Source: a virus (taxonomy: Duplodnaviria > Heunggongvirae > Uroviricota > Caudoviricetes). Taken from it: a stretch of 64,000 nucleotides of DNA. This document shows, one piece after another, positions 1-64,000 of this stretch (its first letter is position 1; the number at the start of each line of letters is the position of its first letter). The translations under genes and the position numbers were made by a program. Where the stretch lies: IMG/VR virus record IMGVR_UViG_3300024265_000032. One strand, given 5' to 3'. The notes beneath the pieces are model-generated. The model did not search any database. It was not told where the DNA came from and saw only the letters and a program-made list of their open reading frames with translations.

Positions 1-1023
1 CTCCCATCCCTACTCATCGCCATGCACTACTCTGCACGTTACCCGAGTCTATCCTGTACATCAAGGAATCCCCACCAATTCCTGCACAAACGAAGCGGCT
101 AAGCCATCTCGTTTTCCCGTTCACTGGCTTCATGCGCTGTGTGAACGCTCTCCTGTTTTCAACTGGAAGACCAACACGGCTCGAACCTTTCTCACAGTTC
201 TTTATTGGCTCTCCATTAAAAGTACGGGAACCCCCACCTGTTCCTGCAATGACGGTGGTAGCCAATCGGCTACCAGTCGTCTCCTGCGCCACTAGGAGCC
301 ATACCATAAAGACTCCATGACTCTGACACAACCCACAATCTTAAAAGTGCCTACCCCCACCAGTGACACCTGACAATCCCGTGGATTGCCATAATCCCTT
401 CCCCAACTTGTTATCATCGGGGACTCCAGGCGAGTATCAATATCGCAATTGCCTTTTTCGTCTCGCCACGGCAATGACGACTCGCGAACGAGCCTAAGCC
501 TAATTGAATCAGCTAGCTTCCAGACATCAGCTACGATGCCTAATCACTCGACCGCTCTACCACACATATGACTAGCCACCCCCTGACTAGCCTGGGACGA
601 AATAACCCCGGCCTTTCACCGCACAATCGTCCGCCTGGTGCGACCGCCGCCACACCACCTACATGCCGACTGGCCTTCATGTTGGGTTAAGGTAACCGGG
701 TTTTCACCCGACACGCGGGGGGTTTACACCCCCTAATCGCCCAAATCAGACTCTCCGACACACGGGCCAACGCTAATCAATCTACGGATTGATCTCATCT
801 CAGGAACGTATCACCTGAAAACGCTTAGCCCTGATATACCTACGGAACCAACCAACCTTGACACCAACTGAAGCAGATCGCCGACCCCACGACCAAAAAC
901 AAGGGAATTGCTCCGACTCGATGTCCTCTCGCGATGTTGATGGCCATCGCCAATCCCCAGACGCCGAAAACAAACATACACAGAAGCTTCAGACTGAAAA
1001 TCGTGAACATCTTTCTTTTCCTT

Positions 1024-1353
1024 TCAAGACAACGAAGATTGTTTCGGGTCAACCCCGACTTCTTGGTGCTTGTGACGAATGAAGTGAACGACAGGTACCG
1101 CTGTCGCATCGAAGATTTGGACATTTGGCCCGACGAGCAAGCGTAGGTTGTGGAAGAATATCTCTTGTGATTGCTGGTCTACGAAATCCTCTACAAGAAA
1201 TTCAACCTCGGTGCCCTCTGACCAATCCTGATCAGGTCTGTCCAACAACAAAAGCTTGACTTTTCTCATCTCACTCCCTCTGTTTTTTGATACCCGTACA
1301 GACGGGACATCTCTTTGAGGGATTATGACCGTGGTGGGGACACCATCCCGCAA
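1024..1353 (-). CDS. hypothetical protein (109 aa)
   Basis: ORF track; first of a run of same-strand small ORFs; no recognisable motif. Confidence 0.35.
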   Translation of the reverse strand: MRDGVPTTVIIPQRDVPSVRVSKNRGSEMRKVKLLLLDRPDQDWSEGTEVEFLVEDFVDQQSQEIFFHNLRLLVGPNVQIFDATAVPVVHFIRHKHQEVGVDPKQSSLS

Positions 1354-1412
1354 GTATCCACAAAGGGATATTCCATCCTGCCCACTTCAACTGTTTCCAC
1401 ATTTCGGACCCC

Positions 1413-1652
1413 TTAGTCTTCGTGTATGCGAATCCCAAGTAGACGGGCCAATCTGCGCCTGTTGCCTCGGACCCAAATCCCGAGAAACTCCTTACTCGAC
1501 GGAGTCAGACGGAACTTATTGACATGTCCTAACGTGGCCACTCCGTCCTCGTTGACGTACACCCTAACATTGAACGATTCAATCTGTTGCTTTTTCTTTC
1601 TCGGCATTTTTCCAGACCTTTCCACAAATGGTGCAGCCGAGCCACTCTCCAC
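1413..1652 (-). CDS. hypothetical protein (79 aa; start possibly at internal Met ~1607)
   Basis: ORF track; basic N-terminus; overlaps neighbour in a different frame. Confidence 0.3.
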   Translation of the reverse strand: MESGSAAPFVERSGKMPRKKKQQIESFNVRVYVNEDGVATLGHVNKFRLTPSSKEFLGIWVRGNRRRLARLLGIRIHED

Positions 1653-1812
1653 CTCTCGGATCGGCTACCACCTGAGAGTATTTACATCGTGGGCACTTCG
1701 CGCCCTTGACCTTACACCTCGTTACGAACTTCACCCTTTTCGACATTACCCTATCACCCCCGAGTTGATCCCGATGATGATCAAGAATGAGATAAAAGCA
1801 ATGACCAGACAT
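1579..1812 (-). CDS. Zn-ribbon protein (CPRC...CTIC); likely start at internal MSKR ~1746
   Basis: two CxxC pairs in translation. Confidence 0.4.
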   Translation of the reverse strand: MSGHCFYLILDHHRDQLGGDRVMSKRVKFVTRCKVKGAKCPRCKYSQVVADPRGGEWLGCTICGKVWKNAEKEKATD

Positions 1813-1843
1813 GCCGCCATAGTCGTTTGTTTGTCCATGTTTT

Positions 1844-2062
1844 TCACCTACCCCTTAAAGCACCAGCCAACCGCCCTGACCTGTCCTTGATGAACGTGTG
1901 CCCTATCCAGACACCCCCCATTGGTTTTCTGATTGGAACGAACCGTTCCGTCTTTCGCTCCCCACACCCAAAGTCAATCACCCATATACGCCCACACTCG
2001 ATGCAGTACTCAGCCATGAATTCGTCATGGACCGGTCTCCGTTTGTTGCATTTGCACATCAT
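1844..2062 (-). CDS. Cys-rich small protein (72 aa)
   Basis: ORF track; CxC/CxxC motifs. Confidence 0.4.
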   Translation of the reverse strand: MMCKCNKRRPVHDEFMAEYCIECGRIWVIDFGCGERKTERFVPIRKPMGGVWIGHTFIKDRSGRLAGALRGR

Positions 2063-2385
2063 TCGACCCTCGTCAGTTGTTCCACTCTGAGCTTACTTAT
2101 TTCCGTCACGCTCATCTCGGTTTTGACCACAACAAGACGCGCAATTTGTTTCGGAGTAGTGAAATTGTTTCTCGTCCTATACGCTTCGATGATCGCGCCG
2201 CTGAGGAACCATTCACCAGCGAGAGGCGGTCGGAATTCACCAGCCTTCACGCATACGATGCCAATTTCCCCAGGCGTGAATGGACAGGCTATTGCCTTGT
2301 TGATATTGAAGTCACCATTGATACCTAGAGCCTGTATGTCCTCGAAAGTCGGACGGTCATTCAACGGATAGCATCGACCTTTCAT
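2059..2385 (-). CDS. hypothetical protein (108 aa)
   Basis: ORF track; stop/start overlap with downstream gene. Confidence 0.45.
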   Translation of the reverse strand: MKGRCYPLNDRPTFEDIQALGINGDFNINKAIACPFTPGEIGIVCVKAGEFRPPLAGEWFLSGAIIEAYRTRNNFTTPKQIARLVVVKTEMSVTEISKLRVEQLTRVE

Positions 2386-2424
2386 TCTGTGCCTCCTATT
2401 GGTATGTCGTGTCCCTTCGTTCTA

Positions 2425-2697
2425 TTAGTTCGGTTTGAACACCCCTTTACAACAACCACAAGCCAAACAACTTTGTCCGATCACCTTTTCCGACCCGTGA
2501 CGACCGCAATTACCGCACTTTGAACCACAACTCAAGTTCAGACGAATTGTTCCAGCCCCTGCCCTATCGAGTAGTTGTTCCAATTGACTACGGACCAAAG
2601 CTATATCGGACAGCATATACGCTATCTCGATATCGTTTGGGTATTGTTCGAGTAGTTTCCGAGTCCGAACTTCGACCATTTCTAGAGTCGCACTCAT
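2425..2697 (-). CDS. Cys-rich hypothetical protein (90 aa)
   Basis: C-terminal CGSKCGNC...CLACGCC cluster. Confidence 0.45.
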   Translation of the reverse strand: MSATLEMVEVRTRKLLEQYPNDIEIAYMLSDIALVRSQLEQLLDRAGAGTIRLNLSCGSKCGNCGRHGSEKVIGQSCLACGCCKGVFKPN

Positions 2698-2796
2698 CTT
2701 TTACACCCTCCGTTTGCTTTCCACATAAAGAAGGCAGAAAGCAACATACAACAGATAGTCTATTTCTCATACGACATTTCGTATCACCGTTTCTTT

Positions 2797-2946
2797 TCAC
2801 GTCACCGCACAGTATGCCAGAATGATCAGACAGACCACGATTATCGGCCACATGAGAATCCGCAGTGCAATACAACAGGCAACGAATGCCGCAAAACAAC
2901 ATGCCCCTAGAGCCACGGCTACTGTGAAGAATGTTTCTAAGAATTT
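2797..2946 (-). CDS. small hydrophobic membrane peptide (~49 aa, MKFLETFF...)
   Basis: GGAGACG spacer ATG on minus strand; almost entirely hydrophobic; nested in longer track ORF 2797..3207. Confidence 0.4.
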   Translation of the reverse strand, partial: KFLETFFTVAVALGACCFAAFVACCIALRILMWPIIVVCLIILAYCAVT

Positions 2947-3211
2947 CATTTTCGTCTCCATCCTCCGTTCGCTTTCCACATGAAAAACGCCGAAAGTATT
3001 AAACAACATATGGTCCATTCTTCGTATGACACTTTGTCTCCTTACGGCAATATGATATCCAGCGCTGCCATCACCTCTCCGAACCCGCCTGAGAAACCCA
3101 GTGCAACCATTCCGCATCCGGGACACTTGACGATGTTCGGCGGTGTGAAGTTTTCCTCGGTCGAGAACGTTGTCTGACATCCAGGACATGTTTCCATTCG
3201 TGTCCACTCCT

Positions 3212-3433
3212 TTACACTACGTCGTCAAGTTCCATTTCCTCGATCAGCTTAGCGGATTGCATGATCAACACCTTGACTCCGGTAAGTACCCCAGCGATCA
3301 GCATGGCAGCTTCTTTTTTTGCTGCATCTTCGTCGTCGATCACAGGTTTTTCCCCGCTACGATCCAACAACGCCTTGATTACCGGGTTGATGAACTCATT
3401 GTGACCTTCCAACAGTTGCTTTATCGCACTCAT
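3212..3433 (-). CDS. hypothetical protein (73 aa)
   Basis: strong RBS GGAGGT ~5 nt upstream of ATG on minus strand. Confidence 0.55.
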   Translation of the reverse strand: MSAIKQLLEGHNEFINPVIKALLDRSGEKPVIDDEDAAKKEAAMLIAGVLTGVKVLIMQSAKLIEEMELDDVV

Positions 3434-3612
3434 TTCTTACCTCCATCCGGGAGACAACGCTACTGGGTCAATCACTTGACTGATAACATCGCCGCTCAGG
3501 AAATAGATTCGAGATGTCTCATACGATTCACGCACCGCTAACACACGAGTACCGTGTAAATTATGGTACGGTTGGAGTTTTGATGGCTGATTGATCCACA
3601 TACGTTCTACGG

Positions 3613-3870
3613 TCATTTTTCACCTCGAAGCACATTTGCCACATCTTCCTTACACTGAGTATAGCCTTCGTCGTATATGTCTGTCATGTTGCTACACGGT
3701 GGGTCTCTTTTCTCACCCAGCCCCTCGACTACTGCAATCGCGCCATCCTTGATACCCTCGATATGGCCAAGCAGAAGACGAATACACGCCATCAGACGTG
3801 CCTCGTGTGGTGTTGATCCACGTTCATTGCTGAGACGAGACAGTTTCTTTGCCATTGTCCATGTCTTCAT
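3613..3870 (-). CDS. hypothetical protein (85 aa)
   Basis: ORF track. Confidence 0.45.
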   Translation of the reverse strand: MKTWTMAKKLSRLSNERGSTPHEARLMACIRLLLGHIEGIKDGAIAVVEGLGEKRDPPCSNMTDIYDEGYTQCKEDVANVLRGEK

Positions 3871-3906
3871 CGGTCATTATCCGATAGTCGTCTGCATGAG
3901 TCAACA

Positions 3907-4200
3907 TTATGTGAATACCCTCCTCAAGTTGTCGTTCAATTGACGCTTCAGAGACTTGTCAACGCCCTCTCCCGTTGTCGTCTGGCCATTGCCTCTCGCC
4001 ACGATTTTGTAGTTACCGGCAAAGAGATAGGACGGTGATTTGCCCTTTTCTGCAATAACCCAAGCATTTCCTGGATTGTCACAAGACGTACCCTTGTACG
4101 ATTCTGGACATTCCACGACTATGTATCGCCTGCCTTTCCAGTCATCATAATCCCACGTAATCTCGATCGTATCCCCTGGCTTGGCATAGTCATCTGACAT
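3907..4200 (-). CDS. hypothetical protein (97 aa)
   Basis: ORF track; AAGG RBS. Confidence 0.5.
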   Translation of the reverse strand: MSDDYAKPGDTIEITWDYDDWKGRRYIVVECPESYKGTSCDNPGNAWVIAEKGKSPSYLFAGNYKIVARGNGQTTTGEGVDKSLKRQLNDNLRRVFT

Positions 4201-4215
4201 TTCGTGTACCTTCTT

Positions 4216-4446
4216 TCACGCTGGTCCTTGGTATTCCAACATGACCTGAATCAATCGACCGACGAAACCAATGCTGAATGAGTAGTCAGGGTGTGTGTTA
4301 ATGCTCCATGTGCCAACACTTTCAAATCGATGTAGAGTTCCAATGACTTCATCTCGCGAGATGATGTCGTACTCGATCACTTTCCCTTTACCGTTACTGA
4401 CTGCGGCCCTCAGAGACGGTACACCACTGTCCACAAGTATCTTCAT
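4216..4446 (-). CDS. hypothetical protein (76 aa)
   Basis: strong RBS GGAGGGGG upstream. Confidence 0.5.
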   Translation of the reverse strand: MKILVDSGVPSLRAAVSNGKGKVIEYDIISRDEVIGTLHRFESVGTWSINTHPDYSFSIGFVGRLIQVMLEYQGPA

Positions 4447-4643
4447 TTTCCCCCTCCACGTATTTCTGTTCCCAGAGTTTTGAGTCGATAATAGACAGTA
4501 CTCAAGGAGACGTTTGATTGTTCGGCGATTTTCTTGGCAGACATTCCTCCCTCATAACAATTTCTGGTCGCCATGAGAGTACACATTCTATGCCAAGTCA
4601 CTATGCTTTCTCCAAACCGAGCCGATTGATCAACAGCGACCAA
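4443..4643 (-). CDS. small HTH DNA-binding protein (sigma-70 region-4-like helix-turn-helix)
   Basis: segment MSAKKIAEQSNVSLSTVYYRLKTL resembles region-4/LuxR-type HTH. Confidence 0.45.
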   Translation of the reverse strand: MVAVDQSARFGESIVTWHRMCTLMATRNCYEGGMSAKKIAEQSNVSLSTVYYRLKTLGTEIRGGGK

Positions 4644-4817
4644 GTCTCGGAGATATCCAGAAGACTAAACCCGCCACGATCTTTGACTCCAACGATCTGC
4701 CACTCACAAAGAGTTTCGCAAAAACACAGGAACCCCATCAATCTTGAGTCTTTGTATATCGAATAAGTGATGACAAACCCGCGATGGCAAGTACCTGGCT
4801 TGAGAGAAATGTCCATC

Positions 4818-5048
4818 TTACCCTACCTTTCGCGCCATCCCACACTTTCGGACGAATCCAAGTAAACCCCATCTTATCGGGACTCTGGCTTTTGCCGCGT
4901 GCAGACAGATAGACAGAACAGTGAACACATGTATCGCCTGCTCATCCCCGGTAGGATTCGTGGACACTTCTTTTAAGTCATGCCACGCTTTGTTGTATCG
5001 CCTACAGAGATTCAGATATGCACGTTTATCTGACTTCTTGTACCTCAC
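4818..5048 (-). CDS. hypothetical protein (76 aa)
   Basis: ORF track. Confidence 0.3.
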   Translation of the reverse strand: MRYKKSDKRAYLNLCRRYNKAWHDLKEVSTNPTGDEQAIHVFTVLSICLHAAKARVPIRWGLLGFVRKCGMARKVG

Positions 5049-5290
5049 TACAGTTCGCCCACTTGTCTGGCCGTTTCGTCTATGAAATCCTGGCTTAGGC
5101 AGAATTTTCCCAGTGTGGAGAAATGGAGTCTGCCTGATACACTGTATATTTCACAAACGACTGTGACTACATCCCTGGTCGTGTGGACCGTATAATCAGG
5201 TCCAGTTTCGTCGTCACAAACCACCACTACGGGAGTACAATTGCTATTCACAAAGATCATTTCGCCACCTCCGAATTTGCCAGAATCCAC
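5048..5290 (-). CDS. hypothetical protein (80 aa)
   Basis: ORF track. Confidence 0.4.
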   Translation of the reverse strand: MDSGKFGGGEMIFVNSNCTPVVVVCDDETGPDYTVHTTRDVVTVVCEIYSVSGRLHFSTLGKFCLSQDFIDETARQVGEL

Positions 5291-5371
5291 ATGATTTCGT
5301 TCGCAGATAACCCCTCGTTTTCCAAATCGCCCCGAGTCAATCCCGTTAGGTCGATCTCCACCGCACTTGAA

Positions 5372-5842
5372 TTAGTCAACCAAGCTATCGTCCATGTCTT
5401 GTCCACATTCGGGACAGATTGGCCAACCAGATTCCCTTAAACAACTAAGGATTGTTGTTATGTTCATTTTGAGATGAGCCACCTTTTCGCATTTGGAACA
5501 TGTGAGTTCTACGTCAAACACATGTTTATGGGCGTAGTTCTTCAAGTGCTCGATCTGGCCGTCGATTCCTTTCGGAATAGGTAATACCGTGTTCCATCTT
5601 TGGTATTCGCGCCAACAATCGGGACAACAGAGGTGTGTCGTCTCTCCATCTGGAACTTCTGGGTTGTCGTGTGGTCTCCTATATCCGTTTCCAGTCCTTG
5701 CCTTTTCTATCGCCAACCCTTTTGTTGGCGCTCCAGGCATATTGTGATCAGGACGGTGGTTGCCAGACACACAAGTTGTTAATTTTCCGTTAACCCCACG
5801 AACTCCGTCACAGGTGGCTTTGTATACGACTTCTGTTGTCAT
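5372..5842 (-). CDS. multi-Zn-finger protein (~156 aa; start MTTEVVYK after GGAGGG)
   Basis: CCPDCW...CSKCEK...CPECG motifs; RBS GGAGGG before second Met. Confidence 0.5.
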   Translation of the reverse strand: MTTEVVYKATCDGVRGVNGKLTTCVSGNHRPDHNMPGAPTKGLAIEKARTGNGYRRPHDNPEVPDGETTHLCCPDCWREYQRWNTVLPIPKGIDGQIEHLKNYAHKHVFDVELTCSKCEKVAHLKMNITTILSCLRESGWPICPECGQDMDDSLVD

Positions 5843-6014
5843 TTTCGTACCCTCCAAAAACGACCGAATAAGGTAGATTTCCTACTACCGTTGGCTCTGC
5901 GCCAGTGGGTGGGTAATTCCCACTATTAACCCGTTGGACGCCTTACGGCTTACCCATCGACCCATCAGAGAGATGGTTATTCGGTTCCAAGCAAATATGA
6001 TAATAGCCAGATTT

Positions 6015-6194
6015 TCACGGAAATCGCCTAACGTCGCTTGCTATTGTTTTCACGTCTACCAGTTCAACTTTTAGGCTCGTTGTTTTCTCCGCTGTGACTC
6101 TCAACACATGATCAACATGAAAGTCAGCAATCCGTATATCTTTTTCCTCCATTATACAAATGTCTTTCCCGTCGATGATTATGTAATATGTCAT
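6015..6194 (-). CDS. hypothetical small protein (~59 aa, MTYYIIIDGK...)
   Basis: GGAGGT RBS 9 nt upstream on minus strand. Confidence 0.4.
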   Translation of the reverse strand: MTYYIIIDGKDICIMEEKDIRIADFHVDHVLRVTAEKTTSLKVELVDVKTIASDVRRFP

Positions 6195-6829
6195 GGTGTT
6201 TAACACCTCCAAAAGCACATGACGATAGCCATCGACGAATACGACGATAGCATAAGATCGTATGACGATCACGATCAAATCTCGTACTCCCAACGCCATT
6301 TTCCCCACTCTTCCCCACACGGTGACATTGTCCTCCACACGGGTGAAAAATCACATATAGGGACCAAACGAGGCTCATATGAGGCGCGACTGTGCAGTAG
6401 GAAAAGGTGGGTTTTTGGCCCGATAAAGTCACTTTTTGTCTCGATCTACCCTATACCACCTTTACAAGGAACACAAGGAATGCAGAGCGCTCGGAAATGG
6501 GACGGACTGGGATTTGGCGCCTGGCACACAGGCACACCAAGACTGTCGATGAAAAACCCGGAAACTCTTTCTCAGAACCCCGGATAGTTTCCTCGGCGCG
6601 CTATGTTTCTATGTTGGACCTATAACGTACTGATGGTAAACCCTACGATGGTTCCCAACAAGAACATAAGCCACATGCCCACTTTCATTGACATTTCATT
6701 TCCCCTACATTGTGACGGCGATTGACACCACCACTACAACCACCGCGCCAGCCACGATCCAATCCAGGACCGTAACCATGCAGTGCATCAAACTCGTGAC
6801 ACGTTCTAGCATTTCATTTCCCCTTAAAC

Positions 6830-6902
6830 ACGGTCGGACAGGACTCGAACCTGCAACCTTCCCCCGACTGGGGATGCGCTGCCAATTGCGCCACCGACCT
6901 AG
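6830..6902 (-). tRNA. degenerate tRNA-like (Asp-like, GTC in a shortened anticodon loop); probable pseudo-tRNA
   Basis: reverse complement reads GGTCGGTGGCGCAATTGGCAGCGC...GGTTGCAGGTTCGAGTCCTGTCCGACC: canonical D-arm and T-arm (GGTTCGAGTCC) but the anticodon arm has only a 5-nt loop; T-arm region resembles the tRNA-Asp at 63262. Confidence 0.45.
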
Positions 6903-7891
6903 AAAAGACACGCGCCAACCCACCTTCACGCGCACTCAGACTATTGCGAGTTATTAGCCCGCAGTAGCTGACTCCCGACCCGTAGGTCCGTTCCTCTACT
7001 TTCTTTTGGATAACATCCAGGCAGATATAATCTGGCAATCTGTTTCTTCCCTGGATGGTTTCATGTATCCTTATTTTAACGACTATCCGAATCGAGACTG
7101 CCGCGCCAGTGCGGTTATCCAGTTTATTCGATCCGCCGTCGTGTCGTGTCGTTCGGGTGTATCCCAACTTTCCAATGACTCACAACTGCCCGCTGTGCGC
7201 CATCGAATGTGGCCTCAAGACAAGAATTGAACCGTGCCTCATATCCGACCCGCCGACCATCGGAAGTTTCAGCGAACTTCGTCCGACCATTGTGAGAGAA
7301 ATCAAAGAGGATTAGTTTACAAGACTTGCGCGAATGAGCCCCTATCCCACGACAAAAAAAGAGCCTATCACCTGACTGACGAGCGGTTTCCCGAGACGAT
7401 TCGAGAGATAGTAATACACGACAAAGACCCTTTGCTGTCTTGCTCCCACGGTGGCTGACACCCGGACCTTGCCAGACAGATAAGGAATCGTGTAGACGAA
7501 CCGTCACTTATATCCGCCCACGTCATTGACGTAGACTGAGTCTGCAATTCAGACTCTGCGTTTTGCCGCTTCTTGGACTGGCTTTTGACCGATAGCCTTG
7601 ACGATCCCGGTTCAGACCATTGACGCGCTTCCTGCGCCGTCGCCGACCGTACTGCGGAGACTACAGACCTACTCCCCAACCCATTCCGGGGATACCCGAC
7701 GCTTATCGGACTTCCCGCTGAAATTGGTTATGGGAACCGCTGACACTGATTCTAAGTGTGCCTATAACGACAGGGTGCTACCCTGACAAGCGGCTCTATC
7801 CTGACTTATGTCAGAATGTCCATCGTAAAGCGCCCCGACGATTCGAGGCGCTTCGAGTCAGACACTCTACTCGGACTGTGGACCGACGAGA

Positions 7892-8224
7892 CTAGACCTT
7901 GCCCAAATCCTTGAACGCCTTGCGCGTCGCGCCGGTTGTCGACCTGAGTCCCATAAGGGTCTCTGCGATCGTGGCCGCGTTATCGGACCCGAAACCCAGT
8001 TCACGGTCGGGGGTGTACTGACCACCCTCTACGACCTGACTTTCGAGCGATTCCCACGCTGCGGTCAGACCTGCGATGGCGTCATCGACGTTATCGTACC
8101 CCGAGCACGCATCGACAATTCGCTTGTGCTGACGATACGTGACGGCGTTTGCCAAAAACGCATCCTGACCGAACTTCTCGGACGTTCCTTGGGCATCATT
8201 CTTGACAGCGGTGTCAATGCTCAT
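7892..8224 (-). CDS. hypothetical protein (~111 aa, start MSIDT after GGGAGA)
   Basis: RBS GGGAGAAACGT-ATG; last minus-strand gene before the repeat region. Confidence 0.5.
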   Translation of the reverse strand: MSIDTAVKNDAQGTSEKFGQDAFLANAVTYRQHKRIVDACSGYDNVDDAIAGLTAAWESLESQVVEGGQYTPDRELGFGSDNAATIAETLMGLRSTTGATRKAFKDLGKV

Positions 8225-9039
8225 ACGTTTCTCCCGTATTGACTTGCCGCCCCAAGAGCCGAGACTACACCGTCCTGACTTATGGGACGGGCCTAGTAGA
8301 CTCGTTATCGGAACATCACTTATTCGGACCAACCTTGCGTCGGCCACTTATTATCGGTCCCTCGCGGGACTTCGGCTTGCGTCCGAGAATAACGAACCGG
8401 ACCTAGCGTCCGTTTTCGTTCTCTCGTTTTTCATCCTACATAATACTCTATGTAAAGTTATACAAAACGTCAAGCGCGGATTGAAAATAAATTTTCGGCC
8501 CTGAGAGCCGTCAATCGTCGATATTATCGCACTTTGTCCGATAATGCATGATTTGATTTACGTCCGCTTTTTGAGATCATTTATCGGTCAATTGCCTATA
8601 ATATCCCGTTTATCGCGCCCTAGAAGCTGATTCTTATCGGAAAGTCCTATAAGATGTGTTACGCGAGTCCTATAATGCGCGAATTATCGGCAAAAAGCGT
8701 CCTATAACCGTTAAAATCGCGATATTTTCGGTCGATTCCGATAAAAAAGCACGCCCTATAACGAAATCACGGTTAATTGGGTCAAAAACCATGATATTAT
8801 CACACGTACATAACGATTCCCGGAACGGTCCGATAATCCCGCCCCGCGCTACGTCCGATAACCCTCTGGGGGGAGGAAGGTCCGATAAGCAAGACGAGGA
8901 AGAGTCCGATAACCATTTGTCCACGAACGTCCGATAACACAGGGACCGATAACGAAAAACCCGCTTGGCCCGATAACGGGCATGGCGGTCCGATAACTGC
9001 TTTGTGGCTGGTCCGATAACCCATTCTGCGCCATACGAT

Positions 9040-9200
9040 ATTCTCGGCCCTATCCGATAAGTATTCGTGTCCACGCATACAAACCAAACTGTTATGTGCC
9101 ACGTCCGATAATCGCCCACGGCCCAACGTCCGATAATTTTCTGGTCTGCGCAAAGAAAAAGGTCCGATAATTCGGACCCCTGATCTTTTTAGTTATCACC
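9040..9200 (+). repeat. higher-order repeat copy 1 (~120-150 bp conserved core ending in near-palindrome GGTCCGATAATTCGGACC followed by T-run)
   Basis: ...aagtattcgtgtccacgcatacaaaccaaac...acgtccgataat...cggtccgataatt...gcgcaaagaaaaaggtccgataattcggacccctgatcttttt. Confidence 0.7.
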
Positions 9201-10229
9201 CCTTAAAGGATTGGTCCCATAATGTGCCGATTCGCATACTCCCGATAACCGCCACAAAGAGCGATAATCTTCCGAGTTGGAAGGACCGATAACACCCATT
9301 CCAGCGTCCCGACCGCACAGTCCGATAACTCCAAATGGTCCTGGGTATGGTCCGGTAACCTGTCTCGCAGAATTCCGTCAATTACCGGACGTTCCCACAA
9401 CGTCCCGAAGGCTGGTCCTATAATCAGGAAATCATCGGCTGTGGTCCTATATCTACACATGGTCTACTCCTTGTTATCGGCCCAAGAGGGGCGAGGTTCC
9501 GATAACCCCACCCGCTCTCCGTCCGATATTACATGCCAGCGGTTCCGATAAGCTCGCCCGGTGTCTTGATTATAGGACGACCCGAACTGATTTGGTCCCA
9601 TAATCTCAGGTCCACTTTGCCGACATTATCGGCGTCGTCAACGTCCGAAAACAACAGACAGCCGAAGTACCGATAATCGTTCGCCAGCCGTCTTTTCAGT
9701 GCTGCTTTAGCCCGATATTTCTTTGTTGCGAAGCTGCACATCCCATAAAGTGCGCTATGGAAAGGTCCGAGAACTTGGCACAACCACCCATTCTGTACTC
9801 GGACGTAGTTGTATCGGACTGTCTTTTTTCGGGCGCTCTTGAACTGGAGCACTGTGTCCGATAATACGACTCGACCTGTCTGTCCCATAACTGCCATGAT
9901 TGACTCCCGTCCTATAATTATTCCGACAATCGCCTCGCGATTATCAGACGTTCCCGCTTGCTGAACTTCCGATAACGTAATCGGGCCACCAAGCTGTTGT
10001 TAGTCCCATAACGTGCGCTCGCCCACAGGCCGAGTCCGATAAATCCATAAACTGCTACTTCAAAAGAATGCGCCATCAACCAGAGTCCGATAAAGATGAT
10101 GATCGGAAATGCGACACATCCCATTATCCATCCGATAATAATTGTCTCGCCTCCGGGCGCTTGACTATCGGATTTAACGTCCGATATTTTGCCGCTTGCC
10201 ACTAGGTCCGAATAGTCGATGAGTCCCAT

Positions 10230-10565
10230 AATTTATTCCCTTTCGTGCTTACACTGAAGTATAGGATACCTGCGCCGGAATGTCGAGCCGATAACCTATA
10301 AATCCAAAAAACTTTCTTCGTCCTATAATGTGCCCTTTTCTGTCCTGCTGCCCCATGCGTGCATTATATGCCACGCCCAATAATCCTCACGCCCCATAAC
10401 TTCGCCGCGCTACAAAACCGCGATTCTGAGCCCCAATCCGAATACTTATCGGCCACACATACGCACGCCAAACGATTACCGGCCACGTCCTATAATAACT
10501 CACGGCCCTACGGTCCGATAATGTTCTAATCGGCGCAAAAGAAAAGGGTCCGATAATTCGGACCC
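10230..10565 (+). repeat. higher-order repeat copy 2 (same core, ~1.39 kb downstream of copy 1)
   Basis: ccgaatacttatcggccacacatacgcacgccaaacgattaccggccacgtcctataat...ggcgcaaaagaaaagggtccgataattcggaccc; also shares the upstream segment cctttc..tgc(t)tcac..ac..tat.. with copy 3. Confidence 0.7.
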
Positions 10566-11669
10566 AGTGTTATTCTAGTTATCGGTCCATCGGCGAGATG
10601 GGCTCATGGTCCGAAAACAATTCGAGATGCCGAACCGCGATCGGTCCGATAATTTCTTCCCATCGTCGCTTCATGTCAGTTATCGGTCGTACCGGCTCAC
10701 CGTTGAGCGCATCCAACATTCCGATAATCTCCCGTTTTTCGGTGTTATCCAACGTCTGATAACATTCAATGGAAACCTTGTTTTGGTCCCAAAACCAATG
10801 TAGTTTCTGGACCATATGGAAACGTCCGATACCTTCCGGCTTCCTGCTGAGCCGATAATTGCCACTTGTTATCGGAGTACGAGAGTACGTCCGAATAATC
10901 GAAATCCCATGTGGAGAATAGTGAAAAACCAACATATTATCGCTCCTTGATTGCCAGTTGTGCCGTCCGATAATTCGTATGTAAACGTCCGATAGTGATT
11001 CGGTTACGCACCGTATCATGTCCGATAAGCCGTATCGAACCGGATGTAAGTGTTACTGTAACGAAGCCATCTTGTTCCGATAACGTCCTGGCGAACAGCG
11101 TCCCATAACTCATCGCCATCTGGTCCGATAAGTTAGTCTCGTGCGCCTCTGGGCAATTATCGGTCGCCGGAATCGTGATCGTTGCACGTCCCATAATATC
11201 CTCCTTTAGAACCATAGTCCGAGAACTGTGATGATAATCGTGTGTCCGATAACCATCATCCAGAATTGTTTTTCGCGTCCCATAATACTACTCCGTAAAG
11301 CACTGGAAAGAACAGTCCGGTAATCCTCGATACTGCGAATTCCGGAAATTGTTGGACCCATAACATCCGCATTGCCACCATCCTGCGATGGCTGAATTTC
11401 GGACCAAACCCTGTCCGCAATTAGGACACTTGCCCGTAGAAACGACCGATATTGCCTCGGCTTTGCATTCGGCAAGGCGTTTTTTATCACACGTAAGGCA
11501 CGTCCCAGAATAACGGCTTCTCACGCGCCCACAACGACATTTTAATCTGAGTCCCATAATTATCCCTTTCTGTGCCACTGTCCGGTAACATCGTACAGAT
11601 CGGCTGCGGTCATCGGAAGTTTAGGTCCGAAAAAAAACTCTTTGATTGTCGTCAGCAAACGTCTCATAA

Positions 11670-11905
11670 TTATCCCCTTTTTGCTTCACTACATTATACG
11701 ATTCAAAAACCAGGAAATCAAGCCCGATAACCAACTATTACAAAATTCTTTTTTCGTCCTATAACTATGGCCATGGCTAGCCGTCAGCCCCGAAACGTCG
11801 TTATTACAGGGACCGTCTTATAAGTATTCACGTACACGACCACAGACCAAACGATTACCCGGACCGTCCGATAATGCCCTCACGGCGGTCCGATAACTAC
11901 TACTC
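11670..11905 (+). repeat. higher-order repeat copy 3 (partial)
   Basis: cgtcttataagtattcacgtacacgaccacagaccaaacgattacccggaccgtccgataatgccctcacggcggtccgataac; ~1.36 kb after copy 2. Confidence 0.65.
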
Positions 11906-13032
11906 TACTGCTGAACGTCTGATAACTAGATGAGAGAGAGAAGGTCTGATAACTAGAACTGTCGCTGCGAGGTGTTGGTCTGATAACTACTGCTGCTTGG
12001 TAGTCCGATAACCTCACGATACTGGCAAACGCAAAGGGCCGATAACTCGACCCCATTCGGCGCGTCGTCTTTGTTATAGGACGCAATGGAAAGCGTCCGA
12101 TACTGCTATGCCGTACTGGCACGTCTCATAACTTGGCCAGTTTATCGGAAGTCTAGGAGCATGGTCGTAATTATCGGTCGTTTCTACGATGTCGGCGTCG
12201 ATGTCCGATAACCATTTCAGAAAGTCTGATAACCAAATGGTTGGAATTACTGCATACTCGGACCACCACTTATCGGAACCGCAAACCTCTTCGGCGATCT
12301 TGGTCCGATATTTCACAAATGTCATTTGCATGTTATTGGCCCATCCCATAACAGTTGTTGTTATCGGAGCACACGAAGTGGCCACTGTTCGGTCCGATAA
12401 CTCCGATGCCTTCGGCGGTCCGATAAAGTTTTAGGTCACATCCGGATGTTAGTCCGATAAGAGCCAGGATCACGAGTCGTCCGATAATCTTCATTTCGAT
12501 TCTTCGCTCGTTGCGAGGTTATGTCCGATAACTCTAGCCACCGATGGCTGCTTGAATTTCGGACGTTACATGAGAGAAGAGTCCCATAACTTTAGAAACA
12601 ACGACCCAACCGATAGTGGCCGTCACTGCGAGTCCGATAAGTTTGGTGGTCATGGCTTTGCCTTTCGTTCGTTTGGTGTCTCTATCCTATCTACATGATA
12701 GCATTAGTTATACCGAATAGCAAGAGAAAAGGAAAAGAATCTTTTGGTCCGATAACTCGCCTTGCTCGTCGAGCAAGCAAGGTCTGATAACAAGCTGATA
12801 GCATAGTCTGATAACAAAAGGAAGGTACTAGTCCGATAACGGAACTCGGTTGGGGGTCGCCCGGAAATATGGATAGGTCCGATAACTCGGGTGGGTCCGA
12901 TAACCCATGGGGGTTTAGGCACAACAGGGTCAAAAAAGCCAGAGCCTACAACTTTTCGTGTACATGATATCTAACCCAGAGCCCATTCGCTTTACCCCAT
13001 ACACTTTTTTCCCAAAAAAAATCGAAGACACT

Positions 13033-13064
13033 TGGCACAAGCGATGCAGTTGCACGTATAATGG
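13033..13064 (+). promoter_or_regulatory. sigma70-like promoter (TTGGCA N19 TATAAT) for small ORF at 13083
   Basis: cttggcacaagcgatgcagttgcacgtataatgg; first plus-strand promoter after the repeat array. Confidence 0.45.
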
Positions 13065-13082
13065 AATAGAAGGAGAAATGAT

Positions 13083-13232
13083 ATGTTGACGAAGAAACAA
13101 CGAGACGAGATTCGCAAAGGACTTGTTCATTGTGATTTAAGTCCCTTGGATGAGAGCGAACGTAACCTAGAAACTTGCCTCAACGATCTAGACGAGAAAG
13201 ACATCATCATCAAGCAATTCGAAAATGAGTGA
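13083..13232 (+). CDS. small acidic protein (49 aa, MLTKKQRDEIRKGL...)
   Basis: AAGGAG RBS 8 nt upstream; preceded by TATAAT. Confidence 0.4.
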   Translation: MLTKKQRDEIRKGLVHCDLSPLDESERNLETCLNDLDEKDIIIKQFENE

Positions 13233-13325
13233 GGTAGACTCCCGCTCTTCCCCCCTCTCTTTCCTCCACCCCCCCGTATTATCGGCTAGAAAAAAATCGA
13301 AACGAAGTGGGACAAGGGTGTGTGT

Positions 13326-13350
13326 TTCACGTATAATAAGGTATCAGGAG
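13326..13350 (+). promoter_or_regulatory. promoter-like CACGTATAAT followed by 5-prime hairpin ATCAGG-AGTA-CCTGAT
   Basis: tcacgtataataaggtatcaggagtacctgatcc. Confidence 0.4.
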
Positions 13351-13393
13351 TACCTGATCCCAGAGCTTCGCACGGTTTTTGAAAGAAACAGAT

Positions 13394-13504
13394 ATGAGTT
13401 TTTTTACTGCCTTACTATGCGGTGTGATTTGTACAGCGATAATAGCCTTTGTGGCGATCAAGTTCGTTGTCCCTTTCATGGATCATATTAGTAATCGACT
13501 AGTA
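13394..13504 (+). CDS. small hydrophobic peptide (~36 aa, MSFFTALLCGVICTAIIAFVAIKFVVPF...)
   Basis: single TM-like peptide; weak RBS. Confidence 0.3.
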
Positions 13505-13695
13505 TGAACTCCCTTTTTGCGTCCTGCTCCCCTGGAGATCGTAATGTCTATTTACTCGCCGTATCCGGACAACGAAAGAGACAAACAGATAAATAGAGAA
13601 GTCAACAGATTTGTTGCGCGGTGCTTGGCTATATCATTTGGTCTGCTTGTCATCGTGTGTTTCGTTGCTGCAATAGTCTAAAAGAAAGAAAAAAA

Positions 13696-14022
13696 ATGAT
13701 CACCGTAACAAAATTAGCTGCACGAGAAATAAAGAAGATCATCGAAGAGAAGAACAGATCGACAGACCTGTATCTTCGCATTGGAGTCCTGGGTGGAGGT
13801 TGCAGCGGCTTCCGTTACTCTCTAGAACTGACAACGGAAAAGACAGACAACGATGAGGTTTATCCTCAACACGGTATCGTGGTTATCTGTGATCCCAAGA
13901 GTCATCTGTATTTAGATGGCACAACGGTAGGCTTTAGTGACGAAGTCATGGGTCGTGGATTCGTGTTCAATAATCCTAACGCCACCAATCGTTGTGGATG
14001 CGGAAGCAGTTTTTCAGCTTAG
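13696..14022 (+). CDS. A-type Fe-S cluster carrier (IscA/HesB/SufA family)
   Basis: LRIGVLGGGCSGFRYSLEL ... NPNATNRCGCGSSFSA: the three conserved Cys (C-x...-C-G-C) and C-terminal CGCGxSF signature of HesB/IscA. Confidence 0.8.
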   Translation: MITVTKLAAREIKKIIEEKNRSTDLYLRIGVLGGGCSGFRYSLELTTEKTDNDEVYPQHGIVVICDPKSHLYLDGTTVGFSDEVMGRGFVFNNPNATNRCGCGSSFSA

Positions 14023-14067
14023 AGGAAAAAATGACTCCATCTATTATTGAGCCAAAGGAATAGAAAA

Positions 14068-14364
14068 ATGTTTCAACCTACAACATACGTCAAGATCATC
14101 TGTGTCCTGCTTGTTATCAAAGGCATGTCTTTGTACTATGAGGACTTTATTGCCTTCACTGCCGACAACGAATATATGACCGAATGTATCATGCACGATC
14201 CGCTCACACCTGTCGATTATGAATTTTATTATCTCGATGAGGCGGTTTACGTCGTCACTTACGAAGGACGTACCCGATGGAACGGCGAAAAATGCAAAGA
14301 GCGTAAATGCGTGGATGTCACAGAATACAGGCGAGCTAAGGCTGTCGTTGGAGAACAGAAATGA
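14068..14364 (+). CDS. hypothetical protein with N-terminal TM segment
   Basis: ORF track; AAGGAA RBS. Confidence 0.5.
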   Translation: MFQPTTYVKIICVLLVIKGMSLYYEDFIAFTADNEYMTECIMHDPLTPVDYEFYYLDEAVYVVTYEGRTRWNGEKCKERKCVDVTEYRRAKAVVGEQK

Positions 14365-14810
14365 ATAGTTTGACCACGAAGGAATACGATACGATTACAA
14401 ACAGGAATCTTTGTCCTGACTGCGGTGCTAAGAACCAATTTTTGGCTGGACCATGTGGTGGTGGAAGTCAGAACATTATATGCGCCGTATGTCACATGAG
14501 ATTCAACATCGGCCCTGGCTCTGGCGAACGCATCGGAAAAGAAGAACATGTCAAGCTTGATCCGATCGCTATTGATGAAGGAACCATGTCTTGGAGCAAA
14601 CAAAATAGATTCGAGTACTTAACACATTCGTGTGGCGGAAGTCTTGATCTACACACGATTGATCATGATACATCAGCCTTGTTGTGTAGAAAGTGTGGAA
14701 TGAGGCAGGTGTTTAAGGACCATCGAATCGTTGATATGGAAACCACTTCTTACAAGACTCTTGCTTTTTTCGAGTATATCCGTGACAACAACCCTATTAC
14801 TGGGAGATAG
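14361..14810 (+). CDS. multi-Zn-ribbon protein (149 aa)
   Basis: CPDCG...CAVCH...CRKCG; start overlaps upstream stop (ATGA). Confidence 0.55.
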   Translation: MNSLTTKEYDTITNRNLCPDCGAKNQFLAGPCGGGSQNIICAVCHMRFNIGPGSGERIGKEEHVKLDPIAIDEGTMSWSKQNRFEYLTHSCGGSLDLHTIDHDTSALLCRKCGMRQVFKDHRIVDMETTSYKTLAFFEYIRDNNPITGR

Positions 14811-14812
14811 AA

Positions 14813-15130
14813 ATGAAAATAAGACACTGTGATCGATGTCACAAGGAAATTAAACCTGATGCTCCAGATGCGGTTCAGCATGAAGAAGATTTCTTCGTGA
14901 TCAAAGTGGAGCACATGGCGAAGATCGGCAGTTGCGTGAGTTCATGGGAGACGATCGAAATGGAAGTATGCAAAAAATGTGCTAAGCACGTACTTCCTGA
15001 AACCGAATTCAAGGGTCTTCCGTCAGAAGTGGTGGCAAAGCGGCAGGCAGAAGTGAGTGACATACCCCAATCACACGCCGCATCTTTTTTCAATGAGTCG
15101 GGAAAGATCACTAGAGGTGAAAAGCCATAA
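14813..15130 (+). CDS. Zn-ribbon protein (105 aa)
   Basis: HCDRCHK...CKKCAKH. Confidence 0.55.
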   Translation: MKIRHCDRCHKEIKPDAPDAVQHEEDFFVIKVEHMAKIGSCVSSWETIEMEVCKKCAKHVLPETEFKGLPSEVVAKRQAEVSDIPQSHAASFFNESGKITRGEKP

Positions 15131-15342
15131 TGGCTAAAGACCTTAGACACTTCGATGTAGAAGACAAAGACTTGGGATTTGATCACATATGGGTTATCGT
15201 CAATGACAGCAATTTTGTACAGACTTCGTGTTGGTCTGAAATCTATCGCGATTTATGGCTCAAAGAACATCCAACCCATGTGGCTATTCGATACGAGAAA
15301 ACGAACCCGACCCCACCAGATTGTCTGGGAGAGGATCAGTAA
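15130..15342 (+). CDS. hypothetical protein (70 aa)
   Basis: ATAATGG stop-start overlap. Confidence 0.5.
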   Translation: MAKDLRHFDVEDKDLGFDHIWVIVNDSNFVQTSCWSEIYRDLWLKEHPTHVAIRYEKTNPTPPDCLGEDQ

Positions 15343-15770
15343 TGGATGAGAAAATAACTGGATCACTTTTGAACGGGAACTTGATTGCGATGTATGTCCT
15401 GTTCCATGACGGCACAAAGCCATATAAGACACTGGCATTTACCCTAGACAATTGCGATCTGATGAACGTGGATATCGACGATCGCGGAGAGCCTATGGGG
15501 GTAGAAATCATATACGTGGATTCTCCGACAGACAAAGGGTGTTTCATATTCGACACCAATCACAGAGCGAAAAAAGAAGCAATCGTGCGACGGCTACTTG
15601 CTGCAATCACTCGTTTGACCATGATTCGTATGATGCAAGAGGCTCTGACTGAGGAAGTCAATATGTGTCTCAATGTGATCGTAGACAGCGGCATGTACTC
15701 AACGACCGATTTCAACATAGTAGACGGCAAATGCAAGGTAATCCAAAAGAATCCGGAGGATGAGTCGTGA
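15342..15770 (+). CDS. hypothetical protein (~142 aa)
   Basis: TAATG overlap with upstream stop; in frame with track ORF 15255..15770. Confidence 0.5.
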   Translation: MDEKITGSLLNGNLIAMYVLFHDGTKPYKTLAFTLDNCDLMNVDIDDRGEPMGVEIIYVDSPTDKGCFIFDTNHRAKKEAIVRRLLAAITRLTMIRMMQEALTEEVNMCLNVIVDSGMYSTTDFNIVDGKCKVIQKNPEDES

Positions 15771-15979
15771 GTTATTTTTGCCAAGTATGTGGAACAACAG
15801 ACCTTAAACTGAAACACGTCAGAGTCTATCTGAACTGGTTCCCTAACTGCGGTGATGCGCCACAAATGGAATTGCTTGATCCAGATGAAAAAACGGATCA
15901 TGGAGTAGTGTTGTGTTCTGGCTGCATCTGCTGTATGGCTGCGAAAGCGATGGAACAAGGTCTGGTAGCAGGGACTTAG
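15767..15979 (+). CDS. Cys-rich small protein (70 aa)
   Basis: CQVCG...CSGCICC. Confidence 0.45.
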   Translation: MSYFCQVCGTTDLKLKHVRVYLNWFPNCGDAPQMELLDPDEKTDHGVVLCSGCICCMAAKAMEQGLVAGT

Positions 15980-15988
15980 GAGCAAATT

Positions 15989-16192
15989 GTGGGAAAGTGC
16001 AATACTGCCCAATGTTGTTTTTGCAAGGCGTATATCGTGAATCAAAGTAGACATCGCATAATCATCGACAAAGTTGATATGGCTGGAATTGTCCGTAAAA
16101 ACGTGGACCAGTATCCTAACATATGCGACGATTGCATGGCCGAAGTCCGGAGAGCGATAGGCAACCTCGACATGTCCAAGCCGCCAGGATAA
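15989..16192 (+). CDS. Cys-rich small protein (67 aa)
   Basis: CNTAQCCFC...CDDC. Confidence 0.45.
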   Translation: MGKCNTAQCCFCKAYIVNQSRHRIIIDKVDMAGIVRKNVDQYPNICDDCMAEVRRAIGNLDMSKPPG

Positions 16193-16208
16193 TATGAGGA
16201 AAAATAAA

Positions 16209-16376
16209 TGAACAACAAAAATGTGTTGATTGAGTTCGCATTGATAGTTTCTATGGTTTTGATCATTACATCAATATTTCTCCTGTGGATTAACACTTCT
16301 GCGACCCCCATACAGAGCCAAGAAACACCCCTAGACAAAACGATCTACCCCAGGATGTACCAGGACTACCCTTGAA
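16209..16376 (+). CDS. small membrane protein (~55 aa, MNNKNVLIEFALIVSMVLIITSIFLLW...)
   Basis: GAGGAAAAATAA-ATG; one TM helix. Confidence 0.4.
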
Positions 16377-16529
16377 CCTTTTTGCGTCCTGCTGAGCCAA
16401 TATGAGAAAAATGCACAAACAACCCATAGGAGTCAGAAATGACAAGAATGGCTGTGCTCGTATCGCGATTGTCAAAGATGGCGTTTGGTACTGGACAGAT
16501 TATTTGTATTAAGAGAGGCAGGCAATTTC

Positions 16530-16703
16530 ATGCTACAACAGTGTTGTGTCAAATGTGGAACAGATGTCGATGAAATCAACCTATTCTCGATTGGTGGGTG
16601 TATTCTAACCGAGAAGAACGAAAAGTGCGAGATCAAGGTGTATCTATGTAGTGGGTGTCGCGATGAATTTTGGAATGACTTCATAGGCGAGAAGCCTATC
16701 TAG
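16530..16703 (+). CDS. Zn-ribbon small protein (MLQQCCVKCG...CSGC)
   Basis: GAGGCAGG RBS before internal Met of track ORF 16485..16703. Confidence 0.4.
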   Translation: MLQQCCVKCGTDVDEINLFSIGGCILTEKNEKCEIKVYLCSGCRDEFWNDFIGEKPI

Positions 16704-16711
16704 GAGAAAAC

Positions 16712-17002
16712 ATGTTAGATACAAACAAGACGAGTAACTGGCAAATTGGTGTTGTTGTCGTAATGATTATAGTGGCTATAGTGTCTGGTTGTTTATTTCT
16801 TGCTTTGCGAGATACCGTGTATTCTTGCGAGTGCGTCCTTACTCAACCATTAGTTGCTGTCTCAGGAGAGATTGAGTATCCTGGTACAATATATTCTGTG
16901 ACGTGTCGCGGGACGACAAAAGGGACAGGTAAAGTTTGTACGAAGTCTGTGTGGGTTACAATGTCCGAGTATGAGCGGGTGATGTATGGGAGGAAGAACT
17001 GA
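16712..17002 (+). CDS. membrane protein (96 aa)
   Basis: N-terminal TM helix (IGVVVVMIIVAIVSGCLFLAL). Confidence 0.5.
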   Translation: MLDTNKTSNWQIGVVVVMIIVAIVSGCLFLALRDTVYSCECVLTQPLVAVSGEIEYPGTIYSVTCRGTTKGTGKVCTKSVWVTMSEYERVMYGRKN

Positions 17003-17274
17003 TGAATAAGGTTGATTGGAGACCGAGGCGACCTAAAGATTATGCTTATGCTCGAATCGGCAGAATCTGCATGAATTGTAATTCATGGACTACGCTGAGT
17101 GGTAATTACGTGTGGTACGCTTCTGTGTCTCTGAATAGTATTTCTTCTTCGAGAAGACAAGGACCACGAAGACGTTCATTGGCAAAAGCCAAGAGTGACG
17201 CTGTTCGATTGGCTCGTGAAATGTTGGATGATTATCGGATGGCCATAGACATAGAAACAAAGAATTTTGAATAG
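17002..17274 (+). CDS. paralog A of a 3-member small-protein family (KW..., ...SLAKAKSDAVRLAREMLDDY...NFE)
   Basis: aligns with products of 18453..18740 and 18959..19234. Confidence 0.55.
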   Translation: MNKVDWRPRRPKDYAYARIGRICMNCNSWTTLSGNYVWYASVSLNSISSSRRQGPRRRSLAKAKSDAVRLAREMLDDYRMAIDIETKNFE

Positions 17275-17404
17275 GAGTGTTGTCAATGGAATGGTTGCTT
17301 TTGATCTGGTGTCGAATTGCTCATGGTAAGTACCGTGCACGACACGTAGACGTTACTGGATTTCCGGACGCGACTACTTATGTCATATGTAGTAGGTGTG
17401 GCCG

Positions 17405-18304
17405 ATGAAAATTCAATACATTGAGAAAAGGTTCTCCAAGACATCGCTGGCTATCATTGCCCATGCCAATACCATTATTTACGAATACGCTCAACAAGGG
17501 TACATCCTGACGCTTCGTCAGTTGTACTATCAGTTCGTCGCCAGAGACCTGATAGCTAATAAGCAATCTGAATACAAAAGGTTAGGTTCAGTCATTGCTG
17601 ATGGTCGGTTGGCCGGGATGATTGATTGGGATTCAATCGAGGATCGTGGTCGTAAGGTAAATAGCCCTAGTACGTGGGGAAATCCTTCTGAGATCATCGA
17701 AACATGTGCGAAACAATTCAAACTCGATTTGTGGGCCGGTCAGGAATTTCGTCCCGAAGTGTGGATAGAGAAAGAGGCGCTGCTTTCGATTGCCGAGGCT
17801 GCTTGTGAACCATTGAGGGTGCCGTATTTCGCCTGCAAGGGTTACGTCAGTCAAAGCGCAATGTGGGCCGCTGGGGCTAAGAGGATTACTAAATACATCA
17901 AGGATGGGCAGATTCCCGTTATCATCCATCTTGGAGACCACGACCCAAGTGGTATCGACATGACTCGCGACATTTTCGATCGACTCGATATGTTCGCTTG
18001 TCAACCGATCGAGGTTTCTCGCATTGCTCTAAATATGGATCAGGTGGTCGAGCATAACCCGCCGCCCAATCCCGCCAAGATTACTGATTCTCGGTTCCAG
18101 ACTTATGCTGCCAAGCATGGGGATGAGTCGTGGGAGTTGGATGCTCTGTCTCCGAAGGTTTTGGTCAATTTGATTCAGGGGAAAATTTTGGAGATGCGAG
18201 ACGACAAAATGTGGAGTGTTGTTTACGAGCAGGAAAATCAAGAGAAAGCAACTCTTGCTGCTATTGCGGAGAACTATGAATTTATTAAGGGGACTGTGGA
18301 ATGA
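17405..18304 (+). CDS. Spo11/topoisomerase VI subunit A-like protein (Mini-A-like: winged-helix catalytic Tyr + Toprim)
   Basis: TLRQLYYQFV (5Y-CAP-type R..YY active-site context), EVWIEKEALL (Toprim Glu), IIHLGDHDPSGIDM (Toprim DxD); ~300 aa; no GHKL B-subunit adjacent; AGGTG RBS before ATG at 17405. Confidence 0.55.
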   Translation: MKIQYIEKRFSKTSLAIIAHANTIIYEYAQQGYILTLRQLYYQFVARDLIANKQSEYKRLGSVIADGRLAGMIDWDSIEDRGRKVNSPSTWGNPSEIIETCAKQFKLDLWAGQEFRPEVWIEKEALLSIAEAACEPLRVPYFACKGYVSQSAMWAAGAKRITKYIKDGQIPVIIHLGDHDPSGIDMTRDIFDRLDMFACQPIEVSRIALNMDQVVEHNPPPNPAKITDSRFQTYAAKHGDESWELDALSPKVLVNLIQGKILEMRDDKMWSVVYEQENQEKATLAAIAENYEFIKGTVE

Positions 18305-18401
18305 AACTGTCATGTTTTGTAGTCATTTTGGTACTGGATATCCAAAACTTGGTCTGATAACTAACAAAATATTTCTGTTTTAATTGGAACACGGTTGGGT
18401 T

Positions 18402-18445
18402 TTGGACGTATAATGAGGTAGAAGTCGGGAGTACCCGACTACGGA
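18402..18445 (+). promoter_or_regulatory. early-type promoter TTGGACGTATAATGAG plus 5-prime-UTR hairpin GTCGGG-AGTA-CCCGAC
   Basis: ttttggacgtataatgaggtagaagtcgggagtacccgactacgg immediately upstream of 18453. Confidence 0.55.
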
Positions 18446-18452
18446 GATAGAC

Positions 18453-18740
18453 ATGAAAGAAATCAAATGGGAATCAACATTTCCAAACCATGTCCACGGC
18501 AACCTTGGATGTGTTCATTTACATTGTCGCAGGTCAGAGACGGAAACCAGAAAAAAAAGATGGTGTGGTCGTGCGTATATCATTGGCCTTAATACCTACG
18601 TCCCAAACGGTCCACTAAGGCATTCTCTGGCAAAAGCCAAGGAAGACTGTATTTGTCAGGCTCGTGAAATTATGCTCAATTTCCGGGAGGGTGTGATAGA
18701 AGAACTTAAGAATTTCGACTTGTTGATGGAACAGGAGTAG
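18453..18740 (+). CDS. paralog B of small-protein family
   Basis: MKEIKWES...HSLAKAKEDCICQAREIMLNFREG...LKNF. Confidence 0.55.
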   Translation: MKEIKWESTFPNHVHGNLGCVHLHCRRSETETRKKRWCGRAYIIGLNTYVPNGPLRHSLAKAKEDCICQAREIMLNFREGVIEELKNFDLLMEQE

Positions 18741-18743
18741 AAG

Positions 18744-18962
18744 ATGCACGTAACGGACAAACAACATGATCACAAGCTTCGTGTTTTTGTCGTGGCGGCT
18801 TTTGAGGTAGACACAAGCGATCTCAAAACTTCAGATGAATTGATCAAGGTTGCGACGATGGATACAGTCAACAAGGCTCTGATTAAGGCGTTCGGGGAGT
18901 TTGACACGGTGAGGTTTATGGGCACCACCTTGGCTTCTGGAAAGCCTGTAGATAAATCATGA
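18744..18962 (+). CDS. hypothetical protein (72 aa)
   Basis: ORF track. Confidence 0.5.
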   Translation: MHVTDKQHDHKLRVFVVAAFEVDTSDLKTSDELIKVATMDTVNKALIKAFGEFDTVRFMGTTLASGKPVDKS

Positions 18963-19234
18963 ATGCCGTCAAATGGGAAACATCGGGAGGTGGCAGGTAC
19001 GCTCGTGTTACGATTGGTGCTCTAGACTTGCGATGTAGCGTGTGGCACGAAGAAGGTACGAAATGCTGGATGGCTACCGTCATGTTCCCAGACACTAAGA
19101 CCATGAGGATCGGAGAACTTTGTTCCTCTATGGCAGCATGTAAAGAAGAGGTTTTCAAGGTAGCTCGTGAGATGTTGGAAGACCATTATGTCGCTGTTAA
19201 GGTTGAGATGGCGAACTTTGGGATGGGAGAGTAA
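18959..19234 (+). CDS. paralog C of small-protein family
   Basis: MNAVKWETS...ACKEEVFKVAREMLEDHYVAVKVEMANF. Confidence 0.55.
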   Translation: MNAVKWETSGGGRYARVTIGALDLRCSVWHEEGTKCWMATVMFPDTKTMRIGELCSSMAACKEEVFKVAREMLEDHYVAVKVEMANFGMGE

Positions 19235-19236
19235 AA

Positions 19237-19533
19237 ATGACTGGAATGCTTGTGGTGTTTTACTGTTTTGCTGTCTGCATCATTTTGTTAGCATGGCGAT
19301 GTAATCGAAAAGTCAAAGAGGCTAAAACTTCACGACATGTTATCTCTCTTCCTATCGGGACTAGGTTCACTATGGACGATTCAGAAAGCATCTGGGTTTT
19401 GATTCATTTAGACGGATGCGGCTTATCTGTTGAGTGGATGGGGAATTATTGCTCTGCTCGAATACAGAAACAGAGGTATATTGTTGGAAATGAAAAGCAT
19501 CTAAGACATACGGTAGTAAAGGTGGTGCAGTGA
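19237..19533 (+). CDS. membrane-anchored protein (98 aa)
   Basis: N-terminal TM (LVVFYCFAVCIILLAW). Confidence 0.5.
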   Translation: MTGMLVVFYCFAVCIILLAWRCNRKVKEAKTSRHVISLPIGTRFTMDDSESIWVLIHLDGCGLSVEWMGNYCSARIQKQRYIVGNEKHLRHTVVKVVQ

Positions 19534-19545
19534 CATGGCAGTCAG

Positions 19546-19689
19546 TAAAGAAGACTCTGAGGAAATTCGCAAGATCACGGTGAAGTTGGCCGAGTTCGCC
19601 TTGACGCTCACCGGCTCAGAACTTGAAGACCTGAGAGATGCCCTGCAACACCTAGCTGTCATAGGAGCGGGGAATCGATATTCGTAATA
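19546..19689 (+). CDS. small protein (~47 aa)
   Basis: GTGCAGTGACATGG overlap; not in >=60-aa track. Confidence 0.3.
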
Positions 19690-19771
19690 GCATTAAGGGT
19701 GTTGATGATCATCTTTGTTGTTTGTGCTTTCGTGATTTTAGCGGGCATACCAAGCGCTAAAGGAGAATATC

Positions 19772-19966
19772 ATGTGTGAAGAGAAGAAACCAACTGATAC
19801 CGAAATGTTTGATTGGTTGCAGCAACAAACAATCGGTTATGGTTGCGGATGGATTTGTCGTAAATCACCACATGGACGTGGAATAAGACTACACGAAACT
19901 TCCAGAGAGAGTGCTGTGGTAGATGTTCGCGAGGCTATTGCTGCGGCAATGAAAGATGGTATCTAA
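19772..19966 (+). CDS. hypothetical protein (64 aa)
   Basis: strong RBS AAAGGAGAATATC-ATG. Confidence 0.5.
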   Translation: MCEEKKPTDTEMFDWLQQQTIGYGCGWICRKSPHGRGIRLHETSRESAVVDVREAIAAAMKDGI

Positions 19967-20136
19967 TGGACTCAGCCAAGAAAGAACCAATGGGAAATGG
20001 ATACGATAAGTTTGTTTGTCCAAAATGCGGGCATACCAATCCTATCGTGTTCGGATCGGATAGTATGCAGATGCTGGCAGACAGTGCGGATAAGCTGAAC
20101 TGTGAATCGTGTGGCGTGATTCTCGAAATGAGGTAG
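19966..20136 (+). CDS. Zn-ribbon protein (~56 aa; CPKCG...CESCG)
   Basis: TAATGG overlap with upstream stop. Confidence 0.4.
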   Translation: MDSAKKEPMGNGYDKFVCPKCGHTNPIVFGSDSMQMLADSADKLNCESCGVILEMR

Positions 20137-20142
20137 AGTGAA

Positions 20143-20517
20143 ATGGAAGAAGCTTACGGGAAAGAATTGATTCTCGATCTTAGTATGTGCGATATTTCGA
20201 CATTCAACCGAGAGTCTATCGGTAATTATTTCGACGCTCTGTGCAAACTCATTGATATGCAAGCAGAGGATCGACATTTTTGGGATGACGAAGGCTTGTC
20301 AGAAGAAGAATGTCAAACCGATCCTAAGACAACGGGTGTGAGTGCTGTGCAGTTCATTCTTACCAGCACGATCGTATTGCATTCTCTGCCGAAGCTTGGT
20401 AAGGTTTTTATCAACATATTCTCCTGCAAGGACTTTGACCAAGAGCAGGCTTGCATGTTCACGGTTGAATGGTTCGGCTCCCAAAAGTTCAGGCGACATG
20501 TTGTGGAGAGGCGATAG
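20143..20517 (+). CDS. S-adenosylmethionine decarboxylase (SpeH, class 1b)-fold protein with non-canonical processing site
   Basis: GKELILDLSMC (cf. GKH/LILDLYGC) and GVSAVQFILTSTIVLHSLPKLGKVFINIFSCKD (cf. GVSGVVLLAESHISIHTWPE...VDVFTCG); the Glu-Ser self-cleavage pair is replaced by Thr-Ser-Thr. Confidence 0.55.
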   Translation: MEEAYGKELILDLSMCDISTFNRESIGNYFDALCKLIDMQAEDRHFWDDEGLSEEECQTDPKTTGVSAVQFILTSTIVLHSLPKLGKVFINIFSCKDFDQEQACMFTVEWFGSQKFRRHVVERR

Positions 20518-20520
20518 ACA

Positions 20521-21789
20521 ATGCGTATTATTGAACGATCGGTAATTCTCGACAGCCTCTGTGAAATTGAACATCTTGGTCGCGAGATGTTGATATACCA
20601 TAGAGAAATTCTTGTACGTTTTGTTGTAGAAGAGATCAAGGATCATAGGTTCTATTGTAGTGTAAGTGCTATTGCTGATATTGCTGATATTCCGCTCAAT
20701 TCTAGATTTTTATCAGATGCTCCCAATTTCAAATCAAATCCGAATATAACAAATGATGATAAATTTCGTGTAGCCTTAGTTATTCCGACAGGCTTGGGTG
20801 CTTCTGTTGGTGGCAATGCCGGTGACGGTGGTGCTACCGCAAGGCTTATGGCTTCCGTTTGTGACAAATTGATTACGCATCCCAATGTGGTTAACGCTTC
20901 TGACTTTAACGAGATGACCGATAACACTCTGTACGTCGAAGGGTATACATTAACACAATACCTACTAGGGCATATTGGTTTACAAGAAGTGCGACAGAAT
21001 CGTGTTATTGTCGTTGTTGATGGCTCTGCCGAGCCCGCATATATTCATGCTGCTATCAATGCCGTCAATGCTGCCCGCGTTACTTATGGATTCGATTGTC
21101 TAAAGGTAGTCGTACTAGATGACCCCTTCGTCATGGAAACCGGTTGGTCTAGCCATGGTCGTGCAGCGGGTAGTGTCGCCAACCTGGGCCAATTGTTTGA
21201 GGTACTAGAAAGAGAACGAGATTCGTATGATGCTATCGCATTAACGTCACTCATTGGTATTCCAGATAAAGATCGTGATCATTACTACAAGCATGGTGGA
21301 GTGAATCCGTGGGGCGGTGTTGAAGCCATGCTTACACATGCCGTGTCTCATGTCTTTGGAGTGCCATGCGCTCATGCTCCCATGATGGAGTCACAAAAGA
21401 TAGACAATATGGATTTTGGAATAGTTGATCCGCGATGTTCGGCTGAAACTGTTTCAGTTACGTATCTACCATGTGTTCTGAAAGGACTTAATCGTGCTCC
21501 ACGTATTGTTGACTCTAGTCCCGACATATCATGCTTGGTCATTCCACAAAGATGTTTAGGTATTCCAATGTTGGCTGCATACGACAGAGATATACCCATT
21601 GTTGTTGTCGATGATGAACTTGAGGTTGACGATGTAAATTGTCTTGATCACATTGAGGCGATATCTGTTGATAACTATGTCGAAGCCGTTGGCGTTGTTG
21701 CAGCGATGAGGGCTGGCATTAGTGTTGAATCGCTTGGTCGTCCGATCGGAAGCGTAGAGGTTTGTAGGGAGGGATCATCAAATGATTGA
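20521..21789 (+). CDS. conserved hypothetical protein (422 aa) with Gly-rich PTGLGASVGGNAGDGGATARL motif; translationally coupled to the AdoMetDC-like gene
   Basis: long ORF; ATAGACAATG junction with upstream gene; family not recognised with confidence. Confidence 0.6.
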   Translation: MRIIERSVILDSLCEIEHLGREMLIYHREILVRFVVEEIKDHRFYCSVSAIADIADIPLNSRFLSDAPNFKSNPNITNDDKFRVALVIPTGLGASVGGNAGDGGATARLMASVCDKLITHPNVVNASDFNEMTDNTLYVEGYTLTQYLLGHIGLQEVRQNRVIVVVDGSAEPAYIHAAINAVNAARVTYGFDCLKVVVLDDPFVMETGWSSHGRAAGSVANLGQLFEVLERERDSYDAIALTSLIGIPDKDRDHYYKHGGVNPWGGVEAMLTHAVSHVFGVPCAHAPMMESQKIDNMDFGIVDPRCSAETVSVTYLPCVLKGLNRAPRIVDSSPDISCLVIPQRCLGIPMLAAYDRDIPIVVVDDELEVDDVNCLDHIEAISVDNYVEAVGVVAAMRAGISVESLGRPIGSVEVCREGSSND

Positions 21790-22132
21790 TTTGTGTTTTC
21801 CATACTGTAGAGACTGTTGTAGGAATTTCCCCATGAGAGAGGAAGATTATCATAAACTCGAAAGAAATGGCAATACATTTTATTGCCCGCATGGGCATGG
21901 TCTTTGTATAACTCAGGAATCTGTGGCAAGTAGACTACAGAATGCTGAAAGAACTATCGTTCGCAACAACAACACAGTGGCTCAGTTGGTTAGGAGTACG
22001 GAGAGTTTGCGAGGTGTTCAGACTAGACATCGGAATAGGCTATTGCGTGGCCATTGTCCTTACTGCGGTGATTCTTGTTTCAAGGATTTGATCATCCATA
22101 TTAAGCGACACCACAATCCTGCGAGGGCGTAA
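21782..22132 (+). CDS. Cys/His Zn-finger protein (116 aa)
   Basis: CRDCC...CPHGHGLC...CPYCGDSC...HIKRHH. Confidence 0.5.
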   Translation: MIDLCFPYCRDCCRNFPMREEDYHKLERNGNTFYCPHGHGLCITQESVASRLQNAERTIVRNNNTVAQLVRSTESLRGVQTRHRNRLLRGHCPYCGDSCFKDLIIHIKRHHNPARA

Positions 22133-22326
22133 TGAAGTTGTTCGAGATTTGTCCATTTTGTTCTCAGCGACGAGCAGCGTTGCTAGAAGACCTAAAGCCT
22201 ATGGTCTTGTCTGGTGACGATAAGGAAATGCAGTGTGATACTTGTAACCGTAGTTGGAAATTGCGTCAATCAGAAGCATTGTTAGAGTTAGCAAGACAGC
22301 AAAGGGTACAAAAGTATGGAAACTAA
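22132..22326 (+). CDS. Zn-ribbon protein (64 aa)
   Basis: CPFCS...CDTCN. Confidence 0.5.
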   Translation: MKLFEICPFCSQRRAALLEDLKPMVLSGDDKEMQCDTCNRSWKLRQSEALLELARQQRVQKYGN

Positions 22327-22927
22327 GACGATAATACTTTCTCTGGACCTAGAAACCACCGGACTAATTCCCGGAAAGCACGTTCCTATCTCTATTGGTG
22401 CTGTGAAACTGGATGAACATAATGAATATAGGAGTAGTGAGAATTCCTTTTACGTGCAGCTTGAATGGGATTCACTTATTGTCGATCCAAAGGCTATGAA
22501 GATCAATGGTTTGGATATAGCCAATCCTCCAGGGTGTGGTCCGTTTGATTGCAACAGCTTGCCAGCCGACGAAGCTCTTTATAAGTTCAAAGAATGGCTT
22601 GGTACCGACTCGTTTGTGGCGATGGGTAAGAACGTTGGCTCGTTTGATCTTCCGATGTTGAGAGCGGTTTGGGAGCCCAGAATGAAATGCTCATGGCCAT
22701 TTGGTTACAGATCAATTGAGTTGAATACATTGTTTTTCACGCTTTCTGAGTTGTTAAATAGGCAATTTGACGATGTTAAAAATGAAATTACCAGAAGGGC
22801 TTGGTGTAAAGTTGGTTGTTTCGAAAATTTGGGGAACCTTATTACACATCACGCTCTTGGTGATGCATGGTGGAATGTATTCGCATGGCAAAATTGTTTG
22901 GAATGGCTGCGAGAATTGGAGGCATAG
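22316..22927 (+). CDS. DEDDh 3-prime-5-prime exonuclease (DnaQ/RNase T-like)
   Basis: Exo I LSLDLETTGL; Exo III HHALGDA; ~200 aa. Confidence 0.75.
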   Translation: METKTIILSLDLETTGLIPGKHVPISIGAVKLDEHNEYRSSENSFYVQLEWDSLIVDPKAMKINGLDIANPPGCGPFDCNSLPADEALYKFKEWLGTDSFVAMGKNVGSFDLPMLRAVWEPRMKCSWPFGYRSIELNTLFFTLSELLNRQFDDVKNEITRRAWCKVGCFENLGNLITHHALGDAWWNVFAWQNCLEWLRELEA

Positions 22928-22930
22928 ATC

Positions 22931-23191
22931 GTGGGGATAGGTGAGAAATTAGAACCTGTTGACATAACAGTTTTAGTATACGACCGGGGCCTTGAGGAAA
23001 ATGATGTCGAGGTATTTTTGTTGTGGCATGGTGCGGAACATCGAATGGCCGAACTTATCGAGAAATGGGGAGATATCCCGAACTGGAAACACAAGATCGT
23101 TGATGGCGTAGTTACCGCTAGTAGTACCCATATTGGTGCAGTCATCAAGATTTTCAAAAGAAAGTTGGGAGAAGATGGCAGTAAAACCTAA
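22931..23191 (+). CDS. hypothetical protein (86 aa)
   Basis: ORF track. Confidence 0.45.
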   Translation: MGIGEKLEPVDITVLVYDRGLEENDVEVFLLWHGAEHRMAELIEKWGDIPNWKHKIVDGVVTASSTHIGAVIKIFKRKLGEDGSKT

Positions 23192-23405
23192 AGTATACAG
23201 CACAATAAACTACCCTGTCGATGTTGGTCTTATCAACCAGCTTCGTGAGGCAGTTGAGCGTTTGGCCGAAGAGTCGAGGGCTGTGGTGCCTATCTCTAAG
23301 GCTCAGTGTGTGATTGGTTATGGTGTGAACAAATCACAGCGTGGTATTGCTGCTGATTCTGTAATATCCATAGCTAAGGCTATCAAGAGTATTGGTGGAT
23401 GGTAA
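23178..23405 (+). CDS. hypothetical protein (~75 aa; start MAVKPKVY within track ORF 23133..23405)
   Basis: GGAGAAG RBS before internal Met. Confidence 0.4.
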   Translation, partial: AVKPKVYSTINYPVDVGLINQLREAVERLAEESRAVVPISKAQCVIGYGVNKSQRGIAADSVISIAKAIKSIGGW

Positions 23406-23408
23406 GTT

Positions 23409-24032
23409 ATGAACGTTAAACCACACCATCCGTTACAGGAATTGTTAGCTCGATTACTTTTCAGTATAGAAACTGTTCCGGTTAGGGTACAGCGTTCTAT
23501 GGTTAATCGTGCTTGTAGGGAAGCCACAAAGTGGCATGAAGAACAGATAGGGAAATTGGAAAGGAAAAGAACTATGATGGAACCAACAGGTAGTTGTTTT
23601 GTTTTTGTTGTGCAGACTGACTGTTATGCTGGCAACTTCAAAGAGAAGATGTCTGCTTTTATGACGGGACAGTACGGGGATGGTGAGTATGGTGAAGAAC
23701 AGGCAAAGCAATTTAGAAATGATAATCCAGACAACGATTCGTTTGAAAAAAATGTCGTACAAATGAACGACGGTCGAGGTTCTTCTGTTACGCAGATTTT
23801 TTGGGGTGAAACACATACCGATTTCGGTATCTTTTTTGATACCCAGCCACATCCTGATCAGATAAAACTGATGATGGATCGTGCTAAGACGTTTGCAAAG
23901 TTGAATCCATATCCAGAAGAAGCAAGAGAAGGTATTATAATTACTGGTTTTCAACTGAGAGAATTCGTTGTGAAGACTACAGACCAAGAACTGGCTGTTT
24001 GGGATGTTGACACAGAAACGGTAGGTGTTTAG
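23409..24032 (+). CDS. hypothetical protein (207 aa)
   Basis: ORF track; stop overlaps GTG of next gene. Confidence 0.55.
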   Translation: MNVKPHHPLQELLARLLFSIETVPVRVQRSMVNRACREATKWHEEQIGKLERKRTMMEPTGSCFVFVVQTDCYAGNFKEKMSAFMTGQYGDGEYGEEQAKQFRNDNPDNDSFEKNVVQMNDGRGSSVTQIFWGETHTDFGIFFDTQPHPDQIKLMMDRAKTFAKLNPYPEEAREGIIITGFQLREFVVKTTDQELAVWDVDTETVGV

Positions 24033-25240
24033 TGAAAATTGTATCTCTTGAAGCAGAAAATGTTAAACATCTGAGGGCTATTTGTATCAAACCTGATGGC
24101 TCGGCTGTCATTGTCGGGGGAGACAATGAGCAAGGGAAGACTTGTGTTTTGGATTCTATCGAATATGCCCTCCATGGTGCGGGGTCTATACCCGCAAAAC
24201 CTATCCGCAACGGTCAGAAGAAGGCTCGCGTGGTGCTCGATCTTGGTGATCTTATAGTTACTCGAACTTTTACTGACAAGAGTACGAATCTTACTGTCAA
24301 GAATAAAGATGGTGCTACCTTTGCTTCTCCGCAGGCTATGCTTGACAAATTGGTTGGCGAACTCAGTTTTGATCCGCTAGCGTTTTCAAAGATGGACGCG
24401 AAGAGGCAGTCTGAAGTCCTGAAGAAGCTTGTCGGATTGGATTTCGACTCTTTGAATCTAGACTACAGGAAGTGTTTCGATGAGAGAACTGTTATCAATC
24501 GCGAAGGTAAGGCTCTGAAGGCTCGCTTAGACGACATGGTGAAACACGACGACGCGCCTGACAAAGAAGTGTCTATTTCTGAGTTGTCCAAGGAATATGC
24601 CCAGGCGACTGAGAATAATCAGGGGGTTATCTTCAAACAGCACGAATTGGATGTCGAAGTCAAAGAACTTGCCGCCTTGAAAAAGCGTGTTGCAGTATTG
24701 GCCAAGAGCGTCAAGACTAAAGAAGCTGCTATCTCGGAAACAGCGAAGTTTGATACACAGTCTATCAAGACTAGGATGGACAAGGCCGAAGAAATGAATA
24801 GTCGCGTCAGACAGAATGGGATATACAACGAAGTCGATGCGCAGGTCTCTGATCTTAGGAAGAAGTCGATAGCTCTTAGTGATAAGATTGTATTTCTGGT
24901 TGACAAGAAGGCCCAGTTGCTAGCTAAGGCTAAGTTCCCAATCAAGGGTCTGGCCATAGATGAAGAAGGCGTTACTTTTCGGGATATTCCTTTTGTTCAG
25001 TGTTCTGCTGCTCAGAGGATTAGGGTTTCTGTCGCAATAGGATTGGCCATGAATCCTACGTTGAGAGTTTTGTTGATCCGTGAGGGATCACTGTTAGACC
25101 CAAAGAACCTAGCAGCTATCGCCAAGATGGCAGAAACTGCTAAGGCTCAGATTTGGATTGAACGAGTATCGAAGGGTAAAGAGTGTTCAATCATCATCGA
25201 AGATGGGTCCGTAGTTGGTCAAATGGTGGAGGTTGAGTAG
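24032..25240 (+). CDS. SbcC/Rad50/RecN-family ABC ATPase with central coiled coil
   Basis: Walker A GGDNEQGKTCVLDSI; coiled-coil middle; signature-like SAAQRIRVSVAIGLA; Walker B/D-loop LRVLLIREGSLLD. Confidence 0.65.
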   Translation: MKIVSLEAENVKHLRAICIKPDGSAVIVGGDNEQGKTCVLDSIEYALHGAGSIPAKPIRNGQKKARVVLDLGDLIVTRTFTDKSTNLTVKNKDGATFASPQAMLDKLVGELSFDPLAFSKMDAKRQSEVLKKLVGLDFDSLNLDYRKCFDERTVINREGKALKARLDDMVKHDDAPDKEVSISELSKEYAQATENNQGVIFKQHELDVEVKELAALKKRVAVLAKSVKTKEAAISETAKFDTQSIKTRMDKAEEMNSRVRQNGIYNEVDAQVSDLRKKSIALSDKIVFLVDKKAQLLAKAKFPIKGLAIDEEGVTFRDIPFVQCSAAQRIRVSVAIGLAMNPTLRVLLIREGSLLDPKNLAAIAKMAETAKAQIWIERVSKGKECSIIIEDGSVVGQMVEVE

Positions 25241-25575
25241 TGTTGTTTTCCGAAGCAAACAGTGTAATACTAGATGGTATGGAGGATTTAGGATTGTTGC
25301 CTCACGGTGCCCATCTTTATCGCAAACCAAATGGTGCTGGTGGACACACATACTACACCGATGAATGTGGTATTATGAGTTTTGTTTGGGATACGTGCTT
25401 AGTCCATCGGTCTACTTTGGCGGCTGCGATGCTTGTAGAAGAACACACCGTATATCTAAAGCAAGTATCTGATCGAAAACAACAACAAAAAATCACCAGA
25501 GAGTTGGAGATTGATCGTGCAGCGGCTACTGGAGGATCATTCCTTAACCCGGTACCAACAAAGAAGGTGGAATAG
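25240..25575 (+). CDS. hypothetical protein (111 aa)
   Basis: ORF track; TAGTG overlap. Confidence 0.5.
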   Translation: MLFSEANSVILDGMEDLGLLPHGAHLYRKPNGAGGHTYYTDECGIMSFVWDTCLVHRSTLAAAMLVEEHTVYLKQVSDRKQQQKITRELEIDRAAATGGSFLNPVPTKKVE

Positions 25576-25839
25576 ATGCCAGAAACACCTGAGACAGTAT
25601 CTGTTGGCGATGTGATAAGTATCGCAGAAAACGAACAAATAGGCGTATCGTGGTTTGGAGAATATGTCGTAGAAGAAGCAATGGATCGGGGTGGCTGGTT
25701 TGTCACCGCACGTAGGCTTAACGCGGATGGTAGTTTTTCTCTGGGCAATGAAGTCATATACTTTCATCAATGTCCGGGGTACAAGAATTCTGTTATCTCA
25801 CTGAAGGTCGTTAGACGTATGACGAGGATATTTGTATGA
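25576..25839 (+). CDS. hypothetical protein (87 aa)
   Basis: ORF track. Confidence 0.5.
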   Translation: MPETPETVSVGDVISIAENEQIGVSWFGEYVVEEAMDRGGWFVTARRLNADGSFSLGNEVIYFHQCPGYKNSVISLKVVRRMTRIFV

Positions 25840-26081
25840 CAACAGATGACCCGAGAAGAAGAGCTAACAAGATCGTTATGGACCTGTGTTATCGTATCGA
25901 GAGAATGTGTCGTTACTCTGCGTTAGGAGACAAAGAGGTTGATGATCAATCCATGACCGACAGAAAAACCGTAGAGGGACTCTATGTCTTTTACCGCAAG
26001 AATGGTAATGATGAAAATTCTGCCGCCAGACAAGCTAGGGTTAACGCTATTCGTCTTGTGCTGAATGAGGTTTTTTCATGA
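25836..26081 (+). CDS. hypothetical protein (81 aa)
   Basis: ORF track; ATGA overlaps. Confidence 0.5.
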   Translation: MTTDDPRRRANKIVMDLCYRIERMCRYSALGDKEVDDQSMTDRKTVEGLYVFYRKNGNDENSAARQARVNAIRLVLNEVFS

Positions 26082-26887
26082 AACCTACCTGGATAATACA
26101 GACAAATATGGAAGGTGTCGACACTGGTCCGATGGTCGATGTCGTCAGTGCTCAGGGGATGTTGGCAATACCAATAGAACACACGACAGGAATGCTTTAT
26201 GATTTTAGTCCATACGATCATCAAGACTGTATTCTTTTCTACGGCGACATAGATTTTGTGCGACAAGTTCAAAAGACAGCACCGTTCATTCCGGGTGCTT
26301 GGTGTAATTTCTACAACATGAAATGCAGTACATACTACGCATATTTTGGCGAGCAACTATTGAACAAAAACTACATTATGATGCCAGTTGGTGATCTACT
26401 AAGAAGGTGGGATGAGTTTGTGATCCCTGGTTATCCACATGTATTTGTTCGACCCGACAGTGGTGCGAAGCCGTTCTCTGGACACGTTATCAAATACGGA
26501 GAAAAGCACAAAATCCAAGCGATCATAGAGACGGTTGGTCCTGAGACTTTGGTTGTTGTAGCCCCAAGTAAGCCGATAGTATCAGAGTATCGTTTCGTGA
26601 TTTGTGAAAAAAAGGTTATTGCTGGATGTCAATATCTGCCGGTTGAACTACCTATTTACCCAACCCCCTCTTTGCGTCTTGCCTGTGTTATAGCGAATCA
26701 CGATTGGCAACCTGATTTGTGCTACACGGTGGACATAGCTGAACATGACGGTCAAATGTATCTTCTCGAAATCAACAGCTTCAGTTGCGCAGGTTTGTAC
26801 CAGTGTGATATCGGTGTTGTTGTTCAGTATGCCTCGTTGGCAGCTAAGTTTGAATGGAATGATTACGTTGATCCCATCAACAATTAG
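26078..26887 (+). CDS. ATP-grasp-like protein (269 aa)
   Basis: EYRFVICEKKVIAGCQY ... MYLLEINSFSCAG resembles the ATP-grasp C-terminal E-x-N catalytic loop region. Confidence 0.45.
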   Translation: MKPTWIIQTNMEGVDTGPMVDVVSAQGMLAIPIEHTTGMLYDFSPYDHQDCILFYGDIDFVRQVQKTAPFIPGAWCNFYNMKCSTYYAYFGEQLLNKNYIMMPVGDLLRRWDEFVIPGYPHVFVRPDSGAKPFSGHVIKYGEKHKIQAIIETVGPETLVVVAPSKPIVSEYRFVICEKKVIAGCQYLPVELPIYPTPSLRLACVIANHDWQPDLCYTVDIAEHDGQMYLLEINSFSCAGLYQCDIGVVVQYASLAAKFEWNDYVDPINN

Positions 26888-26905
26888 AGAGTTTTTTTTG
26901 GAGAT

Positions 26906-27361
26906 TTGCTTATGTGGTTTATGAAAAAGAAGGAATACGATTTCTACATAGCTGGTCCGATGCGAGGTTATCCGAATCTCAACAAGGATACGTTTGCTGC
27001 GGTAGCCGATGGTCTTAGGGCTATGGGTTTAACAGTGTGGAGTCCATCAGAACATGACAGTTACGTGAAGTTGTCGTTTGCACAATGTATTACACTCGAT
27101 CTGAATCAGGTTATCAATCATTGTAGGAAGATCGCATTTCTCCCAGGATGGAGAAAGTCTTTGGGGGCTAATATAGAAGCGTTTGCTGCATTTGCTTGTA
27201 AGAAAGAAGCACTTGAAGTGATAATCGATAAAAATACTGGTATGGATTTGGTTCCGCTTGATCTTAGCAATTATCTTTTGCCGTATCAGACTGGACATGA
27301 TCGTCGTAAGTTTGATCCGCATAGTTGTTCTGTAGATACACCCAATACAGATTATAACTAA
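26906..27361 (+). CDS. DUF4406 / nucleoside 2-deoxyribosyltransferase-like protein
   Basis: YIAGPMRGYPNLNKDTF ... DLNQVINHCRKIAFLPGWRKSLGANIE, typical of this family. Confidence 0.6.
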   Translation: MLMWFMKKKEYDFYIAGPMRGYPNLNKDTFAAVADGLRAMGLTVWSPSEHDSYVKLSFAQCITLDLNQVINHCRKIAFLPGWRKSLGANIEAFAAFACKKEALEVIIDKNTGMDLVPLDLSNYLLPYQTGHDRRKFDPHSCSVDTPNTDYN

Positions 27362-27633
27362 TCGGGTGGCGGTGGTACCTGATCGTCTAACATGCTTTTG
27401 AATCTATCTCGTTCGCGTCTGGTTGCTTCTACGTCAAATAGTAGATATATGACACATAGTCGCAATTCCTGTAACGAGTTGGCTATTTGTGCAATTTGTT
27501 TTTTTGTTTCTTCGCTCATGGTAGATTCCTTTGCTCCAGTCTTGATAATTATTTTGTTTGATTTCCTTGTTTTGGTCCCAGAAGCAATATCGATGATTTC
27601 ACGTAATCTATGATTGAATTCATCTTCTTTCAT
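27358..27633 (-). CDS. hypothetical protein (91 aa)
   Basis: first gene of inverted block. Confidence 0.5.
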   Translation of the reverse strand: MKEDEFNHRLREIIDIASGTKTRKSNKIIIKTGAKESTMSEETKKQIAQIANSLQELRLCVIYLLFDVEATRRERDRFKSMLDDQVPPPPD

Positions 27634-27649
27634 AGTACGTCAGTCCTTC

Positions 27650-28249
27650 CTACGTATCACGAGAATCCCACACCACCTTAAAGGTAGGAGTGTTTACTAT
27701 GTCGTCAGCAACTACTGTTATTCGGCCAAATCGTTTCTTGCCTTCGATATATCCTGGATAGCAATGAGCAACAAGTTCGGTGCAGCTAAATCTCGATGTC
27801 TCATTAAAGTCAAAAGCGAAATCGTATTCGCTGCCGATGGCTGCTTTGGCCCGTTTGGTTGCTTCTTCTTGTAGGCCCTCTGGAGTTCTCAGAACGATCA
27901 GATGGTCCGTCCGCATGAAATCAATGAGATCGTCGACCACAACCCCATCGCTGATGGAGTGAACCACCTTGTGTTGTTTGCCCTCAATTTCTCCGACATA
28001 CATTCCTGCGTGATTCCACCAGCCGGGGATGAGCCACTTGTCGACATACCCCTCGAATCTGCGGATTAGGATGTCTCCAGGCTGGATAATATGGTCTAGG
28101 TCTCTGTAATGTTTCCCTTTGAGCCGGAAAGTGTTGGCATTGATTGTGAACCAAAATGGATGCAGGATTCCGTTCCATTTGATGTCTCCGATAAAACGAA
28201 AGATAGCCTTTTCTAGTTTGAAGAGCAAACTTTCTTTCACATTGACCAA
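27650..28249 (-). CDS. permuted papain-like (YiiX/DUF830-type) hydrolase candidate
   Basis: His (WNHAGMYVG) precedes Cys (SRFSCTELVAH), the permuted order of YaeF/YiiX/LRAT-type thiol hydrolases. Confidence 0.45.
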   Translation of the reverse strand: MVNVKESLLFKLEKAIFRFIGDIKWNGILHPFWFTINANTFRLKGKHYRDLDHIIQPGDILIRRFEGYVDKWLIPGWWNHAGMYVGEIEGKQHKVVHSISDGVVVDDLIDFMRTDHLIVLRTPEGLQEEATKRAKAAIGSEYDFAFDFNETSRFSCTELVAHCYPGYIEGKKRFGRITVVADDIVNTPTFKVVWDSRDT

Positions 28250-28410
28250 CCCCTTTAGAGTTCTTTTCTGATGAAACTAACGACACCATACAAAAATGTG
28301 AGAACCATCGCAACTATCATACCCTGCGCCACTAATGATCCAGTATAAACCACACAAGCTAACATAACAATCCCCCCTTTTTGGAAAGAAACAACATACT
28401 TACCATAATC

Positions 28411-28845
28411 TTATACACCGTAGTCCGTGGCCAGATTTTCGTATTTATCAGGGTCTTCATCCGCCTGTCTGTGGCATTCAGCACACAGATACAGCAAAAA
28501 GAAGGGTCTGGAGTGATCTGGGTGGTGTCCTTGGATGTTTTTTTCGGACATGCAAAGTTCGCATTCATCTAGTGGGACGAGTTTCCCCGTTTTTACAGCC
28601 TGACGGACAAGGTATCGGGCGTGTTCCTTTTCGGGGAATTTTTCCTTGTCTCTTCTGGTTTGTTCTGCATTCGGGGTTGAAGGGTCACATCGGCGGTTTT
28701 CATTGGTCAGCTTGGAAGCGCATGATCGTGAACAGGTGTGTTTTTGTCCTATCTTTACGGTCTGTTTGATGCGACTTTCTTCTTTTTCGAAAGGTTCCCT
28801 ACACCATTCACAATTAACCGTTCGGGTATCGACCATTATTGCCAT
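28411..28845 (-). CDS. HNH-like Zn-finger nuclease candidate (144 aa)
   Basis: CEWCR...CSRSC...ECELCMSEKNIQGHHPDHSRPF..LCAECH. Confidence 0.5.
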   Translation of the reverse strand: MAIMVDTRTVNCEWCREPFEKEESRIKQTVKIGQKHTCSRSCASKLTNENRRCDPSTPNAEQTRRDKEKFPEKEHARYLVRQAVKTGKLVPLDECELCMSEKNIQGHHPDHSRPFFLLYLCAECHRQADEDPDKYENLATDYGV

Positions 28846-29759
28846 GCTTTCAAATTACGTTGGGCATATCGGTCTTTATAGATTATAGCCCTTGGGTTTG
28901 ACAGAACGGCATCTGCAATGATTTCATTGTACAGAGTGTGAATTTGGTTAACTGGTGGTTTATCAGGTAGATCACTACCTTTCTCTGCATTGTTGGCGTC
29001 GAGTTTAGCGTATTCGTAGAGCGTAGATACTTCATCCAAATTCAATTCACCCTGCTTTATAGATAAAAGCAATTCTGCGCGAGGACAAGGAAATGTAATG
29101 TTACCTGTGTCCATGAGTTCTTTGAGTTGATCAAGCAATCTGATTGTATGACACGCGCTGGAAGTACAATAACCATGCAACTTTATTTGTTTTTTCCGCT
29201 TAGCACCCAGTTTGCGATTTGTCTTGCGAGTTTCCATTTGATGATTCATAAATAAAAGACGTATGATTTCATCCATCGATTCTTTCCCTGGATGAAATAC
29301 TTGTCGTATGTTCTCGACCACTGTATCTTCATTGGATGTTCTCTTGATAGGGACGAGTTGAGTACCCGTGACTTTTCTCCATTCTGATTCTGCATATCCC
29401 CCGATGCGTCTGGCAAATTGCTTACATGCAAATAATGATCTGTTACGAAGAACAGTACCTCCAACATCTGTTCGCTCAATGATATTTGGCTCGGGTGCAA
29501 ATAGAATTTCATAGCATAATGGATCGCCGCTAATTAGAAGTTCGAAAAATCGTTTGAGAGAATATATCACGATATCTGGTTCTCTAATGACTTTTTGCTC
29601 GAATCGAGCTAAGCCAGCAAGATACTCGAAAGGGGGTATAGTGAATCCTCGATAGTCGTGATCACTTTCTTGCGTTTTGGTACCGTACAATCTAGACCCA
29701 GCCATTACGAGAAAATCTGGATTGTCGATACTGCGAGTGAGTTCTGCTTCTTTGTTCAT
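28836..29759 (-). CDS. Pol-beta superfamily nucleotidyltransferase (PF10127/RlaP-like candidate)
   Basis: MAGSRLYGTKTQESDHDYRGF = hG[GS]...DhD nucleotidyltransferase motif. Confidence 0.55.
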   Translation of the reverse strand: MNKEAELTRSIDNPDFLVMAGSRLYGTKTQESDHDYRGFTIPPFEYLAGLARFEQKVIREPDIVIYSLKRFFELLISGDPLCYEILFAPEPNIIERTDVGGTVLRNRSLFACKQFARRIGGYAESEWRKVTGTQLVPIKRTSNEDTVVENIRQVFHPGKESMDEIIRLLFMNHQMETRKTNRKLGAKRKKQIKLHGYCTSSACHTIRLLDQLKELMDTGNITFPCPRAELLLSIKQGELNLDEVSTLYEYAKLDANNAEKGSDLPDKPPVNQIHTLYNEIIADAVLSNPRAIIYKDRYAQRNLKAWQ

Positions 29760-30112
29760 ACGATTTTCAACTTATCCATCAACGACTCTACTTTAGCTAT
29801 ACACTGGTTGTGATCTTCTATGAACATTTCCATGAAATCTTCGGGGTTCAGCGGTGCTGGAGATTCATAGTTGTAGTCGATGAATTTGGCTTCTGGCAGA
29901 ATACAAACAATAAATTTTTTTATGACCGAGATTTGGCGACAGGGAAGCACACCTATATTCAAATGCTTTACGGGAGATTGCATATTATTTGCTTTAGCGA
30001 ATTCTTCAGCAGCAATATACACCTTTTCGATTGCGGCGAAAGTGGTTCTTGTTTTCCATCTAGACAGAAGAAAGTTCAACAGTTGTCTGCGGTTCTTTTT
30101 TGTTACTATCAC
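29756..30112 (-). CDS. hypothetical protein (118 aa)
   Basis: ORF track. Confidence 0.5.
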   Translation of the reverse strand: MIVTKKNRRQLLNFLLSRWKTRTTFAAIEKVYIAAEEFAKANNMQSPVKHLNIGVLPCRQISVIKKFIVCILPEAKFIDYNYESPAPLNPEDFMEMFIEDHNQCIAKVESLMDKLKIV

Positions 30113-30133
30113 TTTTTTGTTCTCCTTAATATG

Positions 30134-30544
30134 CTAATGCTGGTATAATAGATAAGATACGTACATAAGACATTCTGCCAAGAACGGAGCCAAACTTTGT
30201 CCTATTGTGTGGATTTCCGCGACAGTGAACCATCCTATTCCTACTATATCCACACAAGCGGGTTTGAGTTCCCCATCCCACATGTTACACAAAAAAATAT
30301 GCGTATTGTATTGTCCTACACGCAATGTATGTAGCAGCTTGAAATTGTGTCCGTTAAGATTGGTTTCTTCTTTGAGTTCTCTGGCGGCGGCGTTGGCAAG
30401 TGTCTTGTCTTCTGGATTAACTTTTCCTCCAGGGAAGCACCATGTTCCCCCCGATACATCATCGACCGATCTTTGTATTAGGAGAAAACGGTTTTTGCTT
30501 TTTAGAACAACCCAGACAACCTCGATCACATCTTCCCCTTTCAA
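30134..30544 (-). CDS. NUDIX hydrolase (MutT-like)
   Basis: Nudix box GGKVNPEDKTLANAAARELKEETNL. Confidence 0.8.
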   Translation of the reverse strand: MKGEDVIEVVWVVLKSKNRFLLIQRSVDDVSGGTWCFPGGKVNPEDKTLANAAARELKEETNLNGHNFKLLHTLRVGQYNTHIFLCNMWDGELKPACVDIVGIGWFTVAEIHTIGQSLAPFLAECLMYVSYLLYQH

Positions 30545-30581
30545 TAATAGAGGGATTCCATGGTATTATACACCGACTGTT

Positions 30582-31079
30582 CTATTTCCACGTTTTTCTA
30601 GTAACAATTTCTGATATACGATTTTGCGTAGTAGCAAAGTCATTGGCAATGGATTGTTGTGTTTCTCCATTCGCGTATCGAGAACGTATTGAGTCAATAT
30701 CTGTTTGTGTGAATCTAGCTCTGCCATGTTTTTCTTTTGTACACATAGTCCCGTGTATTTTTTTGTCATCGGAATTGTCTTGGGATGTACCCCATCGAAG
30801 ATTGTTTGGTAAATTGTTTGATCTATTTCCATCGAGATGACGAGATACCATTCCGATAGCACATGGTCCATGGAAAGCACAACAAATCAATCGATGGACT
30901 TTTAAGGATCGCCTATGTCCGTTACATCGAACCCTAATTATCATATATCCATCTTTGTCAGCATGTTGAACTAATTTTTTCAGTTGTCCATTACGACAAA
31001 TGCGATAGATATTGCCTTTATTATCTACTCTACATTGGGGAAAATCGGGAATAATTTGTAGGTTAGCGATCATCACCAT
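30582..31079 (-). CDS. HNH homing endonuclease (HNH_3/AP2-type)
   Basis: YMIIRV...KVHRLICCAFHG...VSRHLDGNRSNNLPNNLRWGTSQDN. Confidence 0.75.
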   Translation of the reverse strand: MVMIANLQIIPDFPQCRVDNKGNIYRICRNGQLKKLVQHADKDGYMIIRVRCNGHRRSLKVHRLICCAFHGPCAIGMVSRHLDGNRSNNLPNNLRWGTSQDNSDDKKIHGTMCTKEKHGRARFTQTDIDSIRSRYANGETQQSIANDFATTQNRISEIVTRKTWK

Positions 31080-31647
31080 CGCCCTTCAGCTTGCCTCTTT
31101 CTTGACGACTTAGCAATTTTTCTATGTTGCCAGTGTAAACATTTTCCAGGGTGCAGTTGCACCTGATAGCAAATTCTTCGATGCACGCAAGAACCTTTGT
31201 CACGTTATGAGCTATAGCTACGAATCTGCTGCGTTCTCCCAAGTGACAAGCATAATCGTAATACCATGATTCAAGTGCTTCTGCGACAAGTGATGCGCAT
31301 CTGTTCATATACAGCACCAATTGTGGCCACTCCATCAAGCGAACTTTCTGTGTTTGCGAACTGTTTTTCATTTCGTAGCACATTTGTAGATCACAGTCCG
31401 TATCAGAACAAAGATTCGACAAATACCAACAACAATCCCCCAATTCCTTCCTGATAGCCTCTTTCCTCTTGTCGGTCAATTTACCGTTGTCATCACGGTA
31501 AAGCTTCTTGACTTTTTCCGCTACTTCACCACACTCTCCTACGAGTCCTAGTCCTGGGTAGATCATGGATATATCTACATCGTAATCTTCTCCTGTGTGA
31601 TAAACGGCAGTCGACCTAGCTTTCTCTTGGTATTCTCTAAGATTCAT
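31063..31647 (-). CDS. MazG-like nucleoside triphosphate pyrophosphohydrolase
   Basis: YPGLGLVGECGEVAEKVKK and ELGDCCWYL (EExxE/ELGDxLW MazG motifs). Confidence 0.7.
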   Translation of the reverse strand: MNLREYQEKARSTAVYHTGEDYDVDISMIYPGLGLVGECGEVAEKVKKLYRDDNGKLTDKRKEAIRKELGDCCWYLSNLCSDTDCDLQMCYEMKNSSQTQKVRLMEWPQLVLYMNRCASLVAEALESWYYDYACHLGERSRFVAIAHNVTKVLACIEEFAIRCNCTLENVYTGNIEKLLSRQERGKLKGDGDDR

Positions 31648-32353
31648 TATCTTCCTCCTGGAGTAATTCTGTTTCTTTTGGGACCATATTCAAGATGTCG
31701 GCTACGAACTGTATGTTCGGAGACAACACAACAAATGCTTCTTTGGGGGGTATCCCTAACTGCTTGGATGCAATCTTGGCAGATTCAGCCAACTTCGGGG
31801 CCATAGCTCTTATTGAAGCCATAGCTCGGCCTATCGGATCGGTTATTTCAATATCCTGAAAACGATATCGCTTAATTCTAATGCCTAATTCCTTACATAT
31901 CTCAGTGATTTTTGAACCTATCGCTTCCTCTACTGTGCTACTATCGTTGACTAAATCATCAAATGGAACCGTGGTGACAATGTGTCTGATTGCAGCTTCG
32001 CAAGCCTCGATCATGAACTGATCGGAATCTTCGGTAAAGGTAAGATACTTCATGAGATTGGTGATTCTGTAAATCACAACACCTCTTATGCGAACAGAAA
32101 GACCATCCTCTGTCAAGACGTACATTGATTCTGCTATGCCGAGGTTTGTTTGGACATGTCGTTTTTCGATTGTCTGTCCTGTTGTGCCGAAATGAATTCC
32201 CGATTCCAAATCTTTGCTTGGTTTTCCGAAGGTAAATCGAATAGCCGACCATCCAGGGATAACTATCGCCCATTTAATTGGACAAATCCAAACGATTGGG
32301 GCTATCAACAAGTTTTCGATCATAGCCATTATTCGAGTTAGCAATTCACTCAT
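31637..32353 (-). CDS. SPFH/band-7 (stomatin/prohibitin-like) domain protein with N-terminal TM
   Basis: N-terminal hydrophobic segment then SVRIRGVVIYRITN...KYLTF core typical of SPFH. Confidence 0.6.
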   Translation of the reverse strand: MSELLTRIMAMIENLLIAPIVWICPIKWAIVIPGWSAIRFTFGKPSKDLESGIHFGTTGQTIEKRHVQTNLGIAESMYVLTEDGLSVRIRGVVIYRITNLMKYLTFTEDSDQFMIEACEAAIRHIVTTVPFDDLVNDSSTVEEAIGSKITEICKELGIRIKRYRFQDIEITDPIGRAMASIRAMAPKLAESAKIASKQLGIPPKEAFVVLSPNIQFVADILNMVPKETELLQEEDNES

Positions 32354-32583
32354 ACAACTATCCTATCACATTGTATCCACTGAGCACGTTAATCAATACA
32401 TCCAAACTACAACAGTCACATGGTTTCGTAAGTTTCTTTTTTCCGAAACAGCCAGGACATAATGTTCTTATGTGGTGAGTGGTAATGTGTATGAATATTA
32501 TCTTGTAAATACACGATTCGCAAATACATACTCCACCCATAAGTTTTTTGGTCTTTCTCGTCGAGTAATACTGACCACAGGTG

Positions 32584-32937
32584 TCACATATGATCTTTCT
32601 GAAGAATAACCCTGCCAATTTTTTCCACGACAACGACAAAATGCGAATGATAAAGGTCGATAAAGTCTGCGATAGTCCATGAAAAGCCATTCATAATCTC
32701 CGGTTCACTACGTATCAAATCCGCCCACTTGGGTAATTCTACACACAATTCATTCTGGATTTTTTGTTGTCGTTCGTATGTCTCGAAATCAAAAACGACA
32801 GGCTTTCCCGATGTTCTTCTGATTCGTCTCTTCAAACCATCAACCTGTTTCCCAGCTTTTTTTATGCAAGCCTTTTTGCTATCGTCAATCAATTCGATCC
32901 ACTGTGCAAGAAGTTCTTTGACTACAACTTTGTTCAC
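32584..32937 (-). CDS. hypothetical protein (117 aa)
   Basis: ORF track; preferred over overlapping 32358..32690. Confidence 0.4.
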   Translation of the reverse strand: MNKVVVKELLAQWIELIDDSKKACIKKAGKQVDGLKRRIRRTSGKPVVFDFETYERQQKIQNELCVELPKWADLIRSEPEIMNGFSWTIADFIDLYHSHFVVVVEKIGRVILQKDHM

Positions 32938-33656
32938 TTCAAGTCCTCCAAAAAGTCAATATCACCACCTGTTTCGTCCAGCTTCTTTCTGATGTCTTTT
33001 ATCTGACCAAAAATTTGTTTTGAGTTGTCGGCGATCTTATCCGGGGATGAATCGACAAAAGTCAATTCCCAAAATATGCTGGTAATCAGACACCAGAGTG
33101 TTGGATCGATTCTTAGGCTGAATCCTGTTCTGTGAAAACTTTTCTCATCTTGTATAAATGGTGGACAAAAATGAACGATTGGCGAGACGCGAATAGGAAG
33201 GTGTGCAAGGTCGTTGACGGGGGTGAACTCTATCCCATACCCTCTGGTTTCTGGGCATTTGCAGGGTTCATCTTCGCAAACACATCCGGGTCCGACTCCA
33301 TGGAAACCCATAAGACCCGATAGTTCACTTTTTGTGGGGTCTTCCCAACTTAAATCATCCTTCATGTCGCACTCTGATTTCCAGTAGAGTTCGAGATATT
33401 CTGGTTGGACTATAGCATTGGGGTCTCTGTTTTTATTGATCTGGGTCCAGAATGAATCGAAGTCTTCCATACCAAAGATTTTGGCAATTCCTGGGGTTAT
33501 TCTTTCTGCCAACGCGATGAGTTTGAACACGTCATAGAGAGTAAAGTCATGTGCAATCTTTGTGACACTCCACTGAAAATCACTTGGTCTGAAGTCATCT
33601 CTATGGTATTGTTTGGTCAGATGTATGCCGAACGACGCAGGATTATGCTCTGGCAT
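32934..33656 (-). CDS. hypothetical protein (240 aa) with CxC/CKC cluster
   Basis: ORF track; ATGA overlap with downstream. Confidence 0.55.
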   Translation of the reverse strand: MPEHNPASFGIHLTKQYHRDDFRPSDFQWSVTKIAHDFTLYDVFKLIALAERITPGIAKIFGMEDFDSFWTQINKNRDPNAIVQPEYLELYWKSECDMKDDLSWEDPTKSELSGLMGFHGVGPGCVCEDEPCKCPETRGYGIEFTPVNDLAHLPIRVSPIVHFCPPFIQDEKSFHRTGFSLRIDPTLWCLITSIFWELTFVDSSPDKIADNSKQIFGQIKDIRKKLDETGGDIDFLEDLK

Positions 33657-34362
33657 ATTTTACCCCTAGATGGTCAGCCGTTTGTTGGATAACGTTTTCA
33701 CTAATCTCTACCCCTACGCAGTTCACGCCGAGCCTTTGACAGACTATAGCCGTTGTTCCGCTTCCCAAGAACGGGTCTAACACACGACCACCTGGGCGGC
33801 AATGTCCTTTGACGATACGCTCCACCAGCGCTTCTGGAAGTTGAGTTGGGGACCATTTTCTCTTCTCCTTAAACGTACCGCACACCCGAGGGAATTCCCA
33901 CACATTGGGCGGCATTTTACCGCCAGGAAGGGCTCTTTTATCGTTGTATTTTGTTTGTCGTGCGCTAGGCACCTTGATTTCTTCTGGTCTAACGTAGTCC
34001 GAATTCAACCAGTACATCGGTCTGTAGCAAAGACCATATCTACCTCTGTTTGTTTGGTCCTGACCAAAAGTGTAATACCACTGTAATCTTTGAATTATTG
34101 GGATACAACTGTTACCAAGGGCGTATTCAATCAATTCGGTCCATTTCGCGTTGAAGGTGAAAAAAATGGGTCCGTTAGTCAGACCAGCCATCATATCGAG
34201 CCAGTCCTGGATGTTCTGCTTGTAAACGTCTGGTGGTTGATTATCTTTGAAACCATCGTACTTGAGGCCAATATTGTCCGGTGGATCGGCTATAATCAGG
34301 TCTATCTGGCCGCTTTTGCGTATGTTTGCTTTTTCGAATTCACCGTGAATCAATTTGATCAT
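33643..34362 (-). CDS. DNA methyltransferase (N6A/N4C, beta-class)
   Basis: motif IV DLIIADPPDN precedes motif I LDPFLGSGTTAIV. Confidence 0.8.
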   Translation of the reverse strand: MIKLIHGEFEKANIRKSGQIDLIIADPPDNIGLKYDGFKDNQPPDVYKQNIQDWLDMMAGLTNGPIFFTFNAKWTELIEYALGNSCIPIIQRLQWYYTFGQDQTNRGRYGLCYRPMYWLNSDYVRPEEIKVPSARQTKYNDKRALPGGKMPPNVWEFPRVCGTFKEKRKWSPTQLPEALVERIVKGHCRPGGRVLDPFLGSGTTAIVCQRLGVNCVGVEISENVIQQTADHLGVKYARA

Positions 34363-34499
34363 ACTGTGATCTCCAGAGAAATATTCCTACATACTATTAT
34401 ACGTCAGGTAGGGGCTTGTGTCCCAAAAAAAAGATAAAAAAAACCGAGCGCTTTTACCAAAATGTGCTGTCTATATATATGGAGGGGTGTTTTTATCGG

Positions 34500-34513
34500 A
34501 CGTTGTGTATAAT
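34500..34513 (+). promoter_or_regulatory. TGTGTATAAT promoter-like motif in divergent intergenic region
   Basis: cgttgtgtataatttcc ~10 nt before 34522 start. Confidence 0.45.
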
Positions 34514-34521
34514 TTCCAGGG

Positions 34522-34710
34522 GTGATGAAAATGAGTGATGAGAAAAACAAGATTGATTGTCGACTGAAGGCCACTGGAACAAGTAAGGCTGACGCGAAGG
34601 TCGTCAAAGACTTGTCTGTCCCTGATCCAGAACCAGCAGTTGGGAAAAAAATTCTTGACGAACTGACTGAAGAGGAATCAAAGGATGACGCAAGATCAAA
34701 GAATTCTTAA
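34522..34710 (+). CDS. hypothetical acidic protein (62 aa)
   Basis: ORF track. Confidence 0.45.
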   Translation: MMKMSDEKNKIDCRLKATGTSKADAKVVKDLSVPDPEPAVGKKILDELTEEESKDDARSKNS

Positions 34711-35272
34711 TGAAGCATATCCCATAATTGAGAAGATAGCAAAATCTCGTAGTAGCAATGGTGCATTCGCGTATTATTGTAACGACGACATAAGACAAGA
34801 AGTATGGTGCATGTGCTTGGAAGCGATGGATCGATACGATCCAAAGGTTGGTCCTATAGAAAACTACTTGGCAAGACATGTGGCTAACCGTATCAAAAAT
34901 CTGAAAAGAGACAAATATTTCCGTCCTGGATCAGATGTACCAAGTTCTGGGTTCGCACGAATCAGAATGAATCTTATTAATGCACTTCCTCTTGGCGGTG
35001 GAGATATTGCTGACCAAGGAACCCTCTTGTGTGGCACGCCCATCAGTTGTGATCCAATAAACTACATATTGTGTGAAGATGATCCAATAAACTACATCTT
35101 GTGTGAAGAAACTTTTGTATATATCAAGGAAAGACTGCCAGAGGATTTACTTTTGCCGTTCGAAGCATTGGTGGGCAACAATAAGGTTCGCAGTCAAGTT
35201 ACCGATCTTGTCAGAAAACATGTTATTGACATTCTAAGAGAAAGGGAAGAAGATGGCGGAAACGAAGAATAA
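34685..35272 (+). CDS. sigma-70-family (ECF-like region 2) factor candidate; contains 30-bp tandem duplication
   Basis: DIRQEVWCMCLEAMDRYDP..GPIENYLARHVANRIKNLKRDKY; tandem DPINYILCED/DPINYILCEE at ~35045-35105. Confidence 0.5.
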   Translation: MTQDQRILNEAYPIIEKIAKSRSSNGAFAYYCNDDIRQEVWCMCLEAMDRYDPKVGPIENYLARHVANRIKNLKRDKYFRPGSDVPSSGFARIRMNLINALPLGGGDIADQGTLLCGTPISCDPINYILCEDDPINYILCEETFVYIKERLPEDLLLPFEALVGNNKVRSQVTDLVRKHVIDILREREEDGGNEE

Positions 35273-36173
35273 AAGACTATCTTCAAATCCTAGGGCTCTT
35301 GAGATTGTAGGGGAAGGTGTCAGTAACCATCTTTCAGATAAAGACATTCAAAAGATACTCGTTAAAGAGTGTGGATATAAATGGACTACCGACACGATTG
35401 GTCGCAGACGCAGGGCTATGATTAGTAACAAGCAGGATAAGCCAGAAGTGGTTTCTGATGGTGTTGATGCGCCGATGATGACCGTTCCGCCATATGGTCT
35501 AAATGAGTCAGAGACAGCGGCTTGGTTCAGAGAACAATTCAAAAATTCTCATCTGTATCCGACTATCAAGAGACAACTCGAACCAAACGAAATAATCGTA
35601 TACATTAACGATTTTGGTCATTTGTGTTGCCAATTTGCTGATATAGTCGTCAGTGAATTCATGCAGATTGATGATTTTCTTAAACATAGAATTCTTGTTG
35701 ACAGACAGTTGGTTTTGGCCCTTTCTTTGCAGAGACAGATAGATATTCTTGGTCTTTGGTTTGTGGAGAATCCAAAAAAAGAGGATGAGGCTAAGGATAC
35801 TATCAAATTTCGTCTCATGCAACAAAGACAAATGGACGATTTTTACAAACAACTGAAGGTCGTGAATGACCGGTACGATACGTTGGTTAAAGAAAGAGCG
35901 AGAATTTACAGTGGATTGAACGCAACACGAAAAGATCGTCTAGATGAACTCAAGGGTGGGAAAGAAACATTTTTAGATTTGGTCGGCAAGTTGCAGCATT
36001 CACAAGAAGAAAGAGATAGACACGGACGCTTTGCAGCGTTGACGAAATTGGCAGCAAAAGATGTTGCGGATAATTTTCGTAAACCCAATGAATTTCCCGA
36101 TGGTACTGTTGCGCCAATTATCATGGATGCACAAACAAAATTCTCAAGCGATGGAGTAGATACTGATGAATAA
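35253..36173 (+). CDS. hypothetical protein with N-terminal HTH-like segment (possible small terminase; weak)
   Basis: SDKDIQKILVKECGYKWTTDTIGRRRRA; coiled-coil-like C-terminal half. Confidence 0.45.
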   Translation: MAETKNKRLSSNPRALEIVGEGVSNHLSDKDIQKILVKECGYKWTTDTIGRRRRAMISNKQDKPEVVSDGVDAPMMTVPPYGLNESETAAWFREQFKNSHLYPTIKRQLEPNEIIVYINDFGHLCCQFADIVVSEFMQIDDFLKHRILVDRQLVLALSLQRQIDILGLWFVENPKKEDEAKDTIKFRLMQQRQMDDFYKQLKVVNDRYDTLVKERARIYSGLNATRKDRLDELKGGKETFLDLVGKLQHSQEERDRHGRFAALTKLAAKDVADNFRKPNEFPDGTVAPIIMDAQTKFSSDGVDTDE

Positions 36174-37269
36174 ATGTGCTCTTTGTATTCCAAGACCTGG
36201 AGATACATCTTCAGCTATTCAGCAGGGATATATGGATGTCCTAAAACAGTTAGGGTGGACAGTATACTGCTGTGATCCAAAAACCAAATTGGGTTGTACA
36301 AAATTCATTGAAGAATATGGTGTCAGACTAATCATTACTCACTCAAGATTTGGTGTCAGACAGTTGCCGATCCATTCGATAAACAAACACAATGTATCTG
36401 TCATGGTAGATGCGTTGCCCCTCAACGAAGACAATATGGGGTTGAATGGACCATACGAATTTGCGAATAATGATGAATCGCATGTCCTACAAGAGATCGA
36501 AAGGTTAGTTGTTCATACCAGGATTGATTCACACTTGTGGCCATTATATATGAGTGGTTGGGAATCTAATGATATTGATCTGTTGTTTTTGCCAGTTGCT
36601 GGAAATATCGTCAGAGCAATGCCACCAACTTGTTCGATCCTAACAGATGTCGCTATGATTGCAAATTTTGGTCACAAACAAGATGTTCTCAAACACCTGA
36701 TATCACCGCTTTTTAGTCGCATTGATTTGTTGGGATATTCTTATCAGGCATTCGGCGATGAAGCCTGGAAATTATCTGGGATTGCCCATAACGGACCACT
36801 TATTGATGATGGTAAAAAAATGGCATATGTTTACGCTACTGCCAAGGTGTGTCCAAACGTACACACAATAACACAAGTTAAATCTCAAGTGTGTTTGAAC
36901 GAAAGAACATTTATGATTCCGCTGTGTGGCGGCAGACAGATATCTGATACTCCAATGGCTCTTGATTTCCTTGGACCACATTGTGAAATAGCTAACAACA
37001 TTACCGACTATATGAACATGGTTATTGATGCTATAGAAGACGAAACACCACGATACGATAGGGTGAGATCGGCAGTAGAGCATGTCGCACACAACCACAC
37101 TTATTTTAATCGCTTGAGTGTGTTGTTCTTGAGGTTAGGATTGAAAGAATTTGCTGATGATGCAAAAGCAGAAGGAAAAAGTGCTGCGATTCGTCATTGT
37201 TGGGGAATGGATGCAAGGTTGAGTGCAGAAGAAAGGGGCGTCATGTATGAAGAAACGATCGTCGGCTGA
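36166..37269 (+). CDS. conserved hypothetical protein (367 aa); speculative sugar-transferase given Gmd neighbour
   Basis: long ORF; no firm motif. Confidence 0.55.
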   Translation: MNKCALCIPRPGDTSSAIQQGYMDVLKQLGWTVYCCDPKTKLGCTKFIEEYGVRLIITHSRFGVRQLPIHSINKHNVSVMVDALPLNEDNMGLNGPYEFANNDESHVLQEIERLVVHTRIDSHLWPLYMSGWESNDIDLLFLPVAGNIVRAMPPTCSILTDVAMIANFGHKQDVLKHLISPLFSRIDLLGYSYQAFGDEAWKLSGIAHNGPLIDDGKKMAYVYATAKVCPNVHTITQVKSQVCLNERTFMIPLCGGRQISDTPMALDFLGPHCEIANNITDYMNMVIDAIEDETPRYDRVRSAVEHVAHNHTYFNRLSVLFLRLGLKEFADDAKAEGKSAAIRHCWGMDARLSAEERGVMYEETIVG

Positions 37270-37303
37270 ACGCAATCTGGGTAGGCGCATTTTTGGTGTT
37301 ACC

Positions 37304-37570
37304 ATGCCCATCGAGCGGAAAAGAACAAAATGGGGAAGAAATTGGCCCTGTATGTGTGGTAGCGGCAAGAAGCACAAAAATTGCTGCCTACAAACAACAG
37401 AATCCTTGACATTGCAAGACGGCAATGCCAGTGTTGTGGAACTGTCTGAAGATGTGCAGAAGTTGGTTAAGATGCATCAGGAAGCCATCGCTGCTAAAGC
37501 AGAGGGTGGGACAAATAAGGGAAACGGAGGCGAAAGTCGCTATGAAGGTAACACAAGAAAAAACAAATAA
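37304..37570 (+). CDS. SEC-C-motif small basic protein
   Basis: KWGRNWPCMCGSGKKHKNCC = SEC-C Zn-binding motif. Confidence 0.4.
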   Translation: MPIERKRTKWGRNWPCMCGSGKKHKNCCLQTTESLTLQDGNASVVELSEDVQKLVKMHQEAIAAKAEGGTNKGNGGESRYEGNTRKNK

Positions 37571-38576
37571 GACTGCTTTTATCACTGGTGTGACAGGACA
37601 GGACGGTAGTTATCTGTCAGAGTTCCTATTAAATAAGGGATACAAGGTTTACGGCTTGATTCGTAGATCATCTGTCGATACGAAAGAGCGAATTCTCGAT
37701 TTCATGTATCATCCAAAGTTCGAGTTGGTTGAGGGAGACATAACCGACGCATCTTGTATGAACAGGTTGATTTCTGGAATTAAGCCAGATGAGGTGTACA
37801 ATCTGGCAGCTATGAGCCACGTTGGTGTTTCTTTTGACCAGCCCATCACAACCTGTCAGATAGATGCGATAGGCCCATTGAACATTCTTGAGGCAATCCG
37901 TCAGTCGTCGCCCCACAGCAAATTCTATCAAGCCAGCACGTCTGAACTATTTGGAGATACGAAGATCGCACCACAATCCGAACTAACTCCGATGACACCA
38001 AATTCTCCTTATGCAGTAGCCAAGCTCTATGCCCATCACCTAGTTGGCCTTTACCGTCGTGCCTATGGCATTTTCGCATGTGCCGGTATCCTGTTTAATC
38101 ACGAATCAGAGCGTCGTGGAGAAGCTTTTGTCACTCGTAAGATCACTAAGTACGTTGCAAGCTTGCGAAGTTGGATGGATAATAACGGAGGATTTCCAAC
38201 CAAGGATGTTGATATTCTTCCATTGGCCCTAGGGAATATAGAAGCCAAGAGGGATTGGTCCCATGCTCTAGACATGGTTCAGGGAATGTGGCTTATGATG
38301 CAGTGTGATGAGCCAAATGATTACGTTCTTGGCTCAGGCGAAGCCCATACCGTGAGAGAATTTTTGGAAATTGCTTTCAAATCAATAGGTCTTGATTACA
38401 GGGATTACGTAGTGATTGATCCTCAGTTTTATCGTCCAGTCGATGTTAATCTTTTACACGCAGATGCAACCAGAGCTAAGGAAGTTTTGGGATGGCAACC
38501 AACAATTGGTTTCGGAGAAATGATAGATCGGATGGTTCAGAGTGATTATGGATCGAGGATAGAATGTCGCGCCTAA
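37542..38576 (+). CDS. gmd: GDP-mannose 4,6-dehydratase
   Basis: AFITGVTGQDGSYLSEFLL (NADP Rossmann), ...SELFG..., NSPYAVAKLYAHHLVGLYRRAYGIFACAGILFNHESERRG (YxxxK and GMD-specific NHESERRG). Confidence 0.9.
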   Translation: MKVTQEKTNKTAFITGVTGQDGSYLSEFLLNKGYKVYGLIRRSSVDTKERILDFMYHPKFELVEGDITDASCMNRLISGIKPDEVYNLAAMSHVGVSFDQPITTCQIDAIGPLNILEAIRQSSPHSKFYQASTSELFGDTKIAPQSELTPMTPNSPYAVAKLYAHHLVGLYRRAYGIFACAGILFNHESERRGEAFVTRKITKYVASLRSWMDNNGGFPTKDVDILPLALGNIEAKRDWSHALDMVQGMWLMMQCDEPNDYVLGSGEAHTVREFLEIAFKSIGLDYRDYVVIDPQFYRPVDVNLLHADATRAKEVLGWQPTIGFGEMIDRMVQSDYGSRIECRA

Positions 38577-39109
38577 TTTTACCCACATACACCGTCATCA
38601 GAGATACTCGTGAGCAGAAGGATCACGGATGGACGTTTCCTGCGCATCATCCGAATAGAAGACCGCCAAAGTGTGACGGGACAATTAGCGAAAAGTTGGA
38701 TACCGGAGACTATAGTATGGTAGGATATACCGACATATTCTCCATTGAGAGAAAGGCTGATTTTGCAGAACTTTGGCAGAATTACAGCAGCCAGAAGAGG
38801 CCAGCTTTTGAGGCAGAAATGAAACGCATGTCTCATATTAAACACAGATTCATTATTGTTGAATCGCTGTACACTCCAGATATCATGGAGTTATCTCCAC
38901 CGCAGTTTACGAAGGGTGTTCCTGGGAAATCTTTCGTCAGATGGTTGATGTACATATCTGTTAAGTATAATGTCAACATTATCCCAGCGGGGGCTTGTGG
39001 GAGAAAGATCGCACAAATGCTTTGTGAAGAAGTTGTGCGTGTGACTAAGGATCGTTGGGTTCTACAGGAACCAAAAAGCAAGGATCAGGAGGATTGTCTT
39101 GGTAACTAG
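38564..39109 (+). CDS. ERCC4 (XPF/Mus81/Hef)-type nuclease candidate
   Basis: IRDTREQ ... LDTGDY ... SIERKADFAEL = D-x-RE / GDY / ERKxxxD nuclease motifs. Confidence 0.5.
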   Translation: MSRLILPTYTVIRDTREQKDHGWTFPAHHPNRRPPKCDGTISEKLDTGDYSMVGYTDIFSIERKADFAELWQNYSSQKRPAFEAEMKRMSHIKHRFIIVESLYTPDIMELSPPQFTKGVPGKSFVRWLMYISVKYNVNIIPAGACGRKIAQMLCEEVVRVTKDRWVLQEPKSKDQEDCLGN

Positions 39110-41228
39110 TGCAAAATCGAATTCAGTCGTTAAAACAAAGGTGACCTTGGATGATTTGCTTCATGGTGATCAAGGCAAATTTGGACACATGTTCCCTTTT
39201 CGCGATCGTGTACCAGATATTGCTGATCATATCTTTACAGACCTGAAGAAGTCAAAGATACCATTGGATGAATTTGTAATCGACAAGATGTTGAATATTG
39301 ACTATATTGGTTGGACAGCAAAGGTGATGTTGAATCTCGATTTATTCCCTATTCAAATTGCAACTCTTCAGATCATGTGGAATACTCCATTCCCTATGTT
39401 GATAGCTTGTCGAGGTGGCAGTAAGACATTCATGCTTGCTGTGTATGCGCTTTTGCGAGCCGTATTTGATCCAGGTACTAAGATAGTGATTGTTGGTGCT
39501 GGTCTTAGACAGGCTCGATTGGTATTCAACGAAATAGAAGGTATTTGGAATCGATCTCCGATGCTAAGAGCAATTGTTGGTGGTGGCAAAAAGGCTGGAC
39601 CACGACAGAATGTAGACCTTTGTTATTTTCGCATTGGAGAATCTATCATCTACGCCTTGCCTATGGGTGATGGCACAAAGATTAGAGGTTTCCGTGCGAA
39701 TGTTGTTATTGCTGATGAGTTTGCTTCTATACCCGAAGATGTATTTGATATTGTTGTCCGTGGTTTTGCAGCTACCGCTAAGACCCCAGTAGAAGAAGCG
39801 AGGAAGAGGGCTTTTGACGCGAAGCTCGCCCAGCTTGATATACCATCAGACATAAGGAAGAAGCTAGTCACAGATGACGGAAAGATGCATGGTAATCAAA
39901 TTGTTTATTCAGGTACTGCATATTATGCTTTCAATCACTTCTGCAAGAAGTATGAAATGTGGCAAGAGATCATAAAGAGCCAGGGTGATCCAGAGTTAGT
40001 ATCACAGATTTTTGGTGGTGAGAATATGGTACCTGATGGTTTCAGTTATAAAGACTATGCTATCATTAGAATTCCCCACACTCATCTGCCAATAGGATTG
40101 TTGGATGATAGACAGTTAGCTCACGCCAAAGCTACGCTTCCAAGGAACATTTACTTGATGGAGTACGGTGCTGTTTTCGTGAAGGATTCCGATGGATTCT
40201 ATCCAAGAAGTCTGGTGGAGGGATGTACTGTCGGACCGAACAAACCAATTGCGACTCCAGATGGTGATGTAACATTTACACCATACATGAGAGCAGAATC
40301 AAAGCGTACATACGTAGTTGGTATTGATCCTGCTGCCGAACGAGATAACTTGGCTATAGTCGTGATAGAAGTACGTGCTAATCATTACCGAGTGATACAT
40401 TGTTGGGTTGTCAACAAAAAAGAATTCACGAACAGGAAGAAGCGCGGACTTATTACGGACGATGACTATTATGCATATTGTTGTTCTCGGATACGAGAAA
40501 TTGTGAGATTATTTAATCCTATTCGCATAGAGATGGATAGTCAGGGTGGTGGATATGCTGTTGCAGAGATGTTGCGGAACAAGAAATTGTTGGACATTAA
40601 AGATGGAGATTTCCCAATCTATGAAGTCATAGATTTTGACGAGCCTAAGTCTACGGATGGAGAAACTGACGGGCGGCATATTTTGCATCTGGTACAACAG
40701 AGTACGGAATTCAACCAGAATGCCAACATAGCGCTTCACAAAAGTCTTGAAACTCGCTCCCTTTTGTTTCCAGCTTTTGACAGCGTAAAAATGTATGCAG
40801 CAATTGAAGCGGAAAAATCGATGGGTGTTGTGTTTGACACATACGAGGATTGTGTGTTTAATATAGAGGAACTGAAAAACGAACTTTGCACCATCCAAAT
40901 GACCGAAACTGCTACTGGCAAGGAAAGATTTGATACACCACAAGTAATTCAGCACGGTGTTGTCGAAGGTCGTTTACGAAAGGGTAGATTGAAAAAAGAC
41001 AGGTACACTGCACTTCTTCTGGCTCACAAATACATTTATGACGAAAGTATCTCCGAAGGTGAAGAGATAGATTACAACGATGTGGCTGGAAACATCGAAA
41101 AACGTTCCAAGACGCCAGATAAAGACGAGCCTATGTACCGGGGTCCAGGTCTTGGTCGAATGCATAATGCACAAGGGGCTCGTGGCGGGGGTCTTTTCAA
41201 AGCCGTGAAGCGTGGTAAGCGTCTCTAG
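39099..41228 (+). CDS. terL: terminase large subunit
   Basis: Walker A-like ACRGGSKTFM, Walker B VVIADEFASI, C-terminal RNaseH-like nuclease VVGIDPAAERDNLAIVVIE; followed by portal. Confidence 0.85.
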   Translation: MVTSAKSNSVVKTKVTLDDLLHGDQGKFGHMFPFRDRVPDIADHIFTDLKKSKIPLDEFVIDKMLNIDYIGWTAKVMLNLDLFPIQIATLQIMWNTPFPMLIACRGGSKTFMLAVYALLRAVFDPGTKIVIVGAGLRQARLVFNEIEGIWNRSPMLRAIVGGGKKAGPRQNVDLCYFRIGESIIYALPMGDGTKIRGFRANVVIADEFASIPEDVFDIVVRGFAATAKTPVEEARKRAFDAKLAQLDIPSDIRKKLVTDDGKMHGNQIVYSGTAYYAFNHFCKKYEMWQEIIKSQGDPELVSQIFGGENMVPDGFSYKDYAIIRIPHTHLPIGLLDDRQLAHAKATLPRNIYLMEYGAVFVKDSDGFYPRSLVEGCTVGPNKPIATPDGDVTFTPYMRAESKRTYVVGIDPAAERDNLAIVVIEVRANHYRVIHCWVVNKKEFTNRKKRGLITDDDYYAYCCSRIREIVRLFNPIRIEMDSQGGGYAVAEMLRNKKLLDIKDGDFPIYEVIDFDEPKSTDGETDGRHILHLVQQSTEFNQNANIALHKSLETRSLLFPAFDSVKMYAAIEAEKSMGVVFDTYEDCVFNIEELKNELCTIQMTETATGKERFDTPQVIQHGVVEGRLRKGRLKKDRYTALLLAHKYIYDESISEGEEIDYNDVAGNIEKRSKTPDKDEPMYRGPGLGRMHNAQGARGGGLFKAVKRGKRL

Positions 41229-41232
41229 AGTA

Positions 41233-41244
41233 ATGGTGTATAAT
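41233..41244 (+). promoter_or_regulatory. TGTGTATAAT-family promoter-like motif (GGTGTATAAT)
   Basis: taatggtgtataatcaattg between terL and portal. Confidence 0.4.
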
Positions 41245-41296
41245 CAATTGTATCGTTATTGGAATGTAATGGTATTGATTTCGCAAGGGGGAATAG

Positions 41297-43435
41297 ATGG
41301 CAAAGAAAAGTCCTGTTAAAAAAACCAAAACTCCTGTTCAGGATCATCTCTACACACAGGGTGTTGGCGGAATAAGGGATTACATCCTTCCAGATACATG
41401 CCATTTGAACAAAGGTATTCCACAGAGAGCAATAGCGGCAGATGTAAATAAGCGATCAGGACACAATAGGCACAATTACGATACACAACGTCCAAACGAT
41501 AAGTTGCCGGTTAAGCACAATGAAATTATTCTCGCATGTCAGTCTGTCTATCGTAAGGTGGGTATGGTTCGTAATATCATAGACCTGATGACAGATTTTG
41601 CAGCAGAAGGACTAGAATTACAGCATACGACCAAAAGTCAAGAAAGATTTTATCGAGAGTGGGCCAGGAAAGTGAATCTAAATGGTAGGGCTCACGACTA
41701 CATGAAGCTTTTGATGAGAGATGCGAATGTCATTGTCCGTCGACAAAATGCACTCATCTCCAGACCGGTTATCAAGGAGATGTCGAAGGCTGACGCTTCT
41801 GTTAATCCTATTGGTTTGGTAGACGAAACATTTGTACCAGAAAAGCCACAAAAAATCACCAAACTCAACAAGAAAACAAATCGTAGAGAGATTCCATGGA
41901 AATACACTTTTCTTTCTCCTGTCGTCATAGAGAAGATTGGTGGAGAGCTTGGTCGGTTTTTTGGTTCTGATACTCTCGGTATGCGGATACCAACGGCATT
42001 GCGGAATTCGATAAGGGCTCCAAAAACCAAGGCGGAAAAAGCGTATGTCAGTGAACTTCCGCCAGAAGTTGTTCGCGCAGCGAAGAAAACCGGCGGTCTT
42101 GTCAAGCTGGATATGGATAAGATTCATGTCGATTATTACAAGAAAGACGACTGGGAAGAATGGGGTACTCCATTTCTGTACGGCGTTCTTGAAGACGTGA
42201 TGTTCAAGGAAAAAATGCGTCTTGCTGATATGGCAGCACTCGACGGAGTGATTAATGTCATTCGTTTGTGGAAATTGGGCAATTCAGATCAGCAAATTCT
42301 TCCTACGCCAGCAGCGGTTGATAAGCTTATCGATATTCTTCAGCACAATGTCGGCGGCGGGGTTATGGACCTTGTGTGGGACGACATGATTGATCTTCAT
42401 GTTGAATACCCTCCTACCGACAAGATTCTTGGACCAGACAAATATATCAGTGTCAATAGTGACATTGTTCGCGGCATAGGTATTCCAGACTCTCTTATTG
42501 GAGGCGCTGACCTTGGAACACGTAATGCTCAGTCCGCATTTGTGCAACTAAAAACACTGGTAGAAAGGCTTGAATATGTCCGAAGTCGGGCTATAAGATG
42601 GATGCAAAACGAACTTCGTCTGGTGGCCAACGCCATGGGATTCAAAAAGATTCCAGCAATAAGTTTCGGTGTTATGTCATTGCGAGACGAAGCAGCAGAA
42701 AAGCAGTTGATGATTCAACTACTGGATCGCGGTATAATTTCGTCAGAGAAGGTTTCTGAAGCGTTTGGAACGAACTTTATGATAGAACTTGAAAGACTGA
42801 AGTTGGAGCAAGCATTCAGAGAAGAAAACCCAGGTGTCTTGGAACGATCCGATCCATACAACCGCCCATTTACGATGCTAGAAAAACAAAACGAACTAGC
42901 CATCAAGCTTGAAAAGGTTAAGATCAATGGTAAGAATGTTGATGGTGGAGATAATGGTGGTGGAGATAATCCCAGTGGAGATCAGCCGAGAAATGATGGC
43001 AATAATTCACCAGGAAGACCGCCGTCAACAAAAGACACTGCCCCAAGAGACGAACGAACGCCAAAGACACAATCTGTTCTAATGGTTGTAGCTGATAGTT
43101 TTCTGGATCAAATCGGAGAGTTGGTAGATGGTCCGTATATGAAACAATGGAAGATAAGGGGCAGACGATCTCTGACGAAAGCAAGGAAAGATGAGTTGGA
43201 GCGAGTTAAGCGTGGTATCTTGTCCGTCTTGCGTCCCGGAGATACGGTAACTAAGAAGCTAATAGCCGAAAGACTTGAGATGAGTGTTGCCACACGAAAC
43301 AGTTCTCGTCAAATGGAAAGTAATTTTGGTGATCTTGTAGAGTATTTTACATCATCTACGAAAAAGACACCGAATACTAAAGAGCGCAGATCATTAACTA
43401 TTATGGCATGGGCTGCTGTAGTGCCTATCAACTAA
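41297..43435 (+). CDS. portal protein (candidate)
   Basis: 712 aa immediately after terL; Gly/Asn/Asp-rich C-terminal region. Confidence 0.6.
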   Translation: MAKKSPVKKTKTPVQDHLYTQGVGGIRDYILPDTCHLNKGIPQRAIAADVNKRSGHNRHNYDTQRPNDKLPVKHNEIILACQSVYRKVGMVRNIIDLMTDFAAEGLELQHTTKSQERFYREWARKVNLNGRAHDYMKLLMRDANVIVRRQNALISRPVIKEMSKADASVNPIGLVDETFVPEKPQKITKLNKKTNRREIPWKYTFLSPVVIEKIGGELGRFFGSDTLGMRIPTALRNSIRAPKTKAEKAYVSELPPEVVRAAKKTGGLVKLDMDKIHVDYYKKDDWEEWGTPFLYGVLEDVMFKEKMRLADMAALDGVINVIRLWKLGNSDQQILPTPAAVDKLIDILQHNVGGGVMDLVWDDMIDLHVEYPPTDKILGPDKYISVNSDIVRGIGIPDSLIGGADLGTRNAQSAFVQLKTLVERLEYVRSRAIRWMQNELRLVANAMGFKKIPAISFGVMSLRDEAAEKQLMIQLLDRGIISSEKVSEAFGTNFMIELERLKLEQAFREENPGVLERSDPYNRPFTMLEKQNELAIKLEKVKINGKNVDGGDNGGGDNPSGDQPRNDGNNSPGRPPSTKDTAPRDERTPKTQSVLMVVADSFLDQIGELVDGPYMKQWKIRGRRSLTKARKDELERVKRGILSVLRPGDTVTKKLIAERLEMSVATRNSSRQMESNFGDLVEYFTSSTKKTPNTKERRSLTIMAWAAVVPIN

Positions 43436-43493
43436 ACACACGGTAACAAGAATTAATGGAGTTTTGTGGACAGGGTTTGTATTTTAAGGGGGA

Positions 43494-43829
43494 ATGGTTA
43501 TGGCAATTGTAAATGTTTCGTTGGATACGGAAACTAGAGCAACAGTGCTCACTATCAATGGTATTCTGGTACCATCTACCGATTATCTGATCGAGAGATA
43601 TGTTTTTGATGGTGAAGAATTTATTCGATTTTCCTACACAGTCGAGAATACCGTTGACGGTATGCAAGAAAGACGACAATTCTTTCTTCCTGATCCTGAT
43701 GCGAAAGATGTTGCTGCGGTTGCTTCGGTCGACGAGAGAGGATTCGTTTCCAAGATTCTTCACAATGACGACAAAGCCAAGGCTGATATTGTTGATTATC
43801 TGAATAAAAATCGCAATAGTACTCAGTAG
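43494..43829 (+). CDS. hypothetical head-module protein (111 aa)
   Basis: strong GGGGGAATGGTT-ATG RBS. Confidence 0.55.
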   Translation: MVMAIVNVSLDTETRATVLTINGILVPSTDYLIERYVFDGEEFIRFSYTVENTVDGMQERRQFFLPDPDAKDVAAVASVDERGFVSKILHNDDKAKADIVDYLNKNRNSTQ

Positions 43830-43883
43830 GATATCGTGAAAGGTCTTTTTTGTATCTGATTTCGTGTAGTTTATATTCAAGGT

Positions 43884-43893
43884 TGTGTATAAA
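43884..43893 (+). promoter_or_regulatory. TGTGTATAAA promoter-like motif embedded in inverted repeat CAAGGTT...AACCTTG
   Basis: ttcaaggttgtgtataaaccttgtg. Confidence 0.4.
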
Positions 43894-43907
43894 CCTTGTG
43901 ACTGGAG

Positions 43908-45395
43908 GTGTTTGTGCGAATATATGAAGCAGAAAAACAGGCTGGTATCAACTTTGAGGATCATGCTGCTTCTGCATTTGTTACTGCACAGGTCAAAATT
44001 GGCGATATAGAGAAACAATTTGACGGCATGTCTGTTGCTGATCTGATGGAAGCAACTGACACTGTACAAACTGTTGAACAACTTCTTGGACAGAAACAGC
44101 CAGATTTGGCTTTAGTTGTGTCTATTCTCGTTAGCACAGGCTGGAATCGCAATGACGATATTTTCACTCCAGAAGAAGTTTGGGCCGCGAGACTATCTCC
44201 ACTTCATAAGCCAATGAATGATAATCACGATGCGACCAAGATTCTTGGGCATATTGTTCAAACTCGGGCGCTTGACAAAGAAGGCAATGAAATTGACGGA
44301 AATGAAACTCCACCGTCTGAATTTGATCTAGAAGTTGCAGGCGTACTTTACAGGCAATTCGACGAATTGAGAAACCGCGTTGATGATATAATTACGAAAT
44401 CCAATGCTGGTGAAATGTTTGTTTCTATGGAAGCTTGGTTCCCAGATTTTGGATACGGCCTGACTAACGAATCAACAGGCGTTACCAAATTAATCGACCG
44501 TACAGAAGCTACTGCGTTTTTGACCAAGCACTTGAGAATTTTTGGTGGTAGTGGCGAATATCAAGGATTCAAAGTCGGTAGAGTTTTGAAAGACATGATT
44601 TTTGGTGCTCAGGCTTTTGTCGATGGTGGTCAGAAGCCTGCTAATCCAGAATCTGTGATTAAGGTAGCGGCAGCGAAAAACGCCGCTTCAGGTGATTTTG
44701 TGGCTGCTAATTTGAGTGATCTATTGGAAGGGGGTGTAGAAGACGTGGACGAAAAAGAATTGAAGGTACTCCAGGAGAAGTTGGATGACACTGTTGCAAG
44801 TTTGGCGACTAAGGTGCAAGAAGTTACCGATTTGCAGAAAGCTGCTGATGAGGTGAAGGCCAGTGATTTTGAGGGGCAAATTGCCGCTCTCAATACCAAG
44901 GTTGAGGAACTGACTGCCAGTTCGACAGAGGTATCTGATAAGGTGACTGTTATTGAAGCTGAGAAGGCAGAGCTTCAGAAGCAACTTGCCGAGGTGACAG
45001 AACGTGCTGACAAAAGTGTTGCGGAACTCGATGAGATTCGTAAGACAGAAACGGCTCGTGATCGCATGAAGAAACTGTGCGGGGTTAAGGAAGTTAAGGA
45101 CGAAGAGGCAACTCTTGCCGAACTTCGTGACATGGCTGACGAAACTTTCGAGGCAGTTTTGAAGTACGCTGGCGAAAAGAAGGTTGAAGCAACTGACACC
45201 ACTAAGTCGGAAGAGAAGACCGGTGACGAAGAGGCGGATGCAAGCGAAGCAACGGCTGCTTTGGACGATGTTGTGGAGAAAACTGGTGCTGAGTTGAATG
45301 TATCGACAGATACTGCTCAGACTGAGGAAGACGGATGGGCGTCTACAGCAGCAGCGCTGTGTGGACAAGAAGAGAAAGAAGAAGGGGGTGAATAG
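43908..45395 (+). CDS. scaffolding/prohead-core protein candidate (possibly protease-scaffold fusion) with acidic coiled-coil C-terminus
   Basis: position between portal and capsid; C-terminal 200 aa E/K/A-rich coiled coil. Confidence 0.5.
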   Translation: MFVRIYEAEKQAGINFEDHAASAFVTAQVKIGDIEKQFDGMSVADLMEATDTVQTVEQLLGQKQPDLALVVSILVSTGWNRNDDIFTPEEVWAARLSPLHKPMNDNHDATKILGHIVQTRALDKEGNEIDGNETPPSEFDLEVAGVLYRQFDELRNRVDDIITKSNAGEMFVSMEAWFPDFGYGLTNESTGVTKLIDRTEATAFLTKHLRIFGGSGEYQGFKVGRVLKDMIFGAQAFVDGGQKPANPESVIKVAAAKNAASGDFVAANLSDLLEGGVEDVDEKELKVLQEKLDDTVASLATKVQEVTDLQKAADEVKASDFEGQIAALNTKVEELTASSTEVSDKVTVIEAEKAELQKQLAEVTERADKSVAELDEIRKTETARDRMKKLCGVKEVKDEEATLAELRDMADETFEAVLKYAGEKKVEATDTTKSEEKTGDEEADASEATAALDDVVEKTGAELNVSTDTAQTEEDGWASTAAALCGQEEKEEGGE

Positions 45396-45397
45396 GG

Positions 45398-45880
45398 ATG
45401 GCTTTGAAACCAGATCGTGATTATAACGAGACAACTGACATTACTAACTTTTGGACTACAGTTGCTGCTGAAAAGGGTGGCATAGCTAGCGTAGTTACAC
45501 AAGGCTCCGGTGCTGCAATTGGTGTTAATCTTGCAGACGAAGCTAACGTGGTCGGCTATGTTGCGGCTATTACTGCTGGTATGGTACCCAAGGGTATTTT
45601 GCTTCAGACAGTAGCAGCAGCTATGAGTGCCACAAGAGACTTCCCGAATTTCGAGAACGGGGAAATTCGGCCAAGTGACAAGTGTACTCTAGTGACAAAG
45701 GGTTGGGTAGTTACAGATATGATTCCAGCAGGTATTACACCGACAGCCGGTGCTCCTGCCTATGTGGCTGCAAGTGGTAAGATAAGTTCCACGTCAGGAG
45801 CTTTGACGAGGCGAATTGGTCGGTTCGAGACGACTAAGGACGCTAATGGTTTTTGTAGAGTCTCGATTGACATCACATAA
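45398..45880 (+). CDS. head structural/decoration protein candidate (160 aa)
   Basis: GGGGGTGAATAGGG-ATG; Ala/Gly/Thr-rich. Confidence 0.5.
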   Translation: MALKPDRDYNETTDITNFWTTVAAEKGGIASVVTQGSGAAIGVNLADEANVVGYVAAITAGMVPKGILLQTVAAAMSATRDFPNFENGEIRPSDKCTLVTKGWVVTDMIPAGITPTAGAPAYVAASGKISSTSGALTRRIGRFETTKDANGFCRVSIDIT

Positions 45881-45894
45881 GGGGGTGAAGAAGA

Positions 45895-46920
45895 ATGAAG
45901 CGTAATGTAATTAAACCAACAACTGAGCAGGTTGAACTTCTGCGTCGGACTGGTTCCCAAAACAAGGCCGAAGCATTGGAAGCGATGCACTCTTTGGCTC
46001 AGGCTCTACAAGTTCCACTACGATCGGCGTTGCTTAATGGAGACATCCTGGGCGGCATCTTCGCACCTGAAGTCCTAGACCCAAGTGCGACTGCTGAATA
46101 TCCGCTGGATTTCTATCAGACAGCACAGGAGAATGACTATGTGGCATACATGATTCCAAGTGAAGGCGCGCTACCACAGAGAACCATCACTGGTGATGCT
46201 GTGACAGTTAGCACGTATGACGTTGGTAATGCCATCGACTGGCCGCTGAAGTATGCGACTTCCGCACGCTGGAACATCATAGCTCGCGCTATGGAGGTTC
46301 TTGAGGCCGGTTTCGTGAAGAAGATGAACACGGATGGATGGCGTGTCATCATAGCTGCTGGTACAGGTCGTACTGACTACAGCGGTGGGGCTCCACTGGT
46401 CTATGACAGTGCTGCAACTGCTGGTCAGTTCACGAAGCGTCTTGTTTCTCTGATGAAAACCACGATGACTCGTCTTGCTGGTGGAAACACCTCCAGTATT
46501 GGTCGCGGTCGTCTGACTGACCTTTTCATCAGTCCAGAAGCACTTGAGGACATTCGTGAATGGGACAAAGACGAAGTGGATGATTTCACTCGTCGGGAAA
46601 TTTTCACTGCTACAGATGAGGGTGGCCCAATGGCTCGCATCTATGGCGTGAATTTGCATCCGTTGGATGAACTTGGTGTTGGCCAGGAATTCCAGACGTA
46701 CTTTGCTACGCTCGGCGTTAGCATGGGTACTAGCGATGAGGAAATCGTCGTTGGTCTTGACCTGTCGCATGGTGACTCGTTTGTCATGCCAGTCAAGCGC
46801 GAATTGTCGATTTTCGAGGATGATATGCTGCACAGGCGTCAGAAAGCTGGCTTCTATGGGTGGCAGGAACACGGTTTCGCGGCTCTTGATGGACGAAGAG
46901 TTCTCATCGGCTCGTTCTAA
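45895..46920 (+). CDS. major capsid protein (HK97-fold candidate)
   Basis: 341 aa; GGGGGTGAAGAAGA-ATG; position after scaffold. Confidence 0.6.
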   Translation: MKRNVIKPTTEQVELLRRTGSQNKAEALEAMHSLAQALQVPLRSALLNGDILGGIFAPEVLDPSATAEYPLDFYQTAQENDYVAYMIPSEGALPQRTITGDAVTVSTYDVGNAIDWPLKYATSARWNIIARAMEVLEAGFVKKMNTDGWRVIIAAGTGRTDYSGGAPLVYDSAATAGQFTKRLVSLMKTTMTRLAGGNTSSIGRGRLTDLFISPEALEDIREWDKDEVDDFTRREIFTATDEGGPMARIYGVNLHPLDELGVGQEFQTYFATLGVSMGTSDEEIVVGLDLSHGDSFVMPVKRELSIFEDDMLHRRQKAGFYGWQEHGFAALDGRRVLIGSF

Positions 46921-47008
46921 ACCGTTGTCAACAAAAGGCTTACGTCTTTTGATATCTATGAGGGGAAAGGGTAAAACCTTTCCTCTCTTTTTTTATACCC
47001 AGGTTCTA

Positions 47009-47019
47009 TGGTGTATAAT
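47009..47019 (+). promoter_or_regulatory. GGTGTATAAT promoter-like motif followed by conserved 15-mer GTGAAAGGTCTTTTT
   Basis: atggtgtataatctagtgaaaggtctttttc. Confidence 0.45.
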
Positions 47020-47051
47020 CTAGTGAAAGGTCTTTTTCTCTTGGGGGCAAT

Positions 47052-47444
47052 ATGTCACTAAACAATACAGAAGTGAAGAAAGAGTATTCATTTGGCAAAA
47101 GCTGTGCTGAAGTGGCAGCATTAGATGGTTGTAGCGAAACATCTATGTACAACCGAATGAGAGATTTGGGGGTCACCATGAGAAGTCGTTCAGAAGCGAA
47201 TCAACTTTTCCCAAATTCTGTTTTCATACTGCTTTACAATCTTGGTCTTTCCACTTCTCAAATCGGGAGACTTTTGGGTGTAAATTCATCAACCGTGACT
47301 AAAAGACTACATCTTCTGAAGTTCCCTTTACGATCACGCCGTGTAGCTAGCCGCATACGATATACGGAAGAAGAGTTTAACCAATACTTTATGGTACCGG
47401 ATATTCTTGATCAACTCTCGAAATTGGTTTGTGCAACAGTCTAA
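47052..47444 (+). CDS. double-HTH DNA-binding protein (region-4-like HTH x2); candidate late regulator
   Basis: CAEVAALDGCSETSMYNRMRDLGV and LSTSQIGRLLGVNSSTVTKRLHLL. Confidence 0.5.
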   Translation: MSLNNTEVKKEYSFGKSCAEVAALDGCSETSMYNRMRDLGVTMRSRSEANQLFPNSVFILLYNLGLSTSQIGRLLGVNSSTVTKRLHLLKFPLRSRRVASRIRYTEEEFNQYFMVPDILDQLSKLVCATV

Positions 47445-47460
47445 CGTAGGAGGTTTCGAA

Positions 47461-47811
47461 ATGGCCTTAATAGGACAAACAATCGCTGAATTTGATTTTT
47501 TCCCAGATGCTCCACCAGCTATTGTTGGTGAACTAGTAACCGGTCAGACGGTAAATATAGAACTTTGGGAGGGGTCGGGTGTCGTCGCTATCGCTTCAAG
47601 TGGTTGTGCGGAGATTAATGCTACTGGTAGATATAGCTGGTCAGTCGGCAGTGGCATAACAACAATGTCTGCGAGTCGTCAGCAATTTCATTGGAGAATG
47701 TCTGATGGAACTAATGAGGACGAGGGTGACTTTGTTCTTATCTCTCACGAAAACCGTGATGGTGGGATGCCATCGGTGAATGATCCTGATTCATATATTG
47801 TACAAAACTAA
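47461..47811 (+). CDS. stand-alone copy of the tail-fibre C-terminal module (VNIELWEG...SSGC..I..TGR..WS)
   Basis: GGAGG RBS; aligns to C-terminus of 47821..50133 and to 50162..50533. Confidence 0.55.
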   Translation: MALIGQTIAEFDFFPDAPPAIVGELVTGQTVNIELWEGSGVVAIASSGCAEINATGRYSWSVGSGITTMSASRQQFHWRMSDGTNEDEGDFVLISHENRDGGMPSVNDPDSYIVQN

Positions 47812-47820
47812 GGAGTGTAA

Positions 47821-50133
47821 ATGTCGGCATCTGGAATATTAAATTCTGATTCTGTCATTTTCTATCATCCATTGGATGATGCGATAGAATTTACACAGAA
47901 TATTATATGGAGCGGCGATGCGTTCTTCGTACCTGGAAAGGTTGGTAACGCCGCATCTCCTATTGTGTCCAGCGACATTACGTTAGGTCCAACACAATTG
48001 GTAGAATCAGGATCAGCCATACAACAATCTAGTCCCATATCCATAACATCGCTGACAGACGAAAAAGCCGTCATAGCCTATTCGAGCAATGCTCCTAGTG
48101 GTGACAACACAGGCAAGGTGCGAGTCGGCGTTTCTAGCGGATTATTCATGATATGGGGTGATCCATATATATATAATCCAGAGAATGATGCTGCCGCCAA
48201 TCGCCAAGGAGATGTGTCAGCACTTGATGATACTCGTTTTATAATTGGGTATACACACAACACCGGCACGCTAGGAAGTTATGCCAGGATAGGCTCTGTT
48301 AGTGGTACGACAGTAACTTTCGGAAGTGAATTTCAATTCGATTCTTCTGTAATTTTCGGGGAATTGAGAACAGTAGCGATAAACGCATCGGGTGCCGTGT
48401 TATTCTACAGAAATCCGACTACTGGCAAACCAATGGGATTAGTCTGCACTATTTCTGGAACTAACATATCATTTGGAACACCATCTCAGTATAGCACAGT
48501 GACACAACCAGTTGGTATATTTAGCGACAGGACTATGGACATAGCTACACTAACTTCTGGTTCTGTTATTGCCATCACTGCTCAGGAAAGACCTGGGAAC
48601 GGTGAGGATATGTCCAAGGTCGGCATCGTAGGTGGTCCTAGCGGCACCGATCTTTTCTGGGGTCCAGGTACTGATCCAGGACCGACAGACCTACCACAAA
48701 TCGACATTGCCGTTATAAATTCTAGCACAGTAATTATGTGTAAAACGGGCCTCGGCTCAGGAAACGCATTGGTTGGGAATATTACAGATGGATCGGGCAT
48801 TTCGTGGGGTACAGAAACACAATATGCGCCTGGCAACATACGGGAGGGAATTGGAACTTCTCTTGGGTCTGGCAACATACTTATCTATTATAGAGATACG
48901 GCATCCAATGCAGGAACAGTTCTCGGCACAGTAATGGGAACAACACTAGCGTTTGGAACTCCAACGTCTTTGCCGAATTTGAAAACACATCTTTTAGATT
49001 TGTCCAGATTCAACACCGCTGGATTTATACTTGTCGGTGCAGATCAAGATGTGTTGGCCGACGACAAGGGAACGGTTTTTTCTTGGAGAGGTGTTCTTGA
49101 TGCATCTGCATCTCTTTCTGGACTCATAGGTGATTCTTCTTATCCATCAATAAGCGGAGCAACACGCATATCGATTGCGTCGTGGAATAACAATCTTACA
49201 CATGATTTTTCTACAGTGAATATAGAAAGAGGCTATCACATATCTATCGATAAGAATAGTATATCTCTAGGAAGTGGCACGGCCCAATGGAATAGTTCTG
49301 GCACATTGTCATTTTTGGAAGATATGAATGACGATAACAGTCATTTTTTGGTTTTGGATTTTGAAAATGTTAGTGGTGGCGATTGGACCTTGCGTACATC
49401 AGTAGATGGACAACCTTTTGTGGGCCATGGAATACAACAGATTGGTTCTCAAAGTGTATTGACAACAGATACTGATCCAAGATTAATCATAGAGAGCGGT
49501 CTTGGTCCATCACAATGGTTGGACGAGCTAGTTTTGTGGGCTGGCGATAAGGATGTGTTGCCTAAGTTTAGGAATTTTCAACTATCGACAATGTACGAGA
49601 TGGGTCAATCTGGATTAGCGATGAATCAGTATCCAGAGTTTTTGGCGTCTGGGTCTATGGATTTATTTCTGTTTGGTCCGCAGCCAGCCACCGGTTCAGC
49701 AGATTTGTTTATGTACGGACCACAGCTTATGAGTGGTTCAATCAATCTATTTTTGCATAGTGTACAATCTGGTGTTGGTATACCAACTAGGATAATCAAT
49801 AAATTAACTAAGGGGCCAGACTACGATCCACAGATTGTAAGTACTTTTGATGCAGTGGCAACGTCTGTTAATATAGAGTTGTGGGACATAACTGACGGCC
49901 AGAATACATCCATTATTCTTATCAGTAGTGGGTGTTATCAAATAGGGTCTACCGATACTTGGGGATGGTCTACTGAGCATCTAAATATTGCCGGTAGTAA
50001 AAATGAATATCAATACTACTATAGGATGGTATCCAACGTAGCAGAATCCCAGTATGGAGAATTTTTCATTACGGTGCCGGAAAAGGCACTATGGTTATTT
50101 CCAGATGATTTAGATACCTTTATACTTTCATAA
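47821..50133 (+). CDS. tail fibre / receptor-binding protein 1 (770 aa)
   Basis: Ser/Gly/Thr/Asn-rich; shares N-terminus MSASGILNS and central domain (SHFLVLDFENVSGG...WLDELVLWAGDKD) with 51123..54074; carries C-terminal copy of shared module. Confidence 0.6.
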   Translation: MSASGILNSDSVIFYHPLDDAIEFTQNIIWSGDAFFVPGKVGNAASPIVSSDITLGPTQLVESGSAIQQSSPISITSLTDEKAVIAYSSNAPSGDNTGKVRVGVSSGLFMIWGDPYIYNPENDAAANRQGDVSALDDTRFIIGYTHNTGTLGSYARIGSVSGTTVTFGSEFQFDSSVIFGELRTVAINASGAVLFYRNPTTGKPMGLVCTISGTNISFGTPSQYSTVTQPVGIFSDRTMDIATLTSGSVIAITAQERPGNGEDMSKVGIVGGPSGTDLFWGPGTDPGPTDLPQIDIAVINSSTVIMCKTGLGSGNALVGNITDGSGISWGTETQYAPGNIREGIGTSLGSGNILIYYRDTASNAGTVLGTVMGTTLAFGTPTSLPNLKTHLLDLSRFNTAGFILVGADQDVLADDKGTVFSWRGVLDASASLSGLIGDSSYPSISGATRISIASWNNNLTHDFSTVNIERGYHISIDKNSISLGSGTAQWNSSGTLSFLEDMNDDNSHFLVLDFENVSGGDWTLRTSVDGQPFVGHGIQQIGSQSVLTTDTDPRLIIESGLGPSQWLDELVLWAGDKDVLPKFRNFQLSTMYEMGQSGLAMNQYPEFLASGSMDLFLFGPQPATGSADLFMYGPQLMSGSINLFLHSVQSGVGIPTRIINKLTKGPDYDPQIVSTFDAVATSVNIELWDITDGQNTSIILISSGCYQIGSTDTWGWSTEHLNIAGSKNEYQYYYRMVSNVAESQYGEFFITVPEKALWLFPDDLDTFILS

Positions 50134-50161
50134 TTGTTTCAAAGAAGGGTCTGGTGTTGCA

Positions 50162-50533
50162 GTGCCAATAAGTTCAGGAACATTAGCGAGACCGTTTGAT
50201 TGGTTGTTGAAAACATCCGACCATAATCCGCAAACTATAGGAACATTCGATTTAGTTGCTAGTAGCGTAAACATAGAAGTTTGGGATGTTACGGATGGAC
50301 AAAATTCAGCCGTATCTTTAGTCAGCAGCGGATGCTACGCCATAGGCAACACCGGGAGATGGGGATGGTCAACAATGAATTTGCCAGCTAGTCAAGGACA
50401 TGCAAAACATTACTATTATGTTATGACTTCTAACTTAATGGAAACGTTCGGCGGACAATTTATCCTAGATTTGCCAGAACGTGCGAAGTGGATTCATCCT
50501 ACTAATCAGGATGATTATATTTTAGGGATATAA
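50162..50533 (+). CDS. second stand-alone copy of fibre C-terminal module
   Basis: VNIEVWDVTDGQNSAVSLVSSGCYAIGNTGRWGWSTMNL vs VNIELWDITDGQNTSIILISSGCYQIGSTDTWGWSTEHL. Confidence 0.55.
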   Translation: MPISSGTLARPFDWLLKTSDHNPQTIGTFDLVASSVNIEVWDVTDGQNSAVSLVSSGCYAIGNTGRWGWSTMNLPASQGHAKHYYYVMTSNLMETFGGQFILDLPERAKWIHPTNQDDYILGI

Positions 50534-50568
50534 GCCACACGAACTGACAAACTATTTAGGGGGCAGCA

Positions 50569-51099
50569 ATGGCTTGGGACACAGATTTAGTTTTGATGGT
50601 TAGAGTTTTGGTCAGCGATATCGCTACGCCTCAGACATACACTGACGAATATCTACAAAGAGTGTTGGTAACGGCTGGTATCATGGCCGATGCAGATATT
50701 GCGTTTCCCAATACTTACGTATACGACATGAGTCTCATCACAATTTCTCCTGATCCTGTCACTCTCAACGATTCGGCGTTCATGTCTTTGGTTCCGCTGA
50801 AGGCTGCTTGCATTCTTACTATTGGTGAATTCAAATCAGCATTAGGCCAGGGAATTAAGGTGCGAGACGGAGACAGTGCCATTGACACAAGTGTCAGCTT
50901 TAAGGGGTACAGAGATATTCTAGAACTCGGACCATGTAAGGCATACGAGAAACTACGATGGGCTCTTTTGGCGTCTGGCGGCGCTGGCAAGGCTGTTTTG
51001 GGACCGTATCGATCACCTGGAGGAAGTGCGGAAAGTACTATCTCATGGTATTATGATCAATTTTTGACAACAAACAGTGGTCGCAGAGATAGATCGTAG
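50569..51099 (+). CDS. tail-associated hypothetical protein (176 aa)
   Basis: GGGGGCAGCA-ATG. Confidence 0.5.
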   Translation: MAWDTDLVLMVRVLVSDIATPQTYTDEYLQRVLVTAGIMADADIAFPNTYVYDMSLITISPDPVTLNDSAFMSLVPLKAACILTIGEFKSALGQGIKVRDGDSAIDTSVSFKGYRDILELGPCKAYEKLRWALLASGGAGKAVLGPYRSPGGSAESTISWYYDQFLTTNSGRRDRS

Positions 51100-51122
51100 A
51101 GTAGAATGAAAGGTATGATGTT

Positions 51123-54074
51123 GTGTCAGCTTCTGGAATATTAAATTCGGGTGCCGTAGTATTCTACCACCCGCTAGATAATTCTACAGAACACACTCTT
51201 TCGCAAGATTGGGTTGGCTCTGCTGAATATGCAACAGGTGAAGTTGGCAATGGTCTATTCGCTAATATAGGAACTACTGTAACCGTTGATAATCCTGTGG
51301 ACATATTGAGTGAAGGCTTTATACCAGCCGGTTTAGCGAATTGTGTTAGGCTTACTGATACAAAGTTCGCTATAGCATATTCAGATACCGTAGATGTAGT
51401 CGGTGTCAGAATTGTCAATATAAGCGGGACAACTCCGACATACGGTACAGAATATCTTTTCACTGCTCCAGATATTCTTAACACACAGATACACGCATTT
51501 TCACCATCATCAGTTATACTTGTACATAGGAGTGGCGATACTCCAACCAATCGTGGATTTATACGACAACTGGACATAGATGGATCGGATATTATTACTT
51601 CCGGAGCCTCGTTCATAATAGGCGAATTTATTGGTAGTTCAATATCTGCTTGTATTATAGATGATACTCGCGCTTTGGTAACATTTGGAGGTACTACAGA
51701 GGGCTACGTCACCATATTTGAATTGTCGGGTGGTGTTTGGACATCTGGCAACATTGAAATAATATCAGATATGCGAACTAGTGATACATGCTTCCTTCTA
51801 AATTCTTCTGGATGTATATTCAACTATAACGATCTTGATACCGATGGTCAGGTTCGAGTAATTCAGTTACCAGTTAGTGGTGTCGATATTACAGCAGTTG
51901 GTGCTTCTTACGAATTTTCTCCCACCTATGGTCTAGGTGGAGCCGCTGGTAGCCACACAAATGGAGGAATGTGCAAACTTACAGATAGTAAGTTTATGAT
52001 TTTCTTCAAAGAGGGCAACAGAGGTAGATTGATGGCCGCTGATGTTGTCGGTAACAACATCACTCTCGGAACTGACGAGGACATTATTTCCTGGTATGGA
52101 CATGGCCAAATCACTAGACTCACCGATGACAAATGTATGGTAATCTACAAAAATCAAGATGCCTTTCCTGTGGTGAGTAATGTTAGAGTTTGTAGTGTTG
52201 CTGGACTAACTGTAACAGTAGGTACTAAGTATATTTTCAGTGACGAAGACCCAGGCGTAACTGATTCGGTTGGTCCTATCAATACAATAGCTGGTATCAA
52301 TCCAGCTAGTGCTTTTGTATTCTACACAGAACATACGGCATCGGAGAGACATGTTAAACTCTTAACCGTCGATACTTCTGATGCGTCACTAATGGGTTCG
52401 GGATATCCGAGCATGAGTGGGTATACTCGTGTAGCTGCCTGTATGTGGGCCAGAAATCTAACCGCTCCAGTTTCGACCGTAAACGTTGAACGTGGCTATA
52501 GTATTCAAATGACATCTGGTTCGATTGTTCTAGGAGGGGCTGCGACTTGGGACGATGGTGACATAACTACTTTGATGGATTCATTGAACGATGATAGTGC
52601 TCATTTTCTTGTTTTGGACTTTGAAAATACAGGTTCAAACTGGAATCTAAAGACATCCGTAGATGGTGTAACCTGGGTGGATCAGGGTAATCAAAATACT
52701 GGATCGTTATCGCCAGTACTGACGGACACATCTGGGGAAGTTTCTATCACTAATCCCGAAGCCGGTCAATGGATAGACGAAGCTGTCTTGTGGGGTGGAG
52801 ACAAGGCTACTCTAGATATATTCACAGACAACGAACTTTTGAGTTTGTTTACGCTAGCGGGTTCTGGTCTTACAATGGCAGAATATACAGCAGTGGAAGG
52901 ACCAGCGCCAGGAGCAACTGAAGTCAACGATAATTTCGATATGTACATATTGAATATGGGGGAAGTGGCGACATCCGGAGACCTTTATGTCGCTGGTCTT
53001 GTTCAGGTCAATGATTCTATTGATTTGTTCATAGAAAGTGTCTCAATAGTAACACTACAAACATCTGGTGATCTGTACATACAAGGTAGTGACGCAACAA
53101 CAGCATCTATAAACTTGTTTATCGCAGGACAAGATAGTATAAGTACATCTGGAGACCTGTTCATAAGAGGTGCAAATATTGTATTACTTTCTGGTGATCT
53201 ATTCATAGAAGGTGTCGACAACGTGTCGGCATCTGGTGACTTATTTTTACAGGGCTTAGATATCATACAAATATCCGGTGACTTATTTGCGAAAGGACAA
53301 GATTTAGTAGCAGCTTCGGGTAATCTATATGTAGCGGGACCAATTTTTACATTCGGTCAAGTCGACTTGTTTATATCGGGAACACCAGTAGTAGTGGATT
53401 CGGAAAGTGGTTCTGTAACCTTATATATCAACGGAATAGATACAACCCAGGCATCGGTAGATTTATTCATATGGAACGATGGTTTACTCTTAGCAAGTGG
53501 AAATTTTGATTTATTCATCAATGGAGAAGTGGCAATATCCGCTGTTGTTTGTCCACCACTGGACGCTACGGCATCTATACAGATAAAGCCTGCGCTGATT
53601 GCTATTTATCAATCTAGAATCGACGCCTTGATCAATCAACTTGGCAAAAATGTTCGTCTTATTTTCGATCCCGTTCTTACTCCTTGTCCGAACTGTTTGT
53701 ATGATGTATTGAGAAAGCGATCCAATGGGATATATCGCACAGGAGGACCAAGGCCGTTCAAGAGAGGTAGAAAATGTCCATACTGCAAAGGCAGAGGATT
53801 GAATGAAACATCGGTCGAGAAGTGTATAAAGTGTTTGTTGAAATGGAATCCTAAAGATGCCGAGAATTACGGCATCTCTATTGGTCAGAAAAAGGGCATC
53901 GTTCGTATGAAAACATTCTTGACTTCAGCAGATGATATGATGCAAGCAAAAACTGCCATAGCGAATTATGATATCAATGCTCAGATGAAGTTGAATGTAA
54001 AATTGATTCGTGGACCAATACCCGTAGGGCTCAGAGAAGACAGATATTGCATTAGTTTTTGGGAGTTACTCTAA
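51123..54074 (+). CDS. tail fibre / receptor-binding protein 2 (983 aa) with ~14 tandem SGDLFI-type repeats and C-terminal 6-Cys Zn cluster
   Basis: paralog of 47821..50133 at N-terminus and centre; repeats TSGDLYVAG/SGDLFIRG/SGDLFIEG/SGDLFLQG... at ~52970-53540; CPNCLYDV..CPYCKGRG..CIKCL. Confidence 0.6.
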   Translation: MSASGILNSGAVVFYHPLDNSTEHTLSQDWVGSAEYATGEVGNGLFANIGTTVTVDNPVDILSEGFIPAGLANCVRLTDTKFAIAYSDTVDVVGVRIVNISGTTPTYGTEYLFTAPDILNTQIHAFSPSSVILVHRSGDTPTNRGFIRQLDIDGSDIITSGASFIIGEFIGSSISACIIDDTRALVTFGGTTEGYVTIFELSGGVWTSGNIEIISDMRTSDTCFLLNSSGCIFNYNDLDTDGQVRVIQLPVSGVDITAVGASYEFSPTYGLGGAAGSHTNGGMCKLTDSKFMIFFKEGNRGRLMAADVVGNNITLGTDEDIISWYGHGQITRLTDDKCMVIYKNQDAFPVVSNVRVCSVAGLTVTVGTKYIFSDEDPGVTDSVGPINTIAGINPASAFVFYTEHTASERHVKLLTVDTSDASLMGSGYPSMSGYTRVAACMWARNLTAPVSTVNVERGYSIQMTSGSIVLGGAATWDDGDITTLMDSLNDDSAHFLVLDFENTGSNWNLKTSVDGVTWVDQGNQNTGSLSPVLTDTSGEVSITNPEAGQWIDEAVLWGGDKATLDIFTDNELLSLFTLAGSGLTMAEYTAVEGPAPGATEVNDNFDMYILNMGEVATSGDLYVAGLVQVNDSIDLFIESVSIVTLQTSGDLYIQGSDATTASINLFIAGQDSISTSGDLFIRGANIVLLSGDLFIEGVDNVSASGDLFLQGLDIIQISGDLFAKGQDLVAASGNLYVAGPIFTFGQVDLFISGTPVVVDSESGSVTLYINGIDTTQASVDLFIWNDGLLLASGNFDLFINGEVAISAVVCPPLDATASIQIKPALIAIYQSRIDALINQLGKNVRLIFDPVLTPCPNCLYDVLRKRSNGIYRTGGPRPFKRGRKCPYCKGRGLNETSVEKCIKCLLKWNPKDAENYGISIGQKKGIVRMKTFLTSADDMMQAKTAIANYDINAQMKLNVKLIRGPIPVGLREDRYCISFWELL

Positions 54075-54772
54075 TGACAAGCGCTAAACTGAAAATACAA
54101 TTTACCCCAAACACCACTGCTCAATTGATTAAGGGTGTCAAAAGCGATGGTTCTAGCGCGTTCGCTAAAGCCGTTGCCATGAAGGGACAAGCTATTGCAA
54201 CCAGTATCTCCAAAATGCTTGTCAAGATTTTCAACAGCAGCGATGTGGCTAAAGCACTTAGAGGACAAGGCGGAACAGATTTGCCAGCACACTTTGGTTT
54301 AACAGATGGTACGGCCAGTGCTTTGGCCAATGGCATGGCGACTCTGGTAGGCCAATCTGTACAGTTCGTAAACAAGAAAGTTGGCAACTCAGTATCTGTC
54401 AGAATACAGGCTGTTAGCGACGACTGGAATGAATATCTTGGTATCCCAGGTGCAGAATACATGTCACGACCATCTAACATAACCATACCAGTAGCGAGAT
54501 GGTTGTTGATTGATCCTACAATAGACATCGGCCAAGCAGCATATGATATTGTTTTTCTGGGAGAAGACAACAAGCTGGATGTTAGAATACAGAAAGTCTC
54601 TCGTAGTGGCCGGGCTATAATGGTGTCGCTAGAGACATTGGGTGGCAGTGGTGGTTATGTTCTGCCGGGTATTGTCTCGGGACGTGGTGGTCAGAATTTC
54701 ATCGAGTATACGCTTGGACAACCAGGGGTTGCGAAAGAAGCTGCAACCATTTTGATAAGTAAGATTGGGTAA
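54059..54772 (+). CDS. tail/baseplate structural protein candidate (237 aa)
   Basis: ORF track; overlaps upstream stop. Confidence 0.5.
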   Translation: MGVTLMTSAKLKIQFTPNTTAQLIKGVKSDGSSAFAKAVAMKGQAIATSISKMLVKIFNSSDVAKALRGQGGTDLPAHFGLTDGTASALANGMATLVGQSVQFVNKKVGNSVSVRIQAVSDDWNEYLGIPGAEYMSRPSNITIPVARWLLIDPTIDIGQAAYDIVFLGEDNKLDVRIQKVSRSGRAIMVSLETLGGSGGYVLPGIVSGRGGQNFIEYTLGQPGVAKEAATILISKIG

Positions 54773-54786
54773 GGGGGCATGTTGTT

Positions 54787-55584
54787 ATGGCACATTCGCA
54801 CATACTAGGCGTTAGACATGATATAAGAAATTCTCTTTTTGAGATCAAACAGGGCCATGTTCCTGGATATTCTTTGGTACACAAATTTGGTCGTAGTGAC
54901 AATGTAGCCAATAATATTTGGTCAATAATTTCTTTGTCACCTGCTTCTGGTGCATTTCCATCGTCGGGAAGTCGAGTTAACATTAGGGCTGGAGGCAATG
55001 CCGAAGATAGTTCTAGTGGTTTAGGAGCACGTTCAATTACCATCATTGGTATCAATACAGATTTGGAAGAAGTAAGTGAAGTCCTTTTTCCTGATGGTGC
55101 AAACGCAAGCGCAATGTCAACAAATACTTTCTGGAGATTGTCAAGAGCTTATCTGGAAACTGTCGGACAATATTCAAATGGCAATATTGGTGACATTGTT
55201 TTGGAGAATTCTGAGGAAATGCTTACAATAACAGCAGGGGAAGGGCAAACACAACACGCAGCATATTCTATTCCTGCTGGCAAAACAGGATTTTTGATCA
55301 CTGTGCATCTGACAATAGATGCTGGAAAAGCTGCTGATGTAAGATTGATGACTAGAGAAAATTTTACAAATGTTACGGCACCTTTTTCTCCAGTGCGGTT
55401 GAGACATTATTGGGATGGAGTCCTTGGGGAAGCAAGTTATAGACCAATGGCTCCAGGCATAGAATTTCCTGCTCTTACTGATATATGGATAGAAGCCAGA
55501 GGTGGTGGACAGAGCACTGAAGTATCTGCGGATTTTGAACTTTTACTGATAGACGATGATCCAGGACATATTCAAACTCTGTAA
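54787..55584 (+). CDS. structural protein candidate (265 aa)
   Basis: ORF track. Confidence 0.5.
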   Translation: MAHSHILGVRHDIRNSLFEIKQGHVPGYSLVHKFGRSDNVANNIWSIISLSPASGAFPSSGSRVNIRAGGNAEDSSSGLGARSITIIGINTDLEEVSEVLFPDGANASAMSTNTFWRLSRAYLETVGQYSNGNIGDIVLENSEEMLTITAGEGQTQHAAYSIPAGKTGFLITVHLTIDAGKAADVRLMTRENFTNVTAPFSPVRLRHYWDGVLGEASYRPMAPGIEFPALTDIWIEARGGGQSTEVSADFELLLIDDDPGHIQTL

Positions 55585-55603
55585 TTGATAAAAGGAAAAT
55601 GAT

Positions 55604-56542
55604 ATGGCACTGACATTCAAAGGAATAAATTCAGGTGGTTTTGGCGGTTACGAGTTAACCGACCAACTCCTGTACAACCTGAAATGGTTCCTTGATTGGA
55701 ACCTATTGCTTCGTGGTGCCTATGGCATCTACGAACGTGGCGATATCAGTTGGGGTGATGAGACAGAAGCCGAGCTACATGTCGTAAACGACGCGCGTTA
55801 TCCATCGGGCAGTATATGGGAAGGTGCAGGACGTGAATGGGTATGGGAGACCAGTGCGACTCTGGCTGGCAGCGGAACCGTCAATCCTTTCCGTCCATCT
55901 GGTGTTTGGATCGATGGCGATTTTTATCCATCTGCTACCTCGACGGGTACCTACGCCCATCACATAGACTATCTCAATGGTAGAGTCATTTTCGACGAGC
56001 CCAGAGGTGCAACCGAACTGGTCCAGGCTGAGTATACTCGCCGATCGGTACACGTTGGATTTGCAGACGAACCAGATTTTCGTTTGCTAATGCTGAATGC
56101 TGTCGATGAATTCATCACTGACTCTTCTGCGTCTAGCGAACCTTCAAGAGAACACCAGCTATGGCTACCAAGCATATTCATAGAGGTGAAAGATGGCAAA
56201 CAGCGTGGTCAGCAATTGGGTGGTGGTCAGATAAAGACCAGATTCGTGACCTTCCACATATTTGCAGACAATCCACAGGACAGAAACTTGCTGATGGATT
56301 GGCTAGATTATCAGAGTCGCAGTACCTTCTGGCTGGCTGATCTCAATCAGATAACGTTCCCATTCGATCAATATGGGGACGTAGTGGCTGGAGTGACGAA
56401 TTGGGTCGATATGCAAACTGCGTATCCCTGGAAGAAAATGAGGGTTATCGATAGCGTCCCGTCCACAATCAATTCTCTGAATTCTCAATTATTCAGAGCC
56501 AGGGTGGTTTTTGAGGTTGAAATCGAGTTTGGGGGCATATAA
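55604..56542 (+). CDS. structural protein candidate (312 aa)
   Basis: AAAGGAAAATGAT-ATG. Confidence 0.5.
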   Translation: MALTFKGINSGGFGGYELTDQLLYNLKWFLDWNLLLRGAYGIYERGDISWGDETEAELHVVNDARYPSGSIWEGAGREWVWETSATLAGSGTVNPFRPSGVWIDGDFYPSATSTGTYAHHIDYLNGRVIFDEPRGATELVQAEYTRRSVHVGFADEPDFRLLMLNAVDEFITDSSASSEPSREHQLWLPSIFIEVKDGKQRGQQLGGGQIKTRFVTFHIFADNPQDRNLLMDWLDYQSRSTFWLADLNQITFPFDQYGDVVAGVTNWVDMQTAYPWKKMRVIDSVPSTINSLNSQLFRARVVFEVEIEFGGI

Positions 56543-56561
56543 TGCCCAAAGTTCACTATGA

Positions 56562-56572
56562 TTGTGTATAAC
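56562..56572 (+). promoter_or_regulatory. TGTGTATAAC promoter-like motif inside inverted repeat ACTATG...CATAGT
   Basis: cactatgattgtgtataacatagtagg. Confidence 0.4.
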
Positions 56573-56630
56573 ATAGTAGGTGGATAGATTCGGGGATAGT
56601 ATCTAGTCAAACGAAAGGTGAGTGATTTGG

Positions 56631-57743
56631 ATGCCCAATAATCGTATTTTTTATGCAATTCAGGCGCTTGGGTTCGCCGCGCATGAGGTTCTGTGTCCTC
56701 TGGACGCACTTAATTTACATGCGGGTTCTGGAACACATCCGTCTGGATTTCTGACGGCACATGGTGTGCAAAGTGTTGGTTTGAATACTACGTTCAACCT
56801 TGAGCAGGTGTTCGAACTAGGCCAATTGGAACTTTACGAGAATATCGAAGGTATTCCCGATATAGAACTGACTGCACAGAAAGTTCTTGACGGATATCCG
56901 TTGCTTTATCACCTCGCAACGCCTGTAGCGACATCTCCCACCCTTGTGGGTCGTTCAAATGAAAGATGTTTTGCTGCTCTCAATATCTATTCGGACGTTT
57001 TCGACAATGCATCTGGTACACCGCTACAGTCGGTGGGTATGTCTGGTATGTATGTCTCTGCGATGACTTACACGCTGAACACAGAAGGGCCTTCAACAGA
57101 AGACCTAACGCTTGTTGGAAACGACAAAGAATGGACCGCTAGTGGTCTAAATCACTTTGTTCCGGTTGTCTTCGACGGCTCTGATGCACCGCAATCCTTG
57201 GCAGCATCTGGTGGAGTGGCCAACCGAGAGAATATCCTAATGACTGCTAATGTCTCGATGGACGCCGCTGGTGTAATAACCGGTGTTAGTGGTAGTCTGT
57301 TTCCAACAGAAATCCAGGGTATCGACGGTAGCGGTCACAACCTAGAATCTGCCGGGTCTTTTCTTGCTCACGTTCAAACAGTCACCATTTCAACCGACCT
57401 TGGTCGTGAGGAATTGTTCGAGTTGGGCCGAAGAGCGCCGTACCATCGCTTTGTGTCGTTTCCGACCGAAGTGACATGTTCCATTGATACGACATCGTCT
57501 GAGGGTGACCTGATTGACGCTCTCGCTGATCCTGTCGGTGGCTCAAACCTTGCAAACCAGAAGATTTTCCTCTGGGTCGAAGAAGGAACACGCATCAACC
57601 TTGGGGCAAAAAATAAGCTGGCGTCCGTCACCTATGGTGGTGGGGATGCTGGTGGAGGTAACGTGGTAGTGTCATATAATTATTCAAACTTTAATTCATT
57701 GAAAGTAACGCACACTGCTGATCCTGCTGGACTTGCTACGTAA
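56631..57743 (+). CDS. tail structural protein (tube/sheath-like candidate; start MPNNRIFYAIQALGF)
   Basis: AAAGGTGAGTGATTTGG-ATG; followed by strong terminator. Confidence 0.5.
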   Translation: MPNNRIFYAIQALGFAAHEVLCPLDALNLHAGSGTHPSGFLTAHGVQSVGLNTTFNLEQVFELGQLELYENIEGIPDIELTAQKVLDGYPLLYHLATPVATSPTLVGRSNERCFAALNIYSDVFDNASGTPLQSVGMSGMYVSAMTYTLNTEGPSTEDLTLVGNDKEWTASGLNHFVPVVFDGSDAPQSLAASGGVANRENILMTANVSMDAAGVITGVSGSLFPTEIQGIDGSGHNLESAGSFLAHVQTVTISTDLGREELFELGRRAPYHRFVSFPTEVTCSIDTTSSEGDLIDALADPVGGSNLANQKIFLWVEEGTRINLGAKNKLASVTYGGGDAGGGNVVVSYNYSNFNSLKVTHTADPAGLAT

Positions 57744-57766
57744 TCAACCGCAGGTGATCCTGTGAC

Positions 57767-57805
57767 CAATCGATCGGAGTGGCCTTTGGGCTGCTCCGAT
57801 TTTTT
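57767..57805 (+). terminator. rho-independent terminator
   Basis: tcggagtggcctttgggctgctccga + tttttttt. Confidence 0.7.
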
Positions 57806-57832
57806 TTCTTTTTATTGGAGCAAACACCGCTC

Positions 57833-57848
57833 TTGGACGTATAATGAT
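57833..57848 (+). promoter_or_regulatory. early-type promoter TTGGACGTATAATGAT
   Basis: ttattggagcaaacaccgctcttggacgtataatgatataggagcaatgtatg. Confidence 0.55.
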
Positions 57849-57861
57849 ATAGGAGCAATGT

Positions 57862-64000: not shown

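What the first reader, a model, noticed from the sequence alone, without database searches (positions are those of the whole stretch)
8300..12910. 4.6-kb ORF-free array of >80 GTCC[G/T/C]ATAA[C/T] motifs at the point of divergent transcription
A 9-10 bp motif (GTCCGATAAC/T, with GTCCTATAA and GTCCCATAA variants) recurs in both orientations roughly every 20-60 bp across 4.6 kb. In the densest stretches (8820-9060, 11880-12910) copies sit about two helical turns apart. The region separates the minus-strand gene block (ending 7892..8224) from the plus-strand block (starting ~13083). The only ORFs inside it are artefacts of translating the repeat (recurring YRT/IGP peptides). This density of a single protein-binding-site-like motif is well beyond ordinary promoters and looks like iterons at a replication origin, a partition/centromere array, a pac-type packaging signal, or a titration sink for a host or phage DNA-binding protein. 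No replication initiator or ParB gene is visible in this window, so its partner protein is unknown.
Basis: seen in the sequence. Interest (0 to 1): 0.85.

Follow-up and report, generated by a model that had tools for sequence, protein, structure and literature searches.

The report
Phage array of recombinase half-sites
A large uncultured phage carries about 100 copies of a 9-10 bp motif, laid over its early genes, that is identical to the half of the bacterial chromosome-resolution site dif bound by the XerC recombinase; this suggests a new way for phages to recruit or soak up a host DNA recombinase, although binding has not been shown.

Summary
The motif array is real and far beyond chance: 62 exact copies against 1.5 expected, and about 127 with one mismatch allowed, within 5.3 kb. 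About 80% of copies share one orientation, which flips near 8640. There is no helical phasing. The region is not ORF-free. It is a stack of four leftward sigma-70 promoter/terminator units encoding small proteins, several conserved in related phages, and motif copies inside genes are conserved at synonymous sites.

The same array sits at the same junction in all relatives examined (160-180 kb phages). Compact or variant forms occur in at least two unrelated phage lineages that share no protein in the sequence available, so the binder is probably host-encoded.

The motif GTC[C/T][G/C/T]ATAA equals the XerC-binding arm of dif in Acidobacteria, delta-proteobacteria, Nitrospirae, Chlamydiae and Flavobacteria. 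Every array variant occurs in natural dif sites, and the absent A variant does not. The compact arrays contain one dif-like core (arm-N6-TTATGT). An acidobacterial genome has three such half-sites upstream of its xerD-xerC genes.

Best reading: a multi-site landing pad or sink for a Xer-type recombinase. This is inferred, and the host is unknown. Origin, pac and centromere readings are poorly supported. A phage HTH/operator reading remains a rival.

The parts
7703..12905 (.). Whole motif array: about 127 sites (one mismatch allowed) of (C/G)GTC[C/T][G/C/T]ATAA[C/T]
7703..8642 (-). Left arm, with sites in minus orientation (TTATCGGAC on the top strand). It includes three sites (7703, 7980, 8280) whose 300/277-bp spacing is conserved in relatives.
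8536..12905 (+). Right arm, with about 100 sites in plus orientation. It is expanded relative to relatives (4.4 kb against 2-2.5 kb).
8536..9140 (+). Dense non-coding sub-array upstream of promoter P1 (about 20 sites, spacing about 25 bp). ORFs here are repeat artefacts.
11756..12047 (+). Dense non-coding sub-array between terminator T4 and promoter P3
12747..12905 (+). Dense sub-array upstream of P4, next to the strand switch
8445..8473 (-). Promoter P1, TTGACG-17-TAGAGT, with a 220-nt leader to gene 7892..8224
10258..10286 (-). Promoter P2, TCGACA-17-TATACT
11693..11721 (-). Promoter P3, TTGATT-17-TATAAT
12695..12723 (-). Promoter P4, TTGCTA-17-TATCAT (with TG)
9158..9181 (-). Intrinsic terminator whose hairpin (GGTCCGAATTATCGGACC) contains the motif
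10546..10565 (-). Intrinsic terminator, same design
12035..12054 (-). Terminator-like hairpin, same design but weaker
7892..8224 (-). 110-aa early gene conserved next to arrays in relatives (38-60% identity). No Pfam family.
9529..9897 (-). 122-aa conserved gene inside the array. It has 28 homologs. Motif copies in it are conserved at synonymous sites.
9918..10229 (-). 103-aa gene with a strong SD sequence and a homolog in L048
10937..11215 (-). 85-92-aa gene with homologs in L024 and L184
11288..11578 (-). 89-96-aa Cys-rich (zinc-ribbon-like) ORF with a strong SD sequence. No homolog found.
12074..12385 (-). About 100-aa gene with homologs in L048, L042 and L184
12333..12653 (-). Two small ORFs after P4: 39 aa (hydrophobic) and 53 aa (lipoprotein-like N-terminus). 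Called from the sequence only.
9055..9200 (.). Conserved junction element J1 (terminator plus ACCAAACGATTACC box plus 3 motif copies). It is repeated at 10440-10586 and partly at 11819-11900, giving a 1385-bp cassette period.
8667..8692 (.). Only convergent arm pair near the orientation flip: GTCCTATAA-N8-TTATCGGCA. It is not a canonical dif core.
4443..4643 (-). 66-aa stand-alone HTH_7 (resolvase-type HTH) protein, the rival candidate binder

Best explanation
The region is the early, leftward-transcribed gene stack of a large phage. Overlaid on it is a dense array of about 100-130 isolated half-sites of the type bound by a Xer-family tyrosine recombinase, namely the XerC arm of dif.

Shown: the array is real. 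It is conserved in position and architecture in related phages. It is under DNA-level selection even inside genes. It is shared in compact or variant form by unrelated phage lineages that share no protein in the sequence available. Its sequence spectrum is identical to that of natural XerC arms.

Inferred: each half-site binds one monomer of the host's XerC-type recombinase. The sites lack a partner arm, so no strand exchange follows. The array then acts as a high-capacity landing pad or sink on the first-expressed part of the phage genome. It would either withdraw XerC from the host (blocking dif recombination, or Xer-dependent mobile elements) or coat the early-promoter region with recombinase.

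The even site density in coding and non-coding DNA, and the variable array length among relatives, suggest that the number of sites matters more than their exact placement.
For: Enrichment and anatomy.

Conservation: the same array, variant spectrum, orientation flip and three positionally conserved reversed sites occur in relatives L284-L287, L048 and L024. Codon identity at same-amino-acid columns is 0.83 inside motif copies against 0.48 outside, and 44 of 70 sites are retained in homologs of 37-74% identity.

Host factor: family 2 (L091, L092, L035 and others) and L289 carry arrays but share no detectable protein with family 1. No recombinase or HTH_7 was found among 125 array-flanking ORFs.

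Xer identity:
- dif XerC arms are ACGTCCGATAA, AGGTCCGATAA, ACGTCCCATAA and TTGTCCTATAA in delta-proteobacteria (PMC2731167).
- They are ATGTCCGATAA (Ellin345) and ACGTCTGATAA in Acidobacteria, with similar arms in Nitrospirae, Chlamydiae and Flavobacteria (PMC3025954 supplement).
- Counts among predicted dif sites: GTCCGATAA 16, GTCTGATAA 19, GTCCCATAA 8, GTCCTATAA 6, GTCTCATAA 5, GTCCAATAA 0. This mirrors the array, where A never occurs at that position.
- Compact arrays contain one arm-N6-TTATG(T) core at the orientation flip: 11 at spacer 6 against 0-4 at other spacers, with 0.8 expected.
- L143 (Korobacteraceae MAG) has three ATGTCCGATAA half-sites within 100 bp upstream of tandem xerD/xerC-like genes.
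- L289's array uses only T/C variants, as expected if a different host has a different arm.

Precedent for non-recombinational Xer half-site-like loci: XerD-only sites that unload SMC (discussion in PMC9226527).
Against: - No binding data exist, and the host is unknown. MAG labels are inconsistent: Planctomycetaceae, Korobacteraceae and a Heimdallarchaeota bin.
- The window has no full dif-like core.
- From prior knowledge (not tested here), XerC in E. coli binds isolated arms weakly and depends on XerD cooperativity.
- No comparable irregular arrays exist for the beta/gamma-proteobacterial arm TTCGCATAA, so this is not a general phage strategy.
- The same 9-mer also matches the Tn3 resolvase site I half-site (PMC4499144). 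This shows that a 9/9 identity to a known site can be coincidental.
- The family-2 cores come partly from related phages, giving about 5-6 independent lineages, and one relative has CTATGT.
- The L143 operator-like arrangement is a single case.
- The benefit to a lytic phage is speculative.
- Only about 64 kb of a roughly 160-kb genome was seen, so a phage-encoded recombinase or other binder elsewhere is not excluded.
Confidence: 0.4

Rival explanations
1. Operator or 'stoperator'-like array for a phage-encoded DNA-binding protein, either the 66-aa resolvase-type HTH at 4443..4643 or another early or middle protein. Monomers would bind the asymmetric sites across the early units and shut off or time transcription from the four strong early promoters.
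For: The sites coincide with promoters and transcription units and are mostly in one orientation relative to transcription. The window encodes an HTH_7 protein (E = 3.7e-7). Tn3 site I is TGTCTGATAATTTATAAATTATCAGACA, so GTCTGATAA equals an array variant. A monomeric HTH fits isolated half-sites. Arrays in other families also adjoin near-consensus promoters.
Against: The HTH has no relatives in IMG/VR by the tool's method. None is present in L024 or other relatives that keep the array. No HTH_7 or shared protein lies near arrays in the other lineages. The T of the resolvase consensus TGTCYNNTA (recalled, not checked here) is the least frequent base before GTC (8 of 81). Resolvase-type pair spacing is not enriched. 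Orientation is mixed in L289 and in family 2.
Confidence: 0.25
2. Binding array for some other host DNA-binding protein that is not Xer. The similarity to the XerC arm would then be coincidental or reflect a shared ATAA-rich preference.
For: Unrelated phages share the motif without sharing proteins. The Tn3 coincidence shows that 9-mer matches occur.
Against: This does not explain the arm-N6-TTATGT cores, the variant spectrum matching natural arms including the missing A, or the half-sites upstream of xerD/xerC.
Confidence: 0.15
3. Replication origin with iterons, at the point of divergent transcription.
For: The cumulative GC-skew minimum and the strand switch are at about 12.9 kb. Direct repeats are present, along with AT-rich promoter regions.
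Against: No initiator or helicase-loader gene was found in the window ORFs scanned. There is no helical phasing. About 100 sites over 5 kb, including inside conserved genes, is unlike iteron origins. The skew switch is explained by the change in coding strand. In family 2 the array heads the operon that leads to the terminase genes.
Confidence: 0.07
4. Packaging (pac) signal, genome-end structure or partition centromere.
For: Several contigs of relatives start or end in or near the array (L047, L048, L039, L111). Family-2 arrays lie 4-5 kb upstream of terL with two divergent arms, which recalls P1 pac.
Against: In the window, terL and the gene just upstream of it (38564..39109) are 26 kb away. 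The terminase-region genes of the two families are not detectably homologous, yet the motif is identical. No ParA, ParB or ParR gene was found. Contig breaks are expected at repeats.
Confidence: 0.06
5. RNA-level element: repeated UUAUCGGAC in the early transcripts acts as a sponge or processing signal.
For: About 80% of copies are in the sense orientation of the leftward transcripts. The terminator hairpins use the motif.
Against: The sub-array upstream of P4, and the compact arrays of family 2, lie upstream of promoters and are bidirectional. L289 has mixed orientation.
Confidence: 0.04

Closest known systems
dif, the XerC/XerD chromosome-dimer resolution site (and plasmid cer, psi and pdif sites)
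   Same: The 9-bp core of the array motif is identical to natural XerC arms, with the same permitted variants. The compact arrays of another phage family contain an arm-6 bp-TTATGT core, as in dif.
   Different: In the window there is no XerD arm, no central region and no paired site. There are about 100 copies instead of one. They lie within transcribed and coding DNA of a phage. No recombination is implied.
XerD-only binding loci (XDS) of B. subtilis and S. aureus that unload SMC complexes
   Same: These are Xer binding at loci other than dif, independent of the partner recombinase, with a non-recombinational role. Their architecture of one full arm, 5-6 bp, then 5 inner bp resembles the family-2 cores.
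   Different: Those are XerD arms, few in number and chromosomal. The sites here are XerC-type arms, in the hundreds, and in the window they lack even the inner 5 bp of a second arm.
Titration loci such as E. coli datA (DnaA) or P1 incA (RepA)
   Same: Clusters of binding sites whose function depends on capacity rather than on exact position.
   Different: Those have 5-9 sites for a replication initiator. This array has about 100 sites, probably for a recombinase, and overlaps genes.
Stoperators of cluster A mycobacteriophages (L5, Bxb1)
   Same: Asymmetric sites, many copies, and an orientation bias relative to transcription (from prior knowledge, not checked here).
   Different: Stoperators are 13 bp, scattered genome-wide in intergenic gaps, and bound by the phage repressor. 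This array is local and dense, lies inside genes, and has no cognate phage repressor identified.
Tn3 / gamma-delta res sites
   Same: The site I half-site TGTCTGATAAT contains an array variant exactly, and a resolvase-type HTH gene is present in the window.
   Different: There is no resolvase catalytic domain, no 28/34/25-bp paired subsites, the leading T is not conserved, and the HTH is not conserved with the array.
IMEX attP sites (CTXphi, VGJphi, TLCphi)
   Same: Phage DNA that mimics dif arms so as to use host Xer. TLCphi attP also has a degenerate XerD arm.
   Different: Those are single sites used for integration by small filamentous phages. No integrated copies were seen here (contigs are at most 80 kb), and the window has only half-sites.

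Membership tests
dif / Xer core recombination site | An 11-bp XerC arm matching known arms | tested here: met
   The 9-bp core is identical to arms listed in PMC2731167 and the PMC3025954 supplement. The variant spectrum matches, including the absence of A.
dif / Xer core recombination site | A 6-bp central region followed by a XerD arm (TTATGTHAANT) | tested here: not met
   No site in the window or in close relatives has arm-N6-TTATG. Only family-2 arrays have arm-N6-TTATGT, without the outer XerD arm.
dif / Xer core recombination site | Single copy, non-coding, at the replication terminus | tested here: not met
   About 100 copies, half of them in coding DNA.
dif / Xer core recombination site | Bound and cleaved by XerC/XerD | not testable with these tools
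   Needs EMSA, ChIP or recombination assays with host proteins.
XerD-only SMC-unloading sites (XDS) | A bona fide XerD arm, 5-6 bp, then the 5 innermost bp of a second arm | tested here: not met
   The arm is XerC-type and there is no inner 5-bp partner in the window. Family-2 cores share only the layout.
Iteron replication origin | An adjacent initiator gene, an AT-rich unwinding element and phased iterons | tested here: not met
   No initiator among the ORFs scanned, no phasing, and sites inside genes.
Stoperator / operator array | A cognate phage repressor gene conserved with the sites | tested here: inconclusive
   The only nearby HTH (4443..4643) is not conserved in relatives. Only 64 kb of about 160 kb was seen.
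Stoperator / operator array | One orientation relative to transcription | tested here: met
   101 '+' against 26 '-' sites, with leftward transcription. Orientation is mixed in L289 and family 2.
Tn3-family res site | Inverted TGTCYNNTA pairs at res-type spacing, next to a resolvase gene | tested here: not met
   T before GTC in 8 of 81 sites. Convergent pairs are few and not peaked at 8 bp. The window has only an HTH_7 domain with no catalytic domain.
pac site / terminase recognition | Located in or next to terS/terL and recognised by TerS | tested here: not met
   terL is at 39099, 26 kb away. The motif is shared by phages whose terminase regions are not detectably homologous.
parS / plasmid centromere | An adjacent parA/parB or parM/parR operon | tested here: not met
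   No such Pfam families among the ORFs scanned.

The most novel reading that the evidence does not exclude
Several unrelated phage lineages carry 'Xer sponges': arrays of tens to more than a hundred XerC-arm half-sites placed at their strongest early promoters. These would sequester or recruit the host's chromosome-dimer-resolution recombinase. The purpose could be a host-takeover or anti-competitor device (blocking dif recombination and cell division, or blocking Xer-dependent satellites and IMEX elements), or assembly of a recombinase-DNA scaffold on the incoming genome. The compact versions with a dif-like core would be the ancestral, recombination-competent form. An array of XerC half-sites upstream of a bacterial xerD-xerC operon hints that half-site binding is also used by the host for autoregulation.
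Probability: 0.3. Interest if true: 0.9.

Novelty: new variant of a known kind. Interest (0 to 1): 0.78.

Why it matters
Arrays of protein-binding sites are known (iterons, centromeres, stoperators, datA). I found no description of a phage array built from recombinase half-sites, kept at about 2.5 sites per 100 bp even through protein-coding genes, and recurring in unrelated phages without a phage-encoded partner.

If the binder is host XerC, this would be a DNA-based way for phages to manipulate a conserved chromosome-maintenance system. It would also extend the recently recognised non-recombinational roles of Xer proteins.

It makes a testable prediction: the array variant should predict the host's dif arm. 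That would also make the array a host-prediction marker for uncultured phages.

Even if the binder turns out to be a phage protein, the strength of DNA-level selection inside genes makes this a clear case of overlapping sequence codes.

Tried and rejected
1. Genome-wide scan for triple motifs in bacterial and archaeal genomes. I first read it as a pan-phylum feature. Most hits proved to be regular tandem repeats with periods that are multiples of 3. I rejected these as unrelated. Only L184 (a relative of this phage in a Heimdallarchaeota-labelled MAG), L178 and L143 were informative.
2. Control scans for arrays of other arms. TTCGCATAA gave only tandem repeats. GTCCTATAA and GTCTGATAA gave mostly tandem repeats, plus L289 and family-1 relatives.
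3. Search for a protein shared between array-bearing families: none. A Pfam scan of 125 array-flanking ORFs found no recombinase or HTH_7. A second batch of 124 ORFs was not scanned.
4. The 66-aa HTH as binder: no relatives found. Its best PDB match is an uncharacterised tandem-HTH protein.
6. Looking for integrated family-2 prophages split at the core: terminase homologs occur only on contigs of 80 kb or less and without organism names. This is inconclusive.
7. BLAST of the region against GenBank phages: no match.
8. My first synonymous-site test was circular. I replaced it with a one-sided mask.
9. L238, a perfect 9-bp tandem of the motif 1.8 kb from a xerD-like gene, was set aside as probably coincidental.
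10. My recollection that gamma-delta site I is TGTCCGATAAT could not be verified in the library. Only the Tn3 sequence is cited.


Full report
**1. Observation.**
The motif is real and highly non-random. GTCCBATAA occurs 62 times in the 64-kb window against 1.54 +/- 1.10 in dinucleotide-preserving shuffles, and all but two copies lie in 7703-12903. A position count over 81 relaxed instances gives (C/G)-G-T-C-(C 71/T 10)-(G 57/C 14/T 10/A 0)-A-T-A-A-(C 36/T 31), with no information in the flanks. Allowing one mismatch there are 101 sites on the + strand and 26 on the - strand in 7600-12950. That is about 24 per kb, against 0.65 per kb in the rest of the window.

- The motif is not equally in both orientations. 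Sites left of about 8640 are almost all in minus orientation and sites to the right almost all in plus, so the array has two divergent arms.
- There is no 10-11 bp phasing. Spacing has a floor of 15 bp and a broad mode around 25 bp.
- The region is not ORF-free (section 2).

**2. What the region is.**
The consensus scan finds four sigma-70-type promoters on the minus strand with 17-bp spacers, at 8473..8445, 10286..10258, 11721..11693 and 12723..12695. It also finds three minus-strand intrinsic terminators, at 9181..9158, 10565..10546 and 12054..12035, whose hairpins are built from the motif itself. Each promoter is followed by small ORFs with strong Shine-Dalgarno sequences.

Several of these are real genes.
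- The 122-aa ORF 9529..9897 has 28 homologs at 51-91% identity in the protein database.
- ORFs 7892..8224, 9918..10229, 10937..11215 and 12074..12385 have translated matches in related phage loci.
- None matches a Pfam family.

A conserved junction element of about 145 bp (terminator plus an ACCAAACGATTACC box) recurs with a 1385-bp period. The stack therefore looks like reiterated cassettes.

The window is a phage: terminase large subunit at 39099-41228, portal at 41297-43435, and tail genes. It is only about 25% identical to any GenBank phage terminase. The rightward block begins at 13083, and the cumulative GC-skew minimum falls there. This is explained by the change in coding strand.

Site density is the same in intergenic segments (1.9-3.1 per 100 bp) and in coding segments (2.4-2.8 per 100 bp).

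**3. Conservation and selection.**
Terminase relatives in IMG/VR include contigs of 160-181 kb. The array is present at the syntenic position in every relative for which that region was retrieved: L024, L042, L047, L048, L060, L111, L184 and L284-L287. They share:
- the same variant spectrum (GTCCGATAA > GTCCCATAA, GTCTGATAA, GTCCTATAA > GTCTCATAA);
- the same orientation flip;
- three reversed sites around the 110-aa gene at conserved spacing (300/277 bp here, 300/278 and 289/278 in L286 and L284).

Array length varies from about 2-2.5 kb to 4.4 kb here, so the window holds an expanded version. L048 has the same run of co-directional near-consensus promoters.

Inside the 122-aa gene, motif copies occupy conserved positions in different reading frames (VIGQ, LSD, LYG). 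At alignment columns with the same amino acid, the codon is identical in 83% of comparisons inside motif copies against 48% outside (odds ratio 5.3). Also, 44 of 70 sites are retained in homologs sharing 37-74% protein identity. An earlier version of this test was circular. The comparisons are not phylogenetically independent, but the effect is large. The motif is selected as DNA, not as peptide.

**4. The same motif in unrelated phages.**
A scan of viral contigs found about 39 loci with irregular arrays of at least 6 sites per kb.

A second phage family (L011, L029, L035, L091, L092, L099, L104, L280, L281) has contigs up to about 80 kb and an SU10-type capsid gene. It has compact arrays of 300-500 bp with about 15 sites in two divergent blocks. 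These lie about 130-190 bp upstream of a near-perfect promoter (TTGACA-17-TATAAT in L280) that heads the operon leading to the terminase genes.

A third lineage (L289) has a 3-kb array of 33 sites that uses only T/C at the variable position.

No protein is shared between family 1 and family 2 in the sequence available. L289 has no homology to either. A Pfam scan of 125 ORFs flanking arrays outside family 1 found no recombinase, resolvase or HTH_7. A shared host factor is the simplest explanation.

**5. What the motif matches.**
A literal search of the paper library for the 9-mer returned mostly primers, plus one relevant paper. In Carnoy and Roten's table of proteobacterial dif sites, the XerC arms are:
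- Anaeromyxobacter: ACGTCCGATAA
- Myxococcus: AGGTCCGATAA
- Geobacter: ACGTCCCATAA
- Desulfovibrio: ATGTCCCATAA
- Syntrophus: TTGTCCTATAA

Alpha, beta and gamma lineages use TCGCATAA or GCGCATAA (PMC2731167).

The supplement of Kono et al. extends this to Acidobacteria (Ellin345 ATGTCCGATAA-C; A. capsulatum ACGTCTGATAA), Nitrospirae, Chlamydiae, Flavobacteria and Corynebacterium. Counts among predicted dif sites are GTCCGATAA 16, GTCTGATAA 19, GTCCCATAA 8, GTCCTATAA 6, GTCTCATAA 5 and GTCCAATAA 0 (PMC3025954). Every variant present in the array is therefore a natural XerC arm, and the one absent from the array is absent from dif sites.

Two further observations point the same way.
- In the compact arrays there is one site, at the orientation flip, with the layout of dif: arm, 6 bp, then TTATG(T). 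Over 838 motif copies, TTATG follows at spacer 6 eleven times, against 0-4 at other spacers and 0.8 expected. These come from about five or six independent lineages. The outer XerD arm is not conserved, and one relative has CTATGT.
- In a Korobacteraceae (Acidobacteria) MAG, three direct copies of ATGTCCGATAA lie within 100 bp upstream of a tandem pair of genes with the Phage_integrase plus SAM-like architecture and the catalytic-region motifs I recognise as typical of XerD/XerC. These copies match the Ellin345 XerC arm 11/11 but have no XerD arm. This is a single case.

The literature notes that Xer-DNA contacts are mainly with the inner 5-7 bp. It also notes that XerD-only loci (one arm, 5-6 bp, five inner bp) unload SMC complexes independently of XerC (PMC9226527). 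Non-recombinational binding at partial sites therefore has precedent.

**6. Counter-evidence and the main rival.**
- The window and its close relatives have no full core. The nearest things are GTCCTATAA-N8-TTATCGGCA at 8667-8692 and a degenerate site in L024.
- No irregular arrays exist for the beta/gamma arm TTCGCATAA.
- The host is unresolved. MAG labels attached to relatives are inconsistent.
- The same 9-mer also occurs in the Tn3 resolvase crossover site TGTCTGATAATTTATAAATTATCAGACA (PMC4499144), and the window encodes a 66-aa stand-alone resolvase-type HTH at 4443..4643. This makes a phage-encoded monomeric HTH a serious rival.
- Against that rival: the HTH has no detectable relatives in IMG/VR and is absent from L024, which keeps the array and 7 kb of the equivalent flank. 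The T of the resolvase consensus is the least frequent base before GTC. Res-type pair spacing is not enriched.
- Only 64 kb of a roughly 160-kb genome is visible, so a binder encoded elsewhere cannot be excluded.

**7. Mechanism proposed.**
Shown: a conserved, selected, localised array of asymmetric sites over the early-promoter stack, with a sequence spectrum identical to XerC arms, shared by unrelated phages.

Inferred: monomers of a Xer-type recombinase, most simply the host's XerC, occupy the half-sites. Without partner arms there is no synapsis or cleavage. The array then works by capacity. The evidence for this is even density, variable length, positional turnover and tolerance of mixed orientation in other lineages. 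It would act as a sink or as a recombinase coat on the first DNA to be expressed.

Which consequence matters (loss of dif recombination, interference with Xer-dependent mobile elements, promoter insulation, or interaction with FtsK or SMC-type machines) cannot be decided here.

I put about 0.5 on a Xer-type binder, about 0.3 on the sink or landing-pad function, and 0.4 on the combined statement as worded.

**8. Other readings.**
Origin, pac or terminus, centromere, RNA-level and artefact readings were considered and are given low weight. The reasons are listed under rival explanations.

**9. Novelty.**
Binding-site arrays and titration loci are known kinds, so I file this as a new variant. The combination seen here is not something I found described: recombinase-arm half-sites, about 100 copies, maintained through coding sequence, at the early promoters of lytic-looking phages, and recurring across unrelated lineages without a phage partner.

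Noticed in passing
window 60432-60782 (+), 63090-63335 (+) and 6830-6900 (-): The phage encodes a full-length tmRNA (Rfam 137 bits; tag peptide GESQFRMAA) and a tRNA cluster (Phe, Ala, Asp), plus a lone tRNA-Asp in the leftward block.
   Followed up: no
L143 3600-3800 (Korobacteraceae MAG JBEKBO010000002.1): Three direct ATGTCCGATAA(TGCGCA) repeats lie within 100 bp upstream of tandem xerD- and xerC-like genes. These are XerC-arm half-sites without a XerD arm, and the layout suggests autoregulation of a xer operon.
   Followed up: partly
L091, L092, L099, L104, L035, L029, L280 (for example L092 4050-4095): The compact arrays of a second phage family contain a conserved module: GTCCGATAA-N5-GTCCGATAA-N6-TTATGT-N9/10-TTATCGGAC. 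This is a dif-like core with a degenerate XerD arm. No integrase lies nearby, so it could be an IMEX-like attP or a multimer-resolution site.
   Followed up: partly
L280 3300-3345; L092 3770-3815; L035 5075-5100: Between the compact array and its promoter, family-2 phages share a second short repeat of the type TTTGAAAATT / TTTCAAAATTCAAAAA. It may be an UP element or the site of another protein.
   Followed up: no
L129-L131 (family-1 terL) and P0003, P0007-P0012 (family-2 terL): Terminase large-subunit genes are interrupted in many relatives. In family 1, 600 aa are spread over 2.9 kb. In family 2, proteins of about 840 aa carry LAGLIDADG/Hint domains (PF14528, PF05204), which indicates inteins or introns.
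   Followed up: no
window 20143-21789 (+) and 26078-26887 (+): An S-adenosylmethionine decarboxylase-like gene is followed by a DUF3326 gene, with an R2K-type ATP-grasp gene nearby. The first pair is conserved next to the array in relatives (L284, L285). This may be a polyamine or DNA/protein-modification module.
   Followed up: no
window 28836-29759 (-) and 61795-62763 (+): There is an RlaP-type nucleotidyltransferase ('RNA repair pathway') and an RNA ligase. Together with the tmRNA and tRNAs, they suggest investment in countering translation-targeting defences.
   Followed up: no
window 47821-50133 (+) and 51123-54074 (+): Two large paralogous tail-fibre-like proteins share an N-terminus (SASGILNS..V.FYHPLD) and internal blocks.
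   Followed up: no
L184 (CP070695.1, 'Candidatus Heimdallarchaeota archaeon' chromosome) 4000-5900: A relative of this bacterial-type phage region (40 sites, homologs of three array genes) sits in a record labelled as an archaeal chromosome. Mis-binning or a chimeric assembly is the likely explanation.
   Followed up: no
L124 18595-20379 and L121 18760-20013: Family-1 relatives encode proteins with four tandem HTH domains weakly similar to the window's 66-aa HTH, near the structural genes. The window has only a two-HTH protein at 47052-47444.
   Followed up: no
P0121-P0148: Most contigs that carry homologs of the array-embedded 122-aa gene are only 0.5-6 kb long. This suggests that assemblies routinely break in this repeat-rich region, so such arrays are probably under-represented in metagenomic phage genomes.
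   Followed up: no

What the first reader, a model, noticed from the sequence alone, without database searches (positions are those of the whole stretch)
9040..11905. Three diverged copies of a ~1.4-kb higher-order repeat, each ending in the near-palindrome GGTCCGATAATTCGGACC
On top of the short motifs, a ~120-300 bp segment recurs at ~9040-9200, ~10230-10565 and ~11670-11905, with spacing of ~1.39 and ~1.36 kb. Its conserved core reads ...CAAACGATTACC.GG.C..GTCC.ATAAT...CTCACGGC...CGGTCCGATAA. In copies 1 and 2 it is followed by GCGCAAA(G)AAAAGG-GTCCGATAATTCGGACC, a GGTCCGA/TCGGACC inverted repeat around TAAT with a T-run in copy 1. This suggests the array grew by tandem duplication of a ~1.4-kb unit. 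The palindrome could be a dimer-binding operator or an RNA hairpin/terminator.
Basis: seen in the sequence. Interest (0 to 1): 0.6.

Follow-up and report, generated by a model that had tools for sequence, protein, structure and literature searches.

The report
Repeated terminator-promoter cassettes between phage early operons
The "1.4-kb repeat" is really a set of similar terminator-plus-promoter cassettes that separate unrelated small early operons of an uncultivated phage, which is ordinary; the unusual part is that they sit in an array of about 90 copies of a 9-base motif identical to the XerC-binding arm of bacterial dif sites.

Summary
The repeats are real, but they are not a 1.4-kb tandem duplication. 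Only the intergenic modules recur. One is a roughly 160-bp "box + hairpin" block at 9036-9200, 10423-10583 and 11799-11897, with its hairpin displaced to 12035-12054 in copy 3. The other is a roughly 130-bp promoter/5'UTR block at 10223-10354 and 11661-11791. The gene bodies between them share no similarity.

On the minus strand the palindrome is an intrinsic terminator: an 8-10 bp stem followed by TTTTCTTTT, 14-22 nt after a stop codon. Ten such hairpins from this phage and its relatives fold as minus-strand RNA. One stem pair shows four Watson-Crick types, and another is G.U in 7 of 10, which breaks the DNA palindrome. Each promoter block carries a near-consensus sigma70 promoter, an SD and an ATGGGAC start.

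Relatives have two units where this phage has three. The indel junction lies at the shared start-codon/SD sequence, as with T4-type PeSL cassettes.

The cassettes sit in a 5-kb array, conserved across the clade, of about 90 one-orientation GTCCGATAA sites. The motif and its variants equal the XerC-side arm of dif sites in many phyla. Binding by XerC and the array's function are untested.

The parts
9036..9200 (-). Cassette copy 1: conserved 'box' (9071-9137, two motif sites 25 bp apart) plus terminator hairpin
   Evidence: blastn self 9040-9197 ~ 10423-10583, 75%/163 bp; alignment A1
9158..9181 (-). Intrinsic terminator 1 (AGGGGUCCGA-AUUA-UCGGACCUUU then UUCUUUGCGC). Ends the operon A1-A2-A3; the stop codon of A3 is at 9203.
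   Evidence: (dG -20.3, z -3.4)
9203..10229 (-). Unit A genes: A1 9918-10229, A2 9529-9897 (122 aa, conserved family), A3 9203-9460
   Evidence: ORFs. A2 has 28 homologues, 59% identity in L058 and 43% in L030. SD + ATGGGAC start at 10229.
10223..10354 (-). Promoter module P_A: A/T-rich tract, motif copy abutting -35, TCGACA (10286-10281) -17- TATACT (10263-10258), 5'UTR, SD, ATG
   Evidence: homologous to 11661-11791
10423..10583 (-). Cassette copy 2: box (10455-10522) plus terminator hairpin
10546..10565 (-). Intrinsic terminator 2 (GGGUCCGA-AUUA-UCGGACCC + UUUUCUUUU), 14 nt after the stop codon of B4 (10579)
10579..11667 (-). Unit B genes: B0 11560-11667, B1 11288-11557, B2 11206-11283, B3 10937-11194, B4 10579-10935. 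Not similar to units A or C. The segment 10243-11187 is absent from relative L242.
11661..11791 (-). Promoter module P_B: TTGATT (11721-11716) -17- TATAAT (11698-11693), SD, ATG at 11667
11799..11897 (-). Cassette copy 3: box only (11834-11897)
   Evidence: 85% identical to the orthologous box in L240
11898..12034 (+). Insertion between box 3 and its terminator, made of extra motif copies (GTCTGATAA/GTCCGATAA at 11917, 11944, 11978, 12003)
12035..12054 (-). Intrinsic terminator 3 (GGGUCGA-GUUA-UCGGCCC with one G.U pair, then UUUGCGUUUG), 20 nt after the stop codon of C3 (12074). It does not fold on the + strand.
   Evidence: (+ strand z -0.1)
12074..12653 (-). Unit C genes: C1 12534-12653, C2 12333-12494 (lipoprotein-like signal peptide), C3 12074-12331
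12695..12723 (-). Promoter P_C: TTGCTA -17- TATCAT with TG
   Evidence: conserved in L240, L242 and L058
8803..8913 (-). Degenerate fourth copy of the box, without a hairpin
   Evidence: blastn self 8803-8913 ~ 11841-11953; orthologous to the first box of L058
7703..12903 (+). Array in which the cassettes are embedded. 90 sites within one mismatch of GTCCGATAA lie on the + strand between 7948 and 12903, almost all at 8536-12903; a sub-array of 10 in the opposite orientation lies at 7703-8634.

Best explanation
Window 1-13000 is the leftward (minus-strand) early region of a large uncultivated phage. It is organised as short operons of small genes. The three 'copies' are the regulatory cassettes between these operons. 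Read on the minus strand, each cassette contains, in order:
- a conserved box of about 70 nt of unknown role, containing two motif sites 22-27 bp apart
- an A/T-rich tract
- a near-consensus sigma70 promoter with one motif copy abutting its -35
- a short 5'UTR, a Shine-Dalgarno sequence and a start codon of the form AUUAUGGGAC

The spacing of about 1.4 kb simply reflects operon length. The cassettes are old paralogues kept similar by function. They also serve as homology for gain and loss of gene modules, as T4-type PeSL cassettes do.

The hairpin looks like a near-palindrome of GTCCGATAA because its 3' arm is one copy of the 9-mer that is spread over the whole region about 90 times.

Shown: the repeats, the hairpins with covariation, promoter and terminator sequence features, the indel in relatives, and purifying selection on motif sites.

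Inferred: that these signals act in vivo, that the genes are early, and that a protein (possibly host XerC) binds the motif.
For: Repeat structure: similarity is confined to intergenic blocks.

Terminators:
- The consensus scan finds minus-strand stem + T-run sites at 10565-10546, 9181-9158 and 12054-12035.
- Minus-strand RNA folds give -20.3, -15.2 and -20.6 kcal/mol. Copy 3 does not fold on the + strand.
- All ten hairpins from the window and L030, L239, L240, L242 and L243 fold on the minus strand, and nine are more stable there than on the + strand.
- Stem pair 4 is U-A in 5, C-G in 2, A-U in 2 and G-C in 1. Stem pair 3 is G.U in 7 of 10.

Promoters: TTGACA-like/TATAAT-like pairs with 17-nt spacers are found on the minus strand at the same cassette position in the window and six relatives, most (at least 6 of 15) with TTATCGG(G/A)C or a close variant directly 5' of the -35.

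Module turnover:
- L240/L241 and L242 have two units. L242 joins the start of A1 directly to the B2 region, and the crossover lies in the shared GTCCCATAA(T)+SD sequence.
- The orthologous box in L240 is 85% identical to copy 3, whereas paralogues within the window are about 70-75% identical. The duplication therefore predates the divergence of these phages.

Comparator: PeSL features are described in PMC2839356 and PMC4122927.
Against: - There are no expression data. Promoter and terminator calls are consensus matches, and the host, and therefore its sigma70 consensus, is unknown.
- Terminator 3 has a weak U-tract (UUUGCGUUUG), and its fold z-score is only -1.5.
- Copy 1 has no promoter module next to it. 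The next minus-strand promoter is 560 bp further left, at 8473-8445.
- The roughly 70-nt box is conserved in all cassettes and across relatives, and this model does not explain it.
- Hairpin copy 2 is slightly more stable on the + strand, and copy 1 has a T-run on the + strand too, so bidirectional function is not excluded.
Confidence: 0.75

Rival explanations
1. True tandem duplication: a 1.4-kb unit was duplicated twice. The coding interiors then diverged or were replaced beyond recognition, while the regulatory ends stayed similar.
For: The three cassettes are homologous and spaced 1386 and 1489 bp apart, terminator to terminator. Cassette paralogues are older than the split from L240, so an ancient duplication cannot be excluded.
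Against: No residual protein or DNA similarity between the interiors in tblastx at E<=10. The interiors differ in gene number (3, 5 and 3). Relatives show whole-module presence or absence, with junctions at the start-codon/SD homology, rather than graded divergence. B3 has a homologue in L030.
Confidence: 0.1
2. The palindrome GGTCCGATAATTCGGACC is a DNA operator bound by a dimeric regulator.
For: A perfect 7-4-7 inverted repeat in copies 1 and 2. It contains the array motif, which is probably a protein-binding site.
Against: In 7 of 10 homologous hairpins the 5' arm carries T opposite G. This G.U pair is valid in RNA but gives a mismatched half-site in DNA. Another stem position covaries through four base-pair types. 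The element is always placed 14-22 nt after a stop codon and followed by a T-run on the coding strand. Only one arm matches the array motif.
Confidence: 0.05
3. The box plus hairpin encodes a short plus-strand RNA antisense to the 3' end of the upstream operon, like lambda OOP. It would start after the GTCC(G/T/C)ATAAT element, used as a -10, and end at the hairpin.
For: In the box the motif ends in ATAAT in 6 of 7 copies and is followed 5-8 nt later by conserved CACGG. Hairpins 1 and 2 also fold on the + strand, and copy 1 has a nearby T-run.
Against: There is no -35-like element at the right distance (CCAAAC). Plus-strand hairpins are weakened by C.A mismatches in most relatives, and copy 3 does not fold at all. 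In copy 3 the hairpin is 140 bp away. There is no Rfam match.
Confidence: 0.1
4. The cassettes are conserved mainly as nucleation centres of a protein-DNA lattice on the GTCCGATAA array, bound by host XerC or a phage protein of the same specificity. Termination and promoter control would be consequences of that binding (roadblock or insulation). This overlaps with the best explanation rather than excluding it.
For: - Each cassette holds three sites at fixed spacings of 25-26 and 34-35 bp, the two main peaks of the pooled nearest-neighbour distribution.
- One site abuts each -35, one forms the 3' arm of each terminator, and a variant overlaps start codons.
- Motif positions are 92.5% conserved against 74% for other positions, and 54 of 61 sites are retained in relatives.
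- Sites lie in all three reading frames.
- The motif equals the XerC arm of dif.
Confidence: 0.3

Closest known systems
PeSL (promoter-early stem-loop) mobile regulatory cassettes of T4-type phages (Arbiol et al. 2010, PMC2839356; Comeau et al. 2014, PMC4122927)
   Same: Repeated composite intergenic elements with the same layout: stem-loop terminator, A/T-rich tract, sigma70-type early promoter, SD and start codon. They flank small orphan early genes. Differences between related phages are indels of gene modules with junctions inside the cassette.
   Different: The phage is not T4-like: its terminase is only about 25% identical to Bacillus and Microcystis siphovirus terminases. There is no sequence homology to PeSLs. 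The cassettes are longer (about 275-390 bp against about 100 bp), carry an extra conserved 70-nt box, and are studded with GTCCGATAA sites. Mini-circle formation was not tested.
Rho-independent (intrinsic) terminators
   Same: GC-rich stem of 7-10 bp, a 3-4 nt loop and a U-rich tail, located just after stop codons. The stem is maintained by compensatory and wobble changes.
   Different: The 3' arm is constrained to be a copy of the array motif (UUAUCGGNCC). The U-tracts are interrupted (UUUUCUUUU).
XerC-binding arm of bacterial dif sites (XerCD/dif; Carnoy & Roten 2009, PMC2731167; Kono et al. 2011, PMC3025954)
   Same: The array motif and its commonest variants (GTCCGATAA, GTCCCATAA, GTCCTATAA, GTCTGATAA, TTCCGATAA) are the XerC-side arms of predicted dif sites in Acidobacteria, Actinobacteria, Firmicutes, Bacteroidetes, Chlamydiae and delta-proteobacteria. 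Both are asymmetric sites of about 10-11 bp followed by a pyrimidine.
   Different: The array has no XerD arm and no 6-bp central region, so it contains no recombination site. There are 90 half-sites in one orientation spread over 5 kb. The outer arm positions differ. Binding was not tested.
pdif modules of Acinetobacter plasmids (e.g. PMC6449649, PMC13141974)
   Same: Many Xer-type sites in one replicon, flanking small accessory gene modules that shuffle between relatives.
   Different: pdif sites are complete 28-bp XerC/XerD sites in alternating orientation. Here there are only XerC-like half-sites, all in the same orientation, and the mapped junction is at a start-codon/SD homology.
Untranslated repeat regions with DnaA boxes in the terminal repeat of phage T5 (proposed injection stop signal; bioRxiv 10.1101/866236)
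   Same: A conserved cluster of binding sites for a universal host DNA-binding protein, inside the pre-early or early region of a large lytic phage.
   Different: T5 has 8 DnaA boxes in a 1.2-kb non-coding region. Here there are about 90 sites that run through coding sequence. Function is hypothetical in both cases.
Stoperators of cluster A mycobacteriophages (L5 gp71 sites); comparison from my own knowledge, not checked here
   Same: Many copies of an asymmetric site of 9-13 bp, mostly in one orientation.
   Different: L5 has about 30 sites genome-wide in intergenic gaps, oriented with transcription. Here there is 1 site per 55 bp in a 5-kb block, many inside genes. Orientation flips at about 8640 although transcription stays leftward.

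Membership tests
Intrinsic (Rho-independent) terminator | Stable GC-rich stem-loop in the transcript | tested here: met
   Minus-strand RNA folds of -15 to -20 kcal/mol, z -3.4, -2.6 and -1.5. 10 of 10 homologous hairpins fold.
Intrinsic (Rho-independent) terminator | U-rich tract immediately 3' of the stem | tested here: met
   UUUUUCUUU, UUUUCUUUU and (weaker) UUUGCGUUUG on the minus strand
Intrinsic (Rho-independent) terminator | Position downstream of a gene end, on the coding strand | tested here: met
   14-22 nt after the stop codons at 9203, 10579 and 12074
Intrinsic (Rho-independent) terminator | Termination activity | not testable with these tools
   Needs Term-seq or in vitro transcription
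PeSL-type mobile regulatory cassette | Composite of stem-loop, A/T-rich tract, sigma70-like promoter, SD and start codon, repeated in intergenic regions | tested here: met
PeSL-type mobile regulatory cassette | Flanks small orphan early genes in a plastic region | tested here: met
   No Pfam hit for 10 ORFs in the region. Gene content varies among relatives.
PeSL-type mobile regulatory cassette | Indels between related phages have junctions within the cassette | tested here: met
   Window 10243-11187 is absent in L242, with the crossover at the shared GTCCCATAA(T)+SD. L240/L241 have one promoter module where the window has two.
PeSL-type mobile regulatory cassette | Occurs in T4-like myoviruses and is related in sequence to known PeSLs | tested here: not met
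   No match to isolated phages for the region or for the ORF at 45895-46920. Terminase is about 25% identical to siphovirus terminases. It works like a PeSL but is not a family member by descent.
PeSL-type mobile regulatory cassette | Excised mini-circles formed by cassette-cassette recombination | not testable with these tools
   Needs inverse PCR on infected cells or virions
Tandem (higher-order) duplication | Similarity extends along the whole unit at a constant offset | tested here: not met
   Only 100-160 bp blocks match. The interiors give nothing in blastn or tblastx.
dif / Xer recombination site | XerC-type arm sequence | tested here: met
   GTCCGATAA and its variants are XerC arms in published dif tables. 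In 120 viral-contig sites, the unspecified positions rebuild ACGTCCGATAAT-ATATA-TTATGTTAAAT.
dif / Xer recombination site | 6-8 bp central region followed by an inverted XerD arm (TTATGTNAANT) | tested here: not met
   No XerD-arm-like sequence in the array or in relatives. There is a single inverted pair of C-type arms at 8667-8692, which is not conserved in relatives.
dif / Xer recombination site | Bound by XerC/XerD | not testable with these tools
   Needs EMSA or ChIP. The host is unknown.
Operator of a dimeric regulator | Two-fold symmetric half-sites conserved at the DNA level | tested here: not met
   DNA symmetry is broken in 7 of 10 homologues while RNA pairing is kept.

The most novel reading that the evidence does not exclude
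A clade of large lytic phages carries, across its leftward early region, a lattice of 35-90 one-orientation copies of the host XerC-binding half-site with no XerD partner. The sites are written through promoters, terminators, start codons and all three reading frames. The lattice would recruit or titrate a universal host recombinase, or a phage protein that copies its specificity, to insulate or silence early operons or to organise this DNA segment. The terminator-promoter cassettes of this finding would be its nucleation points. Other phages use smaller two-orientation arrays of the same half-site around a single dif-like core.
Probability: 0.3. Interest if true: 0.85.

Novelty: new variant of a known kind. 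Interest (0 to 1): 0.5.

Why it matters
The finding as written, a higher-order repeat with a palindrome, reduces to ordinary phage gene organisation. It does show that PeSL-like shuffling of early gene modules, mediated by terminator-promoter cassettes, occurs outside the T4 group, in an uncultivated phage clade.

The more important point is what the cassettes are built from. A 9-mer identical to the XerC arm of dif is kept under purifying selection at about 90 positions, and the same motif forms arrays in unrelated phages with GC content from 33% to 59%.

If a host Xer protein binds these arrays, that would be a new way for phages to use or neutralise a universal chromosome-maintenance protein. 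It is directly testable by EMSA or ChIP.

Tried and rejected
- Isolated phages: DNA search of 8500-13000, and protein searches with the 122-aa gene and the ORF at 45895-46920, found no match. Only a distant terminase match was found.
- Pfam on 10 ORFs in the region found nothing. The PHROGs call failed on a coordinate error and was not repeated.
- Rfam on 6000-13200 at E<=1 found only the tRNA and a chance CsrC hit on hairpin 1.
- Literature search for the raw 9-mer returned mostly primers. The one relevant hit was the dif paper.
- Genome-collection scan for paired motifs returned mostly chance hits and coding tandem repeats, such as a 9-bp (Ser-Asp-Lys) repeat in a Verrucomicrobiota MAG.
- No shared neighbouring gene was found across array-bearing viral loci by all-vs-all blastp. 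Flanking genes are varied: AAA/BCS1, radical SAM, HD, DUF7178.
- A tyrosine-recombinase signature scan found none in the window. It was found only in L081 and L107.
- A Xer-type core at the orientation switch (8667-8692) is not conserved in relatives.
- Explanations considered for the motif and set aside:
  - DnaA box: only TTATC is shared.
  - Chi/KOPS-like polarity signal: no host evidence.
  - Late-sigma or gp55-type promoter: no plus-strand genes, and the motif occurs in both orientations in other phages.
  - Protein repeat: the sites lie in all three frames.
  - RNA-level motif: sites also lie upstream of the outermost promoter, and orientation flips within co-directional transcription.
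- GC skew changes sign at about 13 kb together with gene orientation. This is not informative about an origin.
Full report
CONTEXT. The window is part of a large uncultivated phage genome.
- It encodes a T4-type large terminase at 39099-41228, plus a tmRNA and tRNAs.
- It also encodes sugar-nucleotide enzymes, a DNA methylase, an HNH endonuclease, an RNA ligase and a sigma70-region-2-like ORF.
- No isolated phage is close. The best terminase matches are about 25% identical.
- Genes left of about 13000 are on the minus strand and genes to the right are on the plus strand. GC skew changes sign at the same point.

OBSERVATION. In a self-offset scan of 7500-13500, offsets 1384-1386, 2763, 1379 and 1436 rank among the top seven, the only other being a 275-bp offset from an unrelated promoter repeat at 13015. 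Self-blastn gives these matches:
- 9040-9197 ~ 10423-10583: 75% over 163 bp, E 2e-24
- 10223-10354 ~ 11661-11791: 69% over 134 bp
- 9036-9136 ~ 11799-11896: 68% over 102 bp
- 9128-9180 ~ 12003-12054: 74% over 54 bp
- a degenerate fourth copy at 8803-8913

Because the region is full of a short motif, I recomputed identity on non-motif columns only. It is 0.70, 0.60 and 0.64, against 0.46 +/- 0.06 for random segment pairs from the same array. The repeats are therefore real.

They are confined to intergenic blocks. Neither blastn nor tblastx finds any similarity between the interiors 9203-10229, 10579-11667 and 12074-12653. Copy 3 also lacks the exact palindrome. Its hairpin is diverged and sits at 12035-12054, after an insertion of about 140 bp made of additional motif copies.

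WHAT THE BLOCKS ARE. On the minus strand, the palindrome is a stem-loop followed by a U-tract:
- GGGUCCGA-AUUA-UCGGACCC-UUUUCUUUU at 10565-10546
- AGGGGUCCGA-AUUA-UCGGACCUUU-UUCUUU at 9181-9158
- GGGUCGA-GUUA-UCGGCCC-UUUGCGUUUG at 12053-12036

Each lies 14-22 nt after the stop codon of the last minus-strand ORF of a unit.

Hairpins at equivalent positions were extracted from relatives L030, L239, L240, L242 and L243. All ten fold as minus-strand RNA, and nine of the ten are more stable on that strand than on the plus strand. One stem pair occurs as U-A, C-G, A-U and G-C. Another is G.U in seven of ten, which preserves the RNA helix but destroys the DNA palindrome. This favours a terminator over a DNA operator.

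The second repeated block (10223-10354 and 11661-11791) carries, on the minus strand:
- an A/T-rich tract
- TCGACA-17-TATACT or TTGATT-17-TATAAT
- a short leader, a Shine-Dalgarno sequence and AUUAUGGGAC

A third promoter of the same kind is at 12723-12695. Equivalent near-consensus promoters occur in the relatives L030, L058, L075, L239, L242 and L243.

The region is therefore a series of short leftward operons, each running from promoter through small genes to terminator. The spacing of about 1.4 kb is the operon length.

NOT A TANDEM DUPLICATION. Homologues of the only well-conserved gene of the region (9529-9897, 122 aa; 28 homologues, no Pfam family) led to syntenic contigs L239-L243. Five IMG/VR contigs (L030, L051, L057, L058, L075) are also syntenic.
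- L240/L241 and L242 have two units where the window has three.
- In L242 the start of gene A1 is joined directly to the B2 region of the window. The crossover falls in the roughly 20 nt shared by both window sites, GTCCCATAA(T) plus the SD.
- Window 10243-11187 is therefore an indel. It comprises promoter module P_A, box 2, terminator 2 and genes B4 and B3.
- The orthologous box in L240 is 85% identical to copy 3, more than the paralogues within the window (about 70-75%). The cassette copies are therefore older than the split between these phages.

This is the behaviour described for PeSL cassettes of T4-type phages: stem-loop terminator, A/T-rich tract, sigma70 promoter, SD and start codon, flanking orphan early genes and mediating module indels (PMC2839356, PMC4122927). 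The present cassettes work like PeSLs but are not homologous to them. They are longer and contain an extra conserved box of about 70 nt (CCAAACGATTACC..GTCCKATAAT..CACGGC..GTCCGATAA). I could not establish the role of that box. A plus-strand promoter or small RNA was considered and found weak (see rivals).

THE MOTIF UNDERNEATH. The hairpin's 3' arm, the site abutting each -35 and many start codons are all copies of one 9-mer.
- In 7500-13100 there are 90 plus-strand sites within one mismatch of GTCCGATAA, 36 of them exact. The other 58 kb holds 8.
- A sub-array of 10 sites in the opposite orientation lies at 7703-8634, although transcription there is still leftward.
- Only the 9-mer plus a following pyrimidine is conserved.
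- 43 of the 90 sites lie in ORFs, in all three frames: L-S-D 16, x-I-G-x 18, x-Y-R-T 9.
- In alignments with L240 and L242, motif positions are 92.5% conserved against 74% for other positions, and 54 of 61 sites are retained.
- All nine distinct syntenic relatives (L241 duplicates L240) have the same one-orientation array, with 11-50 sites in the parts held.
- Pooled nearest-neighbour distances are strongly peaked at 18, 24-27, 33-36 and 44-48 bp, with almost none below 15. This suggests a bound protein with a defined footprint.

The exact 9-mer also forms arrays in unrelated IMG/VR contigs with GC from 33% to 59%, often in two orientations within about 500 bp.

IDENTITY OF THE MOTIF. A text search for the 9-mer hit the dif/Xer survey of Proteobacteria. 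There the XerC-side arms of delta-proteobacterial dif sites read ACGTCCGATAA, AGGTCCGATAA, ACGTCCCATAA and TTGTCCTATAA (PMC2731167).

In the supplementary table of Kono et al. (PMC3025954), counts among predicted dif sites are:
- GTCCGATAA 16
- GTCTGATAA 19
- GTCCCATAA 8
- TTCCGATAA 8
- GTCCTATAA 6

These dif sites come from Acidobacteria, Actinobacteria, Firmicutes, Bacteroidetes, Chlamydiae and delta-proteobacteria. These five are exactly the five commonest variants in the window: 36, 7, 11, 6 and 8 copies respectively.

A scan of viral contigs for GTCCGATAA-N6-TTATGT returned 120 sites. Their unspecified positions rebuild the canonical dif consensus ACGTCCGATAAT-ATATA-TTATGTTAAAT. The 9-mer is therefore a genuine XerC-type arm.

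In the first set of array-bearing viral loci, TTATG follows the motif at a spacer of exactly 6 nt ten times, against 0-4 at other spacers and about 0.9 expected. In L117 and L043 this places a dif-like core inside the array.

The window array and its relatives contain no XerD-type arm and no conserved core. It is therefore not a recombination site. The base 5' of GTCC is G in 37% of array sites but only 2.5% of dif sites. No tyrosine recombinase was detected in the window by a signature scan. The conserved 122-aa protein has a weak dsRBD/HicB-like fold, not an obvious DNA binder. Binding by XerC, and any function such as titration, insulation or shut-off of early operons, or DNA organisation, is inference only.

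VERDICT.
- The tandem-duplication reading is rejected.
- The terminator reading of the palindrome is supported, on the opposite strand.
- The finding itself is ordinary phage regulatory architecture of the PeSL type, seen here in a new lineage.
- What is unusual is that the cassettes are nodes in a conserved lattice of XerC-arm-like half-sites. That lattice deserves experimental follow-up.

Noticed in passing
window 7703-12903: Array of about 90 one-orientation GTCCGATAA(Y) sites, about 1 per 55 bp, with a small opposite-orientation sub-array to the left of about 8640. Spacings peak at 18, 26, 34 and 45 bp. The sites are under purifying selection and are present in all syntenic relatives. The motif equals the XerC arm of dif sites in many phyla.
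   Followed up: partly
window 6950-7890: A stretch of about 900 bp with no convincing ORF, between a minus-strand tRNA-Asp (6830-6900) and gene 7898-8225. It is conserved at 65-73% DNA identity in L058, L243 and L239, and tblastx hits are scattered over all frames. It may be a large structured RNA or 3'UTR. No Rfam hit.
   Followed up: no
window 12852-13063: The most conserved non-coding piece of the locus (86% to L242, 78-81% to L058 and L051), at the point where leftward and rightward transcription diverge and GC skew changes sign. It could be an origin, a packaging site or a shared control region.
   Followed up: no
window 13015-13075 and 13290-13350: A 60-bp module repeated 275 bp apart (AAAAAAATCGAA...CACGTATAAT) in front of the first two plus-strand genes. 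These are probably repeated rightward early promoters.
   Followed up: no
L117 3850-4280, L043 5045-5470, L116, L036, L104, L077 (IMG/VR): Unrelated smaller phage contigs carry 15-20 copies of the same 9-mer in two opposed blocks within about 450 bp. In L117 and L043 the blocks surround a dif-like core, GTCC(G/T)ATAA-N6-TTATGT, with a non-canonical XerD-side arm. This may be an attP or multimer-resolution site with half-site accessory arms. The flanking genes are varied (AAA/BCS1, radical SAM, HD, DUF7178).
   Followed up: partly
L240, L241, L242, L051, L057, L075: Metagenomic contigs of relatives start or end inside the array. The repeats therefore break short-read assemblies, and this clade will be under-represented as complete genomes.
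   Followed up: no
[not shown]
   Followed up: partly
window 34685-35272 (+): ORF with a borderline Sigma70_r2 match (23.9 bits, cut-off 24), just upstream of the structural/terminase block. It may be a phage late sigma factor.
   Followed up: no
window 60432-60782 and 63090-63335: A phage-borne tmRNA (tag GESQFRMAA, 137 bits) and a cluster of tRNA-Phe, tRNA-Ala (ARAGORN only) and tRNA-Asp.
   Followed up: no
window 12333-12494 (-): A 53-aa ORF with a lipoprotein-like signal peptide (MKIIGRLVILALIGLTSGC...). Four motif copies encode IIG, LIG, YRT and VIG.
   Followed up: no

Follow-up and report, generated by a model that had tools for sequence, protein, structure and literature searches.

A typical phage Mini-A gene and a separate family of small paralogous proteins in an uncultured tailed phage

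The protein encoded at positions 17405 to 18304 (plus strand) of the window, which is the whole stretch of 64,000 nucleotides analysed here, belongs, on the basis of its sequence, to the previously described phage family Mini-A, of which it is typical. Three small paralogous genes lie around it, and the locus is probably best explained as a typical Mini-A gene and a separate small paralog family that are neighbours by descent, without a demonstrable functional link. The sequence-only reading had called Mini-A-type proteins poorly characterised. This is correct, but the family has already been named and is widely annotated, and the locus is therefore not a discovery.

The Mini-A protein and its relatives

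Takahashi, Da Cunha, Krupovic, Mayer, Forterre and Gadelle described Mini-A as a subfamily of type IIB topoisomerase A subunits, with RxxY/FY, E, DxDxxG and xWELDAL as its signatures (NAR Genom Bioinform 2019/2020, PMC7671362). A Spo11/Topo VI-A-like, Mini-A-like phage protein of about 300 amino acids had been proposed from the sequence alone, and this identification stands: the tyrosine, the Toprim glutamate and the DxD pair are present, and the large terminase gene at 39099-41228, found in a Pfam scan of the window ORFs, shows that the DNA is from a phage. In a mechanical ORF list, the reading frame opens at a GTG at 17396; the start is taken as the ATG at 17405 (MKI...), since the homologues and the source gene call begin there. 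The resulting product of 299 amino acids is a stand-alone protein resembling a type IIB topoisomerase A subunit, with only a truncated (half) 5Y-CAP and a Toprim domain, which agrees with the size and architecture of the subfamily.

The three motifs that had been pointed out earlier were all located, namely TLRQLYYQFV at residues 36-45 (17510-17539), EVWIEKEALL at residues 118-127 (17756-17785) and IIHLGDHDPSGIDM at residues 173-186 (17921-17962), and a fourth, SWELDAL at residues 242-248 (18128-18148), was absent from that reading. The key residues in these motifs are R38, Y42, E122, D178, D180 and W243-ELDAL. The tyrosine context R38-Q-L-Y41-Y42 agrees with the published RxxY/FY signature (PMC7671362), E122 (in IEKE) and D178-H-D180-P-S-G183 provide the glutamate and the DxDxxG of the Toprim domain, and the xWELDAL box separates Mini-A from Topo VI and Topo VIII. 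An alignment of 36 homologues shows no variation at R38, Y42, E118, E122, G177-DHDPSG-183 and W243-ELDAL-248, and Y41 is conserved in at least 90%; the tyrosine and the acidic Toprim residues, whose lack of conservation would have spoken against the sequence-only reading, are thus conserved among homologues. Takahashi et al. likewise found the RxxYY tyrosine and the preceding arginine in all the Mini-A proteins that they examined (PMC7671362).

The profile searches that had been proposed gave a divided outcome. The Mini-A/PHROG 6247 profile (phrog_6247) matches over the full length (E 2e-109), whereas Pfam TP6A_N remains below threshold (E 0.13, 12.6 bits against a cut-off of 26) and gives even a weak match in only 6 of the 36 homologues. 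Searches of the PDB sequences with phmmer (using the protein) and hmmsearch (using the 36-sequence profile) reached no Topo VI-A or Spo11, and the link to the solved structures of these proteins is visible by fold and motifs only. An NCBIfam match to IF-2alpha was dismissed as spurious. Among GenBank phages, 77 records carry a Mini-A homologue, several of them annotated as DNA topoisomerase or topoisomerase VI. Proteins of Pseudomonas and Salmonella phages, groups that PMC7671362 names, are 44-54% identical, and the closest copy is Pam3 gp41 at 54%. The cultured carriers include the Pseudomonas NP1/PaMx25-like phages, Salmonella BP12C/SPN19, Xylella Sano/Salvo and Pseudanabaena Pam3. Apart from this identity of at most 54% to any GenBank phage copy, no substantive difference from other Mini-A proteins was observed, and the protein shares with them RxxYY, E, DxDxxG, the diagnostic xWELDAL box, the viral origin and the lack of a nearby B subunit. 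Megablast of 16700-19540 found no near relative among GenBank phages. The genome that carries the locus belongs to an uncultured large tailed phage of at least 127 kb (its own contig reaches 126.7 kb) from sediment-type metagenomes.

Assignment to Topo VI-A or Spo11 proper (TP6A_N plus Toprim; PDB 1D3Y, 2ZBK and 8URU) was rejected. In addition to scoring below the TP6A_N gathering threshold, the protein is about 70-100 residues shorter, does not have the full 5Y-CAP with its B-binding N-terminal part, and carries WELDAL in the place of the T2BI box of Topo VI. Topo VI-A and Spo11 also have a partner B subunit (a GHKL ATPase or Top6BL), and none was found in the window: as the sequence-only reading had stated, the 30 window ORFs scanned with Pfam contain no GHKL/HATPase match. 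A virus-encoded protein without an adjoining Bergerat-fold B subunit, as seen in these 64 kb of the genome, is what is expected of Mini-A.

The small paralogs and their cassette

The three proteins of about 90 amino acids are indeed paralogs. They are encoded on the plus strand at 17002-17274 (paralog 1, 90 amino acids), 18453-18740 (paralog 2, 95 amino acids) and 18959-19234 (paralog 3, 91 amino acids), and represent the 17002-type, 18453-type and 18959-type subgroups of the family, respectively. BLASTP relates paralog 1 to the other two copies with E values of 4e-14 and 4e-16 and paralog 2 to paralog 3 with 1e-6; the family HMM recognises all three (E 2e-33 for paralog 1) and found no fourth copy in the window. 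The shared residues are W6, G20, C26, W38, G54, S59, K64, ARE71-73, E85 and NF88-89. Eight database members group with paralog 1, while paralogs 2 and 3 have ten (62-78% identity) and fourteen (52-88% identity) orthologues, respectively. The AF2 model of paralog 1 (pLDDT 91) has five strands and a helix at residues 60-89, and the predicted fold of the family is, with confidence, a five-strand beta-sheet with a 30-residue C-terminal helix.

Neither Pfam nor PHROG has a family that the small paralogs reach, IMG/VR gave no match when it was scanned with their alignment, and DUF6894 was rejected as their identity, since the matches of 8 of 35 members are too weak (best E 0.0023). PADLOC assigns neither Mini-A nor the paralogs to a defence system. 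In their size, fast evolution, multi-copy state and location in a variable early region, the paralogs are like small phage ORFan families with anti-defence or host-takeover functions, such as the AcrIF24 N-domain, and their sheet-plus-helix fold is weakly similar to that of small inhibitors; homology to any named family is not detectable, and the likeness is by analogy only. Most likely, the paralogs are small proteins that bind a protein or a nucleic acid and act during infection in a lineage-specific way.

Paralogs 2 and 3 are part of a cassette with two other conserved small genes, in the order paralog 2, a 72-amino-acid ORF (18744-18962, plus strand), paralog 3 and a 98-amino-acid ORF at the end (19237-19533, plus strand). 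The 72-amino-acid ORF is not a paralog and has no Pfam or PHROG assignment; by tblastn it is found at the equivalent position in five relatives (L002, L004, L009, L014 and L032), in which the 98-amino-acid ORF is also syntenic. The earlier claim that one of the paralogs has its own promoter and leader hairpin was borne out. Upstream of paralog 2, a promoter-like element (18386-18417, plus strand) consists of GGAACA, 17 nt and TATAAT (18409-18414), with the conserved block TTGGACGTATAATGAG at 18402-18417. In L002, L009, L004 and L014 the element precedes the orthologous gene as well, and the window contains five near-identical copies in all (TGGAACA-N17-TATAAT), where 0.02 would be expected. 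The assignment is based on this conservation and recurrence; a generic sigma-70 scan left the promoter at 18409 uncalled owing to its weak -35 hexamer. The 5' leader hairpin at 18423-18440 (plus strand), which has a 7-bp stem and an AGUA loop (-11.7 kcal/mol, z -2.3), lies between this promoter and the ribosome binding site (GGAG, 18443-18446). In L002 the equivalent place holds another hairpin, of 10 bp (z -5.7), and the promoter copies at 13330 and 60240 likewise precede hairpins. With the internal promoter between them, paralogs 2 and 3 are set apart from Mini-A.

Another small gene was left uncalled directly upstream of Mini-A. It encodes a Cys/His mini-protein of 40 amino acids (C..AH...C..C; 17286-17408, plus strand), with GGAG 7 nt upstream and a TGA that overlaps the ATG of Mini-A. 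By tblastn, it is 60-68% identical in L036, L037 and L038, and a second, diverged copy abuts Mini-A in L031 and L036; the mini-ORF is not conserved in front of Mini-A genes that are more distant.

Do the paralogs belong with Mini-A?

It had been suggested that the paralogs are amplified partners or regulators that form a functional module with Mini-A as the DNA-cleaving or DNA-gating enzyme; in such a machine they would substitute for the missing B subunit. The genes are interleaved in the window and in L002, L009, L032, L034, L038 and L039, and Takahashi et al. leave room for a "Mini-B" or another Mini-A partner (PMC7671362). A family member lies directly upstream of Mini-A in the window, L034, L038 and L039, and 0.5-1 kb downstream in L002, L009 and L032. 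Nevertheless, this module is very improbable. When the family was looked for beside Mini-A in other genomes, it was confined to close relatives, in which Mini-A is 69% identical or more. A copy is missing from all 53 distant loci (Mini-A at most about 61% identical, each with 1.5 kb or more of sequence downstream), a result that a broader HMM also gave, and the family is found in none of 50,697 GenBank phage records, including the 77 with Mini-A. Even in L016, with a 72%-identical Mini-A, no copy is seen in the 6 kb upstream and the 1.4 kb downstream of it. The family sizes are also far apart, with 186 clusters at 50% identity for the paralogs against at least 8000 clusters at 90% identity for Mini-A. 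Conversely, L004 and the window are collinear outside 17002-18350; in that interval a deletion scar retains only codons 1-13 of Mini-A, and this lineage kept the promoter and the cassette with paralogs 2 and 3. Copies without Mini-A nearby are found in L008 and L011 (single copies, no Mini-A within about 3 kb on either side) and in L111 (three family ORFs, of which one is a tandem fusion, in a 4-kb contig without a Mini-A match), although such genomes are mostly short contigs and Mini-A could sit elsewhere in them. An obligate partner or "Mini-B" is expected to co-occur with Mini-A across its diversity, and the paralogs do not; together with the separate promoter of paralogs 2 and 3, these observations speak against the proposed functional module, and the paralogs show no sign of being Mini-A partners. 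No other family takes this place, as none is common to more than 11 of 88 diverse loci, and across 50 loci no translationally coupled ORF upstream of Mini-A extends beyond the immediate clade. A clade-specific interaction is conceivable because a family member often adjoins Mini-A in the closest relatives. In one clade of large sediment phages, Mini-A might have recruited the 17002-type paralog, the 40-amino-acid Cys/His mini-protein or both as lineage-specific partners that gate or target cleavage, a non-GHKL stand-in for the B subunit. Such recruitment is hardly to be expected; if true, paralog 1, the mini-ORF and Mini-A would form a three-gene unit, which is exactly what L004 misses.

Two further explanations concern the activities of the proteins themselves. 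The paralogs could be phage regulators of transcription or RNA that bind nucleic acids with a dsRBD-like or AP2/integrase-arm-like sheet and helix. Two members match Arm-DNA-bind_3 weakly (E 0.06), and in the paralog alignment the long helix has at its N-terminus a conserved S-x-x-K-A-K that is reminiscent of the KKxAK position of dsRBDs. This is possible but unlikely, as all scores lie in the noise range for an alpha/beta protein of 90 amino acids, hhalign against the AP2 domain and the lambda Int arm domain gave nothing, the 18959-type subgroup has not kept the K62 position, and the lack of any Pfam or PHROG family also counts against it. Mini-A, in turn, could be a plain metal-dependent nuclease like MksG/JetD (the plasmid-defence nuclease of Wadjet/MksBEFG; PDB 8B7F), which would hydrolyse the DNA of the host, a plasmid or a competitor, forming no covalent tyrosine intermediate and not resealing the cut. 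The absence of an ATPase partner fits this, and Toprim nucleases such as OLD and RNase M5 exist. It is, however, decidedly unlikely: the invariant tyrosine and arginine, kept in all 36 homologues and throughout the published family, count against pure hydrolysis, which gives no reason for keeping them. MksG/JetD is furthermore encoded in host defence islands with a JetABC/MksBEF operon, whereas the Mini-A of the window is phage-encoded and lies in no such operon, and PADLOC shows neither a JetD/MksG match nor credible Wadjet partner genes.

Proposed roles and meaning

As a typical Mini-A, the enzyme would act as a homodimer. From the conserved residues and the family, Tyr42 (in RQLYY) is predicted to attack a DNA phosphodiester, with Mg2+ bound by Glu122, Asp178 and Asp180, which would yield a covalent and resealable 5'-phosphotyrosyl break. 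The tyrosine may be covered by the WELDAL box of the partner subunit. Since there is no ATPase subunit, cleavage and rejoining would be ATP-independent, as in Spo11-like breakage or nicking-closing. Most probably, Mini-A serves phage DNA replication or recombination, a role that is favoured because the gene sits among DNA-metabolism genes, which include those for a DnaQ-like exonuclease and an AAA_23 ATPase in the window and a DNA ligase in L002. Other phage genes in the window encode a sigma-70-like protein and a methyltransferase. The paralogs form a separate, small, fast-evolving phage family that is prone by itself to a multi-copy state, whose triplication presumably predates the divergence of the related phages. 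They probably share the variable early/DNA-metabolism region with Mini-A by descent, with paralogs 2 and 3 and two other small genes forming their own promoter-driven cassette.

Mini-A proteins are common among phages and viruses of archaea, and in the literature on Mini-A no report of biochemical activity was found for any member. Any handle on their function would be valuable, as Topo VI and Spo11 may stem from an ancestor similar to Mini-A. The locus described here does not offer such a handle, with a standard enzyme and proposed partners that fail to co-occur, and the cultured Mini-A phages are far better experimental entry points. The lack of a family conserved beside Mini-A at 88 loci favours the idea that Mini-A acts by itself or together with host factors. 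What is new is the definition of a small multi-copy phage protein family with a confidently predicted fold, and the five-member family of promoters with 5' hairpins could possibly aid the annotation of transcription units in related phages.

Mini-A and its phage genome

The ORF at 17405-18304 (+) encodes a protein of 299 aa; the ATG at 17405 is the start in the source's gene call and in all homologues, and a mechanical ORF list opens the same ORF at a GTG (17396). The sequence-only reading described this product as a stand-alone Topo VI-A/Spo11-like (Mini-A-type) protein, and the motifs it quoted are all located where it placed them. This identity is supported by an end-to-end match to PHROG 6247 ("DNA topoisomerase", E 2e-109) and by all the features that define Mini-A: a virus-encoded protein of ~300 aa with 5Y-CAP and Toprim alone, the motifs RxxY/FY, Toprim Glu and DxDxxG, a C-terminal "xWELDAL" box that sets Mini-A apart from Topo VI and Topo VIII, and the absence of a B subunit (Takahashi et al., PMC7671362). 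As that reading had also noted, no GHKL/Bergerat ATPase was found among the 30 window ORFs scanned with Pfam. In an alignment of 36 homologues (55-100% identity), R38, Y42, E118, E122, G177-DHDPSG-183 and W243-ELDAL-248 are invariant, and thus the conservation expected of the tyrosine and the Toprim acidic residues was observed. PADLOC gave no JetD/MksG assignment.

Of the profiles proposed for checking this identity, the Mini-A one (PHROG 6247) matched, but Pfam TP6A_N did not (E 0.13, 12.6 bits; cut-off 26); TP6A_N has a weak match in only 6 of the 36 homologues, and a profile search of the PDB gave no match. The sequence-profile link to Topo VI-A is therefore almost invisible, in agreement with the published label of Mini-A, "distant homologs". 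The family is already named, widespread and routinely annotated. Using tblastn, homologues were detected in 77 GenBank phages, with identities below 60% throughout. The best match is Pseudanabaena phage Pam3 gp41 (54%), annotated "DNA topoisomerase VI", and other carriers include Pseudomonas NP1/PaMx25-like, Salmonella BP12C/SPN19, Xylella Sano/Salvo and Roseobacter RDJL phages. At least 8000 clusters of homologues are present in a collection of 5.8 billion proteins.

The locus sits in a phage genome, which encodes a large terminase (39099-41228), a DnaQ-like exonuclease (22316-22927) and an AAA_23 ATPase (24032-25240), as well as a DNA methyltransferase. Proteins identical to those of the window are present on metagenome contigs as long as 126.7 kb. 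The nearest relatives (L031, L032, L036 and L098; SDBT/SDBS/SDBU records) come from metagenomes Ga0209976 and Ga0114923, and an Asgard-virus preprint that deals with deep-sea sediments off Shimokita cites contigs with these prefixes. Judged by its promoters and Shine-Dalgarno sites, the phage has a bacterial appearance. The GC skew changes sign at ~12 kb, ~27 kb and ~34 kb, the coding strand switching with it, and the first 12 kb have a raised GC content (~0.50) and ORFs of at most ~165 aa.

Several other genes point to further capacities. A gene resembling S-adenosylmethionine decarboxylase (AdoMet_dc, E 1e-13; 20143-20517, +) directly precedes a DUF3326 gene (E 2e-89; 20521-21789, +), a pair that recurs in the related loci L004 and L013; together with an R2K ATP-grasp gene (26078-26887), these may form an auxiliary metabolic module related to polyamines. 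Immediately before a glycosyltransferase, a GDP-mannose dehydratase, the terminase and the structural block lies a gene (34685-35272, +) for a 195-aa protein that matches sigma-70 region 2 (E 4e-5); this protein is a candidate for a phage-encoded sigma factor that serves the late genes. An RNA ligase (PF09414, E 2e-29; 61795-62763, +) and a nucleotidyltransferase of the RlaP type, an RNA repair pathway family (28836-29759, -), may equip the phage for RNA repair, for instance against defences that cleave tRNA.

Possible activity and role of Mini-A

The window protein has the Mini-A fold and invariant catalytic residues, in a phage context and with no ATPase partner in view. By analogy with Topo VI/Spo11 enzymology, it would act as a dimer, Tyr42 would be joined to DNA through a 5'-phosphotyrosyl link, Mg2+ would be held by E122, D178 and D180, and the WELDAL box may cap the tyrosine of the other subunit. 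The strictly kept tyrosine favours covalent, reversible cleavage over MksG-like hydrolysis. The biological role was unsettled for the whole family in a 2024 review, and a search of papers from 2022-2026 gave nothing on it. Replication initiation has been proposed in skuldviruses, and the neighbours of the window gene suggest replication or recombination.

Transcription units around Mini-A

From 16.7 to 19.6 kb, small genes lie in series, all on one strand. An uncalled 40-aa ORF (17286-17408, +) has the pattern C..AH...C..C and GGAG as its RBS, and its stop overlaps the start of Mini-A (ATGA). This ORF is 60-68% conserved in three close relatives, L031 and L036 have a second copy that has diverged, and there is no conservation of it beside distant Mini-A genes.

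Downstream of Mini-A, TTGGACGTATAATGAG (18402-17) contains a perfect TATAAT at 18409-14 with GGAACA 17 nt upstream. A generic promoter scan did not call this element; in L002, L009, L004 and L014, the block is conserved 5' of the orthologue. Its core, CGTATAATG..TAG.AG, also occurs at 13055, 13330, 57838 and 60240, all on the + strand (five matches observed, 0.02 expected). With the copy at 18407, these are five near-identical promoter-like elements of the form TGG.ACA, ~17 nt, (TTGGA)CGTATAATG..TAG.AG, with the TGG.ACA upstream box in common. The element is followed by a hairpin at 18423-40 (-11.7 kcal/mol, z -2.3), and in L002 this position is taken by another hairpin, which is stronger (z -5.7). 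Hairpins at matching offset also follow the 13330 and 60240 copies, so that three of the five copies lead into a 6-7-bp hairpin at equal offset, two with an AGUA loop. Recurrence and conservation indicate that the promoter and hairpin noticed earlier are real; the element is generic to the transcription units of this phage, rather than a regulator reserved for the paralog. Since it opens a new unit for paralogs 2 and 3, these need not be co-expressed with Mini-A in the upstream unit.

The small paralog family and its relation to Mini-A

The three ~90-aa paralogs (17002-17274, 18453-18740 and 18959-19234) are genuinely related (pairwise BLASTP E 4e-14, 4e-16 and 1e-6) and have W6, G20, C26, W38, G54, S59, K64, A71-R-E73, E85 and N88-F89 in common; no fourth copy is present in the window. 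No match was found in Pfam, PHROG, NCBIfam or PADLOC. A word-indexed search gave 35 clusters, and 186 clusters at E <= 1e-3, nearly all of 85-105 aa, came from running HMMER exhaustively over 1.84 billion representatives. In an AlphaFold model (pLDDT 91), a sheet of five strands leads into a helix of 30 residues. Fold searches gave nothing decisive (T3SS chaperones ~5; dsRBD and AP2 domains 4.3-4.9), and BFVD had no match at E <= 1e-3.

The sequence-only reading had proposed that Mini-A and the paralogs form a functional module, and a screen of other genomes argues against this. A paralog HMM was used to scan the surroundings of Mini-A homologues at 95 loci, which were taken from IMG/VR and JGI metagenomes. 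Paralogs were present solely at loci whose Mini-A shares at least 69% identity with the window copy (L002, L009, L031, L032, L034, L038, L039 and L098). Among loci with at least 1.5 kb of downstream sequence, they were found at 1 of 54, and at none of the 53 with Mini-A identity of ~61% or lower; an HMM rebuilt on 181 family members did not change this outcome. In L016, a 168-kb contig with a 72% identical Mini-A, the 6 kb upstream and the 1.4 kb downstream contain no paralog, and none of the GenBank phages has the family.

The paralogs also occur without an intact Mini-A. L004 (ncbi GCA_044344285.1 JAZHCH011236453.1) is collinear with window 16001-20600 save for 17002-18350. At its junction (8100-8540), Mini-A is reduced to its first 13 codons (MKIRYIEKRFSQT), out of register thereafter, the upstream Cys mini-ORF is truncated, and an unrelated 80-aa gene occupies the place of Mini-A. 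The junction has the appearance of a scar from a deletion or replacement. L004 has intact copies of the promoter, paralog 2, the 72-aa ORF (18744-18962), paralog 3 and the 98-aa ORF (19237-19533). L008 and L011 have one paralog copy each, with ~3 kb Mini-A-free flanks on either side. In a distant phage, L111 (418-3934; logan SRR28295994_108700) has three family ORFs, one of which (181 aa) fuses two copies head to tail, and this 4-kb contig lacks any ~300-aa ORF and hence an evident Mini-A gene.

When ORFs within 4 kb of Mini-A were clustered over 88 non-identical loci, no family occurred in more than 11, and the ORF abutting the Mini-A start differs at almost every locus. The comparative context thus does not link the paralogs to Mini-A; both share a hypervariable region of one phage clade, and their association is synteny by descent. 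The multi-copy state belongs to the small family in its own right. Three groups can be told apart among its database members, one for each window copy and orthologous to it (18959 type, 14 members; 18453 type, 10; 17002 type, 8 looser ones), which indicates that the triplication predates the divergence of these phages and that all three copies are maintained. It can only be proposed that they are small binding proteins with a lineage-specific function.

What the first reader, a model, noticed from the sequence alone, without database searches (positions are those of the whole stretch)
27358..34362. 7-kb inverted accessory island: NTase, NUDIX, MazG, SPFH, two HNH nucleases, papain-like hydrolase, DNA MTase
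A contiguous minus-strand block interrupts the plus-strand gene flow. It is convergent with 26906..27361 and divergent from 34522. It concentrates nucleotide-pool and nucleic-acid-modifying functions: a Pol-beta nucleotidyltransferase, a NUDIX hydrolase, MazG, a beta-class methyltransferase and HNH endonucleases. It also carries an SPFH/band-7 membrane protein and a permuted papain-like hydrolase. This mix is typical of anti-defence or takeover cargo, such as reducing alarmones, methylating DNA against restriction, or degrading defence signalling nucleotides. The NTase-NUDIX proximity is reminiscent of signal-synthesis/signal-hydrolysis pairs. Several of the proteins (29756..30112, 32584..32937, 32934..33656) have no recognisable family.
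Basis: inference. Interest (0 to 1): 0.6.

Follow-up and report, generated by a model that had tools for sequence, protein, structure and literature searches.

The report
Conserved inverted accessory operon of phage
The 7-kb backward-facing gene block is real, but it is a conserved, promoter-driven operon shared by a family of large uncultivated phages, with a few swappable gene cassettes, and not a recently acquired island; its role in countering host defences is plausible but unproven.

Summary
These are Peptidase_C92, a zinc-ribbon HNH, a PF10127/RlaP NTase, NUDIX, HNH_3, MazG, SPFH and a beta-class MTase. A 13th gene was missed (32358-32690, Cys-rich).

The "island" reading fails. Twelve IMG/VR relatives from 160-180 kb phages (45-90% aa identity) carry the same inverted block between the same flanks, DUF4406 and a sigma-like operon. 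Base composition is unremarkable.

The block is a stable backbone with gene-sized cassettes that come and go.
- Backbone: MTase, B10, MazG, NUDIX, the zinc-HNH and C92 in most relatives. Only C92, B5, B10, MTase and the protease slot persist in the most distant relative, L022.
- Cassettes in this genome: RlaP NTase, HNH_3 and SPFH, the last replacing a ClpP-like protease.
- Cassettes in relatives: Macro and a CYTH-kinase.

A conserved sigma70-type promoter (ACGTATAAT class) drives the block. A second conserved motif (GTGTATAAT) sits upstream of NUDIX.

The NTase-NUDIX "signal pair" idea is not supported. The NTase is present in 2 of 13 genomes with a complete block, against 10 of 13 for NUDIX. 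It is not a CD-NTase, and the Nudix box is lost in three relatives.

The block does resemble published phage NTase-adjacent anti-defence neighbourhoods (NTase + MTase + MazG-like Atd1). Verdict: a new member of a known kind, of moderate interest.

The parts
34396..34424 (-). Class I sigma70-type promoter of the block: T-rich upstream tract, GGGACA, a 17-nt spacer, then (AC)GTATAAT. It lies about 35 nt upstream of the MTase start codon.
   Evidence: It is the best promoter match in the region, 10 of 12. ACGTATAAT occurs 6 times in the window against 0.45 expected, and every copy is intergenic and points at a gene. The T-tract / (C/G)GAACA / 17 nt / CGTATAAT arrangement is conserved upstream of the first block gene in L005, L006, L009, L012, L016, L017 and L020.
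33643..34362 (-). B12, a beta-class N6/N4 amino-methyltransferase (YhdJ/PRK11524-like) with a non-canonical motif IV, D26-P-P-D29
   Evidence: PF01555 107.7 bits. PDB 9c3u/8urk E 3e-23, with ADPPDNIG aligned to ADPPYGLG. DPPD or DIPD in all relatives. D-x-P-D in 34 of the 139 nearest 50%-cluster representatives.
32934..33656 (-). B11, a 240-aa protein of unknown function. Its start overlaps the MTase stop by 14 nt.
32584..32937 (-). B10, a 117-aa helical-bundle protein of unknown function, present in 10 of the 13 genomes with a complete block
32358..32690 (-). It overlaps the 3' end of B10 by 107 nt in the +1 frame.
   Evidence: Homologues in L005, L006, L007, L009 and L013, with a conserved ATG position and conserved Cys pattern. 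In L007 it occurs without B10.
31637..32353 (-). B9, an SPFH/Band-7 protein (HflK-like) with an N-terminal hydrophobic segment. It is a variable cassette occupying the slot that holds a ClpP-like protease in most relatives.
   Evidence: PF01145 66.4 bits. TIGR01933 hflK E 3e-11. Kyte-Doolittle 2.03 at residues 15-33. Present only in the window, L003/4 and L005. ClpP (PF00574, E 1e-27) fills the same slot in 10 relatives. No GenBank phage hit.
31063..31647 (-). B8, a MazG-like all-alpha NTP pyrophosphohydrolase, a long form with an insertion of about 70 aa
   Evidence: PF03819 30.6 bits. phrog_229 E 1e-26. E38xxE41 and E68xxD71 plus a C-terminal NIxKLxxRxxxGxxxGDGDxR motif are conserved in 12 homologues.
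30582..31079 (-). B7, an HNH_3 free-standing homing-type endonuclease, a mobile cassette
   Evidence: PF13392 48.8 bits. phrog_59 E 7e-35. A clean 494-bp indel (30575-31068) against the 83-87% identical L005. GC3 is 0.27, against 0.42 for the block. Paralogous endonucleases sit at other positions in relatives.
30565..30573 (-). Class II promoter-like motif GTGTATAAT in the gap upstream of NUDIX
   Evidence: 4 copies in the window against 0.5 expected, all intergenic: before the sigma operon, the 41297 gene, the 47052 gene and NUDIX. Conserved 32-59 nt upstream of NUDIX in L005, L007, L016, L017 and L018.
30134..30544 (-). B6, a MutT-like NUDIX hydrolase with an intact Nudix box (G39...R55-E-L-K-E-E60)
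   Evidence: PF00293 71.3 bits. The nearest NCBIfam models are MutT/NudG-type, all below their cut-offs. The box is deleted in L017 and degenerate in L015 and L018.
29756..30112 (-). B5, a 118-aa protein of unknown function, present in 7 of the 13 complete blocks, including the most distant one (L022)
   Evidence: No family. tblastn map.
28836..29759 (-). B4, a PF10127 (RlaP) Pol-beta nucleotidyltransferase with an intact GS...SDHD catalytic motif. It is a variable cassette.
   Evidence: PF10127 58.5 bits. phrog_388 E 1e-50. Homologous to the Bacillus phage Bcp1 NTase (BLASTP 2e-27), which is itself PF10127. A clean 936-bp indel (28819-29754) against L005. Present only in the window and L006.
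28411..28845 (-). B3, a zinc-ribbon plus HNH-type nuclease, conserved in 11 of the 13 complete blocks at 60-90% identity (absent from L022)
   Evidence: phrog_2340 E 9e-15. Invariant CxxC...C..SC and CExC...HHP...LC..CH motifs. No Pfam or PDB sequence hit.
27650..28249 (-). B2, a Peptidase_C92 (YiiX/YaeF permuted papain-like) enzyme and one of the best-conserved proteins of the block
   Evidence: PF05708 60.6 bits. Invariant WNHAG and RFSCTEL motifs. 47-90% identity in relatives. No PHROG and no GenBank phage hit.
27358..27633 (-). B1, a 91-aa protein of unknown function and the last gene of the block. Its end overlaps the convergent DUF4406 gene by 4 nt.
34474..34513 (+). Conserved control region of the divergent sigma-like operon: TATATATGGAGGGG, then TTATCGGAC, 3 nt, then GTGTATAAT
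   Evidence: Near-identical across relatives whose proteins are only 50-65% identical. TTATCGGAC occurs exactly once, at this same spot, in 10 of the 16 relative loci that span this region; L009/L010 read TTATAGGAC and L018 ATATCGGAC there.

Best explanation
The block is the conserved leftward operon of a family of roughly 160-180 kb uncultivated tailed phages.

Transcription. It is read divergently from the same control region as the sigma-like late-regulator operon. It starts at a conserved sigma70-type promoter of the class that also heads the replication module and the tmRNA gene. Host RNA polymerase probably uses that promoter early or in mid-infection. A second conserved promoter-like element precedes NUDIX.

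Gene content. A stable backbone carries gene-sized cassettes that are gained and lost. The backbone is the MTase, B11, B10, B9b, a protease/SPFH slot, MazG, NUDIX, B5, the zinc-HNH nuclease, the C92 hydrolase and B1. The cassettes in this genome are the RlaP NTase, the HNH_3 homing endonuclease and SPFH. Relatives carry ClpP, Macro, a CYTH-kinase and further homing endonucleases.

Inferred function. The operon conditions the infected cell's nucleic acids and nucleotide pools in the phage's favour.
- The MTase marks phage DNA against restriction.
- MazG and the MutT-like NUDIX hydrolyse nucleotides: (p)ppGpp, or unwanted (d)NTPs.
- The RlaP-family NTase either restores damaged RNA 3' ends or makes competitor cyclic dinucleotides.

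Shown here: anatomy, synteny, cassette indels, promoter motifs, and the family and motif assignments. Inferred: timing, substrates, and any effect on host defence.
For: - Synteny: 12 relatives with complete blocks show the same order and orientation between DUF4406 and the sigma-like gene, down to 45% aa identity.
- Composition: GC 0.423 and GC3 0.417, against 0.44 and 0.38-0.42 in the flanks.
- Tight packing: 4-17-nt overlaps between most genes.
- Cassette nature of B4 and B7: clean indels against L005.
- Slot replacement of ClpP by SPFH.
- Promoters.
- Intact catalytic motifs in MazG, NUDIX, C92, HNH and RlaP.
- Literature: PF10127 enzymes add 1-2 NMPs to RNA 3' ends (PMC12776372). Jumbo-phage RlaP is placed in RNA repair (PMC7824862). 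Phage NTases including Bcp1 make cyclic dinucleotides, block TIR-STING, and sit beside MTases and the MazG-like (p)ppGpp hydrolase Atd1 (10.1101/2022.06.09.495361). The Bcp1 NTase is a B4 homologue and has three MTases within 4 kb.
Against: - No component matches a characterised anti-defence protein at the orthologue level.
- PADLOC gives only generic MTase and NUDIX hits.
- No RNA ligase partner for RlaP appears in the Pfam annotation of genes called across the 64-kb window.
- MazG and MutT-like NUDIX are equally well explained as housekeeping.
- The MTase lacks the aromatic residue of the catalytic tetrapeptide, so even DNA methylation is not certain.
- The overall promoter scan is not enriched over shuffles (17 found, 20.9 expected). 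The promoter case rests on the specific conserved motifs.
- Host and expression timing are unknown.
Confidence: 0.6

Rival explanations
1. Pure housekeeping module. MazG and the MutT-like NUDIX sanitise or shape the dNTP pool for phage replication. The MTase, HNH and C92 serve DNA maturation. The block has no role in host-defence conflicts.
For: NUDIX is closest to MutT/NudG-type NTP pyrophosphohydrolases. The block abuts the replication and nucleotide-metabolism module (AAA_23, RNase_T, R2K ATP-grasp, DUF4406). The backbone genes are as conserved as the core flanks.
Against: The variable slots hold Macro, a CYTH-AAA_28 kinase, the RlaP NTase and homing endonucleases. This kind of turnover is typical of conflict genes. 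The Nudix box is dispensable in three relatives. A MazG-like phage protein has reported anti-defence activity.
Confidence: 0.25
2. Recently acquired genomic island: horizontally transferred cargo inserted, in inverted orientation, into this particular phage.
For: Strand inversion. No PHROG or GenBank phage homologues for C92 and SPFH. Low GC3 of B7 (0.27) and B4 (0.34).
Against: The whole inverted block lies at the same position in every relative with sequence there. Composition equals the flanks. There are no flanking repeats, and none of the 13 block proteins matches an integrase or recombinase family. Only B4, B7 and B9 behave as acquisitions.
Confidence: 0.04
3. NTase-NUDIX signalling pair. 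The NTase makes a nucleotide signal and NUDIX degrades it, acting as a coupled toggle.
For: The two lie close together, separated by one gene. Bcp1-type NTases of this family are reported to make cGAMP and c-di-AMP.
Against: The NTase occurs in 2 of 13 complete blocks and NUDIX in 10 of 13, so they are not co-inherited. A clean NTase indel leaves NUDIX untouched. NUDIX has its own promoter-like element. NUDIX is MutT-like. No defence-system model in PADLOC-DB 2.0.0 matched the NTase.
Confidence: 0.05
4. DNA hypermodification pathway. The DPPD methyltransferase-like enzyme and its translationally coupled partners B11 and B10 install a non-standard DNA modification. MazG and NUDIX clear the competing canonical nucleotide.
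For: The non-canonical motif IV is conserved under purifying selection. B12, B11 and B10 are linked by start-stop overlaps. B11 has a confident fold with no solved relative. Glycosyltransferase, epimerase, DUF4406 and ATP-grasp genes lie nearby.
Against: No base-modifying synthase, kinase or transferase typical of such pathways appears in the window's Pfam annotation. B11 is absent from about half the relatives. A DPPD-type MTase outside this family has an unrelated neighbour.
Confidence: 0.06

Closest known systems
Phage NTase-adjacent anti-defence gene neighbourhoods (Ho et al., bioRxiv 10.1101/2022.06.09.495361): Bcp1/Av05-type NTases flanked by DNA MTases, NAD-salvage genes and the MazG-like Atd1
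   Same: B4 is a homologue of the Bcp1 NTase (BLASTP 2e-27), and both are PF10127. The signature GS-x-LYGT-x4-SDxD is present. An MTase and a MazG-like gene lie in the same operon. Relatives add a Macro domain and an RNK-like kinase.
   Different: Here the NTase is an optional cassette (2 of 13 complete blocks), while MazG and the MTase are the constant parts. B8 is a long MazG form whose relation to Atd1 was not tested. No function was tested. The reported cyclic-dinucleotide activity conflicts with the RNA 3'-tailing activity reported for bacterial RlaP.
RlaP RNA-repair nucleotidyltransferases (PF10127; PMC12776372; PMC7824862)
   Same: The Pfam family match and an intact Pol-beta catalytic motif. 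The phage carries its own tRNAs and a tmRNA, which would be targets worth repairing.
   Different: No RNA ligase (RtcB or Rnl) or polynucleotide kinase is annotated in the 64-kb window. B4 carries an insertion of about 52 aa relative to Bcp1.
Beta-class N6-adenine DNA methyltransferases of the YhdJ/PRK11524 type (closest solved structures PDB 8urk and 9c3u)
   Same: PF01555. Motif IV precedes motif I (FLGSGTT). E 3e-23 to 9c3u/8urk.
   Different: The catalytic tetrapeptide is DPPD rather than DPPY or DPPF. This holds in the whole phage family and in about a quarter of the nearest cluster representatives.
Variable accessory regions ('hot spots') between conserved modules of large phages, with free-standing HNH homing endonucleases
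   Same: A fixed location, a conserved frame, gene-sized indels, and mobile HNH_3 genes at varying positions.
   Different: Most of the block is not variable. Its backbone is as conserved as the neighbouring core genes, and it has its own conserved promoter.

Membership tests
PF10127 RlaP / phage Bcp1-type NTase | Profile match above the curated threshold | tested here: met
   58.5 bits against a cut-off of 23. phrog_388 E 1e-50.
PF10127 RlaP / phage Bcp1-type NTase | Pol-beta catalytic signature GS-x-[AL]Y[GAN]T-x4-SDxD | tested here: met
   G21-S-R-L-Y-G-T-K-T-Q-E-S-D-H-D35 in the translation. It aligns to Bcp1 GSRLYGTDTENSDWD. The signature is as given.
PF10127 RlaP / phage Bcp1-type NTase | Genomic association with an RNA ligase (the basis of the RlaP name) | tested here: not met
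   No RNA ligase, RtcB or PNK family appears among the precomputed Pfam hits of genes called across the window. The rest of the genome was not available.
PF10127 RlaP / phage Bcp1-type NTase | Enzymatic activity (RNA 3' NMP addition, or cyclic-dinucleotide synthesis) | not testable with these tools
   Needs biochemistry.
CD-NTase / CBASS-type signal synthase | Match to cGAS/DncV-like NTase models | tested here: not met
   B4 has no hit to any of the 5,027 PADLOC-DB 2.0.0 defence-system models at E <= 0.01. Its only Pfam family is PF10127. I did not check that the library holds a CD-NTase model.
NUDIX hydrolase | Nudix box GX5EX7REUXEEXGU with catalytic glutamates | tested here: met
   G39/G40...R55-E-L-K-E-E60-T-N-L. 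PF00293 71.3 bits. The spacing is 1-2 residues longer than the consensus. The box is lost in L015, L017 and L018.
MazG all-alpha NTP pyrophosphohydrolase | ExxE and ExxD metal-binding motifs, and a profile match | tested here: met
   E38xxE41 and E68xxD71 are conserved in 12 homologues. PF03819 30.6 bits against a cut-off of 22.
MazG-like Atd1 ((p)ppGpp hydrolase, anti-TIR) | Orthology to the Pectobacterium phage PcCB7V Atd1, and ppGpp preference | not tested
   The PcCB7V sequence was not retrieved. tblastn of B8 listed mainly actinophage MazG genes.
Beta-class N6/N4 DNA amino-methyltransferase | PF01555 match with motif IV before motif I | tested here: met
   107.7 bits. DPPD at residues 26-29 and FLGSGTT at 198-204.
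Beta-class N6/N4 DNA amino-methyltransferase | Canonical catalytic tetrapeptide (D/N/S)PP(Y/F/W) | tested here: not met
   DPPD in the window and relatives, DIPD in L012, L013 and L020. Aligned to DPPY of 9c3u.
SPFH / Band 7 | SPFH domain plus an N-terminal membrane anchor | tested here: met
   PF01145 66.4 bits. Hydrophobic segment at residues 15-33, Kyte-Doolittle 2.03.
Peptidase_C92 (YiiX/YaeF permuted papain-like) | Profile match with conserved His and Cys in permuted order | tested here: met
   PF05708 60.6 bits. WNHAG precedes RFSCTEL, and both are invariant in 10 homologues.
HNH nuclease (B3) | beta-beta-alpha-metal motif with HH...H and zinc-binding CxxC pairs | tested here: inconclusive
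   The motifs CExC...HHP...LCxxCH are invariant, and phrog_2340 'endonuclease' matches at E 9e-15. No Pfam HNH model or PDB sequence hit was found.
Horizontally acquired genomic island | Absent from close relatives, atypical composition, mobility genes or flanking repeats | tested here: not met
   Present in all relatives. GC and GC3 equal the flanks. No flanking repeats. Only B4, B7 and B9 are cassette-like.

The most novel reading that the evidence does not exclude
The conserved 5' half of the operon could be an undescribed DNA- or nucleotide-modification system. It comprises the 'DPPD' methyltransferase-like enzyme, translationally coupled to B11 (a confident fold with no solved relative), the helical B10 and the Cys-rich B9b. 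The loss of the base-stacking aromatic residue would signal a new substrate or chemistry shared by a sizeable, unstudied subfamily of PF01555 proteins.
Probability: 0.1. Interest if true: 0.65.

Novelty: new member of a known kind. Interest (0 to 1): 0.35.

Why it matters
The result turns an apparent island into a defined evolutionary unit: a conserved operon frame in a large, uncultivated phage family whose slots exchange conflict-type genes. That frame is a practical place to look for new counter-defence genes, because any cassette sitting in it is a candidate.

It also brings up several concrete, testable oddities:
- a DPPD-motif methyltransferase subfamily;
- a ClpP-for-SPFH swap in one slot;
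- a NUDIX protein that keeps its fold but loses its catalytic box in some relatives;
- an NTase family with two conflicting published activities.

None of these changes current understanding on present evidence.

Tried and rejected
- Megablast of the block against GenBank phages: no match, so context had to come from IMG/VR.
- A viral-contig scan with the R2K ATP-grasp protein found nothing.
- PADLOC gave only generic MTase and NUDIX hits.
- PDB sequence searches for C92, RlaP and B3: nothing useful.
- Checked whether the ClpP gene left a remnant in the window: none.
- Checked whether DPPD-type MTases outside this family carry a B11-like neighbour. The two contigs examined were short, and the neighbour was unrelated.
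- Flanking inverted repeats that could explain an inversion: none.
- Rfam: nothing inside the block.
- Literature search for the DPPD motif: no paper.
- I first read B9b as membrane-anchored. Its hydrophobicity is below a transmembrane level, so I dropped that claim.
- A programmed frameshift joining B10 and B9b was considered and set aside. B9b has a conserved ATG of its own and occurs without B10 in L007.

Full report
**1. The observation**

The ORF list shows an unbroken run of minus-strand ORFs from 27358 to 34362.
- The run ends tail-to-tail, with a 4-nt overlap, against the + strand gene 26906-27361.
- It starts back-to-back with the + strand gene at 34522, across a 159-bp spacer.
- Plus-strand genes fill about 13-27.4 kb and 34.5-64 kb.
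- GC skew changes sign inside the block, as expected when the coding strand really changes.

PHROGs agrees for the NTase, NUDIX, HNH_3 and MazG.

The second 'HNH' (B3, 28411-28845) has no Pfam hit.
- It matches phrog_2340 'endonuclease'.
- It carries invariant CxxC / HH / CxxCH motifs.

One gene was missed. ORF 32358-32690 (B9b, 110 aa, four CxxC pairs) has homologues in L005, L006, L007, L009 and L013. Their ATG position is conserved. It overlaps the 3' end of B10 by 107 nt in the +1 frame. The block therefore holds 13 genes.

**2. Where the sequence comes from**

The block has no megablast match among 50,697 GenBank phage records. Terminase and NTase find only 24-29% identical proteins there. 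The window is nearly identical to metagenomic contigs: ENA ERZ27251120, JGI 3300009788 and Logan SRR5210996.

A scan of IMG/VR with the 306-aa protein just right of the block returned 22 loci. Several come from 160-181 kb viral contigs. The window also carries a terminase, a cement protein, tRNAs and a tmRNA. This is a large tailed phage of an uncultivated lineage. Its host is unknown.

**3. Is it an island?**

No. I mapped 31 window proteins onto the loci by tblastn. Every relative with sequence there has a minus-strand block between the DUF4406 gene and the small-ORF/sigma-like operon, in the same order.
- This holds from 75-94% identity (L005) down to about 45% (L022).
- The span varies from 4.2 to 9.2 kb.
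- Block GC (0.423) and GC3 (0.417) match the flanks.
- No repeats flank the block.

The word 'island' is still wrong for the block as a whole.

Counts below are out of the 13 genomes with a complete block, that is the window plus 12 relatives.

Recurrent backbone:

| Gene | Present in |
|---|---|
| MTase (B12) | 13 of 13 |
| MazG (B8) | 12 of 13 |
| Zn-HNH (B3) | 11 of 13 |
| C92 (B2) | 11 of 13 |
| NUDIX (B6) | 10 of 13 |
| B10 | 10 of 13 |
| B1 | 8 of 13 |
| B5 | 7 of 13 |
| B11 | 6 of 13 |

Gene-sized cassettes come and go on this backbone.
- Against L005 (83-87% nt identity) the window has exactly two extra segments. Segment 28819-29754 is the RlaP gene. Segment 30575-31068 is the HNH_3 gene.
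- RlaP occurs otherwise only in L006, at the same site and 66% identical.
- HNH_3-type endonucleases occur at different positions in other relatives. B7 has the lowest GC3 in the block, 0.27.
- The SPFH gene is found only in the window, L003/4 and L005.
- In ten other relatives the same slot after MazG holds a ClpP-like protease of about 235 aa (PF00574, E 1e-27). The window keeps no remnant of it.
- Relatives also carry a Macro-domain protein (L022), a CYTH + AAA_28 (NadR-RNK-like) kinase (L016, L022, and a deleted remnant in L006), and a 95-106-aa leader ORF before the MTase.

**4. Transcriptional anatomy**

Most neighbouring genes overlap by 4-17 nt. The divergent spacer is far better conserved than the proteins around it.

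On the minus strand it holds a T-rich tract, then GGGACA, 17 nt, and ACGTATAAT at 34396-34424. This is the best promoter match in the region.
- ACGTATAAT occurs six times in the window against 0.45 expected. Every copy is intergenic and points at a gene.
- The sites are 13054 and 13329 (head of the replication module), 18406, 57837, 60239 (before the tmRNA) and 34404 (the block).
- All six share the T-tract and a GGNACA-like -35.
- The same arrangement precedes the first block gene in seven relatives.

A second motif, GTGTATAAT, occurs four times against 0.5 expected.
- The sites are before the sigma-like operon (34505), before the genes at 41297 and 47052, and inside the block at 30565-30573, in the gap before NUDIX.
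- The NUDIX copy is conserved in five relatives.
- A one-mismatch copy lies at the end of B3, before C92 (28403-28420). Exact copies sit there in L009 and L022.

I infer two or three transcription units: MTase to MazG(/HNH_3) from the sigma70-type promoter, and NUDIX to B1 with an additional promoter shared with late-type genes. The generic promoter scan as a whole is not enriched over shuffles. The case rests on these specific, conserved motifs. Timing was not measured.

**5. The individual proteins**

*B12, the MTase.* It is a YhdJ/PRK11524-like beta-class amino-MTase. Its catalytic tetrapeptide is DPPD, aligned to DPPY of PDB 9c3u.
- The motif is DPPD in all relatives, and DIPD in three.
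- Among the 139 nearest 50%-identity cluster representatives that cover the motif, 60 have DPPY, 40 DPPF and 34 D-x-P-D.
- It is therefore a recurrent, apparently unstudied subfamily. No paper was found.

*B11.* A confident model (pLDDT 88.8) has no solved-fold relative. It matches only unnamed phage proteins.

*B10.* A generic helical bundle.

*B8, MazG.* It keeps the ExxE, ExxD and C-terminal motifs.

*B6, NUDIX.* It is MutT-like with an intact box. The box is deleted in L017 and degenerate in L015 and L018, while the rest of the protein stays conserved.

*B2, C92.* It keeps the His and Cys motifs. Like SPFH, it has no PHROG and no tblastn hit in GenBank phages.

*B4, the NTase.* It has the intact GS...SDHD motif and is homologous to the Bacillus phage Bcp1 NTase (BLASTP 2e-27). 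That protein is itself PF10127 and sits within 4 kb of three MTase genes.

**6. Function**

Two published activities exist for the B4 family.
- Bacterial RlaP adds one or two NMPs to damaged RNA 3' ends and is needed to restore tRNA function (PMC12776372). In jumbo phages it tracks RNA ligases (PMC7824862).
- Ho et al. report that the Bcp1 and Av05 NTases make 3'3'-cGAMP and c-di-AMP and inhibit TIR-STING. They also report that such NTase genes lie beside MTases, NAD-salvage genes and the MazG-like Atd1, which hydrolyses (p)ppGpp (10.1101/2022.06.09.495361).

The block here reproduces that neighbourhood: NTase, MazG and MTase, with Macro and an RNK-like kinase in relatives.

It remains an inference.
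- No orthologue of a characterised anti-defence protein was identified.
- PADLOC found nothing specific.
- No RNA ligase is annotated in the window.
- MazG plus a MutT-like NUDIX next to the replication module fits plain nucleotide-pool housekeeping equally well.

The specific 'NTase-NUDIX synthesis/hydrolysis pair' is not supported.
- The two genes are not co-inherited: the NTase is in 2 of 13 complete blocks, NUDIX in 10 of 13.
- The NTase indel leaves NUDIX untouched.
- NUDIX has its own promoter-like element.
- NUDIX loses its catalytic box in some relatives.

**7. Verdict**

The block is syntenic and conflict-flavoured, but it is not an island and not a signalling pair.
- It is best described as a conserved, promoter-driven accessory operon with exchangeable cassettes, in a new family of large environmental phages.
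- All enzymatic components belong to known families, and the architecture has published parallels. I rate it a new member of a known kind, with moderate interest (0.35).
- The least ordinary parts are the DPPD methyltransferase subfamily with its coupled unknown partners, the ClpP/SPFH slot swap, and the strand-biased TATCGGAC array. The array lies outside the block, but one copy sits in the block's shared control region.

Noticed in passing
window 8536-12902 (mostly minus strand); single copy at 34494-34501 (+): The 8-mer TATCGGAC occurs 47 times in the window against 1.9 expected. 42 copies lie on the minus strand between 8.5 and 12.9 kb, 18-120 nt apart, next to the cumulative GC-skew minimum (about 12-13 kb). 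One copy sits 3 nt upstream of the GTGTATAAT element of the sigma-like operon. In 10 of the 16 relative loci that span that region the 9-mer TTATCGGAC occurs exactly once, at that same spot. L085, from the same 160-kb genome as L006, has 24 copies in 5 kb. It looks like an iteron or operator array (an origin, or a regulator sink) tied to late-operon control.
   Followed up: partly
window 60432-60782 (+); 63090-63335 (+); 6830-6900 (-): The phage encodes a tmRNA (Rfam 137 bits, tag GESQFRMAA) preceded by a class I promoter at 60239. It also encodes tRNA-Phe, tRNA-Ala and two tRNA-Asp.
   Followed up: no
window 13054, 13329, 18406, 34404(-), 57837, 60239; and 30573(-), 34505, 41236, 47011: Two over-represented promoter-like motif classes, both conserved in relatives: T-tract/GGNACA/17 nt/ACGTATAAT (6 copies against 0.45 expected) and GTGTATAAT with no -35 (4 copies against 0.5 expected). 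The second class precedes the sigma-like operon, the 712-aa gene at 41297 and a Sigma70_r4-like gene at 47052.
   Followed up: partly
window 34460-34490 (+): The element CTGTCTATATATATGGAGGGGTG in the divergent spacer is almost invariant across relatives whose proteins are 50-65% identical. It is unique in the window. Its function is unknown.
   Followed up: no
relatives L006, L007, L009, L012, L016-L020, L022, in the slot equivalent to window 31637-32353: A ClpP-like protease (PF00574) occupies the slot that holds SPFH in the window, a like-for-like replacement of about 235 aa by 238 aa. Bacterial SPFH genes usually pair with ClpP-class NfeD proteases, so the swap may not be random.
   Followed up: partly
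window 32584-32690 (-): A 107-nt out-of-frame overlap between B10 and B9b. Both frames are conserved in relatives, and the overlap length is maintained in L009.
   Followed up: partly
window 35050-35109 (+), inside the sigma-like gene 34685-35272: A perfect-register 30-nt tandem duplication (97% identical) that encodes DPINYILCED / DPINYILCEE.
   Followed up: no
L006 14082-16849; L009, L014, L015, L018, L019 (TerL); L011 and L013 (epimerase): In many relatives the terminase large-subunit match covers only 47-74% of the protein and starts 1.7-2.8 kb after the upstream gene. The epimerase gene is split into two pieces about 1 kb apart in L011 and L013. These look like intron, intein or homing-endonuclease insertions that the window lacks.
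   Followed up: no
L015, L017, L018 (NUDIX homologues of window 30134-30544): The Nudix box is deleted (L017) or has lost the REx2EE glutamates (L015, L018), while the C-terminal half stays conserved. These may be pseudo-enzymes.
   Followed up: no
window 20143-21789 and 26078-27361 (+): The + strand module to the left of the block carries AdoMet_dc, DUF3326, an R2K-clade ATP-grasp and a DUF4406 (nucleoside deoxyribosyltransferase-like) gene. This is an unusual set of metabolic or modification genes.
   Followed up: no
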